From: Ostreococcus lucimarinus
Taxonomy: Eukaryota
Assembly: GCA_000092065.1 (NCBI GenBank)
Contig: CP000583.1
DNA length: 64,000 nt
Direction: 5' to 3' (one strand)
Shown here: piece by piece, positions 1-64,000 of the stretch
How the letters are laid out: the number at the start of each line of letters is the position of its first letter
Numbering within the stretch: the stretch's first letter is position 1
Position numbers and translations under genes: made by a program
The notes under the pieces: generated by a model
What the model was told of the DNA's origin: nothing
Seen by the model: only the letters and a program-made list of their open reading frames with translations
Database searches by the model: none

Positions 1-2475
1 GACTCTCCGATACTTAAACAGCGTCAACGTCTTCCGGCGTGGGCAAAGCAACAAGAACTCATCGACGCCGTCGAGCGCAACCAAGTGCTCATCGTCGCCG
101 GCGAAACGGGTTGTGGTAAGACTACACAGCTGCCGCAGTTCATTCTTGATAACGCTATCTGGCAAGGACGTGGAGCGATGACAAACATGATTTGCACACA
201 GCCGCGTCGAATCAGCGCCACGAGCGTGGCGAGTCGCGTGGCGAGTGAGCGAGGTGAACAAATTGGCAAAACAGTGGGCTATAAAATCCGTCTTGAAGGC
301 TCGATGAGCTCGAGCACGCGAATTTTGTTTTGCACCACGGGCGTGTTACTGCGTCGTTTAACCGAAGACCCTTTACTGAGCGGTACGAGTCACGTGATAG
401 TCGACGAAGTCCACGAGCGCTCGCTCGATTCTGATTTCTTACTCGTCTTGTTGCGCGATATTTTGCCGCATCGACCGACACTCAAAGTGGTGCTGATGTC
501 AGCCACGTTGAATGCGCTCGCGTTTGAAGACTATTTCAAGGGCGTTTCTGCGGTGAGCAAAATCCCTGGGTTCACTTATCCGGTGAACGAGCATTATCTC
601 GAGGACATCTTACAAGTGACCGAGTATCAACCAAACCCAGGGACGGAGTATTTTAAAAAGGCGCCGCGACGCAGGGACAACTTTGACGCCTCTAGTCGAC
701 CGGTGTCAAGTAAGGATGGCGACATACCGGATGAAGACTCGTTCAACATTACGTTGCGGGACAAGGGCTACGGTGACAACGTCGTTCGCGCTCTCCGAAA
801 CCTCGAACAGGGTTTGATCAATTACGAGTTGATGACGCTTTTAATCTCGCACATTTGCGAGTCGATGGACGAAGGCGCAATACTGGTATTTATGCCCGGT
901 TTGGCGGAGATCACGAAGCTTTACGAGGCGTGTGGGGCGAATCCTACGATCAACGCGGCAACGTCTGGAGGAAAATACCTGATTGCTTTGCACAGCACGC
1001 TGAGCACGGCCGAGCAGAGCATCGTATTCGATCACGCCCCAGACAGCGTGCGTAAGATAGTCATCGCAACAAATATCGCAGAGACGTCGATCACGATCGA
1101 CGATGTCGTGTACGTAGTCGACAGTGGCAAGTGCAAAGAAAACGGCTACGATCCAAACACTCGAATGCAGCTGCTTCTCGAGCAGTGGGTGTCTCGTGCG
1201 AGCGCTCGACAGCGTCGCGGTCGCGCGGGACGCGTGCAAGCCGGCCGATGCTTCCGAATGTACACGCGTCACGTGCACGATACGGTCTTCGCTGAACACA
1301 CGCTTCCTGAAATCAGACGCGTGCCTCTAGAAGGCTTGTGCTTGCAGATTCAGCTACAACGCATGGCTGGGGGCATCGCCGGATTTCTCGGCAAGGCGTT
1401 GGAGCCTCCGAAGGTTGAGTCTGTGGAGGCGGCGGTGGCGTCTCTCAAACGCCTTGGTGCTTTGGATGAGCGTGAATGCCTGACCCCACTCGGTCAACAC
1501 TTGGCTACGTTACCCGTGGATGTTCGCGTGGGTAAGATGCTCCTCTACGGCTCCATGCTTGGGTGCCTGGATCCCGTGCTCACGATTGCTGCCGTCTTGA
1601 GCGGTCGTTCGCCGTTTGTGGCGCCGCTCGACAAACGCGACGAAGCAGATCTCGCCAAAAAGCTCTTCGCCGAAGATCAATCGGATCATCTCACGATTCT
1701 GAATGCCTATAATGGCTGGCAAGATGCGAAGAAGCAAGGACGATCGTCTGAGTTCGCGTTCACCCGCGAAAACTTTCTCTCGTGGAGAGCACTCGAGGGC
1801 ATCGCAGATCTGCGGAACCAATTTACACAACTTCTGAATGAATCAGGTTTCCTGGGATCGTCGTCGAAGAAGAAAGGTGGTGGACGGTATCGCGGTCGCC
1901 AGCGCGGTAATGTCTTGGAAACCGACGTAGATTGGATTCGAGCGAATCGAAACTCGGAGAATAAACGACTGTTAAAGTCGGTTCTCGTGGCTGGGTTGTA
2001 TCCAAACCTCATCAAAGTCGACCCCGGTTCTCGTCCAGATGCCCCACCCCGTCTGTCTTTCCTCGCCGAGAACGGGCGGACGGAAAAAATCCAAATTCAT
2101 CCATCGAGCATCAACTTCGAGGCGAAGAAGTTTATCACCAAGTGGCTGGTGTACCACGAGCGCGTGCAGACGACGGCAATCTTCGTGCGCGATTGCACGG
2201 CGGTGACGCCTTATCAACTTCTATTGTTCGGGGGGAAAATCGAAGTGCAACACACGCAAGGAACGATAAGTATCGATCGCTGGGCGACGTTCCAAGCTCC
2301 AGCAAAAGTAGGAGTTTTGCTCAAAGAGATCCGAAACCAGCTTGACCGCGTGCTGGCGCAAAAAATTGAAAACGTCGGCAAGGACGTCGGCGAACTTTCC
2401 AACCCTCTCGTGCTCACGATTCTCGAGCTTCTCGATTCGGAGAAGATCGCGAAGATGTCCACAAAACCAAATTAG
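1..2475 (+). CDS. DEAH-box ATP-dependent RNA helicase (DHX36/DHX57-like); 5' end lies upstream of the window
   Basis: The reading frame is open from nt 1 (…LPAWAKQQELIDAVERNQVLIVAGETGCGKTTQ). Motifs GETGCGKTT (Walker A), DEVHERS (DEAH), SATLN, TNIAETSITI and QRRGRAGR are present. A long HA2/OB-type C-terminal region follows, with stop TAG at 2473-2475. Confidence 0.9.
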   Translation, partial: DSPILKQRQRLPAWAKQQELIDAVERNQVLIVAGETGCGKTTQLPQFILDNAIWQGRGAMTNMICTQPRRISATSVASRVASERGEQIGKTVGYKIRLEGSMSSSTRILFCTTGVLLRRLTEDPLLSGTSHVIVDEVHERSLDSDFLLVLLRDILPHRPTLKVVLMSATLNALAFEDYFKGVSAVSKIPGFTYPVNEHYLEDILQVTEYQPNPGTEYFKKAPRRRDNFDASSRPVSSKDGDIPDEDSFNITLRDKGYGDNVVRALRNLEQGLINYELMTLLISHICESMDEGAILVFMPGLAEITKLYEACGANPTINAATSGGKYLIALHSTLSTAEQSIVFDHAPDSVRKIVIATNIAETSITIDDVVYVVDSGKCKENGYDPNTRMQLLLEQWVSRASARQRRGRAGRVQAGRCFRMYTRHVHDTVFAEHTLPEIRRVPLEGLCLQIQLQRMAGGIAGFLGKALEPPKVESVEAAVASLKRLGALDERECLTPLGQHLATLPVDVRVGKMLLYGSMLGCLDPVLTIAAVLSGRSPFVAPLDKRDEADLAKKLFAEDQSDHLTILNAYNGWQDAKKQGRSSEFAFTRENFLSWRALEGIADLRNQFTQLLNESGFLGSSSKKKGGGRYRGRQRGNVLETDVDWIRANRNSENKRLLKSVLVAGLYPNLIKVDPGSRPDAPPRLSFLAENGRTEKIQIHPSSINFEAKKFITKWLVYHERVQTTAIFVRDCTAVTPYQLLLFGGKIEVQHTQGTISIDRWATFQAPAKVGVLLKEIRNQLDRVLAQKIENVGKDVGELSNPLVLTILELLDSEKIAKMSTKPN

Positions 2476-2530
2476 CAGACAAACACATTGATTGAATTGA
2501 TACAACACACTATACATAGTAATCTAGTCC

Positions 2531-3244
2531 CTATGACCAACTTCTCGTCTTCGCGTGCACGCGAGCCACATCCGTCATGTAATCCCCGCTCAATCGAGCG
2601 TACGCCGTGCGATTCGCGCGCTCGATCTCTCGTCGAGCGCGCTCCTCGTCACCATTAATCTCATAAAATAACCCCAAATATAACGCGCTATAAAACTCAT
2701 CGCTCGCGTTCGAGCGTCCGGCTTCGCGCAGGCGCGTCGCCGCCTCTTCCGATCCCTCCGCGAACAGCGCGAAAACGCTCGACATCACCGGTCTCGAATC
2801 CCGACCGGTGATCAACATATTTTCTCTCGCGTACGCGATCCCTTTCTCCGGATCCATCGCCTCCGAGGCGAAGCACCACACGCTCTCCTCCGTATCGTTC
2901 GGGTTCTGCGCCACGTCCAGTCGAAACTGCTTCGCCGCCTCCTCGTACGCCCCCGCGTAGTACAGCGCCAGCCCGCGCTGCCACATGTACGCGCTAAACC
3001 TCTCATCGCTCGCGATGGCGTCGTCGAACGCGTCGATCGCGCCTCTGACGTCGCCTCTGATAAACTCCCTCGCGCCGCGCTTGATCTTTTCGCTCGCCAC
3101 CGATGCGTTCGCTCGCTCCGCGCGCGCGCACGTCGCCACGATCGCCGCCGCGACGCCGCGCAGAGCGTCGCGACGATTCGTTCGTCGTCTCGCGTCGCGC
3201 GTCGCGCACGCACGCGGCGCGCGCGCGCCGCGAGCGGCGGACAT
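2531..3244 (-). CDS. Small TPR-repeat protein with an Arg/Ala-rich N-terminal presequence (possibly organelle-targeted)
   Basis: A 237-aa ORF has a true ATG at 3244. It contains TPR-like helical repeats (YMWQRGLALYYAGAYEEAAKQF…, FYSALYLGLFYEINGDEERARREIERA). Convergent AT-rich 3' ends with the helicase gene. Confidence 0.55.
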   Translation of the reverse strand: MSAARGARAPRACATRDARRRTNRRDALRGVAAAIVATCARAERANASVASEKIKRGAREFIRGDVRGAIDAFDDAIASDERFSAYMWQRGLALYYAGAYEEAAKQFRLDVAQNPNDTEESVWCFASEAMDPEKGIAYARENMLITGRDSRPVMSSVFALFAEGSEEAATRLREAGRSNASDEFYSALYLGLFYEINGDEERARREIERANRTAYARLSGDYMTDVARVHAKTRSWS

Positions 3245-3279
3245 TTAGTGACGTGTGGATGTTATCCACACGTCACTAA
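3245..3279. promoter_or_regulatory. Perfect inverted repeat (16-bp arms, 3-bp spacer) TTAGTGACGTGTGGAT-gtt-ATCCACACGTCACTAA in a bidirectional promoter
   Basis: Read directly from the sequence. It lies immediately upstream of the TPR gene ATG (3244, minus strand) and 150 bp upstream of the SufC ATG (3433, plus strand). The core TGACGTG/CACGTCA resembles ACGT-core bZIP/CRE-type sites. Confidence 0.6.
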
Positions 3280-3357
3280 TTCCGACACACTAATTCCGAC
3301 ACACTCCGACGCGCCGTTCGCGCGCTCGCCGTTCGCGCGCTCGCCGTTCGCGCCCAC
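3274..3357. repeat. Short tandem direct repeats in a promoter region: CACTAATTCCGACA x2.5, then GCCGTTCGCGCGCTC x3
   Basis: Read directly from the sequence between the divergent TPR and SufC genes. Confidence 0.7.
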
Positions 3358-3432
3358 GCGCGCGCAAGTCCGCCCGCGACACTCTCGCGCCGCTCGCGCG
3401 CGCTCGAACGCCTCGAGCGACGCGCGCGCGCG

Positions 3433-4305
3433 ATGTCCCGATGCGCAACCACGACGGTGACGGCGCGCGCGCCGACGCGCGTCCGCGCGCCGTCGAACGC
3501 GATCGCGCGACGCGCGAGCGCGCGATCGGTGCAGACACACGCCGGTCAGGGTAAAGTGCTGCTCGAGGTGAAGGACCTGCACGCGAAAGTCGCGGAGACG
3601 GGAGAGGAGATCCTGAAGGGGGTGAACCTGACGATTCGCGAGGGCGAGACGCACGCGGTGATGGGCAAGAATGGCTCGGGGAAGAGCACGCTGACGAAAG
3701 TGCTGGTCGGACACCCGGCGTATGAAGTCACGAGTGGTAGCGCGACGTTCAAGGGCGAAGCGCTGTTCGAGATGGAACCCGAGGAACGCGCGCGAAGCGG
3801 GTTGTTTTTGTCGTTTCAGTCGCCCATCGAAGTCCCGGGGGTGTCGAACACCGATTTCCTGAGAATGATGTGCAACGAACGAAGAAAGGCGCGCGGGGAG
3901 GAGGAATTGGATCCTTTGGAGTTTTATGGATATCTCACGCCCAAGTTGGAGGCGTTGAACATGGATCCGAGCTTCTTGACGCGCAACGTCAACGAAGGGT
4001 TCTCCGGTGGCGAAAAGAAGCGAAACGAAATTTTGCAGTTGGCCGTGATGGAGAGCGAGATGAGCATTTTGGATGAGATTGATTCCGGTTTGGACGTCGA
4101 TGCGTTGAGAGACGTGGCCAAGGCGGTGAACTTGTTGAGACAAGGCGACAAGGGCTTGCTCCTCATCACGCACTACCAGCGTCTTTTGGACGCCATTCAC
4201 CCCAATTTCGTGCACATCATGCAAAAGGGGCAAATCGTGCAAACCGGGGGAGTCGAGATCGCGACGCAGCTCGAGGAGGGTGGTTTCGCGTCGCTCGCGC
4301 AGTAG
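3433..4305 (+). CDS. sufC: SufC, Fe-S cluster assembly ATPase (ABC-type), nuclear-encoded with about 40-aa N-terminal extension
   Basis: Walker [13 protein letters not shown] signature FSGGEKKR, Walker [11 protein letters not shown] and H-loop ITHY are present. The sequence aligns end-to-end with SufC. True ATG at 3433. Confidence 0.9.
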
Positions 4306-4351
4306 TTACAACATAAACGATTCATTTAATGATAACACACGATATCACAAA

Positions 4352-5231
4352 TCACTCGAGCGACCACAGTTCGATGCGAGCCGTCCTGAACATGTTCTCC
4401 GAAGCCAAGGGCGGGGACTGAAAAGTCTCGCACTCTCCGCTCGAACCTTGAAGTAAATCCTCTTCTAAACGAATCGCGTGCGCGCTACCACCGCCGACGG
4501 ATAACGAGTCAGCGGCGCCGAACATGTAGTAATCGTTCGCCCCGCTCCACGCGTACTTGACGCCCTCGGGCGCGAGCGTGAACACGAAACTCTCACCCGT
4601 GCCGCCGTATCGCGAGTGCACCTTCCACGCCTCGGTGCAAAACGCGCCAAAAATAGCCCCACCACTATCGCTCACGAGGAGCACCGTGTTCGCCTTCCCG
4701 CTCGCGCGTCTGTAAAGACTCTTCAACGAAATCCCGTCGCGCTTGGTGCTGTACGCCAACGCCCACTCCCGCATGCGATACATCGCCGGCAGCGCCTCCC
4801 GCAGCGTCTCCATCTGTTCGACCGTCACTATATCACTCTTCCCATTCATTTTCATCTCCGTCTTGATCGTCCTCTCCGCCGACGTCGACAACTCGCTCGC
4901 GCCTCGCCGTCGACGCCTCGCCGTCCCGTTCCCCTCCCCCTCCTCCCTCGTCGTCCCCTCTCCCTCCTCCTCCGCCTCCATCGTCGCCGTCCACGATTCC
5001 AGCACCTTCCCTAAAAACCCCTCGTGCGCGTCGTCCGCTCGCACCCGCGCGCTCGTCGCCTTCCCGGCGCTCGTTCGATACAGCACGTCCACCGTCCCGT
5101 CGCCGTCCTCGCCGCGCACGACGCCCACGAATGACCGTTTATTAATCTCCGGGTGCTTCACCCTCGGATCCAGCACCGCGCGCGCGTCTCCCTCGCCCGC
5201 GCGCGTCGGTCGCTCGATTCGCACGCAGTTC

Positions 5232-5266
<35 letters not shown>

Positions 5267-5308
5267 CCCGAGGACGTCCCGCCAAAACGTCCCGAACACC
5301 TCCTCCAT
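4352..5308 (-). CDS. TLDc-domain protein (OXR1/NCOA7-like) with N-terminal poly-Asp tract
   Basis: The C-terminal about 165 aa match the TLDc domain (…SLYRRASGKANTVLLVSDSGGAIFGAFCTEAW…GTGESFVFTL…YYMFG…). Chosen start is MEEVFGTFWRD (ATG about 5308). The ORF-track extension to 6193 is R/A-rich low complexity. Confidence 0.7.
5233..5265. repeat. (GTC)11 microsatellite encoding D11 in the TLDc protein
   Basis: Read directly from the sequence. Confidence 0.85.
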
Positions 5309-5324
5309 TTCGCGCCCTTCGTCG

Positions 5325-5405
5325 TCGTTCGTCGTCGTTCGTCGTCGTTCGTCCGGCGTTCGTTCGTTCGCTCGCTCGTTCGTTCGTCCGGCGTTCGTCC
5401 GTCGT
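5325..5405. repeat. CGTTCG/GAACGAAC-type simple repeat in a divergent promoter region
   Basis: The repeat …cgtcgttcgtcgtcgttcgtcgtcgttcgtccggcgttcgttcgttcgctcgctcgttcgttcg… lies between the TLDc gene (minus) and the PDE gene (plus). The same GAACGAAC motif recurs at about 45318-45350 and 29600-29640. Confidence 0.7.
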
Positions 5406-5687
5406 CGTCGCGCCGCGCGACGCGCCGTGTCGCGCCGGTTCGCGCGCGCGATTGGCGCCCGAGACACCCGGAAGTGGCGCGGCCGCCCGAGACACCCGGA
5501 AGTGAGAAAAGCGCCGAAAAAGAGGGGAGACGAAGAGACACAATGACGACGCGAACGACGACGGCGCGCGCGCGGCGACGGACACACGGCGACGCGCGCG
5601 CGAGGACCGGGCGGTGACGATCGCTTCGATCGATCGTCGCGGGCGTCGATCGACGACGACGACGGCGAAACGCGGTGGTGGACGAGG

Positions 5688-8084
5688 ATGACGACGACGA
5701 CGACGACGGCGCGGACGCGCGGGACGAAGGCGGAGGACGACGACGCGACGCGCGGCGAGGAGACGGCGAGCGAGGGACGATGGCGAGCGACGCGAAGAAA
5801 GGAGCGGTCGATGTCGGTGGAGGCGGCGATCAGCGCGGCGATGCGGTCGATGCAGGGAGGGGCGATGACGCCGACGCCGAGGTGGCGGGCGGTCGGGGAC
5901 GTGGCGAGCGCGTGGGCGTTGATGACGGCGCACGAGTTGGATTGGCTCGGCGCGTCGGGGGCGCTCGGGAGCGCGGTGTGGGGGACGGCGATCGTGGGGG
6001 CGATGGTGCACTTGGTGTGCGGGTTCGCGCGGTACGCGTCGTACACGCACGCGATGGTGGACGGGTGCGCGCTGGCGGCGGCGGCGGCGGATCGGGCGCT
6101 TTCGCGAGGAGACGCCGCGGTGTGGGCGCTCGTACGACCGTTCATTCGGCTCGCGTTGCTCACGCGCGTGTGCGCGGCAAGTGCGCTCTGCATGGACGCC
6201 GGGACGTGGGCGGTGCTGAACGGGAGAGGCGTGCGAGGTGTGTTTCATCGACTCGAGCACGCCGGCGCGGTGAACATCGCGGTGTGCGTCAGCGTGGGAA
6301 TCATTTCTCTCGGTCCCGTCGCGACGGCGCAACACCGGCTCGGCGCGGAAATTCTCACGCGTTACTTTCACGTGAGAGTCGACGATGAGGTTCTTCGCGC
6401 GATCAAACGCATGGAACAGGTGTTCGCCGCCGCTGCCGCGGCGACGGCGTTCAACGCCTTGTTCAACCTCACGCGCCGATCATTACTCGGTCGTCCGCTG
6501 CAAGGAATCATCGAAACTCTCGAGTATCACGCCAAGCAGGTGTTAACCGACTTGGAGTTACGACCTGGTGAGGTGCAATCTTTGGACATCGGCGTGTTGG
6601 GATATGTGCTCGACAAGATGAGCCACATCGTCAAACGAAACGAATCCGACAACGGCGGACCGGCGCTCATCGAAGCCATTCTGGAAGATCACGAAGACGT
6701 CGACGGACGCACTCGCGAATGGTTGGTGAGTTACGAAGCGAGTAACGTCAAATATGGAAAATCAGCGTCGGTGAATTCGCAAGGAGTGAACGTGTTCAAG
6801 TCGGTGGTTTCATCCTTTGCGCGCATGTCAGACGCCGGGGGGCCGTATCTGAGCGTCGACGGGGACGCGCTCAACTCTTGGTCGTTCGATGTGTTCACCG
6901 TAGGGGAAAACAAGGAGCTATTTCCGTACGTCGTGCGCATGTTTCACGAAATGAACATGTTTGAGCTCGTCGATCAGTTCAAGTTTCGTCGCTTCTTATC
7001 TGAGGTCGAAGGCATGTACCGGGATAATCCGTACCACTGCTTCAAGCACGCCGTCGACGTCACGCACACGACGTATTTATACATTTGCGCGGTGAAAGAG
7101 CAAGTCAGTATGACGCAAGTAGAAATATTCTCTCTCCTCGTTGCCGCTTTGGTGCACGATTTGGATCATCCCGGGGTTACGAACGGGTATCTCATCGCCA
7201 CGCACGATAACATAGCGCTGACGTACAACGACGAGAGCGTGTTGGAGAATCTTCATCTCTCGCGGTTCTTTTCTTTGTGTCAAAACAACGAAGACGCAAA
7301 CATTCTCTCTGCATTTGACGAGAGTACGTACAAAGAGATTCGTCGATCTATTATAAGTTGCGTGCTACACACAGACATGGCGCATCACTTCAAGCTCGTC
7401 TCGCGATTGAACGAACTCGTCGCTCTGGGTAAGAAGAACAACATCATCAACGGTTCACCGATGAAATCGACAGTCATAACGAGCACTCGTGATGATGATC
7501 CGATAAATGTGAGCGTGACGTTCAAGACAGACGACGAGCGTCAGCTGATGCTGAATGTTCTCCTGCACTGCGCGGACATCTCCAACGCCGTCAAGCCAAA
7601 CGAGCTTTGCGTCAAGTGGGCATCGCGGGTGCTGGAAGAGTTCTTCAATCAAGGCGATCGCGAACGTTCAAGAGGAATGTCGATCAGTCCTATGATGGAT
7701 CGCGAGACCACGTCGGTGGGGCTATCGCAGATAAACTTTATTGAGTTTGTTATCGCGCCTCTCTACGTGCAATTTGTGGCGGTGTTCCCAGCCCTGAACG
7801 GCCTCTTGACGCGACTGATCGAAAATCGTCGATACTATCAGGAGACGTATGAAAACGAACTCGCCGACATGACTAAAGGCGATGGCACCGATCGCTCTCC
7901 AGAGAAAGAATCACTTCGCGCGCGATTCCGCACGCTCATCGAAAAGCACTCGCTGCGTCGCTTCGTGGATGAAAGCGATAATCTCATGAAGGCCATTCTA
8001 TCGCTTCCACACACGCGACGGTCGAGCGCGACTCGTTCTTTCAACGCGATGCTTTCATCGCCGTCGAAGAAGAAAACGATGTGA
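5688..8084 (+). CDS. Membrane-bound 3',5'-cyclic nucleotide phosphodiesterase (class I PDE catalytic domain)
   Basis: PDEase_I motifs are present: YHCFKHAVDVTH, HDLDHPGVTNGYL, HCADISNAVKP, LEEFFNQGD. The N-terminal part has hydrophobic TM segments. An alternative start ATG lies at 5811. Confidence 0.85.
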   Translation: MTTTTTTARTRGTKAEDDDATRGEETASEGRWRATRRKERSMSVEAAISAAMRSMQGGAMTPTPRWRAVGDVASAWALMTAHELDWLGASGALGSAVWGTAIVGAMVHLVCGFARYASYTHAMVDGCALAAAAADRALSRGDAAVWALVRPFIRLALLTRVCAASALCMDAGTWAVLNGRGVRGVFHRLEHAGAVNIAVCVSVGIISLGPVATAQHRLGAEILTRYFHVRVDDEVLRAIKRMEQVFAAAAAATAFNALFNLTRRSLLGRPLQGIIETLEYHAKQVLTDLELRPGEVQSLDIGVLGYVLDKMSHIVKRNESDNGGPALIEAILEDHEDVDGRTREWLVSYEASNVKYGKSASVNSQGVNVFKSVVSSFARMSDAGGPYLSVDGDALNSWSFDVFTVGENKELFPYVVRMFHEMNMFELVDQFKFRRFLSEVEGMYRDNPYHCFKHAVDVTHTTYLYICAVKEQVSMTQVEIFSLLVAALVHDLDHPGVTNGYLIATHDNIALTYNDESVLENLHLSRFFSLCQNNEDANILSAFDESTYKEIRRSIISCVLHTDMAHHFKLVSRLNELVALGKKNNIINGSPMKSTVITSTRDDDPINVSVTFKTDDERQLMLNVLLHCADISNAVKPNELCVKWASRVLEEFFNQGDRERSRGMSISPMMDRETTSVGLSQINFIEFVIAPLYVQFVAVFPALNGLLTRLIENRRYYQETYENELADMTKGDGTDRSPEKESLRARFRTLIEKHSLRRFVDESDNLMKAILSLPHTRRSSATRSFNAMLSSPSKKKTM

Positions 8085-8119
8085 ACGCAGACGATATTTC
8101 TATTGCGCTGCGTTTTGAG

Positions 8120-8138
8120 TTTGCATTGTCAATGCAAA
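8120..8138. other. 9-bp-arm palindrome TTTGCATTG-t-CAATGCAAA in the PDE 3' UTR (hairpin)
   Basis: Read directly from the sequence about 40 nt after the PDE stop. Confidence 0.5.
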
Positions 8139-8364
8139 ATGTCTTTTCATGTCCTCTCGTGTCCCGCACTCCTTTGTTAGCGTGTTGACCTCGTCCCATC
8201 GAGCGCGCGAGTTAACGGATTCGGCCTAAGGACGCGACTTCGAAAAGCGAACAACCGTTCGAAACGTTCTCGTCGCCGAGAGATCGCGTTCGCGGTCGCG
8301 CGTCGTGGTCACGTCTCGAAATGAGCGATCGATTACCTCAGTCTGCAGCGCGTCAACGGCGCGC

Positions 8365-9439
8365 ATGACGCCCGCGCGACTGACGCGAGCGGGCACGAGG
8401 CGCGAGCACAGCGACTATCACACTTCTCCGCGATCGCGAGCTTCAAACGCGCGCGACACTCGCAATGAAACGCGCGTCAGTATGAAACTCTCCGACGATG
8501 CCGCACCAGGCAGCATCGCGAGCGTCCGCGCGTCGACGCGTGCGTCGCGCAAGCGGTCGAGAGACGTCGTAATTGAGTCGGCGCAATTGTTCGTAAAATC
8601 GTCGCGTCGCCGTGCGGCGGTTTCGGACGACGAGGACGAATCAGACGTCGTCGCGACGGTTCGAGCCGCGGACGGCGGCGACGACGCGACGCCCCCGGCG
8701 AGGCGGGAGACTCCTGTCGAATCTTCCTTGGTGTGCGCGCCGCGCACGCGACGTGAAACCAAAGACCACGCTTTTCGCAAAGCTAACGAGGCGCAGAGCG
8801 CGTTGCTCGGAACGCTCTGCGAGGATGCATTGTGGAAAGTGTGCGAGTTCCTGCCGGCGAAGGACTTGGCGTCGTTGGAGTGCGCGAGCTCGTATTTCCA
8901 TCGCCCTATGCGACGCGCCGATCGAGGACTAGGGATCGCCGAGCGCGTCGCTAGAGTACGTATCAGAGGCGCGCAGATGGCCGACATGCCGCCATTTTAC
9001 AGGTAAGAATCCGTCAAAGATTTCCTCGGTCAACTCGACCTTGTCGCAAAGCTGGCGCGCGTTGACTAACACTTGCTCTTCGCTTGGCTCTAGGAAACTT
9101 TCGTGGAAGCGAAAGCTTGAAATATTTGAAAAGCGAGCGCAACCATTGAGCGCAAACGAACTAATTCCGGGGATGTGGGTCAGGGTCAAGTCCGACACGG
9201 AAGAGGTTAAGCGCATGTGCACCGGCGCAGACAAGGGTGTTTTCGGCTACCCGGTCGGATGGGAGCCTGGGATGGAGGAGACGTGTGGGAAGTGCTTTCG
9301 AGTGTGCGTCGTGAGTCTCGATTACAGACAGACGCCTGTTGTCGGCTTGTCCGTTTCTGGCGGACTCGTAGCGATTTCCCGCGGAAAGACGCCGACCTAT
9401 GGCTGGTACTTCCCATTCGAGTCGTTGACGCATCTGTAA
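8365..9439 (+). CDS. F-box protein with C-terminal YccV/HspQ-like domain (FBXO21-like); two exons 8365-9002 and 9094-9439
   Basis: F-box LCEDALWKVCEFLPAKDLASLECASSYF is present. ORF 8305-9006 ends …PPFYR at a GTAAGA donor. A 91-nt intron (9003-9093, acceptor ctctAG) restores frame into the downstream ORF. The C-terminal region (GMWVRVK…GVFGYPVGWEPG) resembles the YccV-like hemimethylated-DNA-binding domain. The first ATG in frame is at 8365. Confidence 0.55.
9003..9093 (+). other. Intron (GTAAGA…pyrimidine-rich…TAG), phase 2
   Basis: Donor and acceptor read from the sequence. Splicing joins two ORFs that are in different frames into one F-box protein. Confidence 0.55.
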
Positions 9440-9515
9440 ATGTTCGCTGGAAGCATCTTTTGTATTAATACGCTAAAAATCTGCTGCTAGTCAAGTCAAT
9501 CAACGCATCACCAAA

Positions 9516-12500
9516 CTAAATCGTTTCACCCGTGGCCTTCTCGTATTGCGTCTTGAGAGCGACGACGAGACGCCAATCATCCTTCGTCAATTCTTCACGG
9601 AAGCTTTCCTTCAACATGTCGATCGACTCGCGCGTCATTCTCGATACGAGCTGATCTTTATGATCAAAATGGCGACCGTAAAGTCGCGAAGATTCACTGG
9701 GCGTTCTCGGTTCGATCTTCATCGCCACAGATTGACCGGCAGTTGCCTTCTTCACCTCCTTGTGGTTGAGTTCCATCGAAGCAATCTTACCAATGTCGAT
9801 GTAACCTTGCGATGGGATGCAAATTTGCGTCCCCACGCGAGCGACCCCCTTGACAATGTCAACACCAACGACGATGGGATCGCGCTTGTTGAACACGCAG
9901 TTGGGCATGATTTGCAAGATGCAAGGGAAGTTGACGTGCTGCGACGCGGCTTCACGCTTGTCTGCCTTGACCTTTTCCATGTACGCCGTGAATTGATCAA
10001 ACAAGTGGTAGATGATGTCGGCGGTGAAGATGCGAACGTTGAGCTCTTCGCCCATTGCGTGCGCCTCCTTCGTCACCGGCACGTCAAAAGCCAGAATAGT
10101 AGCATACTCGGGCTTTTTGCGCTCGTGCATGACGCTCGCACCCATGACGTCCCGTTTGTTTACCGGGCCAATGGCGATGCCGGCGACGGGAATTTTGACC
10201 GCGTCAGATTTCAAGAACTCCAACAAGGCTTCCAAAGAACCGAGCGTAGACGCCTGCACGTACACGCCTTCGCCACTCTTATCAACACGAGCAAGCACGC
10301 CCTTCATATCACTTAAAACCTCTTCCCTGAGTTCCATTTCGTCGTCTTCAGGATCGAGCACCAAAAGAGACGTACCTGCGACAGCTTTCTCTAATCCAGT
10401 GGCGACGATCTTGATCCCTTGAGCGCCTTCGATTTCCTTGTGATGAATGTAGCTTCCCTTCACCCGCATCTCTCGCATGGGCTGCGGTGTAAGTAATGCA
10501 CGAATTTGAGTCGTAATCGCCCCCTCTAACCCAGCAACGACGATTGTCTGTCCTTCCTTGAGCTTACCGTTGATGAGAATGACGTCAACGCTCGTACCGA
10601 GACCTTCGATCATCTTCACTTCAAGCACGGTACACTGTACGGCAGGCACGTATTGAATGCGCTCGTTCATGCGATTTTGGCACAAGTCAACAAGCGTTTG
10701 CAAAATGTCCGGCATCCCCTCACCCGTAATAGCAGAGGTTGGGATGATGTTGATGAAAGTACGTGGGTCCGGGTTCTCCCAGTACTTCGCCACGTTCAAA
10801 CCTTGCTCAGCAAACTCGATGACGATCTTGTCGTAACGATCTTGGAACTCGCGTCGAGCGTGATCCTTTTGTAAGGACAAAGTCTCCTGTGTTGGGAAGT
10901 TGGTATTTTCCGTCCAGTCGTACATGCGATCGATTTTGTTGAGCGCAATCACAAAAGGCGTCTTTCGCGATCGAAGCATGTTCAACGATTCTATCGTTTG
11001 CGGCTCTAAGCCGTGCATGATATCAACGACGAGAATGGCGAGATCACAAAGTGACGAACCTCTCGAACGCAAGTTTGTGAAAGACTCGTGTCCTGGGGTA
11101 TCGATAACGAGCAAACCGGGAACTCGCAAGTCCCATTCACCCTTGTTTAGCTGCGCCGTTCGCTCGAGGAGAGACTCCTTGGGAATAAAAGTCGCACCAA
11201 TTTGCTGCGTAATACCGCCAGCTTCTCCGTCTTGGACGTTGGTTCGTCGAATGTTATCCAATATCTTCGTCTTACCGGTATCAACGTGCCCCATGATGCA
11301 TATAATTGGGCAACGAAGCTTGCTTGGACTGCGCTTTGCCTTGGCCAACTCGAAGCGTGCCAAACGCGCAATCTTTGCCGCCTCCATGCGCTCTTCGTGT
11401 TCACGTTGACGGACGTCATCGCTATCCTCGCGGTAATCCGAGCTATCGGAGTACTCAGAGCTGTCGCTGTCGGAATCAGAGTCAGAATCAGAGCCAGAAT
11501 CAGAGCCAGATCCTTCGTCAGATTCTTCGTCAGAGCCCGAAGCGTCAGCAGCTTCCTTGGCTGCGGCGGCCTTTTCCTTGGCTTCCTTGGCCCACGGCTT
11601 TTCAGCCGCAATCTTCGCCTTGATCGCCTTCTCCGCCGCGAATTTGGCCGCAGCCTCAGCCGCTTTCTTCTCCGTCTCGTGACGTTTCTGCTCGGCGGCC
11701 TCTTTCTCCGCCTTTTCCTTAGCCAAGCGCTCCTCCTCTTCTTTCTGACCCGGAAGGATAATCTCCTTGTCGTCCCAGTCTTCCGCTTCCCAGTCATCGG
11801 CAGCGTCGTCATCTTCAGCTTCGGCGGCGAGTCGGGCTTCTTCTTCAGCTTTAGCCTTCGCTTCAGCCTCAGCACGCTCTTGTTGTTGCTTTCGACGCTC
11901 TTCCATCTCTTTCTTCTTTTTGCGATCGTCGTAAACCGGACGTTTCGGCTTGATAACTTCGTCGAGTTTATCTGCGTCAATCCCAGACTTGGCTAACATT
12001 TGCTGGCGCATCGCGGCTAAACGCGCTTGTTCCGCCTTTTGCTTGTTGCTGAGAAGTTTGCCTTCGGCACGGAGGCGCTCCTTCTTCTCCTTCTCTTTTT
12101 GTTTCTTTGCCTCGCGACGCGCTTCCTCCTCTTCTTCTTTTTGTTTCTCAAGACGTTCAGCCTCCTCCGCCGCGGCTCTTGCCTCGGCTTCAGCTTTGGC
12201 TTGAGCCTCTTCCACCTCCTTACGCTTTTGCATTTCTGCTTGAAGGGCGAGAATTCTCGCACTTGGCGCGCCGGCAGACTTTTGCTTCTTCTCCGCCTCT
12301 GCCGCCGCCTTGGCCTTGGCTTCCTTTTCTTTTTGCTTCTTCTTGAGCTTCTTCTTTTGCGACGCCGAAAGCTCTTTGCCATCTTCAAGCGCATCGCCGT
12401 CATCATCATCATCATGATTATTGCCATCGGTAGCAGGCGCCGCATCGGCGGCATCACCGCCAGCTGCGGCTTCCGCGGCTTCGCGCTCGGCTTTCAATCG

Positions 12501-13778
12501 GCGCTTCTTTGCCGCTTTACTCTCGCCAGCCGGCTCTTCTGGCTTGGCCTCGATTTTGATGTCAAGCTCGGCCAAAAGAGCGTCGAGGTCTTCCTCGTCG
12601 TCGGCCGCTTGCTTACCACCTTTTTTCTTTTTCTTCTTGTCCTTCTTCGAGCCACCAGTTTCGTTGGCGACGAGTTCGGGTTCGGGTTCGGGTTCGGGTT
12701 CGGGCGTCTTTTCCTTCTTCGTCGTCCCGGGCGCTTTCAAAGGCACATCATCGCCGATGGAAAAAGCAGACTTATCGAGCTCGTACACGCCATCCGCGCT
12801 ATCGGCCCAACCCATCTCCACCGCGCTGAGAATCATACCTTCACTCATGACGCCGCGCAACGGCGTCTTGTCGATGACTTGGCCGCTGGCGGGGATTTTC
12901 ACGCCGACGCCTGCAAAAATCACCAACAAACCTTTTCTGGCGTTGGCACCACCGCACACGCACCGTTTCGGTTCGTCGCCGCCGAAATCGACGGTGCAAA
13001 CTTGCAGACGATCCGCCATCGGGTGCTTGCTGCATTCGATGATCTTACCCACGACGAGTTCGGGTTCGGCGACGAGCTTTTTCTTTTTCTTCTTTTTGAG
13101 ATCAATCGCGACTTCCACCGCCGCGGCTTCCTCGTCGGCATCCATGAGATCGGCAAAGCTTCCCTTCTTCTTCTTCTTTTTGTCTTTCGTGTCCGCGGTG
13201 CGAGACTCCGAGGCTTCTTCGTCGTCCTCCGCGTCCTCGTCTTCGTCGTCCGCCATCAAAGCCGCGAAGCCGCCCTTTTTGGATTTCTTCTTTTTATCCT
13301 TCTTCGGCTTGACATCCGCCTCCATCTCCTCTTCCTCGTCGTCATCATCGCCACCACCCATCAACGGATCGTTCACGTCGTCGTCCGACCCCATCAACGC
13401 CGCGAAACCACCTTTTTTGGATTTCTTCTTCTCCTTCTTCGGCTTCGTCGCCGCCGCCGCCGCGCGCACCTCCTCCTCCGACGCGTCGTCCGCGTCATCC
13501 GCGTCGTCATCCGACCCCATCAACGCCGCGAAACCTCCCTTTTTAGACGTTTTCTTCCCCTTCCTCGGTTTCACCGCGCGCGTCTCCCCCTCGTCCGCCT
13601 CCTCTTCGTCCGCCTTCTTCGCCGCCGCCGCCAGAGGGTCCAAATCCTCGTCCGAGTCCTCCCCTCGTCCTCTCCCGCCCCGCCCGCCCTTGCCCTTCGC
13701 CGCCTTTCGCGCCTTTTTCATCTCCGTCTTCGACATCGCTCTCGCGCCGTCGTCCGCGTCTTTCGCGCCGTCGTCGCG

Positions 13779-13816
<38 letters not shown>

Positions 13817-13898
13817 CCGAGGGATCGACCCCGTCGTCGTCGTCGCTCGAATCGTCCCCTCGCTTGCCCTTGCGCCCGGCTCGCTTGCCCTTCGCCAT
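9516..13898 (-). CDS. Eukaryotic translation initiation factor 5B (eIF5B) with a Myf/EMAP-II-type tRNA-binding domain embedded in its charged N-terminal region
   Basis: The C-terminal GTPase region has GHVDTGKT, DTPGH and NKID. The long K/E/D-rich N-terminal region is typical of eIF5B (start MAKGKRAGRKGKRGDD, ATG 13898). The same ORF contains an OB-fold tRNA-binding domain (…VVGKIIECSKHPMADRLQVCTVDFGG…RGVMSEGMIL…) at about 12725-13075. The ORF-track extension to 14456 is an R/A-rich artefact. Confidence 0.85.
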
Positions 13899-14034
13899 CG
13901 CGCGGCGCGCGGGAACGTTCTCTCTCGCGCGCCGTCCGTCGTCGGCGCGCGCTCGCGCGTCGCGCGCGCGTCGCGGTGTGTCCATCGCGCCGTCGCATCT
14001 TTTAAACGTCGAGACATCGCGACGCGCGCGCGCG

Positions 14035-14496
14035 ATGCGCGCCGACGCGCGCGCGCTCGGCGGCGACGACGACGCGCGCGACGTCGCGCGCGACGTCGAC
14101 GACGGCGACGCGACGCGCGCGATGGCCGACGCCGACGCCGACGCCGACGACGCGCGCGAGGACGCGACGACGACGACGACGACGACGCCGCCGACGAACG
14201 AACGACGCGACGCGCGCGAGCGCGCCGGCGACGTCGCGCGCGCGTCGCTCGCGATCGCGCTGCTCGCGGTCGCCCTCGCGAGGCTGCGACGGTGGGCGAG
14301 GGGCGACGGCGACGCGCGCGGCGGCGCGCCGGGACGCGTCAGCAGGCGCTTCGCCGCGCGGCACAGGAAGTGTAATCGATGCGGCGCGCGCGGGTCGGCG
14401 GTCAAGGTGAAGTGCGAGCGGTGTAAAAGGTGCTGGTACTGCTCGCAGACGTGCAAGAAAGCGGCGTGGGCGCTGGAAATTTGCGAGTGTTGTTGA
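14035..14496 (+). CDS. Small MYND-type zinc-finger protein (about 153 aa), divergent from eIF5B
   Basis: The C-terminus CNRCGARGSAVKVKCERCKRCWYCSQTCKKAAWALEICEC fits the MYND Cys spacing, though the conserved His is not obvious. ATG at 14035. The upstream part of ORF 12421-14496 is antisense to eIF5B and low-complexity, so it is rejected. Confidence 0.4.
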   Translation: MRADARALGGDDDARDVARDVDDGDATRAMADADADADDAREDATTTTTTTPPTNERRDARERAGDVARASLAIALLAVALARLRRWARGDGDARGGAPGRVSRRFAARHRKCNRCGARGSAVKVKCERCKRCWYCSQTCKKAAWALEICECC

Positions 14497-15473
14497 CGCC
14501 GGCGCCGGCGGCGCGGCGTTTGAAATCGCGCGCGCGGCGTCGCGCGACGCGTGAACGATCGCGTGCTCGTGCATTGTAATCGTCGCGAACGCGAATGCGT
14601 CTAAATGCGTCGCGTTTCTGCGTTCACCGAGTGCGTTTCACGGCTCGACGCGTTCGCGTTCGCGTCGGCGCGCGCGTTCGCGGCGTCGCGAACCGACCCC
14701 CCCTCCGAGCGCCGCGGCGCGCCGCACATCGCCGCGTCGAGCCATGAGCGACAAGATCGTCGAGGCGCAGAAGGTGCGACGGACGACGCGCGCGCTTCGC
14801 GACGCGCGAAAACGGCGCGACGCGCCATCGCGACGTCGGATAAAGCGTCAACGATTCGATCGCGACGCGCTAGGGCTCGACCGCGAGCGACGACGCGCGC
14901 GCGGACGACGCGCGCGCGACGCGGACGACGACGCACCTCGAGGCGCGCTAGCGCTCGACCGAACGACTGACGAGACGCGCGCGCGGCGTCGCGGCGCCGC
15001 TCGACAGTTTTTTCAATCCCGAAAGGGATTCGTGCACCTGAAGCGAGGCGGCGTCGATCGCGTCACGAGCGTGTTGATACCCGTCGGCGCGGTGTGCGTC
15101 ATGAGCGCGATGCTCGCGAAAGGTGCGCGAAACGTCAAAGCGCGGCCCGTCGACGCGCGTCGACGGCGCGACGGAAGCGCTTCCGTCGGTGGTTTCGAAG
15201 ACGCGACGGATGGGCGAGCGGGACGGGACGGCGAGACTGACGACGACGGATCGACGCGCGATCGATCGCAGGCGTGATGGATCTCACCACGGGGCGAAAT
15301 AAGAAGGAAGGGTTCTGATCGCGATCGACGCGAACGATCGAGGGCGTCGAGCGACGCGTTGTAATTACAATCGACTAGCGTAACCGAACGGCGCGACGGA
15401 CGACGACACACCTCGACGCGACGCGACGTCGATGCCGTCCGACGTCGTCGCGCGCGCGTGAAGGCGCGCGGGG

Positions 15474-18191
15474 ATGTCGACGCGCGCGAAATCGATCGCC
15501 GCGGCGACGCTCGGCGTCGTTTTCGTCGCGCTGTGCGCTGTGCGCGCTGATGGATTCGCAATCGAGCCGCGGTGCGTCGACGACGCGCGACGCTACGACG
15601 ACGTCACGCGACGCGCGCTGACGACGCGGGCGACGTGCGCGGACATCGCGCGCGGCGCGGAGGCGCTCGAAGCGCTCGGAGCGTCGACGTGCGGTGCGGT
15701 GGGCGCGCGCGCGCGATTTCTGGCGGCGAAGCTCAACGCGGCGACGGGCGCGTGGGACGACGCGAAGCGCGCGCTCGCGGGCGACGAGACGAGCGAATTA
15801 TGGAAAACAATAGATGAGATGTCGCGCGCGGCGCGGGTGGGGTCGGAGGCGGGAAGACGAGGGGATTGGGTGAAGGCGTACGCGGCGGCGAACGCGGCGG
15901 TTGAGGCGAGCGCGTGCGCTTTGGATCCGAGGACGTTTCAAGCGCGCGCGCGCGCGGCGTTGAAGTTGGCGATGCACGGAAGGGCGTTCGTGGATGCGAA
16001 ACGCGCGCTCGCGCTGGGGGGGGGGAAGTCAGAGGCGTACGAGACGATGGCGACGGCGTTGAGCGAGTTGGCGGATTCCGCCGAGCGGTTAGCCGACGCC
16101 GAGACGCTGGCGCGGCGTTGTTTGCGGTACAGCCCGGACAACGTCGAGTGTTTGGTAGTTAGAAAAAATATTAGGCGAGCGCTGTTGGTTTGGCGCGAAG
16201 CGAGCGATGCGGAATCGCTCGGGGATTGGAGTTCGGCGATCGACGCTCTGAGGGAGCTGCGAAACGCGACGCGCGGCGGCGCGTTTGAGGCGTTGAAATT
16301 CGACGCGCTCGTCGCGTCGTGTCGCGTGAATGGTAAACGAGAACGCGCGCGTTGGGAGACCAGCACGACGAGAAAGAGGGTTCCCGCCAAACTCGTCGCG
16401 GATGCGATCGATCAGTGCACAGACGCGTTGTCCGAGCTCATGTCGCGCTGCGGCGAAAGTCGCGTCGACGACGTCCCGAATTCGTATTACGCTCGCGCGT
16501 GGATGCGCGCGCTGAGCGCGAACGTAGATGGTGCGATGGCCGACGTAGCGGGGATTGAACGTTCGGTAGATGTATCGTCCGACGATTGGAAGGCGAACGT
16601 TGAGGCGTTGCGAAAAGCCATCGAAGAGGCGCGCGAAGCAAACGCTCCAAAGGATTTATACGCGATTCTGGGATTGACGCGCGAAGATGCACAAGCGGAA
16701 GATTGGCTTCGTGTTTTGAAACGTGCGTACAGAAAGCTGGCACTACTATTACATCCCGATAAAAATCCGGCGGTCGATAAAGAGGAGGCGGAGGAGAAAT
16801 TCGATGAACTCGTCAAGGCGTACAAGATTCTGTCAAGCGAGACGCTTCGTCGCGAATACGACGAGACCGGCAAGGTGAACTTGGGCGTTGACGCGCAAGC
16901 GACGAACGACTGGTTCGACAGTCACGCCGATAGCCGTCGCACGAATGACGGTCAACCGCCAAACGATGGACTTAACGAGGATGATTACATCTTCCGGTTT
17001 GATAAGCGCGACGCCGGGGCGGATGGCCGAGCGGCTGGTCAGTACGTGCACAAAGAAACGGGCGAACGGGTATTCGGTGAACGCGACGTGCGCCCAGAAG
17101 AAGATCAACAGGACGACGTCTGTGCGAAGAAAAAAGGATACTGCATCGCCGGACGAGGCGGCGCCGAGGCTCCGTCGCGCGCCAAGCACGTTCCGGGGGT
17201 CGAATCGCTCGAGGTGAAAATCGTTACGCCGAATCTGCTCCCGGGAGATACCGTGGCGGCGAGGCTCGTTCGAAACATCTTTGGACTTCACAAGCTTGAG
17301 TTCATCTTTGCTTTTGACGTCGAGTTACCGAGCGAAGAAGTTCGCGACAAGACTTTTCAAGACGCAGCGAAAACGCGTTTGAGAAGACTCGTGCGTACCC
17401 TGCACGCGTCCCTCGTCGGCCGCGACGGGGCGTCGACGCTCACGAGCATGATTGAAGAGCACATCGTGAGTTCGTCGTCTTCAGAAGACGATTCGATCGT
17501 AGACTACGTGGCATCCGCGATGAGCGGTCGCGCACCACGCGTCGGATCGCCTCACGAGACGCGGGATCTTCTGGATCGCTTTGCGTCGCGCGCCACGCGC
17601 GAGATGAGACGGCTCGGCGCCTTGGGACTCAATTCCGACGATCGCACCGATAATTTCGTGCGCGTCGCGCGTGACTTGATGTTCAACCCCTTGGTATCGT
17701 CTCACTTGCTCTCATTCACCGCCGACGACGCCGAAGACGCCTCACAGGTTCGAAGTCTCGTCGCCCTCTGGCGCGACGACGTCCCCAGCCGCGTCCTCGT
17801 CGACGGCGACGTCCTCTCCTACGAAATCAAATTCGTCGATTCCGACAAGTCTCCCGACGCCGTGCGAGCGATGTGCGCCACCTTAGACTTCGAAACCACC
17901 GCGGGCGACCGCCTCAGCGCCTTCCCCGACGCCATCGATCAATTCGGCCTCGCCGCCGCCGTCGCCGCCGTCAATTTCCGCGACGTCCTCGCGCGAGACG
18001 CCGTAAACGGTTGGATCTCGCGTCGCATCCCCATCCCTTCCGGCCTCATCGGCGCGCGCGTTTCGTCCTGGTTCATCGTCGCCGCCCGCATCGACGCCGG
18101 TCGCGCGTCCACGCGCGTCCGCGAGGTCAAAATCATCAACGCCTTCGCGGACGCCGACGACTTCGCCATCCTCGAGCCGCGCGGACCCTGA
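15474..18191 (+). CDS. DNAJC3/p58IPK-like J-protein (signal peptide, TPR-like region, J domain) with about 450-aa C-terminal extension
   Basis: Signal peptide MSTRAKSIAAATLGVVFVALCAVRA is present. The J domain DLYAILGLTREDAQ…YRKLALLLHPDKN…KFDELVKAYKILS is present. TPR-like repeats precede it. ATG at 15474. Confidence 0.75.
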   Translation: MSTRAKSIAAATLGVVFVALCAVRADGFAIEPRCVDDARRYDDVTRRALTTRATCADIARGAEALEALGASTCGAVGARARFLAAKLNAATGAWDDAKRALAGDETSELWKTIDEMSRAARVGSEAGRRGDWVKAYAAANAAVEASACALDPRTFQARARAALKLAMHGRAFVDAKRALALGGGKSEAYETMATALSELADSAERLADAETLARRCLRYSPDNVECLVVRKNIRRALLVWREASDAESLGDWSSAIDALRELRNATRGGAFEALKFDALVASCRVNGKRERARWETSTTRKRVPAKLVADAIDQCTDALSELMSRCGESRVDDVPNSYYARAWMRALSANVDGAMADVAGIERSVDVSSDDWKANVEALRKAIEEAREANAPKDLYAILGLTREDAQAEDWLRVLKRAYRKLALLLHPDKNPAVDKEEAEEKFDELVKAYKILSSETLRREYDETGKVNLGVDAQATNDWFDSHADSRRTNDGQPPNDGLNEDDYIFRFDKRDAGADGRAAGQYVHKETGERVFGERDVRPEEDQQDDVCAKKKGYCIAGRGGAEAPSRAKHVPGVESLEVKIVTPNLLPGDTVAARLVRNIFGLHKLEFIFAFDVELPSEEVRDKTFQDAAKTRLRRLVRTLHASLVGRDGASTLTSMIEEHIVSSSSSEDDSIVDYVASAMSGRAPRVGSPHETRDLLDRFASRATREMRRLGALGLNSDDRTDNFVRVARDLMFNPLVSSHLLSFTADDAEDASQVRSLVALWRDDVPSRVLVDGDVLSYEIKFVDSDKSPDAVRAMCATLDFETTAGDRLSAFPDAIDQFGLAAAVAAVNFRDVLARDAVNGWISRRIPIPSGLIGARVSSWFIVAARIDAGRASTRVREVKIINAFADADDFAILEPRGP

Positions 18192-18273
18192 AACGTCATT
18201 CCAATTCATTCCGTTCGCCCATCGCGTCACTTCGCGTCGCGTCCGCGGTCGACCGGCGTCCCGATCGCGCGCG

Positions 18274-19095
18274 ATGCACGTCGCCCTCGCGAACCTCGCG
18301 CTGTGCCCGCGCGCGCGCGCGTCGTCCGTCGTCGCGCGCGACGTCGCGAGCGGTAGGTCAACTTTCGCGGGCGTCCCCGTCGTCGTCGCGCGCGCCGCGC
18401 GCGCGCCGAGCGCCCCGCGCGCGCGCGGGATGACGCCCGTCACCGCGCGGTTCGGCGGACGCGGCGGACGCGGCGGCGGCGGACGCTCGTTCGGTGGACG
18501 TGGACGCGGCGGGGGCGGGCGCGGGCGAGGCGGACGCGGACGAGGTCGCGGACGACCGCAGATGGACCGAGGACCGATGCGAAACGAAGACATCGAGTTC
18601 GATGAATTGCGGGTGCTGGACGAGGATAAAGAGATGCTCGGGGTGATGTCCACGGACGAGGCGCTGGAACTCGCGGCGGAGAAGGAATTGGATTTGGTGG
18701 TCATGAGCCCGGACGCGGAGCCGCCGTTGGCGCGAATCATGAATTACTCAAAGTACAAGTACGAAAAGGAAAAGAAGGATCGGGAGGCGAGGAAGAAGGC
18801 GGCGGCGGTGCGCGTGGACATCAAAGAATTGAAAATGAGGTACAACATCGATACGCACGATTACGGGGTGCGACTGAGGGCGGCGCAAAAGTTTTTGGAG
18901 GGCGGGGACAAGGTTAAGGTGATTTGTCAGTTTCGCGGGCGCGAGAACGACTTCCGGGAGATTGGGCGGGAGATGTTCGCTCGATTCGTAGAGGACGTTG
19001 GCGAGGTGGGCTCGCTCGAGAGCAAGCCTAGCATGGAAGGGAACTCGATGACGATGTTACTCGCACCCACGGTCGCCAAGGGCGACAGCAAGTAA
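18274..19095 (+). CDS. Bacterial-type translation initiation factor IF-3 (organellar), with presequence and RGG-rich linker
   Basis: IF3 N- and C-domains are present (…NEDIEFDELRVLDEDKEMLGVMST…LDLVVMSPDAEPPLARIMNYSKYKYE…VKVICQFRGRE…). GGRGGRGG repeats lie upstream. ATG at 18274. Confidence 0.8.
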   Translation: MHVALANLALCPRARASSVVARDVASGRSTFAGVPVVVARAARAPSAPRARGMTPVTARFGGRGGRGGGGRSFGGRGRGGGGRGRGGRGRGRGRPQMDRGPMRNEDIEFDELRVLDEDKEMLGVMSTDEALELAAEKELDLVVMSPDAEPPLARIMNYSKYKYEKEKKDREARKKAAAVRVDIKELKMRYNIDTHDYGVRLRAAQKFLEGGDKVKVICQFRGRENDFREIGREMFARFVEDVGEVGSLESKPSMEGNSMTMLLAPTVAKGDSK

Positions 19096-19214
19096 CGAGT
19101 CGCGCGCGCGTTTGGATATCGTAATTTTTAAGACACCACACAAAAGAAATTATTGTTTTTTTATTCAACGATGAATCCCGAATGGGTCGCGCTAAAATGT
19201 ACACTTTCATTCGT

Positions 19215-22200
19215 TCACGCATTCGCGATGCGTTTTGGCGGCAGACCGCTCGGAAACGCCTGTTCTCCTTCGCCCGGGAGCACCGCTTCGGCGAACATTT
19301 CGACTTGCAACTTTGCGTTACTCAGCACGGCTTGCGTGATGTGTCTACAGGGTCGATGTTCTCGCGTGATGCCCGCATCGGAGAAAAATCTGTCCCAGAT
19401 ATCACACACCGCTTCCATTTCTCGGATGTCTTTGAGGTGAATTTTCACTTGCAGCAAGTGAGCGACGTCAGTGCCGGCCATCACGAGGAGTCTGACCAAA
19501 TTATCAAACACACGGCGCATTTGTCCCGTGAACGTGGGTTCGACCACACCGCCACAAGTAATACCAGAAAGCCACACTTGTCGTCCCCAGGTGACAACTG
19601 GAGAGCAATCCAAGCCACCAGGATTGTGGTACACGACCTGCGTGTTTGCGTCTGGCGCGTGCAACGCCAGCGCTCCACGCCCGGCGCCACGACGACGATC
19701 GCCACCTTGTGACGTACCGCTTTCTAACACCGCAATTCGATCCTCGTACTGAACGTTCGTTCGCGTTGCGATTTCATGCGAGCGCGCAAGCTCTTCGTGC
19801 GAGCGCACGAGTTCTTTGTGCGCTGCAGAAAGTTCTTTGAACGAGTTTACGAGTTGCTGGAAATTTTTCACCTCGACGATTTCGTTACCCGGTAACGCGT
19901 CGTCCAGCTCACGCGTCATTCTCTTCACTGGAACCAAGGCATGCGTTTCATCCTCCGCAGTAACGCTCGCAGCTCGAGATCTCTTACGTCTGCTCGGCGG
20001 CTCAACGGGGATGGGAATCGTCTTGTGCTTCATCCTCATGTGCGTGCACAAACCCCTATGTTGCTTCGCTTTGAACTCGCACTCTGGACATTGGAGTTGG
20101 TCCGTTAAAATTTCCATGTGTTTGGTACTAGAATGGACTCCCTTGTCGTGGACTACCGTCTCATCCACTTCCTCCATGTCAGTCTGATTGAGTGCCACCC
20201 GATCTTCGATGACGGCTGCCGCCGCAATCAGTTCAACGTTGTGTTCTTTCTTGTAGTGCGTGCAAAGCTGTCTGAACGACTTGCATTTGAAATCTCCAGC
20301 CGCACACTCGTCGCAAAACCGAACGCCAGGATCCATCTCTTTCGTGCGAGGAGGTCCCGGGAAACTAACTCCGACGTTCAGGGGCTCTTCTTCGAGTGGT
20401 GAGGTTTGGGGGTGCTTCAACTTGCAGCTGCGCAGATGAGCTGCAAACCCTGCATTCCAGAAACCCGTGTACGTCTGACAGTACTCGCACGTTATCTGCG
20501 TCTTTTTCGATTTACCACTCGGACGATCGGTATCTCTCGTCTCATGTGTGAGCTTATTCGGTTTTGACAACGAAGGTTTCGGCTCTGAAGTTGGCAACGA
20601 CGCATCACTCGACGAGTTCATCAACGCCTCCGCCTCTTTAAACTCTTTCGCGGTAATGAATGCCCGTACATTGTGCGCGTCTTTGTAGTGAGCGATCAGC
20701 CCTGAATTGTTTGGAAACTTGGCCGAGCACTCTGCACAACTTCTTTGCGTGTGAAAGATGCGTAAGATTGTCGTTTCTGTTTGCGGTCGAACGGACTGTT
20801 CTTCGACGGCAGGCTCGTCGCCGGGTGACTCTCCTTGTGCAGACTGTTTACCAATTCGCGTGACTTTAACGCCGTGTTCCACCTGCATGTGTCGCACTAA
20901 ATCATCGAAAGAAGTACCTTTGAACTCGCAACCGCTTTCTTCTCGAAGTAAACATTTTCTACTCTTCGCGCCGACGGATAGCTCTTTGAGCGGCGTGTGA
21001 GCTTCAGACGCAATTTTTGGAGGCGCCTTATCTGTTGCCTTCGTGACCACTTGGGCATTAGGGACGCTCGTAGCGGCTGATTTCGCTCCTTTGCACCATC
21101 GCGCTTTGTGCGTCACGAGCCCGGCTGGCGACTTAACTGAAACTCCACACACATCGCAAGCCGTCGAATGATTGGTGACGATGACAGACGCTTGCGTTTT
21201 GTTTTTCTTCTCTACCGCACCAGCGGTCAAAGGCACGATTAGTTCGCCGCGATGCTTCATCTTGCTCTGATGTATTTTTAGCGAGTGCGCATTCTTGAAC
21301 GACTTTCCACACTCAGTGCACGCACATTCCTGCGACTCGTTCGTAGACTTGTCGATGTCACGACCTCTGCTCGCTGCTCGCTCGTCTTCGTCGTCGATAC
21401 CTACGGTGTAACGCGAAGGTCTCGCGGCTGTTCGCCGCTTTCGATTGGGTTCAGTAGACTCGTTCGCAGTCAGCTTGTCGTCAACATTCGATACGTCGTC
21501 AAAAAGATTTTCAGGTGTCTTGAGAAGCGCAGCCTTGTTCGCTGGTCGATCATCATCGCTGTCTGCGTTGTGCGTAGCCTCTGCTTCAGCACGATGCTTC
21601 ACTGTATCGCTTCTCGGCCCATCGTCGTCGGCGTCGCTGTCGCGATCCGTCTCATCCTTGTCGTTCTCGTCCTCCATCACGAATGCGCTCACCATCTCGG
21701 CTTGGTCCATGGCGGGTTGCTCGGCCCAATACTTTTCGACGTGCTGCTGATACTCGGCGAAAGTCTCTTCGGGCTTGGCGCTGCAGTAACTCACGACGTG
21801 TTTCTTGAACGCGAGGTATCCGTTAAACTTTTTCTGCGCGCCGCAAAAGCAACACTCGATATCCTTGTAGATCTTGTACTCTCTGTTACCGTCCGGGCTC
21901 ATCTGGTCGACCCCGCGCGGCGTCGGCACTTCAACATCTATCGTCGTCGGACTCGAAACCGCGAGCGCTGGTGCCGGCGTGCGCGCCGGCGCCTCGTTCG
22001 CGACTTCGCCGTCCTTCGTCGTCTTGTCGCTATTCGGACTTCCATTCGCGCCCTGCCCCGGGCTCCGCGCCGGCGTCGCCGTCTGCACCTCGTTCCCATC
22101 ACCCGCGCCCGCGTCCACTTTCCCATCGCTCACCACCGCCGCGACCTCGCTCGCGGGCGGTTGACCCGGTAAACCTCCCTCCGCCGACATCGCGCCGTCG

Positions 22201-22289
22201 CGTCGACCTCCGCGCTCGCCTTCGCCGTCCTCCCCGCGTCGATTCGACCGTCTCGATCGAGTCCTGCGCGCGTCCGCGTCGTCAGTCAT
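19215..22289 (-). CDS. Multi-C2H2 zinc-finger protein with C-terminal RidA/YjgF (UK114-like) domain
   Basis: At least 7 C2H2-like fingers are present (e.g. CTECGKSFKNAHSLKIHQSKMKH, CAECSAKFPNNSGLIAHYKDAHN, CPECEFKAKQHRGLCTHMRMKH). The C-terminal 140 aa align to the RidA/YjgF family (…WLSGITCGG…TGQMRRVFDNL…TDVAHLLQVKIHLKDIREMEAVCDIWDRFF…PCRHITQAVLSNAKLQVEMFAEAV). There is no internal Met before the RidA part. Start chosen at MTDDADA (about 22289); upstream is low complexity. Confidence 0.65.
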   Translation of the reverse strand: MTDDADARRTRSRRSNRRGEDGEGERGGRRDGAMSAEGGLPGQPPASEVAAVVSDGKVDAGAGDGNEVQTATPARSPGQGANGSPNSDKTTKDGEVANEAPARTPAPALAVSSPTTIDVEVPTPRGVDQMSPDGNREYKIYKDIECCFCGAQKKFNGYLAFKKHVVSYCSAKPEETFAEYQQHVEKYWAEQPAMDQAEMVSAFVMEDENDKDETDRDSDADDDGPRSDTVKHRAEAEATHNADSDDDRPANKAALLKTPENLFDDVSNVDDKLTANESTEPNRKRRTAARPSRYTVGIDDEDERAASRGRDIDKSTNESQECACTECGKSFKNAHSLKIHQSKMKHRGELIVPLTAGAVEKKNKTQASVIVTNHSTACDVCGVSVKSPAGLVTHKARWCKGAKSAATSVPNAQVVTKATDKAPPKIASEAHTPLKELSVGAKSRKCLLREESGCEFKGTSFDDLVRHMQVEHGVKVTRIGKQSAQGESPGDEPAVEEQSVRPQTETTILRIFHTQRSCAECSAKFPNNSGLIAHYKDAHNVRAFITAKEFKEAEALMNSSSDASLPTSEPKPSLSKPNKLTHETRDTDRPSGKSKKTQITCEYCQTYTGFWNAGFAAHLRSCKLKHPQTSPLEEEPLNVGVSFPGPPRTKEMDPGVRFCDECAAGDFKCKSFRQLCTHYKKEHNVELIAAAAVIEDRVALNQTDMEEVDETVVHDKGVHSSTKHMEILTDQLQCPECEFKAKQHRGLCTHMRMKHKTIPIPVEPPSRRKRSRAASVTAEDETHALVPVKRMTRELDDALPGNEIVEVKNFQQLVNSFKELSAAHKELVRSHEELARSHEIATRTNVQYEDRIAVLESGTSQGGDRRRGAGRGALALHAPDANTQVVYHNPGGLDCSPVVTWGRQVWLSGITCGGVVEPTFTGQMRRVFDNLVRLLVMAGTDVAHLLQVKIHLKDIREMEAVCDIWDRFFSDAGITREHRPCRHITQAVLSNAKLQVEMFAEAVLPGEGEQAFPSGLPPKRIANA

Positions 22290-22859
22290 CCCATCGCGCG
22301 CGCGTTCCGTCGTTCCGACCCGCGCGCGCCGCGCGCCGCGCGCGTCGACCGCTCGCGCGGGTCGAAATTCTCCAATTTCAACCTCCGACCGATTCCCCGC
22401 GGTGTTCCGCGCGTCGCCGTCGCGCGCCCGACCGTCGCGCGCCCCCTCGCCCGCGCGCGATCGCCCGCGCGCGATCGCCCGCGCGCGTCCGCCCGCGCGC
22501 GCGGCGCGTCTCGCGCGCGCGCGACCGCGCGAGCGCTCGACGACGCGCATTTGACCTCGCGACCGCGGCGACCGCGCGCGCCGATGCGCCGCGCGCGCGC
22601 GCGCGAGATCGATGCGTCGCGCTCGCGCGCGCGAAGACGTCGGTCGTGATCCGTACCTCGCGTTGGATTCGCTCGCGGGGCGCGCGCGCGCGTCGAGGAG
22701 TGCGCATTGGGCGCGCATTCGATGCGGAGACGACGAGACGCCGCGAGGCGTCGCGCGAAGCGTCGCGCGAGGGCGAACGCGCGCGACGCGGCGACGACGA
22801 GAGGGAACGACGCGTCTGGACGACGCGGCGCTGATGATGATGCGTGACTAGTGAGAAAT

Positions 22860-24177
22860 CTAGCGCTGGCTAAGAGCGCGCGCGGGCGGCGGCGGTTGGG
22901 ACGCGCGCTCGCGAACGACGCGACGCTTGCGAACGCAGCCGCAACAGGAGGTTTCCTCCTCGACGGTTTCGACGAACGGCGACGGGTCGCTCGGACCCGG
23001 TGCGGTCGGCGCGGGATCGCTCGCGGGATTGAGCTCGGACGCGGCGTCGGCGTGGAGCTTGGCGCGGGCTTTGGCGGCCCATCGGTCGAGGGATCGCGCG
23101 CGCGCGAACGGCTTGGCCGCGTCGTCGGCGGCGTTCGTCGTCTCGGCGTTCGTGGTGGTGGTGGTGGTGGTGGTGGTCGTCGATCCATCGGTGAGATCGA
23201 GCTTCGTTCGCGCGACTGGGGTATCCAGAAACGACAGCGCGCGCGGCGTCGCGGGCGCGCGCGCGTCCGCGGTCGCCGGTGCGAACTCGAAGCTCGCGTC
23301 CGCGTCCTCCGTCGGCGTCGCCGCCGGCGTTCGTCGTTTGTTCTCGCTCACCGCGCTCAGCTCGTTCGGCACCAATCGCTCGCTCATCGTCTCACGCTCG
23401 CTCACGGACGCCCTGCCGTCCCCCGGGCGGTTCAAAGGCGTCGCGCCCTCGCCCCGCCGTCGAACCGACGCGTGCGCCTTGACGCGCTGCGCCTCGACGC
23501 GCGCCGCGTACGCGTCGTACTCCTCCAACGCCGCCGACCCATTCTTCGCCACGTACGCGTGAAACCATCGCAATAAATTATTATTTTCCTACGTTCGCAA
23601 ACGCCCCCCGCGCGGTCGATCGATCGATCGTCAGTCGCGCGTTCGCTCGCGCTCGCGCCTCGCGCTCGAATCCCAACCGCCTCGACTCGCCCGCGCGTCG
23701 TCGTCGTCGCCCGATCCGATCCCCGTCTTCACCGACGCCGTCCATCGCCCCCAAACGCGAGCGCGACTTCCATCCCACGCTTCCCGCGCCTCGCTCGTCG
23801 CGTCGCGTCGTCGTTTCGCGCACCGTGAACTTCCCCTTGGCCAACGCGTCGAAATCCACGTCGACGCGCGTCCCGAGCGCGCGCATCGTCTGCGCCAGCA
23901 CCCGCACGTTCCGCTCGTTATCCCCGACGAACCGCGCGTTGAAATCAAACCTATGCAGCGGCACCTTCCCCGGGTGCATCGCGTCGAGCAGCTGCGCGTA
24001 CGCGACGCCGTCGCCGCACTCTTGCACCGAGGCGTAATCGCTCCGAAGCGCGCGATTGAGCCACGCGACGAGCTCGAGCCGTCCCATCGAGCGCGACGTC
24101 GACGCCGTCGTCGTCGTCGCCGTCGGCGTCGTCGCGCGCGCGGCGCTCGCGCGTCGTCGCGTCGCGGGCGTCGACAT
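22860..24177 (-). CDS. EB1-family microtubule plus-end binding protein (CH domain); exons 23824-24177 and 22860-23588
   Basis: Exon 1 carries the CH domain (MGRLELVAWLNRALRSDYASVQECGDGVAYAQLLDAMHPGKVPLHRFDFNARF…LAKGKFT). Donor GTGCGC lies after codon T118, with intron 23589-23823 (acceptor cgTAG). Exon 2 continues ENNNLLRWFHAYVAKN…EEYDAYAARVEAQ, colinear with EB1 ([33 protein letters not shown]). The C-terminal part of exon 2 is low-complexity, so the true 3' end is uncertain. Confidence 0.6.
23589..23823 (-). other. Intron (GTGCGC donor), phase 0
   Basis: Splicing restores EB1 colinearity across two ORFs. Confidence 0.5.
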
Positions 24178-24219
24178 CGTCGTCGAGGAGTGACGCGGAC
24201 GCCATTCGCGCGCGCCACC

Positions 24220-24740
24220 ATGGCGAGCGCGCGCGGGTTCTGCGAACGCTGCGGCGCGCGCCTGCGGCTGACGACGCGCGCGCCCGACGTGCGGTGCGAC
24301 GCGTGCGGCAGGGCGCGCGCGCTCGAGGACGGTGCGACGCCGACGCGACGACGGACGAAGCGGCGGCGGCGAGGAAAAGCGACGAAAAGAAAGACGCGAC
24401 GCGACGCGACGCGACGCGACGCGACGACGGTGAACGCGGACTGACGACGCGCGATGACCGCGATGACGCCGCAGCGTTCGGGGACGGCGAGCGCGAGCTC
24501 ACGGCGGGGGCGAGGGAGTTTAAGTTTCATCACGGCGTCGAGGCGAGACATCCGAACGGGACGCGCGTGGGCGCGACGGAGGAGGTGACGCGAGAGCGCG
24601 CGACGGTGGACGAAAAGTGTCCGAAATGTAAGCATAAGGGGTTAAACTTTTACACGATGCAGTTGAGGAGCGCGGATGAGGGGCAGACGGTGTTTTATGA
24701 GTGTCCGAAGTGCTCGCACACGTTTTCGCAAAACAACTGA
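24220..24740 (+). CDS. DNA-directed RNA polymerase I subunit A12.2 (RPA12/ZNRD1-like); exons 24220-24331 and 24475-24740
   Basis: N-terminal zinc ribbon FCERCGARL…RCDACGRA is present. The C-terminal TFIIS-type ribbon KCPKCKHKGLNFYTMQLRSADEGQTVFYECPKCSHTFSQNN is nearly identical in pattern to yeast A12.2. A 143-nt intron (GTGCGA…ccgcAG, phase 1) removes a basic low-complexity stretch and joins the two frames, giving a protein of about 123 aa. Confidence 0.6.
24332..24474 (+). other. Intron (GTGCGA donor, CAG acceptor), phase 1
   Basis: Inferred from the frame change between the two zinc-ribbon ORFs and the expected A12.2 length. Confidence 0.45.
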
Positions 24741-24915
24741 GCGCGGGGACGAGGCGAGGCGACGCCGTGTAGTAAAAGTAGCGACGAAATTTTGTCAGTG
24801 ACGCATCGAAAGCGCGTGGTAGCTCATCGAAAGCGCGACGCGCGCGGTAAAAAAGGTGTGTGAGTGATTTTTACAGCGGGAAGAGAGCGCGTGTTCGCGT
24901 CGACGTCGTCGTCGC

Positions 24916-25368
24916 CTACTCCGGGTTACCCCAACTATTGACAACCTTGCACGAACCGTCGCCACCGTCGGGTCCGTACTGACGCCAGCCCGCGCTTCCT
25001 TCCTTGTAAAAGGCGCTCGCGTCGGTGCCGGTACCGTCGGCCAAGGATGCGTCGCATCCGTTCGCGTTCCCGCTCGAACCGATGTGCCACAAGTCGCTCG
25101 TCCAGTACTTGTTGACGCCGTCGCACTCGAATTCCCCGTCGCATTCCTCCTTGACGTGCTTCCAATCCGTCGCTTCGTCGTTGATGTTCGCCTTGTAGAA
25201 CAAGCACGACAACAACCACGTATCCTTGCGACAATACCGCGTCGCTCCCGACGCCGGAACTTGCGCGTGCGCCGCCGCCGCCAAATCGACCGCGCCCGAC
25301 TGCGCCATCGCCGCCGCGTCCGCCGCCATCTCCTGACCGAACTGTTGCATCGGTTCCTGTCCCAGCAT
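24916..25368 (-). CDS. Hypothetical small secreted Cys-containing protein
   Basis: The ORF C-terminal 150 aa start with an Ala-rich hydrophobic N-terminus (MAADAAAMAQSGAVDLAAAAHAQVPA), then …CRKDTWLLSCLFYKANINDEATDWKHVKEECDGEFECDGVNKYW…SCKVVNSWGNPE. No family was recognised. The upstream part of ORF 24916-26307 overlaps the sulfotransferase gene antisense and is rejected. Confidence 0.3.
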   Translation of the reverse strand: MLGQEPMQQFGQEMAADAAAMAQSGAVDLAAAAHAQVPASGATRYCRKDTWLLSCLFYKANINDEATDWKHVKEECDGEFECDGVNKYWTSDLWHIGSSGNANGCDASLADGTGTDASAFYKEGSAGWRQYGPDGGDGSCKVVNSWGNPE

Positions 25369-25852
25369 CGCGATCGAGCGCCACGAGCCCCTTTCTTCGC
25401 GCTCACCGACGCACATCAAGCTAAACTTTGACGCGTGTCCGCACGCGTCCAGGTGCGCGTCCCTCGTCAGCCCCCTCGGCGCCGCCAGCGCGAACCGCGA
25501 GCTCCCGAGCGCGGCCTCGCTCGACGTCCAACCGCGACCTCTCGCGTACTGCGCTCCATTCAGCGCCAAGCTCGCGACGAGCGCGCCCGACAGCGCCCCG
25601 ATCGTTCGTCGCGCGGTCGACCCGCGATTTTGGTGTTCGCGCCCTTCGCCCTCGCTCGCCACGTCCAATCGCAGCGACGCGTCGTCGGCCGCGCGCAGCA
25701 GGCTCCCGCGTTCGTCTTCGCTCATGTCTGCGCGCTTCGCGTCGCGTTCGCGCGCTCGCGCGTTCGCGCGCGCGCGTTTCTGCCGATCGGCTCTGACTTT
25801 TAGTGTTGGCGCGACGGTGCCGTCGGCGACCGACCGCGGCACATCGCGCGGC

Positions 25853-27022
25853 ATGGCGACGCCGACGGTGATCGAGTGCCGCGTGCGCGGCGCGTACTGG
25901 CACGTGAAAAACCACCCGATGTCCGGCGTCACGCTCGTCGGGTGGGCGAGGACGCTCTGGGCGCACGGACGGTCGATCGATGCGGTGGCGTTCGCGCCGA
26001 GGCTGATGTTTCTGACGTGCATGGCGCTCGCGAACACGCTGGCGGCGATCGCGGACGGCGCGCTGCGCCCGAGGTGGGGTCGGACGAAAGTGCGAGACGA
26101 CCCGGTGTTCGTGCTGGGACATCCGAGGACGGGGACGACGCACTTGCATAATATATTGGCGAAAGACGAGACGCGCTTCGCCGCGGCGACGACGTTCGAC
26201 GTCGGGTTTCCGAGCGGGTTTCTCTCGAGCGGGTTCGTGAAGCCGTACCTGGCGAAAATGATGGATTCGACGAGACCGATGGATAACATGGCGCTGACGA
26301 TGGACACGCCGCAGGAGGACGAGCTGGCGACGAATCAATTGAGCGGGTGCGCGTCGCCGTACGCGCCGCTGATGTTTATGCGAGACGAGGCGAAATTTCG
26401 CAAGTATTACGAGCTTCGAGAGGATCACGACGAGTATCCCATCGAGCGCGCAGAGCTGGAGGCGTGGAAATCGGCGTTCATGACGTTCATGACAAAGTTG
26501 CAGTACAAGCACGGGGAGCACAAGCGGTTGGTGTTGAAGTCGCCCGTGCACGCGGCGCGCGTCGAGGTGCTTCGCAAACTCTTTCCGCGAGCGCAATTCG
26601 TGTTCATTTCTCGTCACCCGTACGATGTTTTCAGATCTGCGGTAAACATGGCGGACAAGTACTACTGGCAGTGCTTTTTGCAACGCCCCACCGTGGCGGA
26701 CGTGCAGGAATTCATCCTCAAGCAGGGAGAAATTTTACACGACGCGTACGTGCGAGACTCGAAGTCGCTCCCGCGCGAAGCCTTGTTTGAGACGCGATTC
26801 GACGATCTCGACGCCGATCCCGTGGGCACGTTGTCGAAAATTTATAAACATTTCGGATGGGATGGATTCGACGAAACGGTCGCGCCGGTGTTGAAGGAAT
26901 ACGCGACGTCGCTCGCCGACTTTAAAAAGAATAGCTTTGCCGAGCTCTCCGACGACGCCAAGGAGGTGATCAACAGTCGCTGGGCGCGCTGGTTCACCGA
27001 CTTGAACTACGAGAAACGATAG
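25853..27022 (+). CDS. Sulfotransferase-family protein (PAPS-binding 5'-PSB GHPRTGTT and 3'-PB RHPYDVFRS motifs)
   Basis: Motifs VFVLGHPRTGTTHL and …FVFISRHPYDVFRSAV… are present. ATG at 25853 (M44 of the ORF). Confidence 0.7.
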   Translation: MATPTVIECRVRGAYWHVKNHPMSGVTLVGWARTLWAHGRSIDAVAFAPRLMFLTCMALANTLAAIADGALRPRWGRTKVRDDPVFVLGHPRTGTTHLHNILAKDETRFAAATTFDVGFPSGFLSSGFVKPYLAKMMDSTRPMDNMALTMDTPQEDELATNQLSGCASPYAPLMFMRDEAKFRKYYELREDHDEYPIERAELEAWKSAFMTFMTKLQYKHGEHKRLVLKSPVHAARVEVLRKLFPRAQFVFISRHPYDVFRSAVNMADKYYWQCFLQRPTVADVQEFILKQGEILHDAYVRDSKSLPREALFETRFDDLDADPVGTLSKIYKHFGWDGFDETVAPVLKEYATSLADFKKNSFAELSDDAKEVINSRWARWFTDLNYEKR

Positions 27023-27062
27023 CGCTGTAGCGTAGAAATAACAGTAGAAAGAAGATTGCTCA

Positions 27063-27746
27063 TTAAAGGAGCTTTTTCCGCTCAAAGAAACCCTTGAGAT
27101 AGACGATTTGCCAGACGCACATCCCGACGCACACGCTCAGGCTCAGCACGCTCAACCACGCGACTTTCGCGTTCGTCGATTCATTCATATCGCGCATCTC
27201 CGCCTCTAACGCTCGCAAATTCAACATACCATCGTGCACTTCTCTCAAATCCGCCTCTAACGCCCGCAACGTCCGCGTAAACGCGTCCAAATCCGTCGCC
27301 TTGGCCAGGCTCTTCCACTCCGTCGCCGCGACGCCGTGTTTCCAATCTACGCGCACCCTGTGCTTCGCCAGCGCCGCAGCCTTCGCCTTTTCGTCCCCCA
27401 GCGACGTCAACTCCGGTTTATAAAAGCACGCTCGGTGTTCTCCCTCCGTCTCGCTCGTGAATCCGTGCCTTCCGCTCGTCGCGTCGTTCTTCTCCCACGC
27501 CACCTTCCCCTTCGCGTCGAACACCTTCACGCTCACCTCATCTCCCTCCATCACCGTCTCGAACGCGAACAGCACCACCGCGTTCGCGTGTATGTCTTCG
27601 CTCACGCACTTCATGTCGTCGTACGCGCCGTCGCCGCGGTGCACCAGATCGATCTCCAGCGCCGTCGCCGTCGTCGTCGAAATCATCATCATCATCGCCC
27701 CACCGACGACCGCGGACGCGATCGACGCGCGTCGCGCGCGCGCCAT
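27063..27746 (-). CDS. p24/emp24/GOLD-family cargo receptor (TMED)
   Basis: A signal peptide, GOLD domain, coiled coil, single TM and C-terminal tail …YLKGFFERKKLL (COPI/COPII sorting motif) are present. ATG at 27746. Confidence 0.8.
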   Translation of the reverse strand: MARARRASIASAVVGGAMMMMISTTTATALEIDLVHRGDGAYDDMKCVSEDIHANAVVLFAFETVMEGDEVSVKVFDAKGKVAWEKNDATSGRHGFTSETEGEHRACFYKPELTSLGDEKAKAAALAKHRVRVDWKHGVAATEWKSLAKATDLDAFTRTLRALEADLREVHDGMLNLRALEAEMRDMNESTNAKVAWLSVLSLSVCVGMCVWQIVYLKGFFERKKLL

Positions 27747-28469
27747 CGCCGCACTACGCGCGCTTCACCGCCGATGACGCGGCCAAGCCGCTCGCGCGTC
27801 GCGGAACGCCGCGATTCGTGACGCGATTCATCCGCGCGCGTCCTCGCGCGTTCGATGCCCGACGACGTCGTCGTCGCGCGCGCGCGATGTCCCGCGCGCG
27901 CGCTCGCGCTGACGGCGACGATCACCGCGCGCGGCGCGCGCGCGACGATCGAGGTCGCGCGCGAGGCGCGGTCGCGTCGCGTCGCTTTCGCGCGCGGTCT
28001 CGCGGTGGCGACGCTGACGCGCGTCGCGCTGGCGCTGACGCGCGCGCGCGCGCGCGACGCGTGGCTCGCGAGCGCGATGGCGTGCGCGATGGCGACGCGC
28101 GCGATGGGACGCGCGCGCGCGGTGGCGCGGGCGACGATGGATCGAGCGTTGGGCGCGCGGTGCGCGGACGGGACGGCGGTGCCGCGCGAGGACGCGCGCG
28201 GGTTCGAAGTCGCGGAGAGGCTGAGCGCGACGGACGCGTGGTATCAGGTGGTGTGCGCGAGGGGGGGTGGGAGAGGACGCGTGGACGTCCTGGGAGGGAC
28301 GCGGTGCTCGGGAGAGATGGCGCGGGTGGTGATGGCGACGGCGCGGCGGTGCTTCGAAGACGGTTAGGGGATGGATTGAAAAAATCGTAGATTCGGCGGG
28401 GACGGGGGTTTTAATGATGGATGGATAGATGGACTGGCTAGATCTAGGAGAGGGAGGATGAATCGTTCG

Positions 28470-30026
28470 TTACTCCTCGCGCGCGAGCGCGCGCTCGTCG
28501 TCGAAGCGCTCGACGTCGAAGCGCTCGTCGTCGAGCGCGAGCGCGGGCTCGATGCTCGCCGCGGGTTCGAAAAACTCGAGAGCGCGCCACCACAGGTACG
28601 TCACCGCCGCGACGCACCACAACATCTTTCCGAACACGACGCCGCGGCGGTACAGCCTGTAAAGACGCCCCATGAACGTGTCCCACGTGTCGTACGCGCG
28701 GTCGTACGCGAGCTCGACGCGATGGGCGACGTCGTCCCAGTTGTACAACGCCTCGACGCGCTCGTGAATCCGCCACGGATCGGCGCGCGGGAGCGCTTCG
28801 AGACACTCGTCGAGAGCGTCCAGGATGGACTGCACGTCCGGCTTCGCTAAGAACATGATATCTTCTGGTAATACCTCTGGAACGCCTCCCACCGCGGTGG
28901 CGACGACGAGACATCCGCACGACGCCGCTTCGAGGACGGCGATGCAAAACGACTCCGTGAGCGAGGCGTTGAGGAACACGTCGCCTCGACGAAGCACTTC
29001 TGGGACCTTGTCGTGCGACACGCTCCCGAGAATGGTGACGCGCTCGGTCAAACCCGCATCTTCGATCGCCTTCTCCAAATGCTTCCGCATCGATCCATCG
29101 CCCGCGATTAGGAAATCTAAATCGTCGTGCTCGGCGCACGCGAGCGGAATCACCCCCGCCAACAGATGCACGCCCTTGCGATACATCAATCTCGACGTCA
29201 CCACCACCGTCCTGCGTCCTTTCTTCCGCTTCGTCACATCCGGCGTGAATCTCACGGAGTCCACGGCGTTCGGGATGACGCTCACGCGCTCCGGCGCCAA
29301 ACCTGGCTCGCCCCCGAGCAAGTACCCGCTCCGCAAAACCGTATTCTCCTTCGCCGTGTGACTGACGCAAATCGCGTGCTGCGTGTCCGCCAACGTCATG
29401 TCCAATAACTTGTTCGTGTGAATCGCCCCGACGTCCGCGAAACCAAACAACGAGTGATCGGTGAACACGCACTTCATTCCCATCGTTCGCGCGTACAGTA
29501 TGCCCTCGTGCGACATCGTGCACCCTTGGTGCGCGTGCACCAGCGTCACGCCTTCGCGAACGCACGTCTAATTCGAATCAGAATTCGCGCGTCAGTCGAC
29601 GCGAACGAAACGAACGAGCGAACGAAACGAAAGAAACTTCGCGCGCGCGCGTCGCCGTCGCCGTCGTCGTCGTCGTCGTCGTCGTCGTCGCACCTTTCTA
29701 AATAACTTGAACCCGCCGAGAAAATTTGGAAACGTACAGTTGTCGTACATGACCACCCTCGGCACGTGATACACCTTGATCCCGCGCGTGATCCACCGCA
29801 CGCCCACGCGTCCGGGATGCGCGTGCGTGTACACCACCACCTTGTGTCCGCGCGCGCGCAATCTCGCGGCGAGGGCGTAGATGTGGAGCTCGACGCCGCC
29901 GATCGACGGCAGGAAAAAGTCGCTCAGCATCAAGACGCAGTGCTTCCGACGCGCGACGACGGGCGACGACGCCGACGTCGATGGCGCGTCGTCGGCGTCG
30001 TTCGGGGCGCGACGCGCGCGCGTCAT
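28470..30026 (-). CDS. PIG-A (GPI N-acetylglucosaminyltransferase catalytic subunit, GT4); exons 29694-30026 and 28470-29567
   Basis: Exon 1 is …CVLMLSDFFLPSIGGVELHIYALAARLRARGHKVVVYTHAH…FPNFLGGFKLFRK. Donor AAG|GTGCGA follows, with intron 29568-29693 (acceptor aatTAG). Exon 2 is TCVREGVTLVHAHQ…MGMKCVFTDHSLFGFAD…EDIMFLAKPDVQSILDALDE…, colinear with human PIGA including the C-terminal TM. ATG at 30026. Confidence 0.85.
29568..29693 (-). other. Intron (GTGCGA donor), phase 0; contains (GTC)n and GAACGAAAC repeats
   Basis: Splicing restores PIG-A colinearity. Confidence 0.6.
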
Positions 30027-30239
30027 GGCGCGCGCGCGGCGGCGTGTGCGGCGGCGCGGTGCGAAAGTGAGTCGTCGTCGTGAAAAAGTTTGAGGACAAA
30101 GATGCGATTTTTCGGGCGCGCCGGCGGAGGAGGGAGACGGAGGACGAGACGACGAGGGAACGCGCGATTCGACGCGGGATGCGCGTGGAATGAATCTGAC
30201 TATTATGAACGATCGCTGAGATTCAAAATCATTCGGGAT

Positions 30240-33200
30240 TCAAAATCCTTTGGCGGCGCGAGAACGCGGGAGGATGTCGCCTCGACCGCGCTTGAGCCAT
30301 AGGTTGATGGAGGCGCGGTGCGCGCGCGTGACGTATTTCAAAACCTCGTCGATGAAGATGACGGGAATGGAGAACCAAAACACCGCGCGCCACTCTTCGT
30401 AGTTGAGCGCGGTGATGGTGAACGTCTTCGCGAAGGATGGGACGTACATGATGATGAAATGGAGCCACATGCTGATGACGATGGAGACGAGCAACCAGAC
30501 ATTCGTCGTCGGCGGGTGGGAGAATAACGATTTGTTCTCGCTCAGTGAGTTCAACGCGTTGAACATTTCGATCAATACTAGGGTCGACATCGCCATCGTG
30601 CTCGGTCGACGATCTTTGAAGGATTCACACGCGTCTCCGATGCATCGCGAGGCGCTCGTGAGCTCTGCCCACGTCATTTGCGGGCCGCCGGGGTACGACA
30701 TAAACCACCATCCGAACGACCCAACGGTCGCTATGCCGACGTAAACGCCGATAATGAGGTACCGAATCAGTAACCATCGATCAACGATCTGCTCACGCGG
30801 ACTCCGAGGTCGTTGACGCATGATGTCACCATCCGCGCGGTTGAAACCAAGCGCGGTGGCGGGTAATCCGTCGGTGACGAGATTAACCCACAAAAGTTGC
30901 ACCGGAACGAGCGTCTCCGGGAACCCAAGGGCGGCGGCGATAAAAATACACACCACTTCGCCGATATTTGAGCTCACCATGTAGCGAATAAATTGCTTCG
31001 TATTGTTGTAGATTGCGCGACCCTCCGCGACGGCTTCGACGATGGTGCTAAAGTTATCGTCTGCGAGCACCATATCGGCGGCGCCTTTGGCAACCGCGGT
31101 ACCGCTTCCCATGGCAATCCCGATGTCCGCGCATTTGAGTGCCGGAGCATCATTCACACCATCGCCCGTCATCGCGACGATGTTGTCCTGCCGCTTCAAA
31201 ATCTCGACGAGCTTGCTCTTTTGCGCGGGCTCGACGCGAGAAAAGACGCACATCGTCCGCGCCGCTTCTTCGCGCTGCTCGATCGTCATCGCCTCAAACT
31301 CCACACCGGTGAAAGATTTTCCCTTGAAACTATTTTGAGTTGAACCACCCGTCAAAGGATCGATCGAGTTGCTCAAGCCAATCTGCGATGCGATGGCTTC
31401 TGCGGTTTGTTGGTTGTCGCCGGTGACCATGATGACGCGAATACCCGCGTCTTTGCACGTTTGTAACGAATAACGCACCTCCGGGCGCGGTGGATCAATC
31501 ATTCCAACAAGACCAATGAATGTGAGATTGTTTTCGTCCGTCTCAGAGCACGTCGTTACGCCTCGACCCATGGGGCGCATCGCGAGCGCCAACACGCGTA
31601 GGGCGTCATTGGCGTAGCCTCGCATTTGCTCCGCCACTTGTTCGCGAACTTGATCCGTCATTCTTTCCGCTCGGCCGTTGCGATTAGACATAACCGACGT
31701 GCAAAGTGACAGAACACTCTCCGGTGCACCTTTGACGAATAGAATGGATTCATCATTTCGAGAGCATAGCGTTGACATGCGCTTGCGTTCGCTCGTAAAC
31801 TCCGCCGTCGCGAGCTTTGTAAATTCCGAATCCCAATATTGTGTGCTATGCATGTCCTGGTCGCTCTGAGCTCGCCCGAGTATTCCGGAATCCGAAGGTA
31901 GTCCAATCTTTTCCGTGAGCACGCGAAGAGCAATCTCTGTCGCTTCTCCAATCTTCTCAAAAGATCCCTTTTCCTTGTCGAAATTCAGCGTGGAATCGTT
32001 GCACATCGAACAGCACATGGCAACATAAGCCACCGCCGCGGCGTCGGCTGGTTCGTGCACGACCAAGCCGCGAGAGTCTAAAATTTCCCCATTCTGTGCG
32101 TAAGCCTCGCCGCGAATACCGTAGTTGGTAACTTCTGCGGTGCTCGAATTTTCGATGACGCACATGCGCATCACAGTCATGACGTTGCACGTCAGCGTAC
32201 CCGTTTTATCGCTACAAATAACCGAAGTGCACCCCAAGGTCTCCACGCTAGGAAGCGTTCGCACGAGAGCGTTCTTTTTCGCCATGCGACGCGTGCCGAG
32301 GGCGAGACACGTGGTGACGACGGCGGGTAAGCCTTCGGGAATCGCGGCCACGGCAAGCGCGACGGCAATCTTAAAGTAATAAACCGCACCTCGCAGCAAT
32401 CCTCCGTGCGCCTTGTCGGCAAAGTGTCCAATGTTCACCACCCACACTAAAATACAAATTACCGCGATGATTTTCCCGAGCAAGTTCCCGAATTCGTCCA
32501 ATTTCTTCTTCAGCGGCGTCAATTCCTCCTCCGTCTGCTCGAGCGTGTGTTGAATCTTCCCCATGGCTGTGTTACTACCCGTACCGACCACCACGCACGT
32601 AGCCTTACCCACGGTCACCGTGGTCCCACTGTACACCATGCACGTCTTGTCTTGCAGCACGCACTCGCCGAGATGTTCCACCGCCCGTTCCGTCTTCGCC
32701 ACGCTTCCGCTCTCCCCCGTCAACAGCGCCTGATCGCACCGCAGGACGTTGGAGTGAATCTTAACCAATCGGCAATCCGCGGGCACCTTTTCTCCCGTCG
32801 CAATCTCCACGATGTCTCCGGGCACGAGCGCCTCCGCGTTCACCTTGCGTTTCTCGCCGTCGCGCGTGCACGTGGCGACGTCCGCCTCGTACTTTTTCAA
32901 TTCCTCAATCGCGCGCTCCGCGTTCTTCTCCGTCGCCACTCCCACCGCGGCGTTCGCGATTAATATCGCCACGATCACTCCCGGTTCCAGGAACGCCTCC
33001 GAGCCACCCTCACCGTCCCACAGCGCGAGCGCCAACGACACGAACGCCGCGAGCAACAGCACCTTCACCATCGTGTCGTCGAATTGCTTAATCACCAACG
33101 ACGCGAACGACGTCTCCCGCTGCGCCGGCAGCGCGTTCGCCCCGCACGCATCTCTCCGTCGCTGCACGTCCGCGCGATCGAGCCCGTGCGCGAGATCGAG

Positions 33201-33317
33201 GACGCCCAACCGCGCCAAGGTTTCAGTCGCGCTCAATCGATGCGCGTCTTCCGCGTGTCTTCGCCACGCCGTCGCCGCCGCCGCGCTCTCGGGATTGACA
33301 TCGCGCGCGTGAGGCAT
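30240..33317 (-). CDS. SERCA-type P-type Ca2+-ATPase (type IIA)
   Basis: Motifs ICSDKTGTLT, KGAPE and TGDGVNDAPALK and 10 TM segments are present. The sequence aligns over its full length with SERCA. ATG at 33317. Confidence 0.9.
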   Translation of the reverse strand: MPHARDVNPESAAAATAWRRHAEDAHRLSATETLARLGVLDLAHGLDRADVQRRRDACGANALPAQRETSFASLVIKQFDDTMVKVLLLAAFVSLALALWDGEGGSEAFLEPGVIVAILIANAAVGVATEKNAERAIEELKKYEADVATCTRDGEKRKVNAEALVPGDIVEIATGEKVPADCRLVKIHSNVLRCDQALLTGESGSVAKTERAVEHLGECVLQDKTCMVYSGTTVTVGKATCVVVGTGSNTAMGKIQHTLEQTEEELTPLKKKLDEFGNLLGKIIAVICILVWVVNIGHFADKAHGGLLRGAVYYFKIAVALAVAAIPEGLPAVVTTCLALGTRRMAKKNALVRTLPSVETLGCTSVICSDKTGTLTCNVMTVMRMCVIENSSTAEVTNYGIRGEAYAQNGEILDSRGLVVHEPADAAAVAYVAMCCSMCNDSTLNFDKEKGSFEKIGEATEIALRVLTEKIGLPSDSGILGRAQSDQDMHSTQYWDSEFTKLATAEFTSERKRMSTLCSRNDESILFVKGAPESVLSLCTSVMSNRNGRAERMTDQVREQVAEQMRGYANDALRVLALAMRPMGRGVTTCSETDENNLTFIGLVGMIDPPRPEVRYSLQTCKDAGIRVIMVTGDNQQTAEAIASQIGLSNSIDPLTGGSTQNSFKGKSFTGVEFEAMTIEQREEAARTMCVFSRVEPAQKSKLVEILKRQDNIVAMTGDGVNDAPALKCADIGIAMGSGTAVAKGAADMVLADDNFSTIVEAVAEGRAIYNNTKQFIRYMVSSNIGEVVCIFIAAALGFPETLVPVQLLWVNLVTDGLPATALGFNRADGDIMRQRPRSPREQIVDRWLLIRYLIIGVYVGIATVGSFGWWFMSYPGGPQMTWAELTSASRCIGDACESFKDRRPSTMAMSTLVLIEMFNALNSLSENKSLFSHPPTTNVWLLVSIVISMWLHFIIMYVPSFAKTFTITALNYEEWRAVFWFSIPVIFIDEVLKYVTRAHRASINLWLKRGRGDILPRSRAAKGF

Positions 33318-33459
33318 GCTTTCGCGACGCGCGGTCGGCGCGACGCGCGCTCGAGCGACGCGCGCGCGTCGTCGTTCGCGGATAAGCGTCGCCGGGTGTC
33401 CCGTCCAGCCGAACGTTCGGGACGCCCGACCGCAGTGTTCGCCGCGCGCGACGACCGCG

Positions 33460-34047
33460 ATGCCGTCCTCGACGTCCCGCGCGCTCGTCGCGGCGTCCGG
33501 AATCGTTCTGGCGATCGTCGCGAGCGATATCTACGGCGCGTACGCGTCCACGGCGACGGAGACGGCGCCGTCCGAGACGTTTCGCGCGATGTCCCGAGGC
33601 GCCGGGAAAGTCGTCGTCGGGTTTTGCACCTCGTGATCTTACCGCGGCGGGTTCAACCAGCTCGCGCGCGCGATCGAAAATGAATTCGGGATGGCCACGA
33701 CCGGTGGGCACTGGCCGCCGAGCGCGACGGCGGTGGCGCTCGGTCGAGCGTTCTCGTGGGTGCAAATCGCGCTCTGGACGGCTACGTTTTTCGGCGAGCG
33801 GGCGGCGACGCGCGTCTTCGGCGAGAGCGCGGTCGTCCCGGCGTGGTTGAAGTCGATGAGCGAGAATAAGTTTCAAACCGCCATCATGACTTTTTGGGTG
33901 TTCAACATCGTGAGCGCGAACGTGTTGAACACCGGGGCGTTTGAGGTGTTTTACGACGGCGAGCTCGTGTCTTCAAAGTTGCAGAGCGGGAAATTGCCGA
34001 GGGTCGATACGATATTCGAAGGGATTCGCGCGATTCAGGGGAAGTAG
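33460..34047 (+). CDS. Selenoprotein T (SelT, Rdx family) with in-frame Sec-UGA at 33634-33636
   Basis: A signal peptide MPSSTSRALVAASGIVLAIVASDIYGAYA is present. The motif …VVVGFCTS-U-SYRGG… places UGA inside the CxxU redox motif. The downstream ORF is in the same frame and aligns to the SelT C-terminal domain (…NTGAFEVFYDGELVSSKLQSGKLPRVDTIFEGI…). The ORF track splits the gene at the UGA. Confidence 0.8.
33634..33636 (+). other. UGA selenocysteine codon of SelT
   Basis: An in-frame TGA separates two same-frame ORFs at the CTSU motif. Confidence 0.75.
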
Positions 34048-34251
34048 TGTCATCGCATGGAACGATGAGATGCGATGCTCGTCGTGGTTAGCGATGCGAT
34101 GGGCGCGCGGGATGAAACGAACGGTGACGACGCGCGCGGAAAACTCGGTCGAAGAAATCGGCCAGTCGCGCGCGTTTGACTTCTTCGGTTCGTCCACGCG
34201 CTTCGCTCGTCGTCGTCGTCTGGAAGATGAATCAATATATCATCATCATGT

Positions 34252-34310
34252 AATAAAAACTAACGTAGTTCTCTCGCGCGAATAAAACTAACGTAGTTCT
34301 CTCGTGCGAG
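34252..34310. repeat. Tandem duplication of about 29 bp (AATAAAA(A)CTAACGTAGTTCTCTCG[C/T]GCGA) in a convergent 3' UTR region
   Basis: Read directly from the sequence between the SelT stop (34047) and the LHC stop (34431). It contains AATAAA-like motifs. Confidence 0.7.
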
Positions 34311-34430
34311 TCGAAGACCGACCGCGGGGCGATGATGGGCGACGTCGACGGCGCTCGCGCGGCGCGTTCGTCGCTCAAATTTTATATAACGACCTTGCCG
34401 TCGAAAATTACAACGCTAAACCGTAAGTGA

Positions 34431-35401
34431 TTACCACGGGATCGGACGGAACTCCTCGTCGCTGCCGTCACCGAGCGTCTTTTGCGCGAGCAAGAACGTC
34501 GGGGCGGTGGACAAGAAGGCGATGAAGGCGACGGCTTCGCCGCCGACGGAGCTCGTGAACAAGTTGACGGCTTGCGGGTTGGCCATGTGCGCCTCCAAGC
34601 CCTCCAACGGGGAGAGACCGGTGACGGCGTATTGGGAAACCATACCGAGGAACGCAACCATCGCGAGGCGCGCGTTCTTCACTTCCTTCACGCGCTTGTC
34701 CGGAGCATCGAGTCCAGCCGGGTCGAACGGGAACGCGTTCAACACGCCGGATTCGCCCGACTTCATGAAACCGCGCGTGCGCGCCGCCTCGAGAATGCTC
34801 ATCGCCACGACTTGGAACCCGACGAGCTGTTGGAAGTCCATACCGTAATCCACGGCACCGGCTTCCCACCACTTCGGCAAACCAACCGCGTCGGTGAACA
34901 AAATACCCGCCGTCGCCGCCATGGCCCAGCGCCCGTTCATGAGCTCCGCCTCTTGCAAGTACGGCAGCGTCTCCGGGTTCGCCCCGAGTCGCAACGGGTC
35001 AAAGCCTGCGCGCGCACCGCATCCGTCAGTCACACATCCACGCGCGCCTCCATTCGTCCCGCGTCCCGCCCTCTTCCGCTCGCGTAGGCGCGTCTCCCCG
35101 CGCCGCCGCCCCGCGCGTCCGCCGCCTTCGAATCGCCATCCCAGCCGTATCCGACCGTATCGTATCTCCCATCGCCCGCCATCGCGCGCGTCCTCGCGCG
35201 TCGCTCGCGTCGCGCACCGTAATCGCCGGCCATCGTCCCATCGAGATATTTCGGCGCCACCGCTCCCGGGTACCACAGCTCGCGGTCCGCGTTCGCCGCG
35301 CGCGCGGCGACGCGCGCGCGCGGCGCGCGCGTCGTCGATCGCGCGTCGACGATCGTCGCGCGGTTCGCGATGGCGTGTCGAGCCGTCGTGAGGGAGAACA
35401 T
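34431..35401 (-). CDS. Light-harvesting complex protein (FCP/LHC family); exons 35218-35401 and 34431-35005
   Basis: Exon 1 is MFSL…ELWYPGAVAPKYLDGTMAGDYG. Donor GTGCGC (phase 1), intron 35006-35217 and acceptor gcgcAG follow. Exon 2 is FDPLRLGANPETLPYLQEAELMNGRWAMAATAGILFTD…KNARLAMVAFLG… (helices 1 and 3 with conserved E/R). There is an extra C-terminal hydrophobic segment GEAVAFIAFLSTAPTFLLAQ. Confidence 0.8.
35006..35217 (-). other. Intron (GTGCGC donor), phase 1
   Basis: Splicing creates the canonical GDYGFDPLRLG junction. Confidence 0.6.
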
Positions 35402-35712
35402 CGCGTTCGTCGGGTGTTCGCGCGCGAGAATTTACGCGTTCACGGGTCCGTCGTCGTCGACGGGTGCGCGCGGCTCGTGCGAGGCGCGGGCGTGTGAAGA
35501 CGCGCGCGCGTCCGCGCGCGGCGCGCGCCAATCCGCGCGCGCGATCCGTCGCGATGGATGGGCCGCGTTCGCGTTTGATCGCCTTCGCGCGCGCTCGAAT
35601 ACGGGGGATTCGAATACGCGCGCGGCTGAGTGTCCGTGTGTGAGACGCACCACGATTGAGACGCCGCGCGGCATCGCGACCGCGGACCGCGACGCCGTCG
35701 CGGCGCGGCGCG

Positions 35713-37257
35713 ATGCCGCGCGCGCGCGACGCGCGCGCGCGCGTACGAGCGCTCTTTCTCGCGTGCGTCGTTCTCGCGACGCGCGGCGCGCGCGCGAGCG
35801 ACGCGAAAGCCGACGCGCGAGGACGAGCGCTCGCGCTCGAGCGCTGGGCGCGGACGCCGACGCGACGCTGGGACGCGGCGGCGCGAGAGGAAGACGCGAC
35901 GACGGCCGCGCGCGTGTCGGAATCGATTCGAATCGTCGCGGAGGCGCGAGGCGCGGGTCGAGGCGTGGCGACGACGAGGAACGTGAGCGCGGGGGAGCTC
36001 CTGGCGGAGGTGCCGCTGGAGAAGTGCCTGTGCGCGGCGAGCGCGAGGATGGACGCGCGGCTGTGGCGCGCGATCGGGGCGAGCGGGGCGAGCGGGGACG
36101 CGATATTGGCGGCGCACGTGCTGCGGGAGGCGTTCGATGCGGGATCGAAGAGCGCGTATTGGCCGTGGTTGCGGTTGCTGCCGAGAGACGTGGACAGCAC
36201 GGTGGGGTGGAACGAGGACGAGTTGAGCGAGCTGAGCGGATCGAACGTCGTGGTGTTCACGCGAGCGATCAAGGCGCAGTGGAGGATGGAATACGACGCG
36301 CTCGACGTGCCGACGCTTGGGGAAAAATTTCCAGACGTCTTCGGGGGCGAGCGCGCGGCGCATTACACGTTTGACAAGTTTACGTGGGCGCGGTTTATTA
36401 TTTGGTCGCGCGCGATCGATTTATCCACCGAAAGCGCCGAGGCGCCGACGATTCGCGTGCTGGTACCGTTGTTGGACATGGCGAACCACGCGCCAGGGGG
36501 TAAGTTGCGCCCGGAGTGGGACGCGCGCTCGAACGCGGTCAAGGTGTACGCGGCGAGCGCGTTTCGGGAGCACACGGAATTAAGGTTCAACTACGACACC
36601 AAGCCGTCGCAGTACTTTTTGTTACAATACGGTTTCATTCCGGAAACGAATCCCGCCGAGTGCGTCGAGGCGACGGTGCGCGTGAGCGATCACGACTCCC
36701 TTCGAGACGCCAAAGAGGAGCTCTTACGTCTGCACGGTCTCGATCCGAAGAAGAGAAACTTCGAATGGAAACCGCGAAGTATTGATTACGACTTGCTCGC
36801 GGCGACGCGAGTCATAACTATGGACGAGGCAGAAATGAGCGACGCGACGTCGTTGACGCTCGCCGTCAGTGGCGCCTCGGTGAGCGCCAAGAACGACGCG
36901 CGCACGAAAGCCGTACTCCTCAAATCTTTGGCGAGCTTTTTAGAGTCGTATACGACGACTCTCGCGGAAGACAACGAATACGTCGCACGTGTCGATGACG
37001 AATCGAACGATGAGCCGCTTCCAGGAAAGCGAAAGCGCTTCGCCGTGTTGCTGCGCATGCGCGAAAAGCAAATCTTGCTCGCATCCGCGGACGCCTTGTT
37101 CAAGGAATTACCAGACGAAGATCAAGAGCTCGTGAAGTCGACGTGCGAAGAGATCTTCATGAATGAATTCGACGCGTGCATGACGCGCGCGAACGGGACG
37201 GTGTTCGCGTCGTACGAGAAAAAAACCGAGGAGGAGAGGGTGGATGAATCATCGTAA
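35713..37257 (+). CDS. SET-domain protein-lysine methyltransferase (Rubisco LSMT/SETD3-like) with signal-peptide-like N-terminus
   Basis: The SET domain (…RGVATTRNVSAGELLAEVPLEKC…LVPLLDMANH…ELRFNYD…) and a Rubisco-LSMT substrate-binding-like C-terminal region are present. ATG at 35713. Confidence 0.7.
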   Translation: MPRARDARARVRALFLACVVLATRGARASDAKADARGRALALERWARTPTRRWDAAAREEDATTAARVSESIRIVAEARGAGRGVATTRNVSAGELLAEVPLEKCLCAASARMDARLWRAIGASGASGDAILAAHVLREAFDAGSKSAYWPWLRLLPRDVDSTVGWNEDELSELSGSNVVVFTRAIKAQWRMEYDALDVPTLGEKFPDVFGGERAAHYTFDKFTWARFIIWSRAIDLSTESAEAPTIRVLVPLLDMANHAPGGKLRPEWDARSNAVKVYAASAFREHTELRFNYDTKPSQYFLLQYGFIPETNPAECVEATVRVSDHDSLRDAKEELLRLHGLDPKKRNFEWKPRSIDYDLLAATRVITMDEAEMSDATSLTLAVSGASVSAKNDARTKAVLLKSLASFLESYTTTLAEDNEYVARVDDESNDEPLPGKRKRFAVLLRMREKQILLASADALFKELPDEDQELVKSTCEEIFMNEFDACMTRANGTVFASYEKKTEEERVDESS

Positions 37258-37330
37258 ATCGGTATTATGTATCAACACAACATTAACTAGGTGTAGTCAA
37301 AGTAGCTTGTAGCGCAGCGCGTCAAATTAT

Positions 37331-38569
37331 TTAGTAAGGACGGTGTCTGTTATCGCGACCTCGGCCATTGCGTCGGTTGTCTCGTCCACGGCCGCCGCCG
37401 CCGCCGATGGCGTAGGCAACTTGGCCGGTGGGAAGGATGACTGGCGTTGCGTTCACTTGTCTGGCGCCAGACCAAGAGCCGCGCGGGGCGAGACCGCCGC
37501 CGTACTTGGAGTCGCCACTTCTGTATTTAGACCAATCGTCCCGACCACCGCCGCGAGAAGGACCGCCGCGGCCCGAGTTTGGCTCTCGACCTCGATTGCC
37601 GGCGTCCGAGCGGTACGATTTGCGCGACGACATCACCTTGATGGTGGAGCCGTCGACGCTGGAGATGAAGGCACCACCCTTGTCACCTTCGGCCGCGCCT
37701 TCAACCGGTTCGCACTCCGCGAGAGCTTTTTCGACGCTCTCGGCGGAATCGTAAAACACCCAGCCTCTCGTGCGATCTTTTTCCATAATCTGCGTGCCGA
37801 GAATTGTACCGTAACGCTCGAAAGCCTCGCGCAAGCCCTGATCTGTGGCGTTCGCTTCGTTCATCTCGGTGACGTGCAACGTCTTGATTTCGATTTCTTT
37901 CTTCTGCGGTCTTGGTCCGACAAATTCGCACACAAGACCTCTCTTGTCCTTGTCGTCCGCCACGGGCAACTTTTCTTCGCGGTTCGCCGCCATGTTCTTC
38001 ATAAAGCGTTCCGCGCACGCCTCGTTGTAAAACGAAGCCCAACCCCGGCCGCCGTTGTGATCTCCACTTTCAACGACCGCGTTCTCGGCGTTCTTCTTCG
38101 CCGATCGCGGTCGCGAGAGCGCGAAAAACTCCAAACCCGCGCCTCGCGAGCGCAACGCCTCCACGATCTCCTCTCGCGTCGCGTCCTTTCGCAGCCCGGT
38201 CACCATCACCCGATACTTGCTCGGTTTCACGCTCGCCGTAATCTTCATCTTCTTCACCTCGCACTCCGCCTTCGCGATCGCCGCCACCGCGTTCGCCGCG
38301 CTCTCCCTCGAGTCGTACCTCGCGAACGCGTACCCGCGATGCGTCCCCGTCGTCCTATCCGTCACCAATTCGAACCCCGTCGCCCCGCTCTCCGCCCCGC
38401 ACTCCCGCAGCGCCGCGTGCACGTCCTTCTCGCTCGCCTCCGCCGCGATTCCCTTCACGAACACCTCCGTCTCCCGTCCCGGTTTCCCCGCGATCAGCGC
38501 ATCCGTCGCGTCCGATTCCAGAAGCACGCTTCGGCGCTCGTCGAAGTCGTACGCGTCGTCCTCGTCCAT
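37331..38569 (-). CDS. RNA-binding protein with multiple RRM domains and C-terminal RGG/GAR region (nucleolin-like)
   Basis: RRM-like blocks (…ETEVFVKGIAAEASEKDVHAAL…, …YRVMVTGLRKDATREEIVEAL…, …KTLHVTEMNEANATDQGLREAFERYGTILG…RGWVFYDSAESVEKAL) are present. The tail is GGGRDDW…GGGGRGRDNRRNGRGRDN. Start at MDEDDAYDF (ATG 38569). Confidence 0.65.
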   Translation of the reverse strand: MDEDDAYDFDERRSVLLESDATDALIAGKPGRETEVFVKGIAAEASEKDVHAALRECGAESGATGFELVTDRTTGTHRGYAFARYDSRESAANAVAAIAKAECEVKKMKITASVKPSKYRVMVTGLRKDATREEIVEALRSRGAGLEFFALSRPRSAKKNAENAVVESGDHNGGRGWASFYNEACAERFMKNMAANREEKLPVADDKDKRGLVCEFVGPRPQKKEIEIKTLHVTEMNEANATDQGLREAFERYGTILGTQIMEKDRTRGWVFYDSAESVEKALAECEPVEGAAEGDKGGAFISSVDGSTIKVMSSRKSYRSDAGNRGREPNSGRGGPSRGGGRDDWSKYRSGDSKYGGGLAPRGSWSGARQVNATPVILPTGQVAYAIGGGGGRGRDNRRNGRGRDNRHRPY

Positions 38570-38733
38570 CGCCGCCGTCGCCGTTTCGCCTCGCGCGTCG
38601 CGAGTCTCAGTCGTCGTCGCGTCGCGCGCGCGCGTGTGCCGACGCGATCGCGCGCGCGATTCGCGATCGCGCGTCGTCAATCGTTTTCGCGGGAACGGCG
38701 CGCGCTACAAAAAGCGACTCGACGACGCGCGCG

Positions 38734-40116
38734 ATGTCGCGCGCGGACGCTCGAAACGCGTACGACGCCATCCTCGACGCGCGCACGCGCGACGCGGCGT
38801 CGATGGAGCGGTTCGCCGCGCTCGCGACGGCGCCGAGCGCGGTGCCGCGCGCCGCCGTCGAAGCGGTCGTCGACGCGGGCGCGCGCGCGGCGCTCGTCGA
38901 CGTGCGCTCGCCGGGAGAGCACGCGCGAGGACGCGCGCCGCGCGCGATAAACGCGCCGCTGTTCGATGACGACGAACGCGCGGCGGTGGGGACGGCGTAC
39001 AAGACGAGAGGACGAGGCGAGGCGCTGGTGCTGGGGATGGCGGCGGCGGCGCCGCGGTTGGAGGCGATCGTGGAGCGCGCGAAGCGAGCGGTGGAGACGG
39101 TGGCGACGACGCGAGGGAACGGTGACGGCGAAGACGATGGTGAGATTGATGTGTACGTGATGTGCTTTCGAGGAGGGATGCGGAGCTCGTGCGTGGGGTG
39201 GTTGTTGAAGGAACGGTTGCGCGGCGCGAGAGTCCACGTGGTCGAGGGCGGATACAAGGCGTTTCGGAGGTGGGCGCTCGAGCGGTGCGGACCGACGCGC
39301 GGATTGCCCGCGCCGAGGGTGTGCGTCGTCGGTGGACGCACGGGGGTGGGGAAGACGCGCGCGCTGTTGGCGCTGCGCGCGAAAGGGGAACAGATTATCG
39401 ATTTAGAGGGGTTGGCGAACCACGCCGGGAGCGCGTTCGGGTGGGTCGGGCGAGAGCCGCAGCCGACTTCGGAGCACTACTCTAATTTAGTCGCCTGCGA
39501 GTGGCACGCGTTGGATGCGAGCAGATGGGTGTTCATCGAGGATGAGGGACCGCACGTCGGGCGGTGCTCGGTGGATCCGTTGTTGTTTGAGCGCATGCGA
39601 AACGCTCCTCTGGTGCTTCGCATGGTCGCCCCGCGCGAGGTGCGGTTGCACACTTTAGTGGAAGATTACGCGACGTCAGAGTTGCGTTCTCATCCGGAAT
39701 GGATGCCCACAATGCGTGAAAGCGTCGATAAGCTCGTCAAGCGGCTCGGTGGCGACCGCGTGCGCGACATTCGAGAAAAGCTCGAAGCCGGCGATTTCAC
39801 CGCCGTCGCCGAAGGTTTGCTCGAGTATTACGACGGTTTGTACGACAAGCACCTCATGAGCAAGCGCAAAGACCGTCGCGCGGCGCGGGCCGCCAACGCC
39901 AACGCCGCCAACGCCAACGCCAACGACGACGCGTGTTCGGTGCAATCCTTCACGTCGTCCACCACCGAAGACGAGGCCCGAGCCGGCGTCGTCGTCGACG
40001 TCAACTGCGTCGCCAACGCCTCGGGTGGCCTCGACGAGGACCTTCTCGTCCGCGATGTTCTGTGCGCCGTCGCTCTGTTCGAATGCGAAGGACCGAACGA
40101 CCCCGAACGCGCGTAG
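38734..40116 (+). CDS. selU: tRNA 2-selenouridine synthase (SelU/MnmH/YbbB-type: rhodanese domain plus P-loop)
   Basis: The protein aligns along its whole length with E. coli SelU. Matches include VDVRSPGEH…AINAPLFDDDERAAVGTAYK, rhodanese Cys MCFRGGMRS, GGYKAFRRWA, P-loop VVGGRTGVGKT, DLEGLANHAGSAFG and LLEYYDGLYDKHL. ATG at 38734. Confidence 0.85.
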   Translation: MSRADARNAYDAILDARTRDAASMERFAALATAPSAVPRAAVEAVVDAGARAALVDVRSPGEHARGRAPRAINAPLFDDDERAAVGTAYKTRGRGEALVLGMAAAAPRLEAIVERAKRAVETVATTRGNGDGEDDGEIDVYVMCFRGGMRSSCVGWLLKERLRGARVHVVEGGYKAFRRWALERCGPTRGLPAPRVCVVGGRTGVGKTRALLALRAKGEQIIDLEGLANHAGSAFGWVGREPQPTSEHYSNLVACEWHALDASRWVFIEDEGPHVGRCSVDPLLFERMRNAPLVLRMVAPREVRLHTLVEDYATSELRSHPEWMPTMRESVDKLVKRLGGDRVRDIREKLEAGDFTAVAEGLLEYYDGLYDKHLMSKRKDRRAARAANANAANANANDDACSVQSFTSSTTEDEARAGVVVDVNCVANASGGLDEDLLVRDVLCAVALFECEGPNDPERA

Positions 40117-40270
40117 TCGATTCGATTCGCGTCTCGTCTCGAGCGCCGACTCGAGGCTGACTCAGCACGGTCGTGCCGACACGCTTTGCAATAATCCACG
40201 CGCGAGTTCGTCACAAACGCGCGCGTCTCACGCACGTTCGAACGCGCGAACGCTCAAATCCACGAAAAAG

Positions 40271-40696
40271 ATGTTCTCTCTGTCCTCTACCGCCGCTCTC
40301 GCCCGCGCGCGCGTCTCGGCGCCGCGTAAAACCGCGCGAAAGTTGACGATTCGCGCCTCCGTCAACTACATTCTCGATCGCGAGGGATGTTCGAGCGCGC
40401 GGTCCGACGACGACGGCGCGCTGCTCCAGACGGCGGCGAAGACGTGCCTGGCGGTTCCGATCGACGTGAACGCGCTCGTGGCGCAAAATAAGGGTGACTT
40501 GGAGTTTGAGAACGAGCAGTTGAAGTTTGAGCTCGACGACTCGAGCGCGCTCGTCGTGCAATCGCTCAAAGGCAAAACTCTGATCGACGGGAAAGCGGCG
40601 CCCAAGGGACGAAAATTGAAACTTCGCGCGGGATCGAAGATTAAGATCGCCGACGAGGAATTCACGGTGTATCGAAACACGCACGCGCACGCGTGA
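40271..40696 (+). CDS. Small FHA-domain-like protein with presequence
   Basis: A 141-aa ORF starts MFSLSSTAALARARVSAPRK… It ends with FHA-like strands (…LKGKTLIDGKAAPKGRKLKLRAGSKIKIADEEFTVYR). Confidence 0.4.
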   Translation: MFSLSSTAALARARVSAPRKTARKLTIRASVNYILDREGCSSARSDDDGALLQTAAKTCLAVPIDVNALVAQNKGDLEFENEQLKFELDDSSALVVQSLKGKTLIDGKAAPKGRKLKLRAGSKIKIADEEFTVYRNTHAHA

Positions 40697-40996
40697 GACG
40701 CGAGTCGCCGAACGCGAGTCGCCGAACGCGAATCGAATCAAGACCACACTCTTTGACTCCGCACCTTTTATCGTTGTACCATCGCTGTATAGCTACTAAC
40801 TCTGTTGTAAAACACGAGCGGACCTTACTCGATCACTCAAGTGCTCCACCGCGGATCCGGGGCGTGTGCGGCCGTCGGCGAATGGCGAAAGAATATAAAT
40901 GAATACGTATTAAAATCGATTCGAGTCAATTCATTAATAGGCCAGTTCGGGCTGGTCCACGTACTAATCAAATAATAAGATTTTTACAAGGGGCGT

Positions 40997-42814
40997 TCAG
41001 ACGCGCAGGACTTTGACGACGCCGTTTGAGTTCGCGGCGACGAGCACGGATTCATCGCTTCGCCACGCGCACGCGCTGATGAAACCGCGAGGTTCGTTCG
41101 CGTCCCGAGCGAACCCGATGGACGCGATGGGCGACGAAAGATCCTTGCGGTAAATGAATACCTCGTTCGTTTCGCTCCCGCACGCGACGTGGTCGCCGAC
41201 GGCGGTGAGGCCGACAAAGTTTCGTTCGTTGACGTGTCCTTTGAGCGCGCACGTGAGTTCGCCTGTGTTGACGTTCCACACGTTGATGGTGTTATCCGTC
41301 GATGCGCTCGCGATTTCGTTGGCGTTGAGGTACTTGACGTAACTGACCGCCTTGCGATGGCTGTCGAGGATTTGCACCGGCTCGGCCAAGCGTCGCAAAT
41401 CAAAAATATACACCTTTTGGTCGACGCAACCGACCGCGATGCAATGCGCGTTCTCGGGTGAATACTGCGCACAGCAGACGTTCGCTTTCATGTCGATCTC
41501 GTGCACGCTGTTCGGTTGATCGGTGTTCCAAATCTTCACCAAGTAATCATCCGAGCCACTCACTAAAAGTCGCGGATCCGTGCGACAGTAGTCAACGGTC
41601 CAGATTCGCTTTTCATGCTCCTCAAAATCTATGATGCTGCACTTTTTCTCGACATCCCACACCGAAACGACACCTTCGTAATCACTCGCCGCTATGTGAT
41701 GCTTAACAAACTTGTTGTAAGACAAGCACGTCAGCTTGGACCGAGTGTTGATTTCATCCGCGGGTTGCTGTGACCCCTCGAGCACGTGCTCGAGGTTGTA
41801 AAACTGAATTCGTTTGGACACACCTGCGGTAGCGAAGTACTCTTGCGTCGAATCGAACTCAATGCTGCTGACGGGCGCGCCTGGGTTTGACGCGTCTTCT
41901 TCGCCGCGAATCTCCGCCGCGATGGAAATGTTCGAGTATCGTTTAAACGTGTCAATAATCGTCGAAAACTCCTCCATAGTCGTCGAGTCCGGGGCGTACC
42001 CTCGACCACCATTGAGCGCGCTACCACTCGACTTACCACCATCGCTGGTGACATCGTCTCGTTCTGCGCTTCTTCTCTTGGAATACCAGCTCTGCAATTC
42101 GCTAAACTGCCTCAACACTCTGCGTCGCTTCGACTCGTCGATGACGATTTGCGACTCACCCGGCCGCGTCAAACCCAGCGCTTCCATCGCGTGCGCGATC
42201 ACTTCTTTATCGTGCAAATCACTACGTTCGTGCGACACTCGTGCACCGCCACCCAAGGCCTCAATTTCCCTTCGCACCGCGTCGATGTCGGCGTCTAAAC
42301 ACCTCAACTCTCGCTCGAGCGCCACCGCGCTCGCCTGCTTCCTCGCTCGGCTCTCTACTAAGAACTCCTTCAACACCTCTCGCGACACTGCGCGTGATTC
42401 CAGCACCAAACTTCGATGTTTCTCGCTCAAAGTCTTCACCAAAGGTGTCAATCGTTCCAAATCGTCTTCGCCGTCCTCGGCGCTCGTCGAAGCCGCCGCC
42501 GCTTCGCTCGCCCCTGACTTCATAGCCGCAACCATCGCGTTCACCGCCGCATTTGGCACTAACTGTGCGCTGGTAAACATCGACGAGCATGTCGGGCACC
42601 GAGCGCTCACCCCGGCGTCCGCGCCGCCGTCTCGGGGCGCCGCCGCCGCCGCGTCGAGCGCCGCGCTCGCGCACCCGTGACAAAACGTGTGTCCGCACGT
42701 CGCCACGCAGTGCGCGTCCGTGAACGGTTCGAGACATATCGGACACGTAACGTGTGCGAGCATTGCTGACGTCGCGCGCGCGTGCGCGCCTCGCGGTAGC
42801 GTTAACGCCGACAT
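40997..42814 (-). CDS. COP1/RFWD2-like E3 ubiquitin ligase (RING, coiled coil, WD40)
   Basis: RING CPICLEPFTDAHCVATCGHTFCHGCA…CPTC is present. A coiled-coil region and C-terminal WD40 repeats (…LVSGSDDYLVKIWN…) follow. ATG at 42814. Confidence 0.8.
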   Translation of the reverse strand: MSALTLPRGAHARATSAMLAHVTCPICLEPFTDAHCVATCGHTFCHGCASAALDAAAAAPRDGGADAGVSARCPTCSSMFTSAQLVPNAAVNAMVAAMKSGASEAAAASTSAEDGEDDLERLTPLVKTLSEKHRSLVLESRAVSREVLKEFLVESRARKQASAVALERELRCLDADIDAVRREIEALGGGARVSHERSDLHDKEVIAHAMEALGLTRPGESQIVIDESKRRRVLRQFSELQSWYSKRRSAERDDVTSDGGKSSGSALNGGRGYAPDSTTMEEFSTIIDTFKRYSNISIAAEIRGEEDASNPGAPVSSIEFDSTQEYFATAGVSKRIQFYNLEHVLEGSQQPADEINTRSKLTCLSYNKFVKHHIAASDYEGVVSVWDVEKKCSIIDFEEHEKRIWTVDYCRTDPRLLVSGSDDYLVKIWNTDQPNSVHEIDMKANVCCAQYSPENAHCIAVGCVDQKVYIFDLRRLAEPVQILDSHRKAVSYVKYLNANEIASASTDNTINVWNVNTGELTCALKGHVNERNFVGLTAVGDHVACGSETNEVFIYRKDLSSPIASIGFARDANEPRGFISACAWRSDESVLVAANSNGVVKVLRV

Positions 42815-43110
42815 GCGCTCACGCTGACGTCACACGAATCACGTCAGAGATATCCGACGTGCGCGTCGCGTTCTAGCGTCTGTGAAGCGTGTGCGCGCGC
42901 TCGAAGCGGCGCACGTTCGTGTTTGGACGCACTCAAACGCGCTCGAGCGTCGCGTTCGAGGCGCGCGGCGAGGTTTGAGGCTGTGCTCACACTCGCCGCC
43001 GTCGCGACGCTTTTTCGTCGACGCGACGCGGTTGTGACTAGGCTACGCTCGCTACATCATACGCTATTGGTGCTAGGACACACTACGATGCGCGCGGTAA
43101 ACGGAATATA

Positions 43111-44247
43111 TCAACGAGGAATCTTCCTGCACTCGACCAATCGATCGCGGATGTCGTCCCAAAATGCTGCCTCCTCGGCGTCTGCGTCTGCGTCGACGCC
43201 GCGCTCGCGAATAAGCTCGAACCTACTGTCACGACGGTAAGCGACGGATGCGAACGTGATCGTTCGCGTTCGCACCTTCGTGCCTTCGCTTCTGTGGATG
43301 CTCTCCACGATGTCTGGGCGTACCCAATCCGCACCGAGACGCAGGACACCCTTGAATCGCGCGACGTCGACGCGTCGCAACACAAACTCTTCAAAAAACG
43401 CCTTCAACTTCGGTCGCACGAAGACGTCGTCGACGTGAAACGCGTATCCACACGAGGCGTATCGATCACTTTCCTGCTTCACCATCCAAGGCGGCGCGTT
43501 GGCGGTGAGGCGCGGCTCCAAAGTGAACGGTCTCGAGCTCGTCGTCGTCGTCGTCGTCGTCGTCGCCTCGGTCGGGAGCTCGCTCGGCTCCCACCCGCAT
43601 CGACCATCGAGAAGCGCCAAATCCATCCCATTCGCGCGATCACGCGCCAAAAACACAGCACTCTTCTTCGGCCAAAACCCACGCCCGAACGCCAAGAACG
43701 CCTCCACCTCTGCCTCGCTCGCGGCGTCCGCGAACGACCCGCACATCGCGTCTGCGCACTCCGTCTGCGCCTTGAACAATTCCGACCGCAACACCGCCGC
43801 TTTCCCTTCGTCTTCCCCGAAAACCCGCACATCGACCACACAAATCGTCGCTCGCACGTCCACGCTCGCTTCCAGGTGTTCCGATCGCAGCGCGTCGATC
43901 ACGCGTCCCGCGTCGCCCATCCCGCTCGGCTCCACGAGCACGCGCGCCGGTCGATACCGCCGCAGCACCTGCGTCACCGCCACCACGAACGGCGCCGCCG
44001 TCGCGCAGCACGCGCACCCTCCCGACACCTCTCGAACGATCGTCCTCCCACTCGCGTCCGCGTCGCGCTCGCGCGTTCCCACCGCGTCATCGAGCAGCGC
44101 CCCGTCGATGCCCAGCGCACCGAAATCGTTCACCACCACCGCCCACGTCTCGTTCGCCGGCTTCGCGCTCGCCAGCGCGCGCAGAACGTGCGTCGTCTTC
44201 CCCGCGCCGAGCGCGCCGGTGATGACGTTCACCGGCGTGCGCGCCAT
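43111..44247 (-). CDS. CobW/COG0523-family GTPase (zinc metallochaperone-like)
   Basis: GALGAGKTT, VNDFG and SGGCACC (CxCC) motifs and a CobW_C-like C-terminus are present. There is an internal poly-Thr from (GTC)n. ATG at 44247. Confidence 0.75.
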   Translation of the reverse strand: MARTPVNVITGALGAGKTTHVLRALASAKPANETWAVVVNDFGALGIDGALLDDAVGTRERDADASGRTIVREVSGGCACCATAAPFVVAVTQVLRRYRPARVLVEPSGMGDAGRVIDALRSEHLEASVDVRATICVVDVRVFGEDEGKAAVLRSELFKAQTECADAMCGSFADAASEAEVEAFLAFGRGFWPKKSAVFLARDRANGMDLALLDGRCGWEPSELPTEATTTTTTTTSSRPFTLEPRLTANAPPWMVKQESDRYASCGYAFHVDDVFVRPKLKAFFEEFVLRRVDVARFKGVLRLGADWVRPDIVESIHRSEGTKVRTRTITFASVAYRRDSRFELIRERGVDADADAEEAAFWDDIRDRLVECRKIPR

Positions 44248-44297
44248 GCGTCGTCGAGTGTCACCGCGCGCGCCTCGCTCGGCACGCCTCGGCGCGC

Positions 44298-45221
44298 ATG
44301 CGCGTCGCCGCCGCCGCGGCCGCGGACGCGCGCGCCGCGTGCGTCTCCACGATGTGCCCGCGGATCGACGACGCGCTGCGCGGGGGCGTGCGCGCGCGCC
44401 ACGTGACGGAGATCGCGGGCGAGAGCGCGAGCGCGAAGACGACGCTGTGCGCGCAGCTCGCGGTGCGCGCGACCGCGCGCGGCGGCGCGGCGGTGTACGT
44501 GCACACCGACGGGCCGGCGCCGACGGCGCTGATGCGACGGATCGCGTCGTCGGCGCGGTTCGTCGCGGAAGCGTGCGACGGGGACGAAGACGCGGCGACG
44601 GCGGCGCTGGAGCGCGTGTACGTGGTCAAGGCGCTGGGCGACGCGGACGCGCTGCGAGAGACGCTGACGGCGGTCAGCGCGGTCCTCAGAGCGCCGGTGA
44701 GCGAAGACGCGGTGGTGAGGATGATCGTGGTGGATTCGATCGCGGCGCCGTTTCGAGACGACGCGACGAACGGAGGATGGACGTACGCGGCGAAACGGGC
44801 GGGCGCGCTGCACAAGTTGACGATGCTGTTGAAGGAGTACGCGACGAAACACGACGTGGCGGTCGTCGTGACGAATCACGTGGTGGATAGCGTGAGAGAA
44901 AATGGAACCGGAGCGCACGGTGACGGCGCCGTGGCGACGCGGGCGATGGGGGAGTTCACGACGAGCGGACGACGAGTGGTGCCGGCGCTCGGTTTGATGT
45001 GGTCGAATTGCGTCAACGCGCGATTGTTTCTCACGAGACGCGCGACGCGCGGTCAAGGGTACGTCGTGGGCGGTGATGACGGCGATGATGGAAACGCGGG
45101 CGTCGCGCGGACGTTACACGTCGTGTACGCGCCGCATTTGCCCGAGTCGAGCGTCGATTTCGTCGTGCGCGAAGACGGCGCGTGGGACGTCGCCGCGCCG
45201 CGCCCGCGCGCCGTGGCCTAG
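44298..45221 (+). CDS. RAD51 paralogue (XRCC3/RAD51C-like RecA-fold ATPase)
   Basis: Walker A GESASAKTT and Walker B MIVVDSIAAPFR are present in a RecA-like core. ATG at 44298, 50 bp from the divergent CobW start. Confidence 0.65.
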   Translation: MRVAAAAAADARAACVSTMCPRIDDALRGGVRARHVTEIAGESASAKTTLCAQLAVRATARGGAAVYVHTDGPAPTALMRRIASSARFVAEACDGDEDAATAALERVYVVKALGDADALRETLTAVSAVLRAPVSEDAVVRMIVVDSIAAPFRDDATNGGWTYAAKRAGALHKLTMLLKEYATKHDVAVVVTNHVVDSVRENGTGAHGDGAVATRAMGEFTTSGRRVVPALGLMWSNCVNARLFLTRRATRGQGYVVGGDDGDDGNAGVARTLHVVYAPHLPESSVDFVVREDGAWDVAAPRPRAVA

Positions 45222-45265
45222 CGCACGCGTACCGCGCGCTACGCGCGGCGCGTGTACGATAGTAG

Positions 45266-45350
45266 TGAATGAATGAATGAATGTGTTAGCGAATGATTGT
45301 ATTTTTATCGTCGGATTGACGAACGAACGAACGAACGAACGACCGAACGC
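45266..45350. repeat. (GAAT)4 followed by (GAACGAAC)n simple repeats upstream of UBA3
   Basis: Read directly from the sequence. Confidence 0.7.
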
Positions 45351-45435
45351 GTTCGCGTCGGTTACGCCGCACTCTCACCCTCGACGTTCCAAAATTCCTC
45401 TCGACGCCCCCGCCGTCGAGCCTCCCGCCGAGGCG

Positions 45436-46825
45436 ATGTCTCGCCTCGACGTCGATTTCTGCGTCGACGAACGCGCGCGCTGGCGCTCCATCGACGCGCT
45501 TTTACTTCGCCGTGGGAGATTCACCGGTCCAGATTTTGAGCCGGGAGAAGACGTCGCGCGCGTGCTCCGCGAGCACGTCCGCGTGCTCGTCGTCGGCGCC
45601 GGAGGACTCGGGTGTGAACTGTTGAAAGGGCTCGGTGCGTGACGACGGCGCGAGAGACGCGCGGACGTTGGTGGTGATGAAGGACGCGCGACTGACGAGA
45701 CGAACGCGACGACGCCGCGCAGCGCTGAGCGGATTCACGACTCTGGACGTGATCGATATGGACACGATCGACGTGACGAATTTAAATAGACAGTTTTTGT
45801 TTCGCGCGGAGGACGTGGGGAAGAGTAAGGCGGAGACGGCGGCGAGACGAGTGCGGGAACGCGTGCGCGGGTGCGCGGTGAACGCGCATCACGGACGAAT
45901 AGAAGAGAAAGAGGATGGGTGGTATAAACAGTTTGATATCATCGCTCTGGGATTGGATTCTCTGGAAGCGCGGGCATACATCAACGCGGTGTGCTGTGGG
46001 TTCTTGGATTACGACGAGGATGGGAACGTGGATCCGGCGACGATTAAACCGCTCGTGGACGGCGGTACGGAGGGATTCAAGGGACACGCGCGCGTCATCG
46101 TTCCGGGAATGACACCGTGTTTCAATTGCACAATGTGGCTGTTCCCTCCGCAAACGACGTTTCCGTTGTGCACGCTGGCAGAGACGCCGAGGAACGCAGC
46201 GCACTGCATTGAATACGCAAAATTAATTCAGTGGCCGGCGGAGCGATACGGGGAGACGTTTGACGCGGATGTCGTCGAGCACATGACGTGGGTGTACACG
46301 AAAGCGCTCAAACGCGCCGAGACATTTGGTATTCCAGGCGTAACGTACGCTCACACGCAAGGTGTGACGAAGAACATCATTCCGGCGATTCCTAGCACGA
46401 ACGCAATCATAGCCGCGGCGTGCGTCATCGAAACGTTGAAAATGGCGACGATGTGCGCCAAGGGAATGAACAATTACATGATGTACGTGGGCACGGATGG
46501 TGTGTACTCGCACACTGTGGAGTACGAACGCGATCCATCGTGCGTGGTGTGCTCACCCGGGATCGCTCACGCGTTGAACGCGAACGCGACACTCGAAGAA
46601 TTCATGGCTTCCATCGTCGCCGCGTATCCAGATTCTCTCGCCGAACCGAGCGTGAGTTTCGGCGGGAAAAATCTGTACTTGCGCGGCGTGCTCGAGTCCG
46701 AATTCGCGGAAAACTTGAATAAACCTATGATTGAGCTCATGAATGGGCGCAAAGAAGGCTTAGTCGTGGTGAATGACAAGAAAATGAAGAAGACGTCGAT
46801 GCGGTTGCGACTGTCGTTAAAATGA
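45436..46825 (+). CDS. NEDD8-activating enzyme E1 catalytic subunit (UBA3); exons 45436-45634 and 45723-46825
   Basis: Exon 1 is …FTGPDFEPGEDVARVLREHVRVLVVGAGGLGCELLKGL. Donor g|GTGCGTGA and an 88-nt intron (acceptor gcgcAG) follow. Exon 2 is ALSGFTTLDVIDMDTIDVTNLNRQFLFR…PLVDGGTEGFKGHARVIVPGMTPCFNCT… The spliced junction LLKGLALSGF matches human UBA3 exactly. Confidence 0.85.
45635..45722 (+). other. Intron (GTGCGT donor, CAG acceptor), phase 1
   Basis: Splicing gives the conserved LLKGLALSGF junction. Confidence 0.7.
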
Positions 46826-46856
46826 TAGAAATGTGATTTGAATAGCAATACAGTGA

Positions 46857-49082
46857 CTAAGGGTTAAGCTCTGCGTGCGATTCTTCTATGAACGCCATCG
46901 CCTTTTTCACACTAGCCGCGTCTCCATCGAAATACTTCGAGAGGCCTGCCTCGATGCTCTTTCGATACTCGCCGAGCCCCTCGATTTCCCAAGCGTCGTC
47001 AGCCTCTTTAATCTCTTCTTTCGCGTCCGGATTTTCCAAATCTTTCCCAGAAGGATCGTCCTCGCTAACAACAGTAACGTTCATACCGCTAGAGTTCGTC
47101 TTCTCGGCGAAACCTCCGTTCATCGTCGACGCCTCGAGCGCTTTCATGTCGACGACGCCTTCTTCGAAGAGTGTGACGTTTTCGACGCCGTAGTACTCGT
47201 GATGACCAATTCGACAGCACCAGATGCCCATTCTGATCTGTTTCGCATTTTCCGCTTGCTTGGACGTCGTCGCGCCGATGATGGTATCAAAGTGTAAAAA
47301 CTTTACGTCTCGCGCCGACTCTAGCGACTTCGCCAGCGCGTCGAGTGACTCCGCCGCCGCCGTCAACTTGATGCTCGGCGCCGAGCGGAACACTTCATTT
47401 CTCGCCGGCACACACGCATCACCGGCAGGGCTGACGATTGCGCCCGTCTTTGGGTCACGTCGATGGAAGCACATACCGTACTCTTCGGGAATGAGTGTCG
47501 TCTTCGAGAAAGAGACAGTTGGCGGAACTTCGACGCGACGCACGTTGTCCGCGGACACTGCGCCTGCAGGCATGTGTGGATGACCCAAGAAGGCGTACTC
47601 ACGGTACTCTTTCATGAAATCGCCGCCATAACTCTCCATCCCCATAACGTGATCACCAGGGCAAATGAATGGCAAGCCGAGCATGGAACCCGGGAAGCGA
47701 CCGGCGTGGGGAAACCAAACGCGATCCAACCCGCAAAAGAATGGCGGCAAAATCACCACTCTCCCCAGATTTTTGGCGATCGCCACGGCTTCGTAAAGCT
47801 GCGCAATTTGGTGTTGCACCAGTCGCATGTGCTCCAAAACTACGTGTTCACCCTGTTTCAACGTCTCGAACGCGCCATCAGGCGAAGGGTATCCGCGTTG
47901 TGCAAACTCTTGCAAGTCGACGTCGGAGAGCACGCGAGGCGTGTACGAGAGGAACTTTTGATCGAAATACGACGGATCATCGCGATCTCCGAGCCACTGA
48001 TTCGCCTCTCGCATGCGATTCCGCTTACCTGGGGTACCATCGTACTGGAAAGTCGCGTGCATAGCGTACGGGTTCACGTTGATGAGTTCCGGAAGGCGTT
48101 GCGTAAAGTACGTGTGCCCGTTGTTGAACAACGCCACGGGAAGCGTGCCCATTTGTACTTTACCCTCGTACGCCGAGCCGACGCCGGACCCATCCGGTGA
48201 CGGCGTACCGCACCCACCACGCTGAACCAAAGTATTAAATTCCGCCTGATCCCAAATCTTTTCATCTTTCTCGAGATTACGCACCCATTCGCCCGTGAGT
48301 TGCTGACTCGCCTCCGTCGCCCGAAACCACATCATCCCGATGTTTACCGTCCCCGCGCACGGCGTCGACTCCAACCCTTCACCGTCGACCATGTGCGATA
48401 TTTGCCTCGCATCCTGATGCGTTCTATTTTGCAAGTTATCCGTGCTCACCAGGATGTCCGCCTTGGGATATCGTCGAAAGAATGGAATCGGATTTCTCAA
48501 CCACGCGACGTCGATGTCCGAAATCAACACGTCCACCCCAGTCTTCGTGAAATCATGAATCAAACGTATCTTATCCCGTCCCATCTTATGAAAATTCTTC
48601 GACCCCCACCCAAAATCCTTCTTCACCGCGTCCGCGTCGATCGATTTCGACCCCATCAGCCACGTGTTGACGCCGATTTTCCGCAGCGCCGCGTACAGCT
48701 CCTCGTCCATCGCCCCGATCAAGTAATTCGTCACCTCCAGCGCGTCCAGGTGGCTCAAAAAATTCAGCGCGAAATCGTAGTAGTGCATGTTCGCCCACGT
48801 CACGATCACCGCCCCGTCGACGGCGACGCGGTCGACCAGTTCCTTCGATATCCCCGTGCTCAGGTGTTCGCGGTGCGTCGCCGTCGACGCCCCCGCGGGC
48901 GCTCTCGCCCGCAGCGCTCGCGCGTGCGCGCGCGGCGCTCGCGCGTCGCGCCCGCGATTTCCATCGCTCAGATCGCGCGCCGCGTCTCCGCGCGCGACGC
49001 ACCGCGCCGCCGCGACGACGATCGCGATCGCCAAACCAATCGCCCGCGCCCGCGTCGCCCTCGCGCGCGTCCACCGCGCCAT
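46857..49082 (-). CDS. Type-II membrane glycosyltransferase (nucleotide-diphospho-sugar transferase/GT77-like domain) with an additional C-terminal domain
   Basis: A signal anchor MARWTRARATRARAIGLAIAIVVAAARCVA is present. The Nucleotid_trans-like region is …VIVTWANMHYYDFALNFLSHL…DVLISDIDVAWLRNP…ILVSTD… A second domain of about 350 aa (…VVILPPFFCGLDRVWFPH…) is present. ATG at 49082. The ORF-track N-terminal 319 aa are antisense to the GTPase gene and rejected. Confidence 0.65.
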   Translation of the reverse strand: MARWTRARATRARAIGLAIAIVVAAARCVARGDAARDLSDGNRGRDARAPRAHARALRARAPAGASTATHREHLSTGISKELVDRVAVDGAVIVTWANMHYYDFALNFLSHLDALEVTNYLIGAMDEELYAALRKIGVNTWLMGSKSIDADAVKKDFGWGSKNFHKMGRDKIRLIHDFTKTGVDVLISDIDVAWLRNPIPFFRRYPKADILVSTDNLQNRTHQDARQISHMVDGEGLESTPCAGTVNIGMMWFRATEASQQLTGEWVRNLEKDEKIWDQAEFNTLVQRGGCGTPSPDGSGVGSAYEGKVQMGTLPVALFNNGHTYFTQRLPELINVNPYAMHATFQYDGTPGKRNRMREANQWLGDRDDPSYFDQKFLSYTPRVLSDVDLQEFAQRGYPSPDGAFETLKQGEHVVLEHMRLVQHQIAQLYEAVAIAKNLGRVVILPPFFCGLDRVWFPHAGRFPGSMLGLPFICPGDHVMGMESYGGDFMKEYREYAFLGHPHMPAGAVSADNVRRVEVPPTVSFSKTTLIPEEYGMCFHRRDPKTGAIVSPAGDACVPARNEVFRSAPSIKLTAAAESLDALAKSLESARDVKFLHFDTIIGATTSKQAENAKQIRMGIWCCRIGHHEYYGVENVTLFEEGVVDMKALEASTMNGGFAEKTNSSGMNVTVVSEDDPSGKDLENPDAKEEIKEADDAWEIEGLGEYRKSIEAGLSKYFDGDAASVKKAMAFIEESHAELNP

Positions 49083-49247
49083 CGCGCCTCTATCGCGCGC
49101 GCGCGCGTCGCGCCGCGCGCGATCGCGCCTCGCCGCGCCTCGCGCCTCGCCTCGCGCGTCGCGCGCGACGCGCGCGGCGTCGCGAAGTCTCGCGGCGCGC
49201 GTCGTCGTGCGTCGTCGAATCCTTCGTCCCGCACACGCGCGCGCGCG

Positions 49248-50357
49248 ATGCGCGTCGCGTTCCCTCGCGCGCGCGCGCTCGCGCTCGCGAAGACGCCCTC
49301 CGATCGAGCGCGCGCGTCGTCGTCGTCGCGCGCGCTCGCGTCGCGTCGCGATCCGCGCGCGCGATTCGCCGCCGCCGCCGGCGCGCGCGAGCCGACGCGA
49401 CGCGACGCGAGCGCGCGCGCGCGCGAGCCGACGCGACGCGTCGAGGACGCCGAGGACGCGAACGCGCGTCGCATCGCGAGCGCTGGGAGCGTGCGCCTGG
49501 TGCAGTGGTACCCGGGGCACATCGCGCGCGCGGAGCGACTGCTCAAGGCGCAGCTCAAGGGCGTGGACGCGGTGCTGGAGGTGCGAGACGCGCGATTGCC
49601 GCTCGCGACGAGTCACCCGGAGATCGCGAGCTGGTGCGGAGATAAGATGCGAATCGTGGTGCTGAATCGAGCGGACATGGTGAGCGACGGGGAGCGAGCG
49701 CGATGGGTGAGTCATCTGAAGAGGGAGGGAGAGACGAGGGTGGTGCTGACGGACGCGCGAGCGGGGAAGGGGACGCGAAGGGTGAAAGAGATGGCGATGG
49801 AGATGAGCGAGGAGATAAACGCGAAGAGAGCGGCGAAGGGGTTGCTGCCGCGACCGGTGCGAGCGGCGGTGGTGGGGTACCCGAACGTGGGGAAGAGCGC
49901 GTTGATAAATAGGCTGGTGGGGAAGGCGGCGTGCGCGAGCGCGCCGAGACCGGGAGTGACGAGAGATTTGCGGTGGGTGCGCATCGGGGGGGATTTGGAT
50001 CTTTTGGACGCACCGGGGGTGCTGCCGGCGCGCATGCACGATCAGCGCGCGGCGTCGCGGTTGGCGATGGCGAACGACATCGGCGAGGCGAGTTACATCG
50101 CGAGTTCCATGGCGGCGGCGATGATCGAAGAGCTGAAACGTTTGCCGACGTGGAAATCAATCAGACCGGGAATCATCAAAAGATTTAAAGACGAACGCGT
50201 GGACGACATGACTGGAGAGGAATTCGTGCAGTATTTCGCCGATAAGACGTGCGGCGGCGACGTCGAGCGCGCGGGGACGCGAATGCTAAACGACTTTCGC
50301 GGAGGGCACATCGGGAACTTTTGCTTAGAATTGCCGCCGTCGGCGGACGGTTCTTAA
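49248..50357 (+). CDS. Circularly permuted ribosome-biogenesis GTPase (RbgA/YlqF/MTG1-like), organelle-targeted
   Basis: Permuted G motifs occur in the order LNRADM (G4), GYPNVGKSALIN (G1) and DAPG (G3). ATG at 49248. Confidence 0.8.
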   Translation: MRVAFPRARALALAKTPSDRARASSSSRALASRRDPRARFAAAAGAREPTRRDASARAREPTRRVEDAEDANARRIASAGSVRLVQWYPGHIARAERLLKAQLKGVDAVLEVRDARLPLATSHPEIASWCGDKMRIVVLNRADMVSDGERARWVSHLKREGETRVVLTDARAGKGTRRVKEMAMEMSEEINAKRAAKGLLPRPVRAAVVGYPNVGKSALINRLVGKAACASAPRPGVTRDLRWVRIGGDLDLLDAPGVLPARMHDQRAASRLAMANDIGEASYIASSMAAAMIEELKRLPTWKSIRPGIIKRFKDERVDDMTGEEFVQYFADKTCGGDVERAGTRMLNDFRGGHIGNFCLELPPSADGS

Positions 50358-50454
50358 ACACATTCAACGCATCATCGCATCACACCGATAGAGCTGTATA
50401 ATTTATGTGCTACATTTTTGACTTCATTCGACTTCACATTCTCTTCGCGACGCC

Positions 50455-51720
50455 TCACCACTGTTCGCCGACCTCCTCGCTTCGCATCTTGCGGCCTCGC
50501 CCGCGCGCGCCGCGTTGCATGAATCGCGTCGGCGAGAACGGTTTGATGTCGATCGAACTCTTGCCTTTCGTGATGAGATCGGCGATTATTTCTCCCGCGA
50601 CGGGCGACCAAAGGATGCCCCAACAGTTTCCAGCGGTCGCCATGTACGCGTTTTCGATGCCGTCCACGGGGCCTAGAATCGGAAGCGCGTCCGGGGCGCA
50701 GGGACGCATGCACGCCTGAGTCACCAACGGCGCCTTGCCGTCGCCGCCGATGCTGCGCGACATGCCTCCGAAACTGCGCATCGCTGCGGCGACGCGACTG
50801 GGATCCTCGACGATCTTTTCGCTTCGATCGCAGTCGCCGCCCGGCAACAATCGTTCCTCGTCGATGTATTGGGATCCCCCGATCCCGCAAATGTACACCT
50901 CCCCGGTGCTCCGAGGATACACCTCCAAGTGGCACCCATTTTCATCTTCACCGCAAAACAACGCCGCCGGTTCCCTCATCACCGCCTCCGACGCCTCGTA
51001 CATCACGCTCGTCGAACGAATGCCCGTCATCGGTACTTTAATCCCAAACCATTCGCTCGCGCGCGTCGCCCACGGACCCATGGCCACGACGACGTGATCC
51101 GCTTCAATTTCTTCCACCGTTCCATCGTCCTCATTTTTATACACCAATCCGCGCACTTTCGCGCCATCATCCGCGAACGTCACCCCAGTGACTTCGCCCT
51201 TGACGCACGTGGCGCCGAGTCGCACGGCGGCGTCGTGCAATTTTTCGCACAATTCCTTCGGTGTCACCTGCGCCGTGCCGAATTCGTCCATCATTCGACA
51301 CATTTGAATGTCGCCGTCGAGCCACGACACGAGGGGAGTCGGTCCACCGTCCAGCGCCGATCCGCCCAGCACGCTCAGCGTCGGGATTTTTCGATACGTC
51401 TCCAGCAGCAACTCCTCCGCGAGCGTCTCGTGCAGCTCAAACGCGCGCTTATGCAGCGGCGCGGTCGGCGTGCCGTCTCCCCAGTCCCTGGCGAGGAAAC
51501 CTCCGCCCTTACCGCTCGCCGCGCTCGCCACGCGCGATCGCTCGACGATGACGACGTCGCAGTGGGAGGTGCGCTGACAAAAATACGCGCACGCGCATCC
51601 CCAAAGGCCGCCTCCGGCGATCGCGACGACGGGTTTGTCGCGAGCGACGCTCGCGTTGACCGCGCGGTTGGCCTCGGCGCGCGGAATCACGGCGGGCGCG
51701 CGGTGATGGACGGCGCGCAT
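50455..51720 (-). CDS. FAD-dependent oxidoreductase (DAO family)
   Basis: The Rossmann motif VVAIAGGGLWGCACA is present in a DAO-type fold, with …CWGILWSPVAGE… at the C-terminus. Start chosen at MRAVHH (ATG 51720) to avoid overlap with the TAP42 gene. Confidence 0.7.
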   Translation of the reverse strand: MRAVHHRAPAVIPRAEANRAVNASVARDKPVVAIAGGGLWGCACAYFCQRTSHCDVVIVERSRVASAASGKGGGFLARDWGDGTPTAPLHKRAFELHETLAEELLLETYRKIPTLSVLGGSALDGGPTPLVSWLDGDIQMCRMMDEFGTAQVTPKELCEKLHDAAVRLGATCVKGEVTGVTFADDGAKVRGLVYKNEDDGTVEEIEADHVVVAMGPWATRASEWFGIKVPMTGIRSTSVMYEASEAVMREPAALFCGEDENGCHLEVYPRSTGEVYICGIGGSQYIDEERLLPGGDCDRSEKIVEDPSRVAAAMRSFGGMSRSIGGDGKAPLVTQACMRPCAPDALPILGPVDGIENAYMATAGNCWGILWSPVAGEIIADLITKGKSSIDIKPFSPTRFMQRGARGRGRKMRSEEVGEQW

Positions 51721-51805
51721 CGAGACTGAGCGCCGGCGAGTGGCGCGCGCGTCCCGCTCGGGACGCGACGCGAGGAGAGTTTGAACAAAGTTTACAGTCG
51801 CTAAG

Positions 51806-52846
51806 TCATCCGCACGGGCGAAGTTTTGAGTTACCGCCGCCGTAGGGGTTATCATCCTTGAACTCGTCCCACGCGCGCGCCTTTCGAAGCGCCTCTTCCT
51901 CGAGCTGGTCTTCGGATTTCGAAGCGCGGTCGATTTCGGCGAGACGCGCGCGCTCGACTTCCCGCGCCCGGCGCTCGAGCATCTCCGCGCGTTCGATCTC
52001 TCCCGCCTGCTCGATCGTCATCGTCGGTAAGATGTGCGATGGACGAAACACCTCCGAGCGCATGCGCGCGCGCGGGTCGACTCGGACGACGTCCGCGGCG
52101 AGCGACATCGCGGCGGCGTCGCGTTCGATTGTATAAATCTCCGGCGCGCGCCGCCCGACGCGCTCGTCTTCGTTCGCCATGCGCTCGCGTTCGCGCTCGC
52201 GCGCGTCCTCCAGCTCAGACCGTCGCGCCAACATCTCGCTCTCCACTCGCAGCGTCGGGAGCTCATCCAGAGATTCATACACCGCGCGCTCCAACGTCAG
52301 CGTCCAAAACTCGCGCTCGAGCGCGTCCCCGTCCTCGTCCTCTTCATCCTCATCCCCATCTCCACCGTCCCTTCGCGCCAGCGTCGCTCGAATCGTCTCC
52401 AACCGCGTCTCCACCGTTCGTTTCGCCCTGTACCGTCGCACTTTCTCTTCCCTCGCGTCGTTTCTTCCCGTCGTCCCGTCGCCTCCGCGCGTCCCCGCGC
52501 GCGTCGTCGCCTCGTCTCGCCCGTCCGCGTTCGCCTCCCTCTCGTACGCCTCCACCTCCGCTCGCGGCATCGCCTCGATCGCGCGCGTCAGCGCCAGAAA
52601 CCTCTCGTGCGCGTCCACGGCCTCCGCGATCGCGCCCGCGCGTCGCAGCGCGTCCGCCTCGCGTCGGCTCGCGAGCGCGTACTTGACGTCCGCCGTCGGC
52701 CACGCGTCGAGCGTCTCCGTCGCGCCCGCGACGCTCGATCGCGCGACGGCGCGTCGCAGGCGCGCGCAGTCGTCGACGCTCGCGGTCGGCGCGCTCGCGC
52801 GCGCGTACAGCGTCGGCAGCGGCGCGTCGTCGTCGCGCGTCGCCAT
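51806..52846 (-). CDS. TAP42/alpha4 (IGBP1) PP2A-associated protein
   Basis: The TAP42-family C-terminus …EVFRPSHILPTMTIEQ…KARAWDEFKDDNPYGGGN is present. ATG at 52846 (M54 of the ORF). Confidence 0.65.
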   Translation of the reverse strand: MATRDDDAPLPTLYARASAPTASVDDCARLRRAVARSSVAGATETLDAWPTADVKYALASRREADALRRAGAIAEAVDAHERFLALTRAIEAMPRAEVEAYEREANADGRDEATTRAGTRGGDGTTGRNDAREEKVRRYRAKRTVETRLETIRATLARRDGGDGDEDEEDEDGDALEREFWTLTLERAVYESLDELPTLRVESEMLARRSELEDARERERERMANEDERVGRRAPEIYTIERDAAAMSLAADVVRVDPRARMRSEVFRPSHILPTMTIEQAGEIERAEMLERRAREVERARLAEIDRASKSEDQLEEEALRKARAWDEFKDDNPYGGGNSKLRPCG

Positions 52847-52947
52847 CGCGCGCGCGTGTGTCGACCGCGCTTTGTCCGTGCGTCGCGTCCACTCGACGAC
52901 GCGCGCGGCGCGAGCGACGCGAGGGAAGGCGCGACGAACGACGAGAG

Positions 52948-55563
52948 ATGACGCGCGGGAAGACGGCGTCCGCGGGCGCGACGCGATGGACGCGAACGCT
53001 CGCACTGGCGCTCATCGCGATGGTGTTGGGCGCGGTCAGGGGGGATTCGACGACGGGCGCGACGCGAAAGTTGCTCGGCGGTGGCGGCGGTGGGAACGTC
53101 ATAGACACCGTCGTGGAAACGGCGGAAGATTTCGGGGAAACGGTGAGCGAGGTGATCGAACCGGTGGTGTCGGAAGTGATGAACGACGCGACGGTGCAAT
53201 CCATGGTCACGGAGACGGTGAGCTTCGCGGAGGCGGAGTACCAAGCGTCTTACGACTGGACCGAAGACGCGTACCACACGGTTCGACAAGACGAGATTTG
53301 TCAACTCGTGGGTCAGGCCACCGTGGATGCGTTTGAATCGACCGAAATCGTGTCTCGAATGGATGAGTATTACGACGACGCTAAGGGTTGGACCGAAGGA
53401 GCGGTCCAAAAGCTCGAAGAAACCGCGGTGGAACTCGCCAAGGACATTGAAAAAGTCGCCGAAATGATCGCAGCCTTCTTCAACGGCTTACAATGTCTTG
53501 AAGTCGCAGACACTTTACAAGACATGTTAAAATCTGTCCTGAAGGACGTCAGTTCCGGGAACGTGAAAAATTTGCTCGACGATGTCAGCAAGCGAGTGGA
53601 CAAATACAAGAATAATCTCGACGGCCCACTGTGCGAATCCATGTGGGCTCTGACTCTTGGTCCACAAGCGATCGTCATCGCAGAAATGATGAGATCTTTC
53701 ATCTCGACGCTCAAAGATAAATGTCCGGCTGCCATGTCTGGCTCCGATCTGCCCGCGTTTGCGCTCGGATTCATAGCGAGTGGCGACGCTTACGCCCTCG
53801 CTTCCACCGGTGCGGGTATCGAGCTCGCCATCGGCATGGATTTGCACGGTGAACGCTTTTGCTACGTCGCAGGCTGTGCGTACGGCGGCATCACCTTCGG
53901 TGATGCCGGTTACGGTGGTACCGCTGGCATACAAGTCACGGGATACAAATCTATTTCGTCGGTTCCCGGTACGGCAAACTTCATCTCCCTCGGGCTCGGT
54001 GTCGATATTCCGCTCACTCCTATCGGTGCAGAAGCCGGTGTGACTTACGTGTATTCTGGTAATGACATGTCCGATCCCATTGGGGTGGCATTTATGGGTG
54101 GGGGGAGCTTGAGCGCGAGCACGTCCTTGCTTCCGGCGTCAGTTTCCCTCATGCACGGTATTTGTCACACACCAGTCTGCGTGACCGTTCAGGGAACAGA
54201 ATGCGGCGCAAAGGAACCAATCTTGGCGATCGGAAATAAACACAAAAACGTCGCATGCGAAGGCAGTAGTAAAACGCTTTCGTGTCCAGCTGGTAAGACG
54301 ATAAGCGTGAACGCAGCGTCGTATGGGCGACATGATGGAACCACGTGCCCGCACAGCGCGACTTCGAATCGAAACTGCCACGCCACCAATTCGCTCGAAA
54401 AAGTGAAGAAAATGTGCGAAGGCAAGACCTCCTGCACGGTCACGGCGAGTCATGGTATTTTCGGTGATCCCTGTGCAGGTACGTACAAGTACTTGAGTGT
54501 TGACTACGAATGTACAGATTCGAAAACAGCGCTCGCGTGTGAAAGCCAATATACCGACTTGTCTTGCCCGGAAGGTCACACCATCAGCGTGCACACTGCA
54601 TCGTATGGGCGACATGATGGAACCACGTGCCCGCACAGCGCGACTTCAAATCGAAATTGCCACGCATCTGGCAGTATGAAGTATGTCAATGAAATGTGCG
54701 GGGGCAAGAATAAGTGCACGGTTCGGGCAGATCATAAAATCTTGGGTGACCCTTGTGGCGGAACCTACAAGTATCTGGAGGTGACATACGGCTGCGTGCT
54801 TAGTGTCATGAGTAGATCGACTCTCACGTGTGAAGGTGGTACAGATGCTCTTGAGTGTCCACCTGGATACGTAATCGATCTGCAAGATGCGCTCTACGGT
54901 AGAGTCGATCGTGACGTCTGTCCTCACCCCGCTATTCACACTGACACGTGCAGTGCGAACGGTGTCTTCGACAAGATTGCAGCCGAATGTAACGGCAGGT
55001 CAACCTGCTCTCCAAGTGCGTCGAACTCAAGGTTTGGAGATCCTTGCGGTGGGACATATAAATACTTGAGCACGAAGTACCAATGCGTTCCACCATCTAC
55101 ATCGACGAGCGCGCTCGCTTGCGAAGGACGTCCAGCGTCGATGTCATGTCCATCAGGACAAACTGTTTCGGTCATCTCGGCATCCTATGGACGACACAAC
55201 GCACACACGTGTCCCCACTCGGCCGTATCGAACCAGAACTGTCACGCGAGCAACTCTCTCGAAAAAGTCAAAAGTCAGTGCGACGGACGGCGCAGTTGCT
55301 CGCCGCACGCGAGTCACCACACTTTCGGTGATCCCTGCGGAGGCACATACAAGTATCTCGAAGCTGCGTACACGTGCGTCTCAGACTCAGCGTCCGCCGG
55401 GTTGGGGAGCGGCCCACTGACGACCAGAGTGTCCTGGTTGCAAACGTTTTGCCTCGCCGTCGCGGCCGTCGGATTCGCGCTCTACGGACGCGCCGACCGC
55501 CGAGACGCCGCCCTTCGCCCAGCCGCGCTCCGCGACGCGCGAGACTACGGCGCGAGACGCTGA
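52948..55563 (+). CDS. Secreted/membrane-anchored protein with an N-terminal domain and four tandem SUEL-type (galactose/rhamnose-binding) lectin domains
   Basis: A signal peptide (…TRTLALALIAMVLGAV) is present. Four repeats follow of C..G..ISV..ASYGR.DGTTCPHSA.SN.NCHA…C.GK..C.V.A…FGDPC.GTYKYL…Y.C. A C-terminal hydrophobic tail (LQTFCLAVAAVGFALY) is present. ATG at 52948. Confidence 0.75.
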   Translation: MTRGKTASAGATRWTRTLALALIAMVLGAVRGDSTTGATRKLLGGGGGGNVIDTVVETAEDFGETVSEVIEPVVSEVMNDATVQSMVTETVSFAEAEYQASYDWTEDAYHTVRQDEICQLVGQATVDAFESTEIVSRMDEYYDDAKGWTEGAVQKLEETAVELAKDIEKVAEMIAAFFNGLQCLEVADTLQDMLKSVLKDVSSGNVKNLLDDVSKRVDKYKNNLDGPLCESMWALTLGPQAIVIAEMMRSFISTLKDKCPAAMSGSDLPAFALGFIASGDAYALASTGAGIELAIGMDLHGERFCYVAGCAYGGITFGDAGYGGTAGIQVTGYKSISSVPGTANFISLGLGVDIPLTPIGAEAGVTYVYSGNDMSDPIGVAFMGGGSLSASTSLLPASVSLMHGICHTPVCVTVQGTECGAKEPILAIGNKHKNVACEGSSKTLSCPAGKTISVNAASYGRHDGTTCPHSATSNRNCHATNSLEKVKKMCEGKTSCTVTASHGIFGDPCAGTYKYLSVDYECTDSKTALACESQYTDLSCPEGHTISVHTASYGRHDGTTCPHSATSNRNCHASGSMKYVNEMCGGKNKCTVRADHKILGDPCGGTYKYLEVTYGCVLSVMSRSTLTCEGGTDALECPPGYVIDLQDALYGRVDRDVCPHPAIHTDTCSANGVFDKIAAECNGRSTCSPSASNSRFGDPCGGTYKYLSTKYQCVPPSTSTSALACEGRPASMSCPSGQTVSVISASYGRHNAHTCPHSAVSNQNCHASNSLEKVKSQCDGRRSCSPHASHHTFGDPCGGTYKYLEAAYTCVSDSASAGLGSGPLTTRVSWLQTFCLAVAAVGFALYGRADRRDAALRPAALRDARDYGARR
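54250..55380 (+). repeat. Four tandem SUEL-lectin domain repeats with near-identical nucleotide stretches (recent intragenic duplication)
   Basis: The segment tcgtatgggcgacatgatggaaccacgtgcccgcacagcgcgacttc…aatcgaaa.tgccacgc is repeated at about 54325 and about 54600. Confidence 0.7.
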
Positions 55564-55706
55564 CCTCACCGCGGATCGCCTTTTTTCCTTTTGTCATATC
55601 TATTTTTGTCTCCTTTACGTTTACATCGTTTACGTTTCGTCGACGGCGCGTCGTCGCGTCGTCGTCCCGGCGACCTCTCGCGGTCTCGCGACCGCAGACG
55701 GCGACG

Positions 55707-55956
55707 ATGTCCGAGCGCTTCTCGGCCAAGGGCGCGGCGCTGATGCGCGCGTGCGGGTACAAGGGACACGGGGGACTGGGCGCGCGCGAGCGCGGGCGCG
55801 AGGCGCCCGTGGAGGCGCGCGTGAAGCGCGACCGCGCGGGATTGGGAAGCGCGCGCGAGAGAGATTACGAAATCGTCGGTGCGACGACGACGCGCGCGCG
55901 ATCGACGACGACGACGACGACGACGACGCGCGCGAGGAAACGCGCGAAGTCGACGC

Positions 55957-55990
<34 letters not shown>

Positions 55991-56288
55991 GACGGTGAAG
56001 GCGAAGGCGAAGGCGATTCGCGCGAACGCCGAGGCCAAGGCGAGGCGGGACGCGAACCTCGCGCGAGCGGTGTATCGAGCGTTCAAGAGCGAGGACGGCG
56101 AGGAGAGAGCGAACGAGAATCCCGTCGCGCGCGCGACGCTGAGCGGGATGTCGGCGAGGAATCCGTTGCGCGGGAAGAGTTTCGAGCGGTCGAGCGGCGG
56201 AACGCGCGGTTACGGCGGAACGGTGAGTTACAGTGGTTACAGTGGTCTCGGCGCGCGCCTCGGCGGCGTCGCGCGAGGTAAAGAATAG
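55707..56288 (+). CDS. G-patch domain protein with poly-Thr/poly-Asp tracts
   Basis: The G-patch AALMRACGYKGHGGLGARERGREAPVEARVKRDRAGLG is present. (GAC)n encodes T8 and D10. Confidence 0.5.
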
Positions 56289-56355
56289 ATCGTAGTCGTA
56301 GCGTTTGTGCGTCGGATAGAGAGTACAGTAGTGTATAACGCGAGACGACGACGAA

Positions 56356-56832
56356 TTAGACGTTGGTGTCGTCGCCCGTCGTCTTCGCGTCGTCGTCGTC
56401 GCCCGCCTCGCGCAGCGTCACCACGCACGTCACCGCATCGCGCGCGCGCGCGTCGTCACCGTTCTCGATCGTCTCGTCGTCGTCGTCGTCGTCGTCGTCG
56501 CGCGTCTCGATCGCGATCATCACCTCGCCTCCCGGCATCGCGAACGCCGCGCATCGCCCCCTCCACGCCTCGTGCGCGCGTTCCTTCTCCTCCAGCGCCC
56601 TTCGCCGCGCCTCCGCCGCCGCGCGCGCCTCCATCGCCGCCGCGCGCGTTTTCGCGCGCTTCACTCGGCACAGGCACACCAGCATCCACGCCACGACCGC
56701 CATCAGCGCGGCGGCGACGACGAACAGCATCGCCCCGCCGTCGTCGTCGCGCGGCGGCGACCGCGCGACCGCGTCCGCGCGCGTCGCGTTCGCGCTCGAC
56801 GCGCGCGGCGCGTCGACGACGCTCGTCGACAT
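56356..56832 (-). CDS. Hypothetical single-pass membrane protein with acidic C-terminal tail
   Basis: A TM segment MLFVVAAALMAVVAWMLVCLC, a coiled-coil-like region and a D8 tract are present. No family was recognised. Confidence 0.25.
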   Translation of the reverse strand: MSTSVVDAPRASSANATRADAVARSPPRDDDGGAMLFVVAAALMAVVAWMLVCLCRVKRAKTRAAAMEARAAAEARRRALEEKERAHEAWRGRCAAFAMPGGEVMIAIETRDDDDDDDDETIENGDDARARDAVTCVVTLREAGDDDDAKTTGDDTNV

Positions 56833-57179
56833 CGCGCGCGCGCGTCGTCGTCGGTCGTCGCGCGCGCGTCGCGGCGCGCGCGTGTGACGACCGTCGCGCG
56901 GTCGGTGTCGACCCGAACGGCAGGCGAAGCGACGTTTTCGACGACGAAACGGCGCGCAGTGGGCAAACAGTGCGACGCGAACGATGGGCGCGGTCGGTCG
57001 CGGTCGACCGCCCGCTTCCACGGGTGACATTCCACGACGACGCGGGCGGGACGACGGCACGGTCGACGACGGAACGACCGACGCCGACGCGGACGGCGGC
57101 GCCGACGGTGCGGGAGGCGGAGGCGCGGGCGCGGAGGTGGCGGACGCGACGCTCGACGCGCGCGCTCGCGGCGACGGAG

Positions 57180-58231
57180 CGGTCGGCGAGGGAGAGGACG
57201 GGGACGACGACGGGAGGTTTGGTGGTGGCGATCCCGTCGGCGTCGTCTTCGCCGACGACGGTGGTCACGACGGTCCATTCGTTGAGGTACGCGTCGAGGG
57301 AGGCGGAGAGGACGCCGGCGTAGCGAACGCTTCGATCCGGGTTGGTCGTCGACGGCGCGAGGAAGCTTTGCTCGCGGCGCCTTTCGATTCGCGACGCCTC
57401 TCCGCTCGTTCGTCTCGGCACGGCGCGTCTGATGCGCGCAGACAAGGTCAAATCGTGAAACATGAGTGAGCTCGTGGAGTGCGTCAACAGCGTTTTGACG
57501 ATGAGCAAAGATTCGACGATCCAGCGAGAAAGCGAGACGAGGATTTCACGTAGCTCTTCGTCTTCGCTCGCGACGCCGACGAACTCTTCGTCCATCGTAT
57601 TCACCTGTAAAGCGGTGATGACGGATGAGATCCTCATTAATTCTTTCAGCAGATTCGTCCAAGCGGTCGTTTGAAAGTACTGGCGCCTCACGCTCTCGCG
57701 TAAATACGCCTCGGCGCTTGCGGGGTACAGGAGCGCTTGCGCGGCGGAGATGCTCTTGGCGATCGCGACGCACTCGTCGAGCTTCACCTCGCGAATGTCG
57801 TCTCCTTCGCTGATGTGATTCATCGTCAGCGCGTGATACGCGCTCGAGAGACTGCCGACGATGACGCCGGTTTGTAATCGTAACGTCTTACGCGCGTAAT
57901 TCGGAAACACCACGCGCGACGTCGCGACGATGATGACGCACCCCAAAGCCACGTGAACCGTGCGCCACAGCGCCGTTTCGAAACTGTGAGAAATCACGTT
58001 GTCCCCCGCGACGACTTTCCAGCCGTCGTTCACGACGATTAAAAACGTGAGCATGAAAATCAACCACGCGTACCCCGTCTTCGGCGATTTCGCCGTGTGA
58101 AATCTGCCAAACATCACGATACCACCGCTCAGAATCGCCCCAGCCAAGTTCTGCTTCCACCGTCCACCGACGGCGTCGACGACGTACGAGAAAACCGACC
58201 CGGTCGACGCCCCGCCGATCGTCCCCGCCAT
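57180..58231 (-). CDS. Membrane protein resembling the ALMT/FUSC (ArAE) transporter family; 3' end uncertain
   Basis: The protein begins MAGTIGGASTGSVFSYVVDAVGGRWKQNLAGAILSGGIVMFGRF…, with TM segment WLIFMLTFLIVVN. The remaining about 900 nt of ORF 56456-58306 are R/A/G low-complexity and not credible, so an undetected intron is possible. Confidence 0.3.
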
Positions 58232-58317
58232 GACGCCGTGACGACCGCGCGTCGGCGCCGCGCGGTGACGCGAAACGAACCGGCGGCGGCGCTCGACGCC
58301 CGACACCGCCGCGCGCG

Positions 58318-59631
58318 ATGCCGCCGCCGCGCGACGCGCGCCGCGGGGTGTTCGAACGCGACGCGCTCGTCGCGTTCGTGCGCGAACGCGCGTCGTGCGA
58401 CGCGGAAAAGGCGGAGAAACACGCGAAGACGCTGCGACATCGCTGCGCGGTGGCGTGTCGCGGCGGCGCGATGACGCTCGATGACGTCGAGAACGTGCGC
58501 GCGCTGGGGCTGCCGCGCGCGGTGGTGGACGCGCTGAGAGCGAACTTTGTGCTGTACACGACGAAAGTGCGACACGAGTCGCGGTCGGGGGATGGGACGA
58601 CGACGAAGATGATCGTGGAGCTCGCGGGCGGGGACGTCGTGGAGGCGTGCGTGATGCGACACGCCAAGGGAAGGACGACGCTGTGCGTGAGCTCGCAGGT
58701 CGGATGTAAGATGGGATGCACGTTTTGCGCGACGGGAACGCTCGGAGAGCTCGGGAATCTGAGCGCGGGGGAGATTTGTGAACAGTTGGCGCACGCGAGT
58801 CGAGGCGACGCGGTGAGAAACGTCGTGTTCATGGGGATGGGCGAACCGTTGAATAATTACAGAAACGTGATCGACGCGATCGAGGCGATGACGAGCGATA
58901 AGGGGTTTGGATTGTCGCCGGCGAAAATAACGGTGAGCACGGTGGGGGTGATTCCGAGGATGCGGACGCTGCGGCGAGACGCGCCGGGGACGCGCTTGGC
59001 GCTGTCGCTGCACGCGCCGAACCAGGCGCTGAGACAAAAGATTGTGCCGACGGCGACGGCGTACAAATTGGAGGATTTAATGGCGACTTTGGATGAGCAC
59101 ATGGCCAGTGGACCAAAGATGAAGACGATGATCGAGTATTGCGTCTTGGGAGGCGTGAACGACGACGAGGCGTGCGCGCGAGAGCTCGGCGCCCTGTTGC
59201 GCGGTAAGGAGGTAATCGTGAACTTGATACCGTTGAACCCGACGGATACGCCGGCTGGGCACGTGCCGCCGACGCGCGAGGCGGTGCAAAAAATGTTGGA
59301 AATTTTGACGTCGCCGGAGTTCGATTTGTTCACCACCGTGCGTCACGAGATGGGGCAAGACATCGCCGGGGCGTGCGGGCAACTCGCGCTAAAGACGCCC
59401 GATGCGCCGGACATGGAGGACATGATTGCGCCCAAGAAAAAGACGCGTGCGGTGGCGAAGAAGTTCAAATCATCATCTTCGTCAACGAAATCACCCGAAG
59501 AATTAAGTATTTCGTCTTCGGTGGTGCCATCGCGAGATTGGTCTCGAGTCGAGTGCGCGCTCGTCGCCGCCACGGCGTTGAGCGCCGTCGTCTTGGCGGT
59601 GACGATATCGAACCGAAAAGCCCGAGCGTAG
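58318..59631 (+). CDS. rlmN: RlmN/Cfr-family radical-SAM RNA methyltransferase with C-terminal hydrophobic anchor
   Basis: The radical-SAM motif CVSSQVGCKMGCTFCATG and conserved RlmN blocks (MGMGEPLNN, VSTVG, SLHAPN, EYCVLGGVND, NLIPLNP) are present. The C-terminal segment is ALVAATALSAVVLAVTI. ATG at 58318. Confidence 0.85.
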   Translation: MPPPRDARRGVFERDALVAFVRERASCDAEKAEKHAKTLRHRCAVACRGGAMTLDDVENVRALGLPRAVVDALRANFVLYTTKVRHESRSGDGTTTKMIVELAGGDVVEACVMRHAKGRTTLCVSSQVGCKMGCTFCATGTLGELGNLSAGEICEQLAHASRGDAVRNVVFMGMGEPLNNYRNVIDAIEAMTSDKGFGLSPAKITVSTVGVIPRMRTLRRDAPGTRLALSLHAPNQALRQKIVPTATAYKLEDLMATLDEHMASGPKMKTMIEYCVLGGVNDDEACARELGALLRGKEVIVNLIPLNPTDTPAGHVPPTREAVQKMLEILTSPEFDLFTTVRHEMGQDIAGACGQLALKTPDAPDMEDMIAPKKKTRAVAKKFKSSSSSTKSPEELSISSSVVPSRDWSRVECALVAATALSAVVLAVTISNRKARA

Positions 59632-59740
59632 CACTAGCGATGTAATTTTACAAGTAGGATAGGAAATCAAATGTGTCGCTGAGTTTCGCGAGAACTCACA
59701 TCGTCGGCGTCGGTTAAGTGATTGTGCATCAAATCGTCCA

Positions 59741-62700
59741 TCAAATCATCGCCCGGTCGTCGTCGCCGTGCGCGTCGAGCACATCCAAAGCAAAACGTCC
59801 ATCAGGACAATCTCGAGACCTAGTCGCTATGAACGTTCGACCGAGGTTGTCAATAGACCACATGCTTGCGTTTTCAAAATGCTTACGATCCGATCGTCGC
59901 ATCGTTTCGTCCACTTCGGGCATCCACGACGCGTCGTCGTCGAACGGAGCCAACGTGAGGAAATCCGTTCGTACGCACGTGACCAGGTCTTTCTTGGGCG
60001 GTTCGACACCTTTGACGACGACGGCACCAAGGGCGCGGAATCTCGCGGGAGCCACGGGCATCCACACCGTAAAATCGGACTGCTCGCGATATATGAGCTC
60101 AAATCGAACTGGTGGACTGAGCACAACGCTGTTGCCGCCGCTTCGTAAAACCATACTCACAGGCTCGGACGGAGGATTTGTGCCACCGATGACGTGACCG
60201 AACGCGATGTACTTATCTACTGGTGGGATGGGTGCCCAAAAACACGTCTGACCTCGGCTTACCACGCATTTCCAGTTGACACAAGGCATGTATGGAGGAA
60301 GAGGTTCGCCGTCGTCGTCGTACTCGTCCTCATCAAACTTTGAGTTTGATCGTCGCGTCATTTCGTCTGCAATCATCGCCGTCAGCTCCTCCGGTTGATT
60401 CGTACCAGGAGTCGTTTTGATCACACGTGTGATTCGTTGCTTTTCGAAAAGTCGCTTCTTTCGACTGTACTCTTTTAGGTGCAGTACACAATTCGCCGGG
60501 GCTTGCACTTCGACGTGAAGTAACTCGTGCCATCCCACGTGCCAAAGGGCGACGTACTTGTCTGCCGCCGTTCGTTTCAACGTCACCACGCGCTGATCGG
60601 TGAGAACGATCAAATAAGCCCTCGAGTTGACCTCAACGCTTCCGAGATACTTGTCTCGGCCGTAGTACCCTTTGTGTGTGAACACTTCATCGATTCCACC
60701 GCCCAACTTTCCTCGCTCGGCGGTCCGCAATGCGCGCTGCGAGCGCGCGGCGTTCGCGTCGTACGTGCGCAAAATACCGTCGGCATGCTGAGCGCGAGGT
60801 TCCCGAATTCGATGTTGCGGCGCCGACGAGTTAACGCCAAGCGCACTTTTCACTCCATCGACACCCGACGCAATACCTTCCGCAGTTCGACCTACGGCGG
60901 CTAAACCGCCGGCGATGGGTTGCGTCACGGCTCCAACCAAACCTTTACCGACACCTTTGACGAAGCCAAGCGCGCCGCCTTTCGTAGCACCTTCGATCGG
61001 TTTTCGGAAAACCCCGGTAAAACCTCGGAAGACGCCCTTGGCGAGCATCTCGGTGCCGGAAGCTAAACCATTTTTGATGGAATCAGCCTTTTGGGCGTCG
61101 GGTCCAAGCGTAGCGTTCATAGAGTGCGAAAACTTTTTGTCAAGACTTAAAGCGGCGACTCCCGCGGACGCCTGACTAAGCGCCTGTGAAAACGAGTCCA
61201 AAACATCGACACCGACGAGCAACAAGAGTGCTTGTCTGGCGACTTGTCGAGAGTAAGAATCCGATATCATCCTCATGAAGGCTTGCTCGAGCGTGCGCAC
61301 TCTCCTTACTCGAAGCGCATGCAGATACAATTGACCGTCATCGATGTTTACGAAAGCCATGCCAGCCATAAAAGCAGGCATCGCGTGCTTCGGCCTTGAA
61401 TAAAGCGCAGAACGGAATCGCAATCGCAATTTCAGTTCACTCACGTGGAAGCTACCGATAGCTATCGGAAGGTTGACGACTTCGAGACGTTCTCCTCCAT
61501 CTTTTGATGACGTCGTGTTCATCACCTCTGAAAAGTTTACCAGTCGCCAAATGAGCGGTTCGTGCACGGCGAGTTGCACGTCAAGCGGAGCGAAGGTAAC
61601 GTCGATGAATGGATAAATGCGCATTTCCAACCCAGCAGATGTCTTGGTGACCACTTTAACGGTCAAGAATGAATGTTCTCGCGTGTCCCCAAGCAAACGC
61701 ACGACGACAGGATACTGAGAGCCATCATTCATATCGTCGACTTGTAATGATTTCACCGTGAGTGCCATGCGTTCAATTCCCCCACCGACGCCTGAGAGAT
61801 ACTCGAAACCAACGCCACTGGTAGTGCAATTGATAATTTCACTCATCGCACCATCGACAATAGCAAGGCTGCTTTCTGTGATAAGCACTGAGATGCGCGA
61901 CTCCGTCGAGCTCGCGCGGCTTGCGGAGACCAAATGCTTGGAGACTGTCGAGCTGCCGTATGACTTGATACGCACAATACGCCTTCCTCTTCTTAACCGA
62001 CGGGTGACCGGCAGGAAATTGAAGTAAACTGAATCACCACCGTCAATGTCGAGTTCCGCCGTCGTCTTCAGCTCGATCTTTGGTACGGGCAAACCGGGCA
62101 ACATTTCGTTCTCTGTTCCGAGATCCAAGTGGTCGAAATCATAGACGCGTTGAATCGAACTTTGAAACGAGCCTTTCTGAAGCACTCGCACTGCAAGTTT
62201 TCTCGCATCTCGCGGTCGAGACCACGCGAAAGCTTTCGCTGATTGCGGAGGTACCACGATCCACGCTTCCAAATTGTCTTCAATCGCACAAGCTTGTCTG
62301 AAGGCGACGAAATCGACATCGCTGGCGTTCTCAATGAGAATGTTTGCGGTGAAACGAGGTTCGATCGCACAGCTGACTCTTGACACTCCGAGTTTTGACG
62401 TATCCAAATGTAAACTCAACAAATCGAACTCTTCGGGATTGACTGAACTCCGTATCGGGATTTTCATGGAATCCTTGATCGTCTTGATGCCGTACAAGTC
62501 TATCGGAGCAGACCATTTTGCGTGTGGAAGTTTGATTCGAACCAAACCGTCGTCGTTCGCGGTTTGCATCTTCAGAGGCACGGTGATATCAGTCGCCTTC
62601 AAAATTAGTGCGGAAGCGTCTTTGTCATCAGAACTTTGAGCCAGCAAAATATCCATGCCAGTTTGATTCGTAACCGTACATCGCGGCTCAATGAAAACAA

Positions 62701-63982
62701 CCTGCGCGCCCTCCTTCGAGTATTCACTGCCAGTTTCCATTCGCACCGTGAGAGAGTAGAAAGAACCATCTTTGCAAAGTGCTCGCACGACGACGGCGCC
62801 ACGAAGAAGTTCGCGTTCATCTATGGGAATGCCAGGCGATAAATGTACGTGAGCGTTCGAATTGTCGATGCCAACTTCAAGCATGATTACTTGGTTCTCC
62901 TTTGGCGCTTTGCGAATCGCGCAATGATGAAGCGATTGAATGCCTCTCTTGGATTTTGGAGCGTAAGTTTCGACCATTTTGACTTTAGAAATAGACGAAT
63001 CCTCATCCGTTGACGGTATTTCCATCGTCGAAGTTCTAATGGCGAGATTGACACCGCTTTTGTTCACTATGATCAAGGATGCGGAGAAAACTGTTTTGCG
63101 CGCAGAGCGCGAGAGGAAACCAAAGTCAGTGCGTGCGTCCAAAACCGCAGTCCTTCCGTCTGAGCTCCGCAAATTCACTTCATCTAACGAAGTCGCATCA
63201 TCATCAGTTTTGACTGCATCAGTTAATGGCATTTCGAAAGCATCAAAAGCATCCAGTGTTCCGGCTGACGCCAACGCTTCGACCGCCATCGGGGACACTG
63301 GTATCAAACGTCTCGGAGGAACCATGACTTCGAAACCATCATCAAGCGCGAGACGCAAGTAATACGGCGTTTCAGGATGCACACTGTGTATCGGTAGAGA
63401 GTTCCAAGGGGTGATGGTCGCAGTGCTTATCGCCTTGACGCTCAGCGGTGTATCTACTTGTCCTTGAAACACAGTCAGCGTCATCGTATGCGGAGAATGA
63501 TTTGTGATGATGTGCGGAGCGCCGGCAGTGATTTTCCACTCCATTGCCTCTGGGTTGAGGTTGTAATATCCGTCTTCCAATAGCTCACAGTCTTCGAAAC
63601 CTGTACCATCATCTGCAGCTTTACAGTCAGGTGTGACCGCGTCGGCTTCGACTTGAATGCCGATGAATCTGTTTTTACCCTCAGCGTCGGTTGTGCAAGC
63701 AATTTCGGCGCCTTCCATGGCACTATGAATCATACAAGACCACGTGCTTCCATGGTCGTCGACATTTGCCCCCCATGATGATTGTCCTCGCAATGTGATG
63801 TTACGCACAAACAGTTCCGCTCGGGCATCCGGTCCAATAATCGCGGGAATCAATCCCACGGTTTCATTTGGCTTGACGACAACACTCTGACGAAGCGCAG
63901 CGTCATCTTCGGCGTCGAGCACGACTGGTCGATTTTCTTCGATAGGCACTCGTCGACGAACCCAGCGACGCATGCGCACCAT
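59741..63982 (-). CDS. VPS13-like lipid-transfer protein, C-terminal portion; gene continues beyond the window edge
   Basis: A 1413-aa ORF has a Gly-rich VPS13/ATG2 C-terminal motif region (…GVFRGFTGVFRKPIEGATKGGALGFVKGVGKGLVGAVTQPIAGGLAAVG…) and a PH-like C-terminus. The upstream part must lie in further exon(s) or beyond nt 64000. Confidence 0.5.
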   Translation of the reverse strand: MVRMRRWVRRRVPIEENRPVVLDAEDDAALRQSVVVKPNETVGLIPAIIGPDARAELFVRNITLRGQSSWGANVDDHGSTWSCMIHSAMEGAEIACTTDAEGKNRFIGIQVEADAVTPDCKAADDGTGFEDCELLEDGYYNLNPEAMEWKITAGAPHIITNHSPHTMTLTVFQGQVDTPLSVKAISTATITPWNSLPIHSVHPETPYYLRLALDDGFEVMVPPRRLIPVSPMAVEALASAGTLDAFDAFEMPLTDAVKTDDDATSLDEVNLRSSDGRTAVLDARTDFGFLSRSARKTVFSASLIIVNKSGVNLAIRTSTMEIPSTDEDSSISKVKMVETYAPKSKRGIQSLHHCAIRKAPKENQVIMLEVGIDNSNAHVHLSPGIPIDERELLRGAVVVRALCKDGSFYSLTVRMETGSEYSKEGAQVVFIEPRCTVTNQTGMDILLAQSSDDKDASALILKATDITVPLKMQTANDDGLVRIKLPHAKWSAPIDLYGIKTIKDSMKIPIRSSVNPEEFDLLSLHLDTSKLGVSRVSCAIEPRFTANILIENASDVDFVAFRQACAIEDNLEAWIVVPPQSAKAFAWSRPRDARKLAVRVLQKGSFQSSIQRVYDFDHLDLGTENEMLPGLPVPKIELKTTAELDIDGGDSVYFNFLPVTRRLRRGRRIVRIKSYGSSTVSKHLVSASRASSTESRISVLITESSLAIVDGAMSEIINCTTSGVGFEYLSGVGGGIERMALTVKSLQVDDMNDGSQYPVVVRLLGDTREHSFLTVKVVTKTSAGLEMRIYPFIDVTFAPLDVQLAVHEPLIWRLVNFSEVMNTTSSKDGGERLEVVNLPIAIGSFHVSELKLRLRFRSALYSRPKHAMPAFMAGMAFVNIDDGQLYLHALRVRRVRTLEQAFMRMISDSYSRQVARQALLLLVGVDVLDSFSQALSQASAGVAALSLDKKFSHSMNATLGPDAQKADSIKNGLASGTEMLAKGVFRGFTGVFRKPIEGATKGGALGFVKGVGKGLVGAVTQPIAGGLAAVGRTAEGIASGVDGVKSALGVNSSAPQHRIREPRAQHADGILRTYDANAARSQRALRTAERGKLGGGIDEVFTHKGYYGRDKYLGSVEVNSRAYLIVLTDQRVVTLKRTAADKYVALWHVGWHELLHVEVQAPANCVLHLKEYSRKKRLFEKQRITRVIKTTPGTNQPEELTAMIADEMTRRSNSKFDEDEYDDDGEPLPPYMPCVNWKCVVSRGQTCFWAPIPPVDKYIAFGHVIGGTNPPSEPVSMVLRSGGNSVVLSPPVRFELIYREQSDFTVWMPVAPARFRALGAVVVKGVEPPKKDLVTCVRTDFLTLAPFDDDASWMPEVDETMRRSDRKHFENASMWSIDNLGRTFIATRSRDCPDGRFALDVLDAHGDDDRAMI

Positions 63983-64000
63983 AGATAAAGGGCCTTGCTG

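Follow-up and report, generated by a model that had tools for sequence, protein, structure and literature searches.

In the window, as we call the whole 64,000-nucleotide stretch of Ostreococcus lucimarinus DNA that was analysed, positions 33460-34047 of the plus strand constitute a single gene with an in-frame TGA at 33634-33636, inside a C-T-S-U redox motif. We conclude with high confidence that this gene encodes a selenoprotein T (SelT/SELENOT) of 195 residues with the redox centre Cys56-x-x-Sec59, in which UGA is read as selenocysteine (Sec) through a SECIS element of type II that lies in the 3' UTR. What the window contains is the published O. lucimarinus SelT, known since 2007 together with its Sec codon and its SECIS style (Lobanov et al. 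2007, Genome Biol 8:R198, PMC2375036).

A preliminary description of this DNA had pointed to two ORFs, 33316-33636 and 33691-34047, separated by the TGA within C-T-S-U, and had read them as one SelT gene split by a Sec UGA. The ORFs and their translation confirm the first observation: both lie in a common frame with the TGA between them, and translation across it gives ...GKVVVGFCTS*SYRGGFNQLARAIENEFGMATTGG..., the read-through product being ...GKVVVGFCTS-U-SYRGGFNQLARAIENEFGMATTGGHWPP.... The second part of that reading agrees with the profile matches to PF10262 and TIGR02174, with the protein model XP_001416767.1 and with the published SelT row of PMC2375036, all of which are described below. 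The coding part of the gene comprises the following features:

33460-34047, plus strand: SelT coding sequence without introns, 195 codons, of which codon 59 is Sec, followed by the TAG stop at 34045-34047
33478-33534, plus strand: N-terminal hydrophobic segment, residues ~7-25 (RALVAASGIVLAIVASDIY), with Kyte-Doolittle 15-residue means of 1.3-2.4
33625-33636, plus strand: redox motif Cys-Thr-Ser-Sec (TGC ACC TCG TGA), aligned with the CxxC/CxxW of SelT homologues
33634-33636, plus strand: in-frame UGA, Sec residue 59, supported by the translation, the homologue alignment, the orthologs and a published U at this position

Translation of SelT almost certainly starts at ATG 33460. The more distal ATG 33316 was considered and rejected, as it overlaps the start codon of a divergent Ca-ATPase gene and the stretch that it would add to the protein is an Arg-rich, low-complexity sequence. 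The neighbour itself, at 30240-33317 on the minus strand, is a gene for a P-type Ca-ATPase. In the protein translated from ATG 33460, hydropathy peaks at residues 7-25, 91-111 and 138-156. The first of these segments bears out the hydrophobic N-terminus behind the signal peptide proposed in the preliminary description; it may be either a signal peptide or a membrane anchor, and equivalent hydrophobic N-termini are present in the translated SelT orthologs. The stretches at 91-111 and 138-156 represent the insertion, typical of SelT, by which the Rdx core is interrupted.

Membership of the family was assessed with profile queries in which the Sec (TGA) was replaced by Cys. The joined protein matches Pfam Rdx (PF10262) over residues 50-190 with E=2.3e-12 and 47.3 bits (cut-off 22.6), and NCBIfam TIGR02174 (CXXU_selWTH, 'SelT/SelW/SelH family') with 52.6 bits (cut-off 34.2). 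Since the 74 positions of the Rdx profile are stretched over residues 50-190, an insertion of ~67 residues is implied. A word-indexed protein search yielded the truncated ORF only; the SelT homologues were reached by an exhaustive HMMER search of representative sequences, which, with the part downstream of the TGA as query, retrieved 538 relatives. The preliminary description had also proposed aligning the conceptual translation to SelT families. Aligned without gaps to the window protein, 10 full-length SelT homologues have, in the TGA column, either Cys (CxxC) or a 'W', the latter being a TGA miscalled as Trp by the gene caller; the motif around it, F/Y-C-x-S-[U/C]-x-Y-[RK], is shared. The identity between the window SelT and the full-length homologues aligned is only about 26-36%. 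The sole solved relative found by sequence is the Rdx-family protein C17orf37 (2ljk, E=6.8e-6).

Vertebrate SELENOT and the Rdx family (PF10262, TIGR02174) have CxxU at the same alignment column as the window SelT, and share with it the TGAFE...SK...P C-terminal signature and an Rdx core split by a hydrophobic insertion. The window gene differs from them in its shorter N-terminal region and in a SECIS core that is GUGA and not AUGA.

The downstream ORF of 118 aa (33691-34044, residues 78-195) is 100% identical to XP_001416767.1/ABO95060.1, a 'predicted protein [Ostreococcus lucimarinus CCE9901]' whose UniRef entry, A4RV21, is named 'Selenoprotein T'. This model starts at the internal Met78 and lacks the N-terminal 77 residues, with both the hydrophobic segment and the Cys-x-x-Sec, a truncation caused by the UGA. 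The SelT described for O. lucimarinus and O. tauri (PMC2375036), where 29 selenoproteins, SelT included, were counted in O. lucimarinus, is the same gene as that of the window. The 75Se labelling that has been published concerns O. tauri. In supplement file 2 of that paper the O. lucimarinus SelT row reads STATETAPSETFRAMSRGAG--KVV.GFC.TSUSYRGGFNQ..., ...MSENKFQTAIMTFWVFNIVSANVLNTGAFEV...SSKLQSGKLPRVDTIFEGIRA, and the window protein agrees with it, with U at the TGA, save for the OCR noise of the machine-read supplement. The published residue numbering is offset by +13 relative to a start at 33460. Likewise, the syntenic O. tauri locus L002 agrees with the O. tauri row of the same alignment.

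The TGA at 33634-33636 is, we are confident, the Sec codon of SelT and not a stop. It is kept in the near-identical strain L001 (99% DNA identity), in the syntenic O. tauri locus (L002-L005) and in L006; the gene order Ca-ATPase (minus), SelT (plus), LHC (minus) is common to L001-L006. A metagenome scan recovered 67 SelT ortholog loci, ~60 of which were translated across the motif, and C-x-x-TGA (CTS, CQS, CTK or CMS followed by TGA) was found in all but one of these; the exception, L062, has no readable motif upstream of its match. The 18 codons that lead from the TGA to ATG 33691 are among the best conserved of the protein (SYRGGF.QL.RA.E.EF). When 7 Ostreococcus-type orthologs are compared over the first 16 codons past the TGA, 58 differences fall on first, 35 on second and 138 on third codon positions; this divergence, dominated by third positions, indicates a translated sequence under purifying selection past the TGA. 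ATG 33691 itself is missing in O. tauri, which has ...EFVGVPVIGGHW... (GVPVIGG) at this place, and in other orthologs. A hairpin of the Sec-redefinition type right after the UGA (33625-33700) was tried and rejected, with z=+0.53, an unfavourable covariation term and 1 compensatory pair only.

The preliminary description had expected a SECIS in the SelT 3' UTR. A well-formed element does lie there, at 34098-34211, and it had been missed because ATGA cores alone were searched, while the core is GTGA. The anatomy given here was taken from a fold in which the quartet was held open:

34098-34211, plus strand: complete type II SECIS, from fold, pattern scan and orthologs
34098-34121 with 34184-34211, plus strand: helix I, 22 bp in four segments
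34124-34128, plus strand: 5' core G-U-G-A-C (GUGA 34124-34127), with G instead of A before the quartet UGA
34129-34138, plus strand: 5' strand of helix II (GACGCGCGCG), pairing with 34167-34176 over 10 bp
34139-34143, plus strand: unpaired G-AAAA bulge with the conserved SECIS adenosines, the first A 12 nt past the A of the core UGA
34143-34166, plus strand: long mini-stem of 9 bp (34143-34145 with 34164-34166, and 34147-34152 with 34158-34163; C34146 bulged)
34153-34157, plus strand: apical loop AGAAA, from the constrained fold
34167-34176, plus strand: 3' strand of helix II (CGCGCGCGUU), from the helix list of the constrained fold
34177-34180, plus strand: 3' core U-G-A-C (UGA 34177-34179), adjoining helix II

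The core is located 76 nt past the TAG stop and 487 nt past the Sec UGA. Below it, the internal loops measure 2-3 nt on the 5' side and 4 nt on the 3' side, and an 11th pair of helix II, a G-U between 34139 and 34166, is possible. In the core, the GA of the 3' strand and the UGA of the 5' strand would face each other in tandem sheared G.A pairs, and the first pair of the quartet would be U.C, in place of the commoner U.U. The element does not have the canonical A 5' of the quartet (AUGA); the base at this position is G34124. Folded without constraint, the 121 nt from 34095 to 34215 reach -68.2 kcal/mol (z=-5.58), and 0 of 200 shuffled sequences were as stable.

The pattern scan, which required NTGA, a directly adjacent helix, an unpaired AA after the helix and a 3' GA, returned GTGA 34124 paired with the GA at 34178 as a candidate. 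When a strict pattern was applied ([AG]TGA, a perfect helix II of >=9 bp, AA), one match only was obtained over both strands of the window (128 kb searched), against a mean of 0.25 matches per window expected from first-order Markov simulations. Three further candidates, at 27747-27840 (minus), 35478-35596 (plus) and 56338-56404 (minus), came from a loose pattern and from weak matches to the covariance model R1 (see below); all are G+C-rich and score 12-18 bits, none conforms to the strict pattern and none is preceded by a UGA-containing ORF, and they were judged to be chance matches and not a second SECIS or selenoprotein.

Searches with the Rfam SECIS models gave no match at E<=10 in the region or in the isolated 141 nt, and none in the whole window. 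The same search, used as a control, also misses the AUGA-type SelT SECIS of 8 other algal loci; because canonical AUGA-type elements go unrecognised too, the negative result carries little weight. No other family reached its gathering score in these Rfam scans. In O. lucimarinus, all but one SECIS have G and not A before the quartet, and long mini-stems are typical of Ostreococcus SECIS elements, SelT being the illustrated example (PMC2375036). Both of these hallmarks, the unpaired G before the quartet and the long mini-stem, are present at 34098-34211, and the window SECIS is of this published Ostreococcus form.

With the canonical type II SECIS (AUGA...AA...GA; Rfam, SECISearch3), the element shares helix I, the internal loop, the UGA/GA quartet, a helix II of ~10-11 bp, adenosines 12 nt from the core, a mini-stem and a position in the 3' UTR. 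It departs from it in the G before the quartet, in an unusually long mini-stem of 9 bp, in a very G+C-rich helix II and in having no Rfam score.

A SECIS-shaped element occurs in all 26 distinct orthologous 3' regions, 57-170 nt past the stop; these elements were located partly by scan and partly by inspection, and with the quartet constrained all adopt one and the same architecture. GUGA is found in 18 of the 19 green-lineage orthologs of the GTGA group, the remaining one, L035, having AUGA, and AUGA is also the core in 7 loci from other algae. The 3' GA is at the same place in 26/26, with AAA or AA at the equivalent place of the bulge, and the succession of GTGA, a helix of 10-12 bp and AAA is conserved across orthologs. 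A mini-stem forms in every one of them, though its sequences are unrelated between lineages.

The pairing of helix II is conserved beyond its sequence. When its cells are counted without gaps, with the quartet as anchor, 81% are paired, versus 33-50% when the 3' strand is displaced by 1-2 nt; at several positions G-C, C-G, U-A and A-U replace one another, and the orthologs that fall out of register carry single-nucleotide bulges. MAFFT alignments of the SECIS (A4, A5) misplaced the 3' GA because mini-stem lengths differ, and the gap-free and model-fitted counts were used instead. The covariance model R1, built from 3 sequences (window, O. tauri and L015), recovers the independent orthologs L026 (1.4e-9), L019 (2.5e-9), L027 (5.9e-7) and L025 (5.7e-6), and finds the expected site, with weaker scores, in L021, L016 and L053. 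In the 10-sequence alignment fitted to R1, whose counts lean towards the structure, 92% of the cells are paired versus 23-55% when slid, and 13 of 18 pairs changed on both sides, values that 0 of 500 shuffles attained. With the same leaning, helix II is 97% paired in this alignment, and 6 of its 11 pairs changed on both sides.

Two other readings of the TGA were weighed against these results. If it were a true stop, the locus would produce a short N-terminal peptide and a separate protein of 118 aa from ATG 33691, which is exactly the ORF of the GenBank/RefSeq model XP_001416767.1 and the one that prokaryote-style gene callers also output. However, the 18 codons between the TGA and that ATG are conserved as protein, with their third-position-biased divergence, and O. 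tauri and other orthologs have no such ATG; the 118-aa product would be devoid of the CxxU centre and of the Rdx fold's first beta-alpha unit, the coding sequence is followed by a conserved SECIS, and the published selenoproteome has SelT with U (PMC2375036). We therefore regard termination at the TGA as very improbable. A sequencing error, or a pseudogenising change of a Cys codon (TGC/TGT), is more improbable still: one base separates TGA from a Cys codon, and Cys is used by many SelT homologues elsewhere, but independent assemblies of this species (L001, L007-L014) carry the TGA too, as do O. tauri, Micromonas-like, Bathycoccus-like and non-green algal loci, and it is always accompanied by a downstream SECIS.

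There is also the reading in which the gene encodes a selenoprotein and the SECIS core is one of the ATGA tetramers singled out in the preliminary description and not GTGA 34124. Those tetramers do occur, at 34064, 34112 and 34227, AUGA is the commonest eukaryotic core, and the one at 34112 sits in the same hairpin; nevertheless, none of the three passes the pattern scan (3' GA, adjacent helix II, then AA). ATGA 34112 is paired with UCGUCC 34190-34195 within helix I and is not conserved, O. tauri having AAATACGAG there, while 34064 and 34227 are outside the SECIS element. Taking into consideration also that GTGA with its helix of 10-12 bp and AAA is conserved in orthologs, and that G stands at this position in all but one O. 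lucimarinus SECIS (PMC2375036), an ATGA core has very little probability, and GTGA 34124-34127 is retained as the core.

In the eukaryotic Sec pathway, SBP2 binds the kink-turn core of the SECIS, and eEFSec with Sec-tRNA(Sec) decodes the UGA. By analogy, SBP2 would bind the kink-turn core of the SelT mRNA, in which GUGA pairs with UGA, and would bring eEFSec, with Sec-tRNA(Sec), to a ribosome that has paused at the Sec codon. The product, from what the SelT literature suggests, would be a membrane-associated, thioredoxin-like oxidoreductase of the ER membrane. No tRNA(Sec) and no Sec machinery were found in the 64-kb window, where ARAGORN reported only an odd 'tRNA-???' at 3122-3215 (minus), which has no Rfam support.

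Downstream of the SECIS, the 3' UTR contains one more feature:

34249-34253, plus strand: TGTAA, probable SelT poly(A) signal, 71 nt past the 3' GA of the SECIS

UGUAA is the poly(A) signal of green algae, and a TGTAA 40-80 nt past the 3' GA of the SECIS is present in the window and in 9/9 other orthologs of the Ostreococcus/Bathycoccus type. From its sequence and place, TGTAA 34249-34253 probably serves the SelT mRNA as its poly(A) signal. Another TGTAA belongs to the convergent LHC gene, on the minus strand at 34412-34408, 19 nt past the LHC stop. Separate signals for the two genes suggest separate ends, so that the SelT and LHC 3' UTRs probably do not overlap, and the 3' UTR shared with the LHC gene that the preliminary description had assumed is not supported.

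Little of this is new biology, the SelT gene, its Sec codon and its SECIS style having been in the literature since 2007. In practice, what is gained is a better annotation, in which a protein of 195 residues with Sec 59 replaces the 118-aa fragment in RefSeq, GenBank and UniProt. For Ostreococcus and its relatives, SECIS searches must permit cores of the GUGA type and long mini-stems, and the lack of an Rfam match cannot be taken as evidence against a SECIS. The SelT SECIS elements of prasinophytes (Mamiellophyceae) may form a coherent sub-class, marked by C/A-GACG directly after GUGA, by a helix II rich in G+C and by a mini-stem that is long and variable, which general RNA libraries such as Rfam do not recognise, a proposal to which we give an even chance. 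If it is true, a covariance model made for these elements, such as R1, might bring to light selenoprotein genes still missing from the annotation of picoeukaryote genomes and metagenomes, whose public protein models would, like XP_001416767.1, be truncated at the UGA.

O. lucimarinus shares the gene order around the selenoprotein T gene (SelT) with O. tauri and with further Ostreococcus-type contigs; in the window this order comprises the following genes:

30240-33317, minus strand, P-type Ca-ATPase gene
33460-34047, plus strand, SelT
34431 to ~35030, minus strand, LHC chlorophyll a/b-binding protein gene
next after LHC, plus strand, gene with a Rubisco-LSMT-substrate-binding domain

The start codons of the ATPase gene and SelT lie just 142 bp apart, which suggests that one bidirectional promoter is shared by both genes. 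On the other side of SelT, two features were observed in the spacer that separates its 3' end from that of LHC:

34256-34281 and 34284-34309, direct repeat of 26-28 nt, unit AAAACTAACGTAGTTCTCTCG[C/T]GCGA
34350-34360, 11-bp indel CGGCGCTCGCG relative to L001, a strain 99% identical to the window

The repeat is located immediately 3' of the putative SelT poly(A) signal. Two copies, with one additional A, are found in L001, and apparently a single copy in L007, a metagenome locus of O. lucimarinus; on the sequences compared, the repeat is a small copy-number polymorphism of this convergent intergenic spacer.

The O. lucimarinus SelT ends in TAG, while the stop of the O. tauri gene (L002) is itself a TGA (2840-2842), positioned just 63 nt upstream of the core of the SECIS, the hairpin in the 3' UTR; this terminal UGA is presumably too near the SECIS to be recoded. 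The Ostreococcus SelT genes are intronless, unlike the ortholog in L053-L055 (match 1201-1786), where the redox motif reads C-T-K-TGA and an intron of ~190 nt is present, the frame being lost after ...AIAATF and regained at ...AENKLQSAGAAFFLGNTLSQNLLNTGAFEV. With R1, a covariance model built from three SelT SECIS sequences, the SECIS of L053 was located at 1941-2031.

The loose pattern search and R1 also returned three weak SECIS-like matches in the window, at 12-18 bits and E values of 0.015-1:

27747-27840, minus strand, weak SECIS-like match
35478-35596, plus strand, weak SECIS-like match
56338-56404, minus strand, weak SECIS-like match

These were judged to be chance matches: all are rich in G+C, none satisfies the strict pattern ([AG]TGA, a perfect helix II of at least 9 bp, and AA), and no UGA-interrupted ORF lies upstream of any of them. 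The first is flanked by a PIG-A-like glycosyltransferase gene on one side and an emp24-like gene on the other. At 3122-3215 on the minus strand, ARAGORN called a 'tRNA-???' of 94 nt whose anticodon has four bases (aacg). This call is probably a false positive; Rfam detected no tRNA or other family at gathering score in the whole 64-kb window.

In several full-length SelT entries of the metagenome protein collection (P0006, P0021, P0035, P0108 and P0131), the Sec position is occupied by W, as exemplified by the motif FCNSWQYRGGF. Most likely, the TGA was taken as Trp by gene callers, and these five entries are in all likelihood selenoproteins hidden in the database.

Follow-up and report, generated by a model that had tools for sequence, protein, structure and literature searches.

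The closest described systems are the bacterial tRNA 2-selenouridine synthase MnmH, also called SelU or YbbB, and its archaeal counterpart, which is encoded by two separate genes, that for the P-loop half lying upstream (PMC4830565). The rhodanese domain of SelU contains an insertion of about 33–36 amino acids with conserved A63, L66 and G67 (E. coli numbering, used below with the prefix Ec), which is absent from single-domain rhodaneses (PMC4830565). Cys97 of the E. coli/Salmonella MnmH is catalytic and is required for selenation only, the Walker A lysine, Ec K155, is required for geranyl transfer, and the alteration of Ec G67, A63 or R129 increases geranylation (PMC4830565). Surveys of selenium use count 2-selenouridine and its enzyme among the markers of prokaryotes (PMC1273633, PMC4561486, PMC11227280). 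Yet reports of tRNAs containing selenium go back decades for Chlamydomonas, plants and mammalian cells, with no enzyme assigned to them (PMC7216251).

Here we describe a homologous gene in a stretch of 64,000 nucleotides of DNA, referred to below as the window, from Ostreococcus lucimarinus (contig CP000583.1), a tiny marine green alga of the Mamiellophyceae. As judged from our analysis, this gene has probably been part of the lineage for long and probably encodes a functional, nucleus-encoded tRNA 2-selenouridine synthase, which most likely acts in the cytosol.

The SelU gene and the architecture of its protein

The gene is an intact, single-exon open reading frame of 460 codons, which starts with ATG and ends with TAG. 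Its features are as follows:

38734..40116, + strand: complete SelU/MnmH coding sequence (ORF list; NCBIfam equivalog scores; identical protein on other contigs)
38734..38886, + strand: N-terminal helical segment, aa 1–51 (AlphaFold2 pLDDT 89–97; anchored alignment)
38881..39282, + strand: rhodanese domain, aa 50–183, including the SelU-specific insertion (DERAAVGTAYKTRGRGEALVLGM...)
39163..39165, + strand: codon TGC of Cys144 (pairwise mapping; invariant in alignments A1–A3; role from PMC4830565)
39310..39912, + strand: P-loop (AAA_SelU) domain, aa 193–393, ending in a long helix with YYD (aa 365–367)
39331..39357, + strand: Walker A motif GGRTGVGKT, aa 200–208, with Lys207 equivalent to Ec K155 (role from PMC4830565)
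39916..39972, + strand: low-complexity insert, aa 395–413, predicted to be disordered (pLDDT <50; alignments)
39988..40086, + strand: C-terminal strand and helix, aa 419–451 (...LDEDLLVRDVLCAVALFE) (pLDDT ~95; alignments)

Two curated equivalog models of tRNA 2-selenouridine(34) synthase MnmH from NCBIfam, NF008750 and TIGR03167, match the protein without a break across aa 50–393, with scores of 285 bits (cut-off 241) and 282.4 bits (cut-off 219.75), respectively. A Pfam scan found the rhodanese domain (PF00581), and PF26341 (AAA_SelU) is precomputed for a 100%-identical protein, P0001, as well as for this gene on six further contigs; altogether, a protein identical to that of the window is encoded on 21 marine metagenome/SRA contigs. 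The colinearity with E. coli K-12 SelU (b0503) claimed in the earlier note was borne out, as the two proteins align end to end with 37.7% identity over 337 aligned positions. The motifs that the note had quoted are also at the expected places: MCFRGGMRS, which forms the C-x-x-G rhodanese loop with the catalytic cysteine, at aa 143–151; GGRTGVGKT, the Walker A motif (G-x4-GKT) of the P-loop domain, at aa 200–208; and YYD at aa 365–367.

Pairwise mapping of the E. coli protein onto that of the window revealed the conservation of C97 as C144, G67 as G101, A63 as A97, L66 as L100, R79 as R118, R129 as R178 and K155 as K207, which are all the residues with experimental roles in PMC4830565. The SelU-specific rhodanese insertion is present as well, with the equivalents of A63, L66 and G67 in it. 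Both equivalog cut-offs are exceeded and every mutationally defined residue is kept, so the identification of the ORF as SelU in the earlier note stands, and on the evidence of its sequence the ORF is a genuine SelU-family gene.

The ends of the protein differ from those of its bacterial relatives. AlphaFold2 predicts three helices in the N-terminal segment (aa 3–14, 21–31 and 42–51), with a motif M-E-x-F at aa 24–27, and the segment is common to eukaryotic SelUs; in an anchored alignment of choanoflagellate, Symbiodinium, Micromonas and bacterial sequences, the bacterial SelUs sampled begin at about aa 35–38 of the window protein. The N-terminal extension had been put at about 45 aa, but Ec D22 corresponds to D56, and only about 34 aa are in excess of the E. 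coli protein. At the other end, a disordered insert of about 20 aa (aa 395–413), missed in the earlier note, varies among orthologues and is absent from bacterial SelUs. It precedes the terminal strand and helix, which are conserved in Mamiellophyceae and recognisable in choanoflagellates, and which correspond to a much shorter tail in E. coli and the other bacterial SelUs sampled. The insert together with this strand and helix makes up most of the C-terminal surplus length over the E. coli protein.

Nuclear residency and genomic neighbourhood

The genes next to SelU and the spacer between them that matter for its context are the following:

33316..34047, + strand: reading frame of a selenoprotein gene of the SelT/Rdx family, in which an in-frame TGA (Sec) lies at 33634–33636 (translation; Pfam Rdx; synteny)
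37331..38569, − strand: divergent neighbour encoding an RRM-domain protein, first ATG at 38569 (Pfam RRM_1, E = 1e-16)
38570..38733, no strand: intergenic spacer of 164 bp between the RRM and SelU start codons (sequence read directly)

The divergent RRM gene had been noted before, with a spacer given as 165 bp; the start codons are in fact 164 bp apart, and this stretch presumably serves as a shared divergent promoter region. The same RRM neighbour lies beside SelU in L084–L089 and in L097. The remaining surroundings are eukaryotic, as the earlier note had maintained: a COP1 orthologue at 40997..42814, whose named relatives are from Ostreococcus and land plants; LHC, Rubisco-LSMT-like and Rad51-like genes; and, 5.5 kb downstream of SelU, a UBA3-like gene (ThiF and E2_bind domains) split by a canonical intron, GTGCGT...CAG, at 45636..45724.

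The SelT reading frame reads ...VGFCTS-U-SYRGG... around its TGA and scores 47 bits against PF10262 with U replaced by C; an Rfam scan of the window gave zero hits and hence no independent SECIS call for SelT. From the end of this reading frame to the ATG of SelU there are 4686 bp, in agreement with the distance of 4.7 kb reported earlier. The proximity of SelT and SelU is a conserved synteny of Mamiellophyceae with unrelated genes in between, and is not evidence of a functional linkage between the two.

A family that is overwhelmingly bacterial and a gene without an intron could point to bacterial contamination, to a chimeric assembly or to a horizontal transfer too recent for the gene to have been integrated into host biology. 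The likelihood of this is, in our estimate, close to nil. Green-lineage genes, among them the intron-containing one, flank SelU on both sides on one contig, and the identical arrangement recurs on many independent assemblies with contigs of up to ~957 kb. Two further Mamiellophyceae genomes (L097 and L001) have kept the gene order ATPase–SelT–LHC–LSMT–(RRM)–SelU, and orthologues from other genera lie at this syntenic position too. Additionally, the codon usage of SelU is host-like, with an RSCU correlation with neighbouring genes of 0.92 and a GC3 of 0.81, inside the local range of 0.64–0.87, and the best bacterial matches in GTDB are only 34–42% identical to the window protein. On these grounds, contamination and recent transfer were rejected, in line with the earlier note: the SelU gene is a nuclear, resident gene.

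A resident gene could still be the decaying relic of an ancient transfer. That is also very improbable, as the ORF is intact and its dN/dS is 0.34 against an orthologue at 89% identity and 0.23 against one at 70%, values that show purifying selection at the level of the coding sequence. The catalytic residues are all retained even between Mamiellophyceae proteins that are only 48% identical, and relatives of the gene occur in transcriptome-derived sets (MMETSP, and EukProt entries with transcript-assembly names). The pseudogene reading was rejected; the explanation most favoured is one in which SelU is an old resident gene of its lineage.

Eukaryotic relatives, compartment and proposed function

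The earlier note called SelU essentially prokaryotic. This holds for the literature (PMC4561486, PMC11227280) but not for the databases, which contain orthologues from the Mamiellophyceae Micromonas pusilla CCMP1545 (XP_003054879, annotated as 'predicted protein') and Bathycoccus prasinos (CAL6413667), a homologue from Symbiodinium spp. that is already named 'selU' at NCBI (CAE7438999), and EukProt proteins of two choanoflagellates, Didymoeca costata and Choanoeca flexa. A profile search started from the non-Mamiellophyceae relatives returned mostly metagenomic Mamiellophyceae variants, with two EukProt entries as the named gain. Our literature search found no paper that discusses these eukaryotic homologues. 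Taken together, the related protist genes suggest that a selenium trait regarded as prokaryotic may also occur in eukaryotes.

The phylogeny proposed in the earlier note was computed by neighbour joining (NJ) over 330 columns, with bacteria represented by 80 pattern-selected loci and with many sequences unlabelled. In 271/300 bootstrap replicates, the smallest clade with the 13 verified eukaryotic SelUs held none of the 70 labelled bacterial SelUs. An exact clade of 59 sequences was recovered in only 9/200 replicates, a criterion we judged too strict, as this clade included unverified deep branches. In these NJ trees, eukaryotic SelUs tend to form a clade of their own, apart from the labelled bacteria, and their bacterial sister alternates among Cyanobacteria/Chlamydiae, Bacteroidota and mixed groupings. 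In about 115 of the 271 replicates, the labelled bacteria met first above the eukaryotic clade were cyanobacteria and/or chlamydiae, and these were the sister group of the eukaryotic SelUs in the first full-data tree. A giant-virus route between protists found no support, as one scan of viral contigs gave a single homologue with 35% identity.

By analogy with the bacterial enzyme, the P-loop domain, with Lys207 in its Walker A motif, would bind geranyl pyrophosphate, and in tRNA-Glu, tRNA-Lys and tRNA-Gln the geranyl group would be moved onto a 5-substituted 2-thiouridine at wobble position 34, at its sulfur. The rhodanese domain, with Cys144, would then exchange the S-geranyl group for selenium taken from selenophosphate, yielding 2-selenouridine. 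The protein of the window would do so as a member of a eukaryotic SelU group with an additional N-terminal helical segment. Its enzymatic activity, selenium donor, substrate tRNAs and compartment are what we infer from such comparisons, and it is reasonable to suppose, given the conservation of the protein, that the organism makes 2-selenouridine or geranyl-thiouridine, as the earlier note had proposed.

The enzyme might instead have a selenium-independent role, either tRNA S-geranylation alone or another rhodanese sulfur transfer, with no selenouridine made. The geranyltransferase activity of MnmH is separable and depends on the Walker A lysine, with Cys97 being dispensable for it (PMC4830565), and both this lysine and the cysteine are present in the window protein. 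However, Cys144, whose counterpart is needed for selenation only, is invariant in alignments A1, A2 and A3, that is, in all eukaryotic and bacterial sequences aligned, and so are the equivalents of Ec G67, A63 and R129, whose alteration raises geranylation (PMC4830565). Moreover, the lineage of the host makes unusually heavy use of selenium, with 26–29 selenoproteins reported in Ostreococcus (PMC2375036). A selenium-independent role is therefore unlikely. The ORFs of the window that were examined included no identifiable SelD gene; a bacterial-type NADH-dehydrogenase–SelD (Ndh–SelD) fusion has been reported in Ostreococcus (PMC2398784, PMC4561486), and on the strength of this genus-level literature we assume that SelD is present in this genome.

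A plastid or mitochondrial presequence is expected to have few acidic residues, to be rich in Ser/Thr/Arg/Ala and to be unstructured. The N-terminus of the window protein does not look like this in composition or predicted structure, which is an indicative result: there are five Asp/Glu among its first 30 residues, and 2–8 acidic residues in the same region of seven Mamiellophyceae orthologues, as opposed to none in a neighbouring 141-aa ORF with a transit-peptide-like N-terminus. Furthermore, residues 1–51 are predicted by AlphaFold2 to be well-packed helices. As far as composition and predicted structure go, the targeting prediction that the earlier note had suggested for the N-terminal extension is thus negative. 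As the segment is acidic and folded, unlike a transit peptide, the cytosol is weakly favoured by these predictions as the site of SelU; there, its substrate would be mcm5s2U.

The usual substrate of bacterial SelU is (c)mnm5s2U, a nucleoside that eukaryotes are expected to have only in their organelles, and green algae make geranyl pyrophosphate mainly in the plastid, a supply that fits an organellar enzyme better than a cytosolic one. The same enzyme may work inside the plastid or mitochondrion, on organelle-encoded tRNAs with (c)mnm5s2U34, if it were imported by a non-canonical or internal signal. In addition to the natural substrate and the geranyl donor, this is favoured by the bacterial origin of the family and by the position of cyanobacteria and chlamydiae in the trees, which is as expected for a plastid-related acquisition. 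Against it stand the acidic residues and the packed helices of the N-terminus, the partial conservation of this segment in non-photosynthetic choanoflagellates and the weakness of the sister-group signal. We regard an organellar enzyme as a possible but less favoured reading than a cytosolic one.

Significance and comparison with known systems

Going further, one may tentatively propose, though with some doubt, an ancient eukaryotic branch of SelU in prasinophytes, dinoflagellates, choanoflagellates and other marine protists, characterised by the N-terminal helical module and acting in the cytosol, where it would convert mcm5s2U, a wobble base specific to eukaryotes, to mcm5Se2U. If this were true, eukaryotes would have a second selenium-utilisation trait beside selenocysteine, and there would be a first genetic handle on the unexplained reports of selenium-containing tRNAs (PMC7216251).

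A conserved, selected nuclear SelU in highly abundant marine picoeukaryotes makes the selenouridine question directly testable, as Ostreococcus and Micromonas are culturable and genetically tractable and nucleoside LC-MS can detect the product that is expected; the relatives in dinoflagellates and choanoflagellates broaden the scope. If the enzyme is active, the selenium demand of ocean eukaryotes would include a tRNA component, selenium supply could affect how these algae decode Glu, Lys and Gln codons, and enzymologists would have a eukaryotic variant of SelU, with additional structural elements, to study. To our knowledge, no full-length SelU structure has been solved. Even if it is inactive, the gene would still be a neat example of an anciently acquired bacterial-type tRNA-modification gene.

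Among known systems, the window protein is most similar to bacterial MnmH/SelU/YbbB (E. coli b0503). Both have a rhodanese domain with the SelU insertion followed by a P-loop domain, and at 38% identity they are colinear and share the catalytic cysteine, the Walker A lysine and the residues that control geranylation. In contrast to the bacterial enzyme, the window protein is encoded in a eukaryotic nucleus, has about 34 extra N-terminal residues forming helices common to eukaryotic homologues, and carries a low-complexity insert that is predicted to be disordered, while its terminal helix is longer. The eukaryotic SelU homologues belong to the same family, have the N-terminal helix motif and group with the window protein in most NJ replicates, and those of Mamiellophyceae share its syntenic position; they differ from it in sequence (38–56% identity where measured) and in variable inserts between the two domains, and some have long N-terminal extensions or extra domains. 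The bipartite archaeal SelU of Methanococcales consists of homologous rhodanese and P-loop modules, but its models match the window protein weakly, with 52.7 bits for TIGR04568 (cut-off 200) and 25.1 bits for TIGR04569 (cut-off 180). An archaeal split SelU was rejected on the basis of these scores, far below the cut-offs, and of the single fused polypeptide in the bacterial domain order encoded by one ORF. Finally, selenoprotein U, listed as 'SelU' for Ostreococcus in PMC2375036, shares only its name with the gene described here: it is an unrelated Sec-containing family, whereas the gene of the window lacks an in-frame TGA and is predicted to encode a tRNA-modifying enzyme of the SelU/MnmH family. 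This shared name may be one cause of eukaryotic selenouridine synthases having escaped literature searches.

Family assignment and functional residues

The open reading frame at 38734..40116 (+), read from the first start codon that follows a stop upstream, comprises 460 unbroken codons and ends in TAG. Its product scored 285 bits against the NCBIfam model NF008750 (cut-off 241) and 282.4 bits against TIGR03167 (cut-off 219.75), both 'equivalog' models of the tRNA 2-selenouridine(34) synthase MnmH, and the match formed one alignment (residues 50-393) spanning almost the whole profile; archaeal split-SelU models matched only weakly. Rhodanese was the sole domain matched in a scan with our local copy of Pfam, but precomputed annotations list PF26341, the P-loop family specific to SelU, both for a database protein of 100% identity and for this gene on other contigs. 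The protein aligned end to end with E. coli K-12 selU (b0503), with 37.7% identity over 337 positions, and the motifs quoted in an earlier note on this DNA were found in place: MCFRGGMRS (aa 143-151), GGRTGVGKT (aa 200-208) and YYD (aa 365-367). The SelU identity claimed there was thus borne out by both equivalog cut-offs and by colinearity with the E. coli enzyme, and by every sequence criterion tested the protein belongs to the MnmH/SelU family.

In bacterial SelU, selenation is absolutely dependent on Cys97, geranyl transfer needs the Walker A Lys155, and geranylation is raised by substitutions at A63, L66, G67, R79 and R129, which lie in or near a ~36-aa insertion that sets SelU apart from plain rhodaneses (Jager et al., PMC4830565). 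Pairwise mapping showed that all seven positions are kept in the algal protein, as C144, K207, A97, L100, G101, R118 and R178, respectively, and most of these residues are invariant over the aligned eukaryotic and bacterial SelUs. While the alignments demonstrate family membership and intact catalytic residues, we infer the mechanism beyond these from the bacterial enzyme (PMC4830565, PMC12177912). The algal enzyme would bind tRNA-Glu, tRNA-Lys and tRNA-Gln bearing a 5-substituted 2-thiouridine at position 34; S-geranylation would follow, with geranyl pyrophosphate supplied by the P-loop domain, and the rhodanese Cys and selenophosphate would then swap the S-geranyl group for selenium. Selenium would be donated through the NADH-dehydrogenase-SelD fusion, bacterial in type, that has been described from Ostreococcus (PMC2398784, PMC4561486). 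Taken together, the observation made in the earlier note is confirmed and its interpretation is supported with qualifications, activity, substrate and compartment being predicted.

Gene neighbourhood and residency

The genes surrounding SelU are as follows.

Genes around SelU in the window
30240-33317 (-): P-type cation ATPase
33316-34047 (+): SelT/Rdx selenoprotein gene; in-frame TGA (Sec) at 33634-33636, C-T-S-U motif
between SelT and the LSMT-like gene (-): chlorophyll a/b-binding protein gene
35656-37257 (+): Rubisco-LSMT-like SET protein
37331-38569 (-): RRM protein
38734-40116 (+): SelU
40271-40696 (+): 141-aa ORF, directly downstream of SelU
40997-42814 (-): COP1 orthologue
43111-44247 (-): CobW-family GTPase
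44298-45221 (+): Rad51-like protein
from ~45277 (+): UBA3-like ThiF/E2-binding protein; intron GTGCGT...CAG at 45636-45724

The COP1, chlorophyll a/b-binding and LSMT-like neighbours, together with the UBA3-like gene, whose 89-nt intron splits the ThiF domain, uphold the claim of a eukaryotic nuclear context. The COP1 orthologue has its named relatives in an Ostreococcus entry, which is 66% identical, and in land-plant COP1 proteins, which are 35-39% identical. The N-terminal exon of the chlorophyll a/b-binding gene seems to be missing from its long ORF, which suggests another intron.

The exact SelU protein was found with the same neighbours in 21 independent marine metagenome/SRA contigs, and the COP1 gene ties it to contigs of up to ~957 kb. 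SelU codon usage correlated with that of the pooled neighbours (r = 0.92) as well as that of the neighbours did among themselves, and its GC3 of 0.81 is inside the local range. In the congeneric genome L097, where SelU is 70% identical, gene order is the same over the whole region, with the block from the ATPase through SelT, LHC, LSMT, RRM, SelU, 141-aa ORF, COP1, CobW and Rad51 to UBA3 (30240..46825 in the window) being identical. In L001, from a more distant Mamiellophyceae genus (SelU 48% identical), the ATPase-SelT-LHC-LSMT-SelU order is kept, without the RRM gene. The 141-aa ORF holds its position in all related contigs and has no Pfam match. The contigs, host-like codon usage and synteny rule out contamination, as the earlier note had maintained, as well as recent transfer, and dN/dS values of 0.34 (against an 89% identical orthologue) and 0.23 (against the 70% one) rule out a pseudogene.

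The distance of 4.7 kb between SelT and SelU, to which the earlier note attached a selenium link, is real (4686 bp). However, because none of the intervening genes is selenium-related and the arrangement belongs to a conserved syntenic block, it is uninformative and we give it no functional weight. No SECIS element was found in the whole window (Rfam, gathering threshold); Ostreococcus SECIS elements have been described as atypical (PMC2375036).

Elsewhere in the window, ARAGORN placed a 94-nt 'tRNA-???' whose anticodon has four bases (aacg) at 3122..3215 (-), perhaps a tRNA with an intron, perhaps a spurious call. The 12-14 kb segment is a compositional outlier (GC skew -0.23, AT skew -0.44; outlier regions 12001..16000 and 22001..24000), and GC content exceeds 70% at 14-16 kb and 22-24 kb, against a window mean near 60%.

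N-terminus and predicted compartment

The N-terminal extension, put at about 45 aa in the earlier note, amounts to ~34 surplus residues relative to E. coli. The first 30 aa include 5 acidic residues (2-8 in seven Mamiellophyceae orthologues), residues 1-51 form three predicted helices (pLDDT 89-97) packed against the rhodanese domain, and choanoflagellate SelUs retain part of the segment. The N-terminus of the adjacent 141-aa ORF resembles a typical algal transit peptide, with 0 acidic residues and an abundance of S/T/R/A. Judged by these predicted features, the SelU N-terminus is unlike a cleavable presequence, which indirectly favours a cytosolic enzyme. Action in an organelle, plastid or mitochondrion, appears less likely: although (c)mnm5s2U, the natural substrate of bacterial SelU, is expected in organellar rather than cytosolic tRNAs, and the plastid is the main site of geranyl pyrophosphate synthesis in green algae, an acidic, predictedly folded N-terminus that is partly shared with choanoflagellates, which have no plastid, argues for the cytosol.

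Distribution, origin and comparison with known systems

SelU is not unique to this alga. Micromonas pusilla CCMP1545 (XP_003054879, annotated 'predicted protein') and Bathycoccus prasinos encode it, as do Symbiodinium microadriaticum and its relatives, where NCBI already uses the label 'selU' (several Symbiodinium species; P0260). Homologues also occur in the EukProt choanoflagellate datasets of Didymoeca costata and Choanoeca flexa (P0186, P0358), where bacterial contamination is possible, in one MMETSP transcript, and on a 91-kb contig whose neighbouring genes bear WW/IQ, Myb and EF-hand domains. An exhaustive homology search over 1.84 billion cluster representatives revealed a layer of longer proteins (400-900 aa) that falls between the SelUs of Mamiellophyceae and bacterial enzymes of the usual 340-360 aa, and all its attributable members, namely the Symbiodinium, choanoflagellate, MMETSP and 91-kb contig sequences, are eukaryotic. 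A relative in this eukaryote-like group from an SRA assembly (P0187, 901 aa) carries an AlkB-like 2OG-Fe(II) oxygenase domain (aa 263-453) between the rhodanese and the precomputed AAA_SelU region, an architecture that would join two nucleic-acid-modifying activities in one protein.

Of 600 candidates picked by pattern in a GTDB scan (one genome per species), 550 were bacterial relatives; identity was only 32-42% for the top 80, a mixture of Bacteroidota, Cyanobacteria, Chlamydiota and others. In neighbour-joining trees (220 sequences, 330 columns, 300 bootstrap replicates), the smallest clade with the 13 verified eukaryotic SelUs held 0 of 70 labelled bacterial ones in 271/300 replicates. The phylogeny proposed in the earlier note thus tends to set eukaryotes apart from labelled bacteria. 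The adjoining bacterial group varied between these 271 replicates: the place next to the clade was taken by cyanobacteria and/or chlamydiae in ~115, by Bacteroidota alone in 61, and by a mixture of at least four groups in 66. Algal, choanoflagellate and Symbiodinium SelUs have in common an (M/L)-E-x-F motif in an N-terminal helix, which lies upstream of the start of the sampled bacterial SelUs. From these distance trees, in which few sequences are labelled, we read SelU as a probable ancient acquisition that has since been either inherited or transferred from one eukaryote to another. Nothing in the scan of viral contigs pointed to a giant virus as the vector; the sole contig there that encodes a SelU relative (L098, IMGVR_UViG_2597490355_000012, 49..1032, 35% identity) could be prophage DNA or a piece of a bacterial genome placed in the wrong bin.

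In the literature searched, selenouridine synthase serves to mark prokaryotes (PMC1273633, PMC4561486, PMC11227280). Few selenouridine papers there named Ostreococcus and none assigned it such an enzyme, and Micromonas, Symbiodinium, Emiliania and choanoflagellates were not paired with selenouridine in any of them. No enzyme has yet been matched to the old reports of tRNA containing selenium in Chlamydomonas, plants and mammalian cells (PMC7216251). Since automatic pipelines at JGI and NCBI already annotate eukaryotic genes as 'tRNA 2-selenouridine synthase' or 'selU', the gene itself is no discovery; the unexplored part is the biology. The protein is distinct from the selenoprotein U family, also named 'SelU', of Ostreococcus selenoproteomes (PMC2375036), and differs from bacterial SelUs in being encoded in a eukaryotic nucleus, in having extra helices at its N-terminus, and in a low-complexity, disordered insert (aa 395-413) after which comes a longer terminal helix. 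As a sequence it is unsurprising, but this tractable host makes it straightforward to ask by experiment if eukaryotic tRNA is modified with selenium, and by which enzyme, a question that has long lain dormant.
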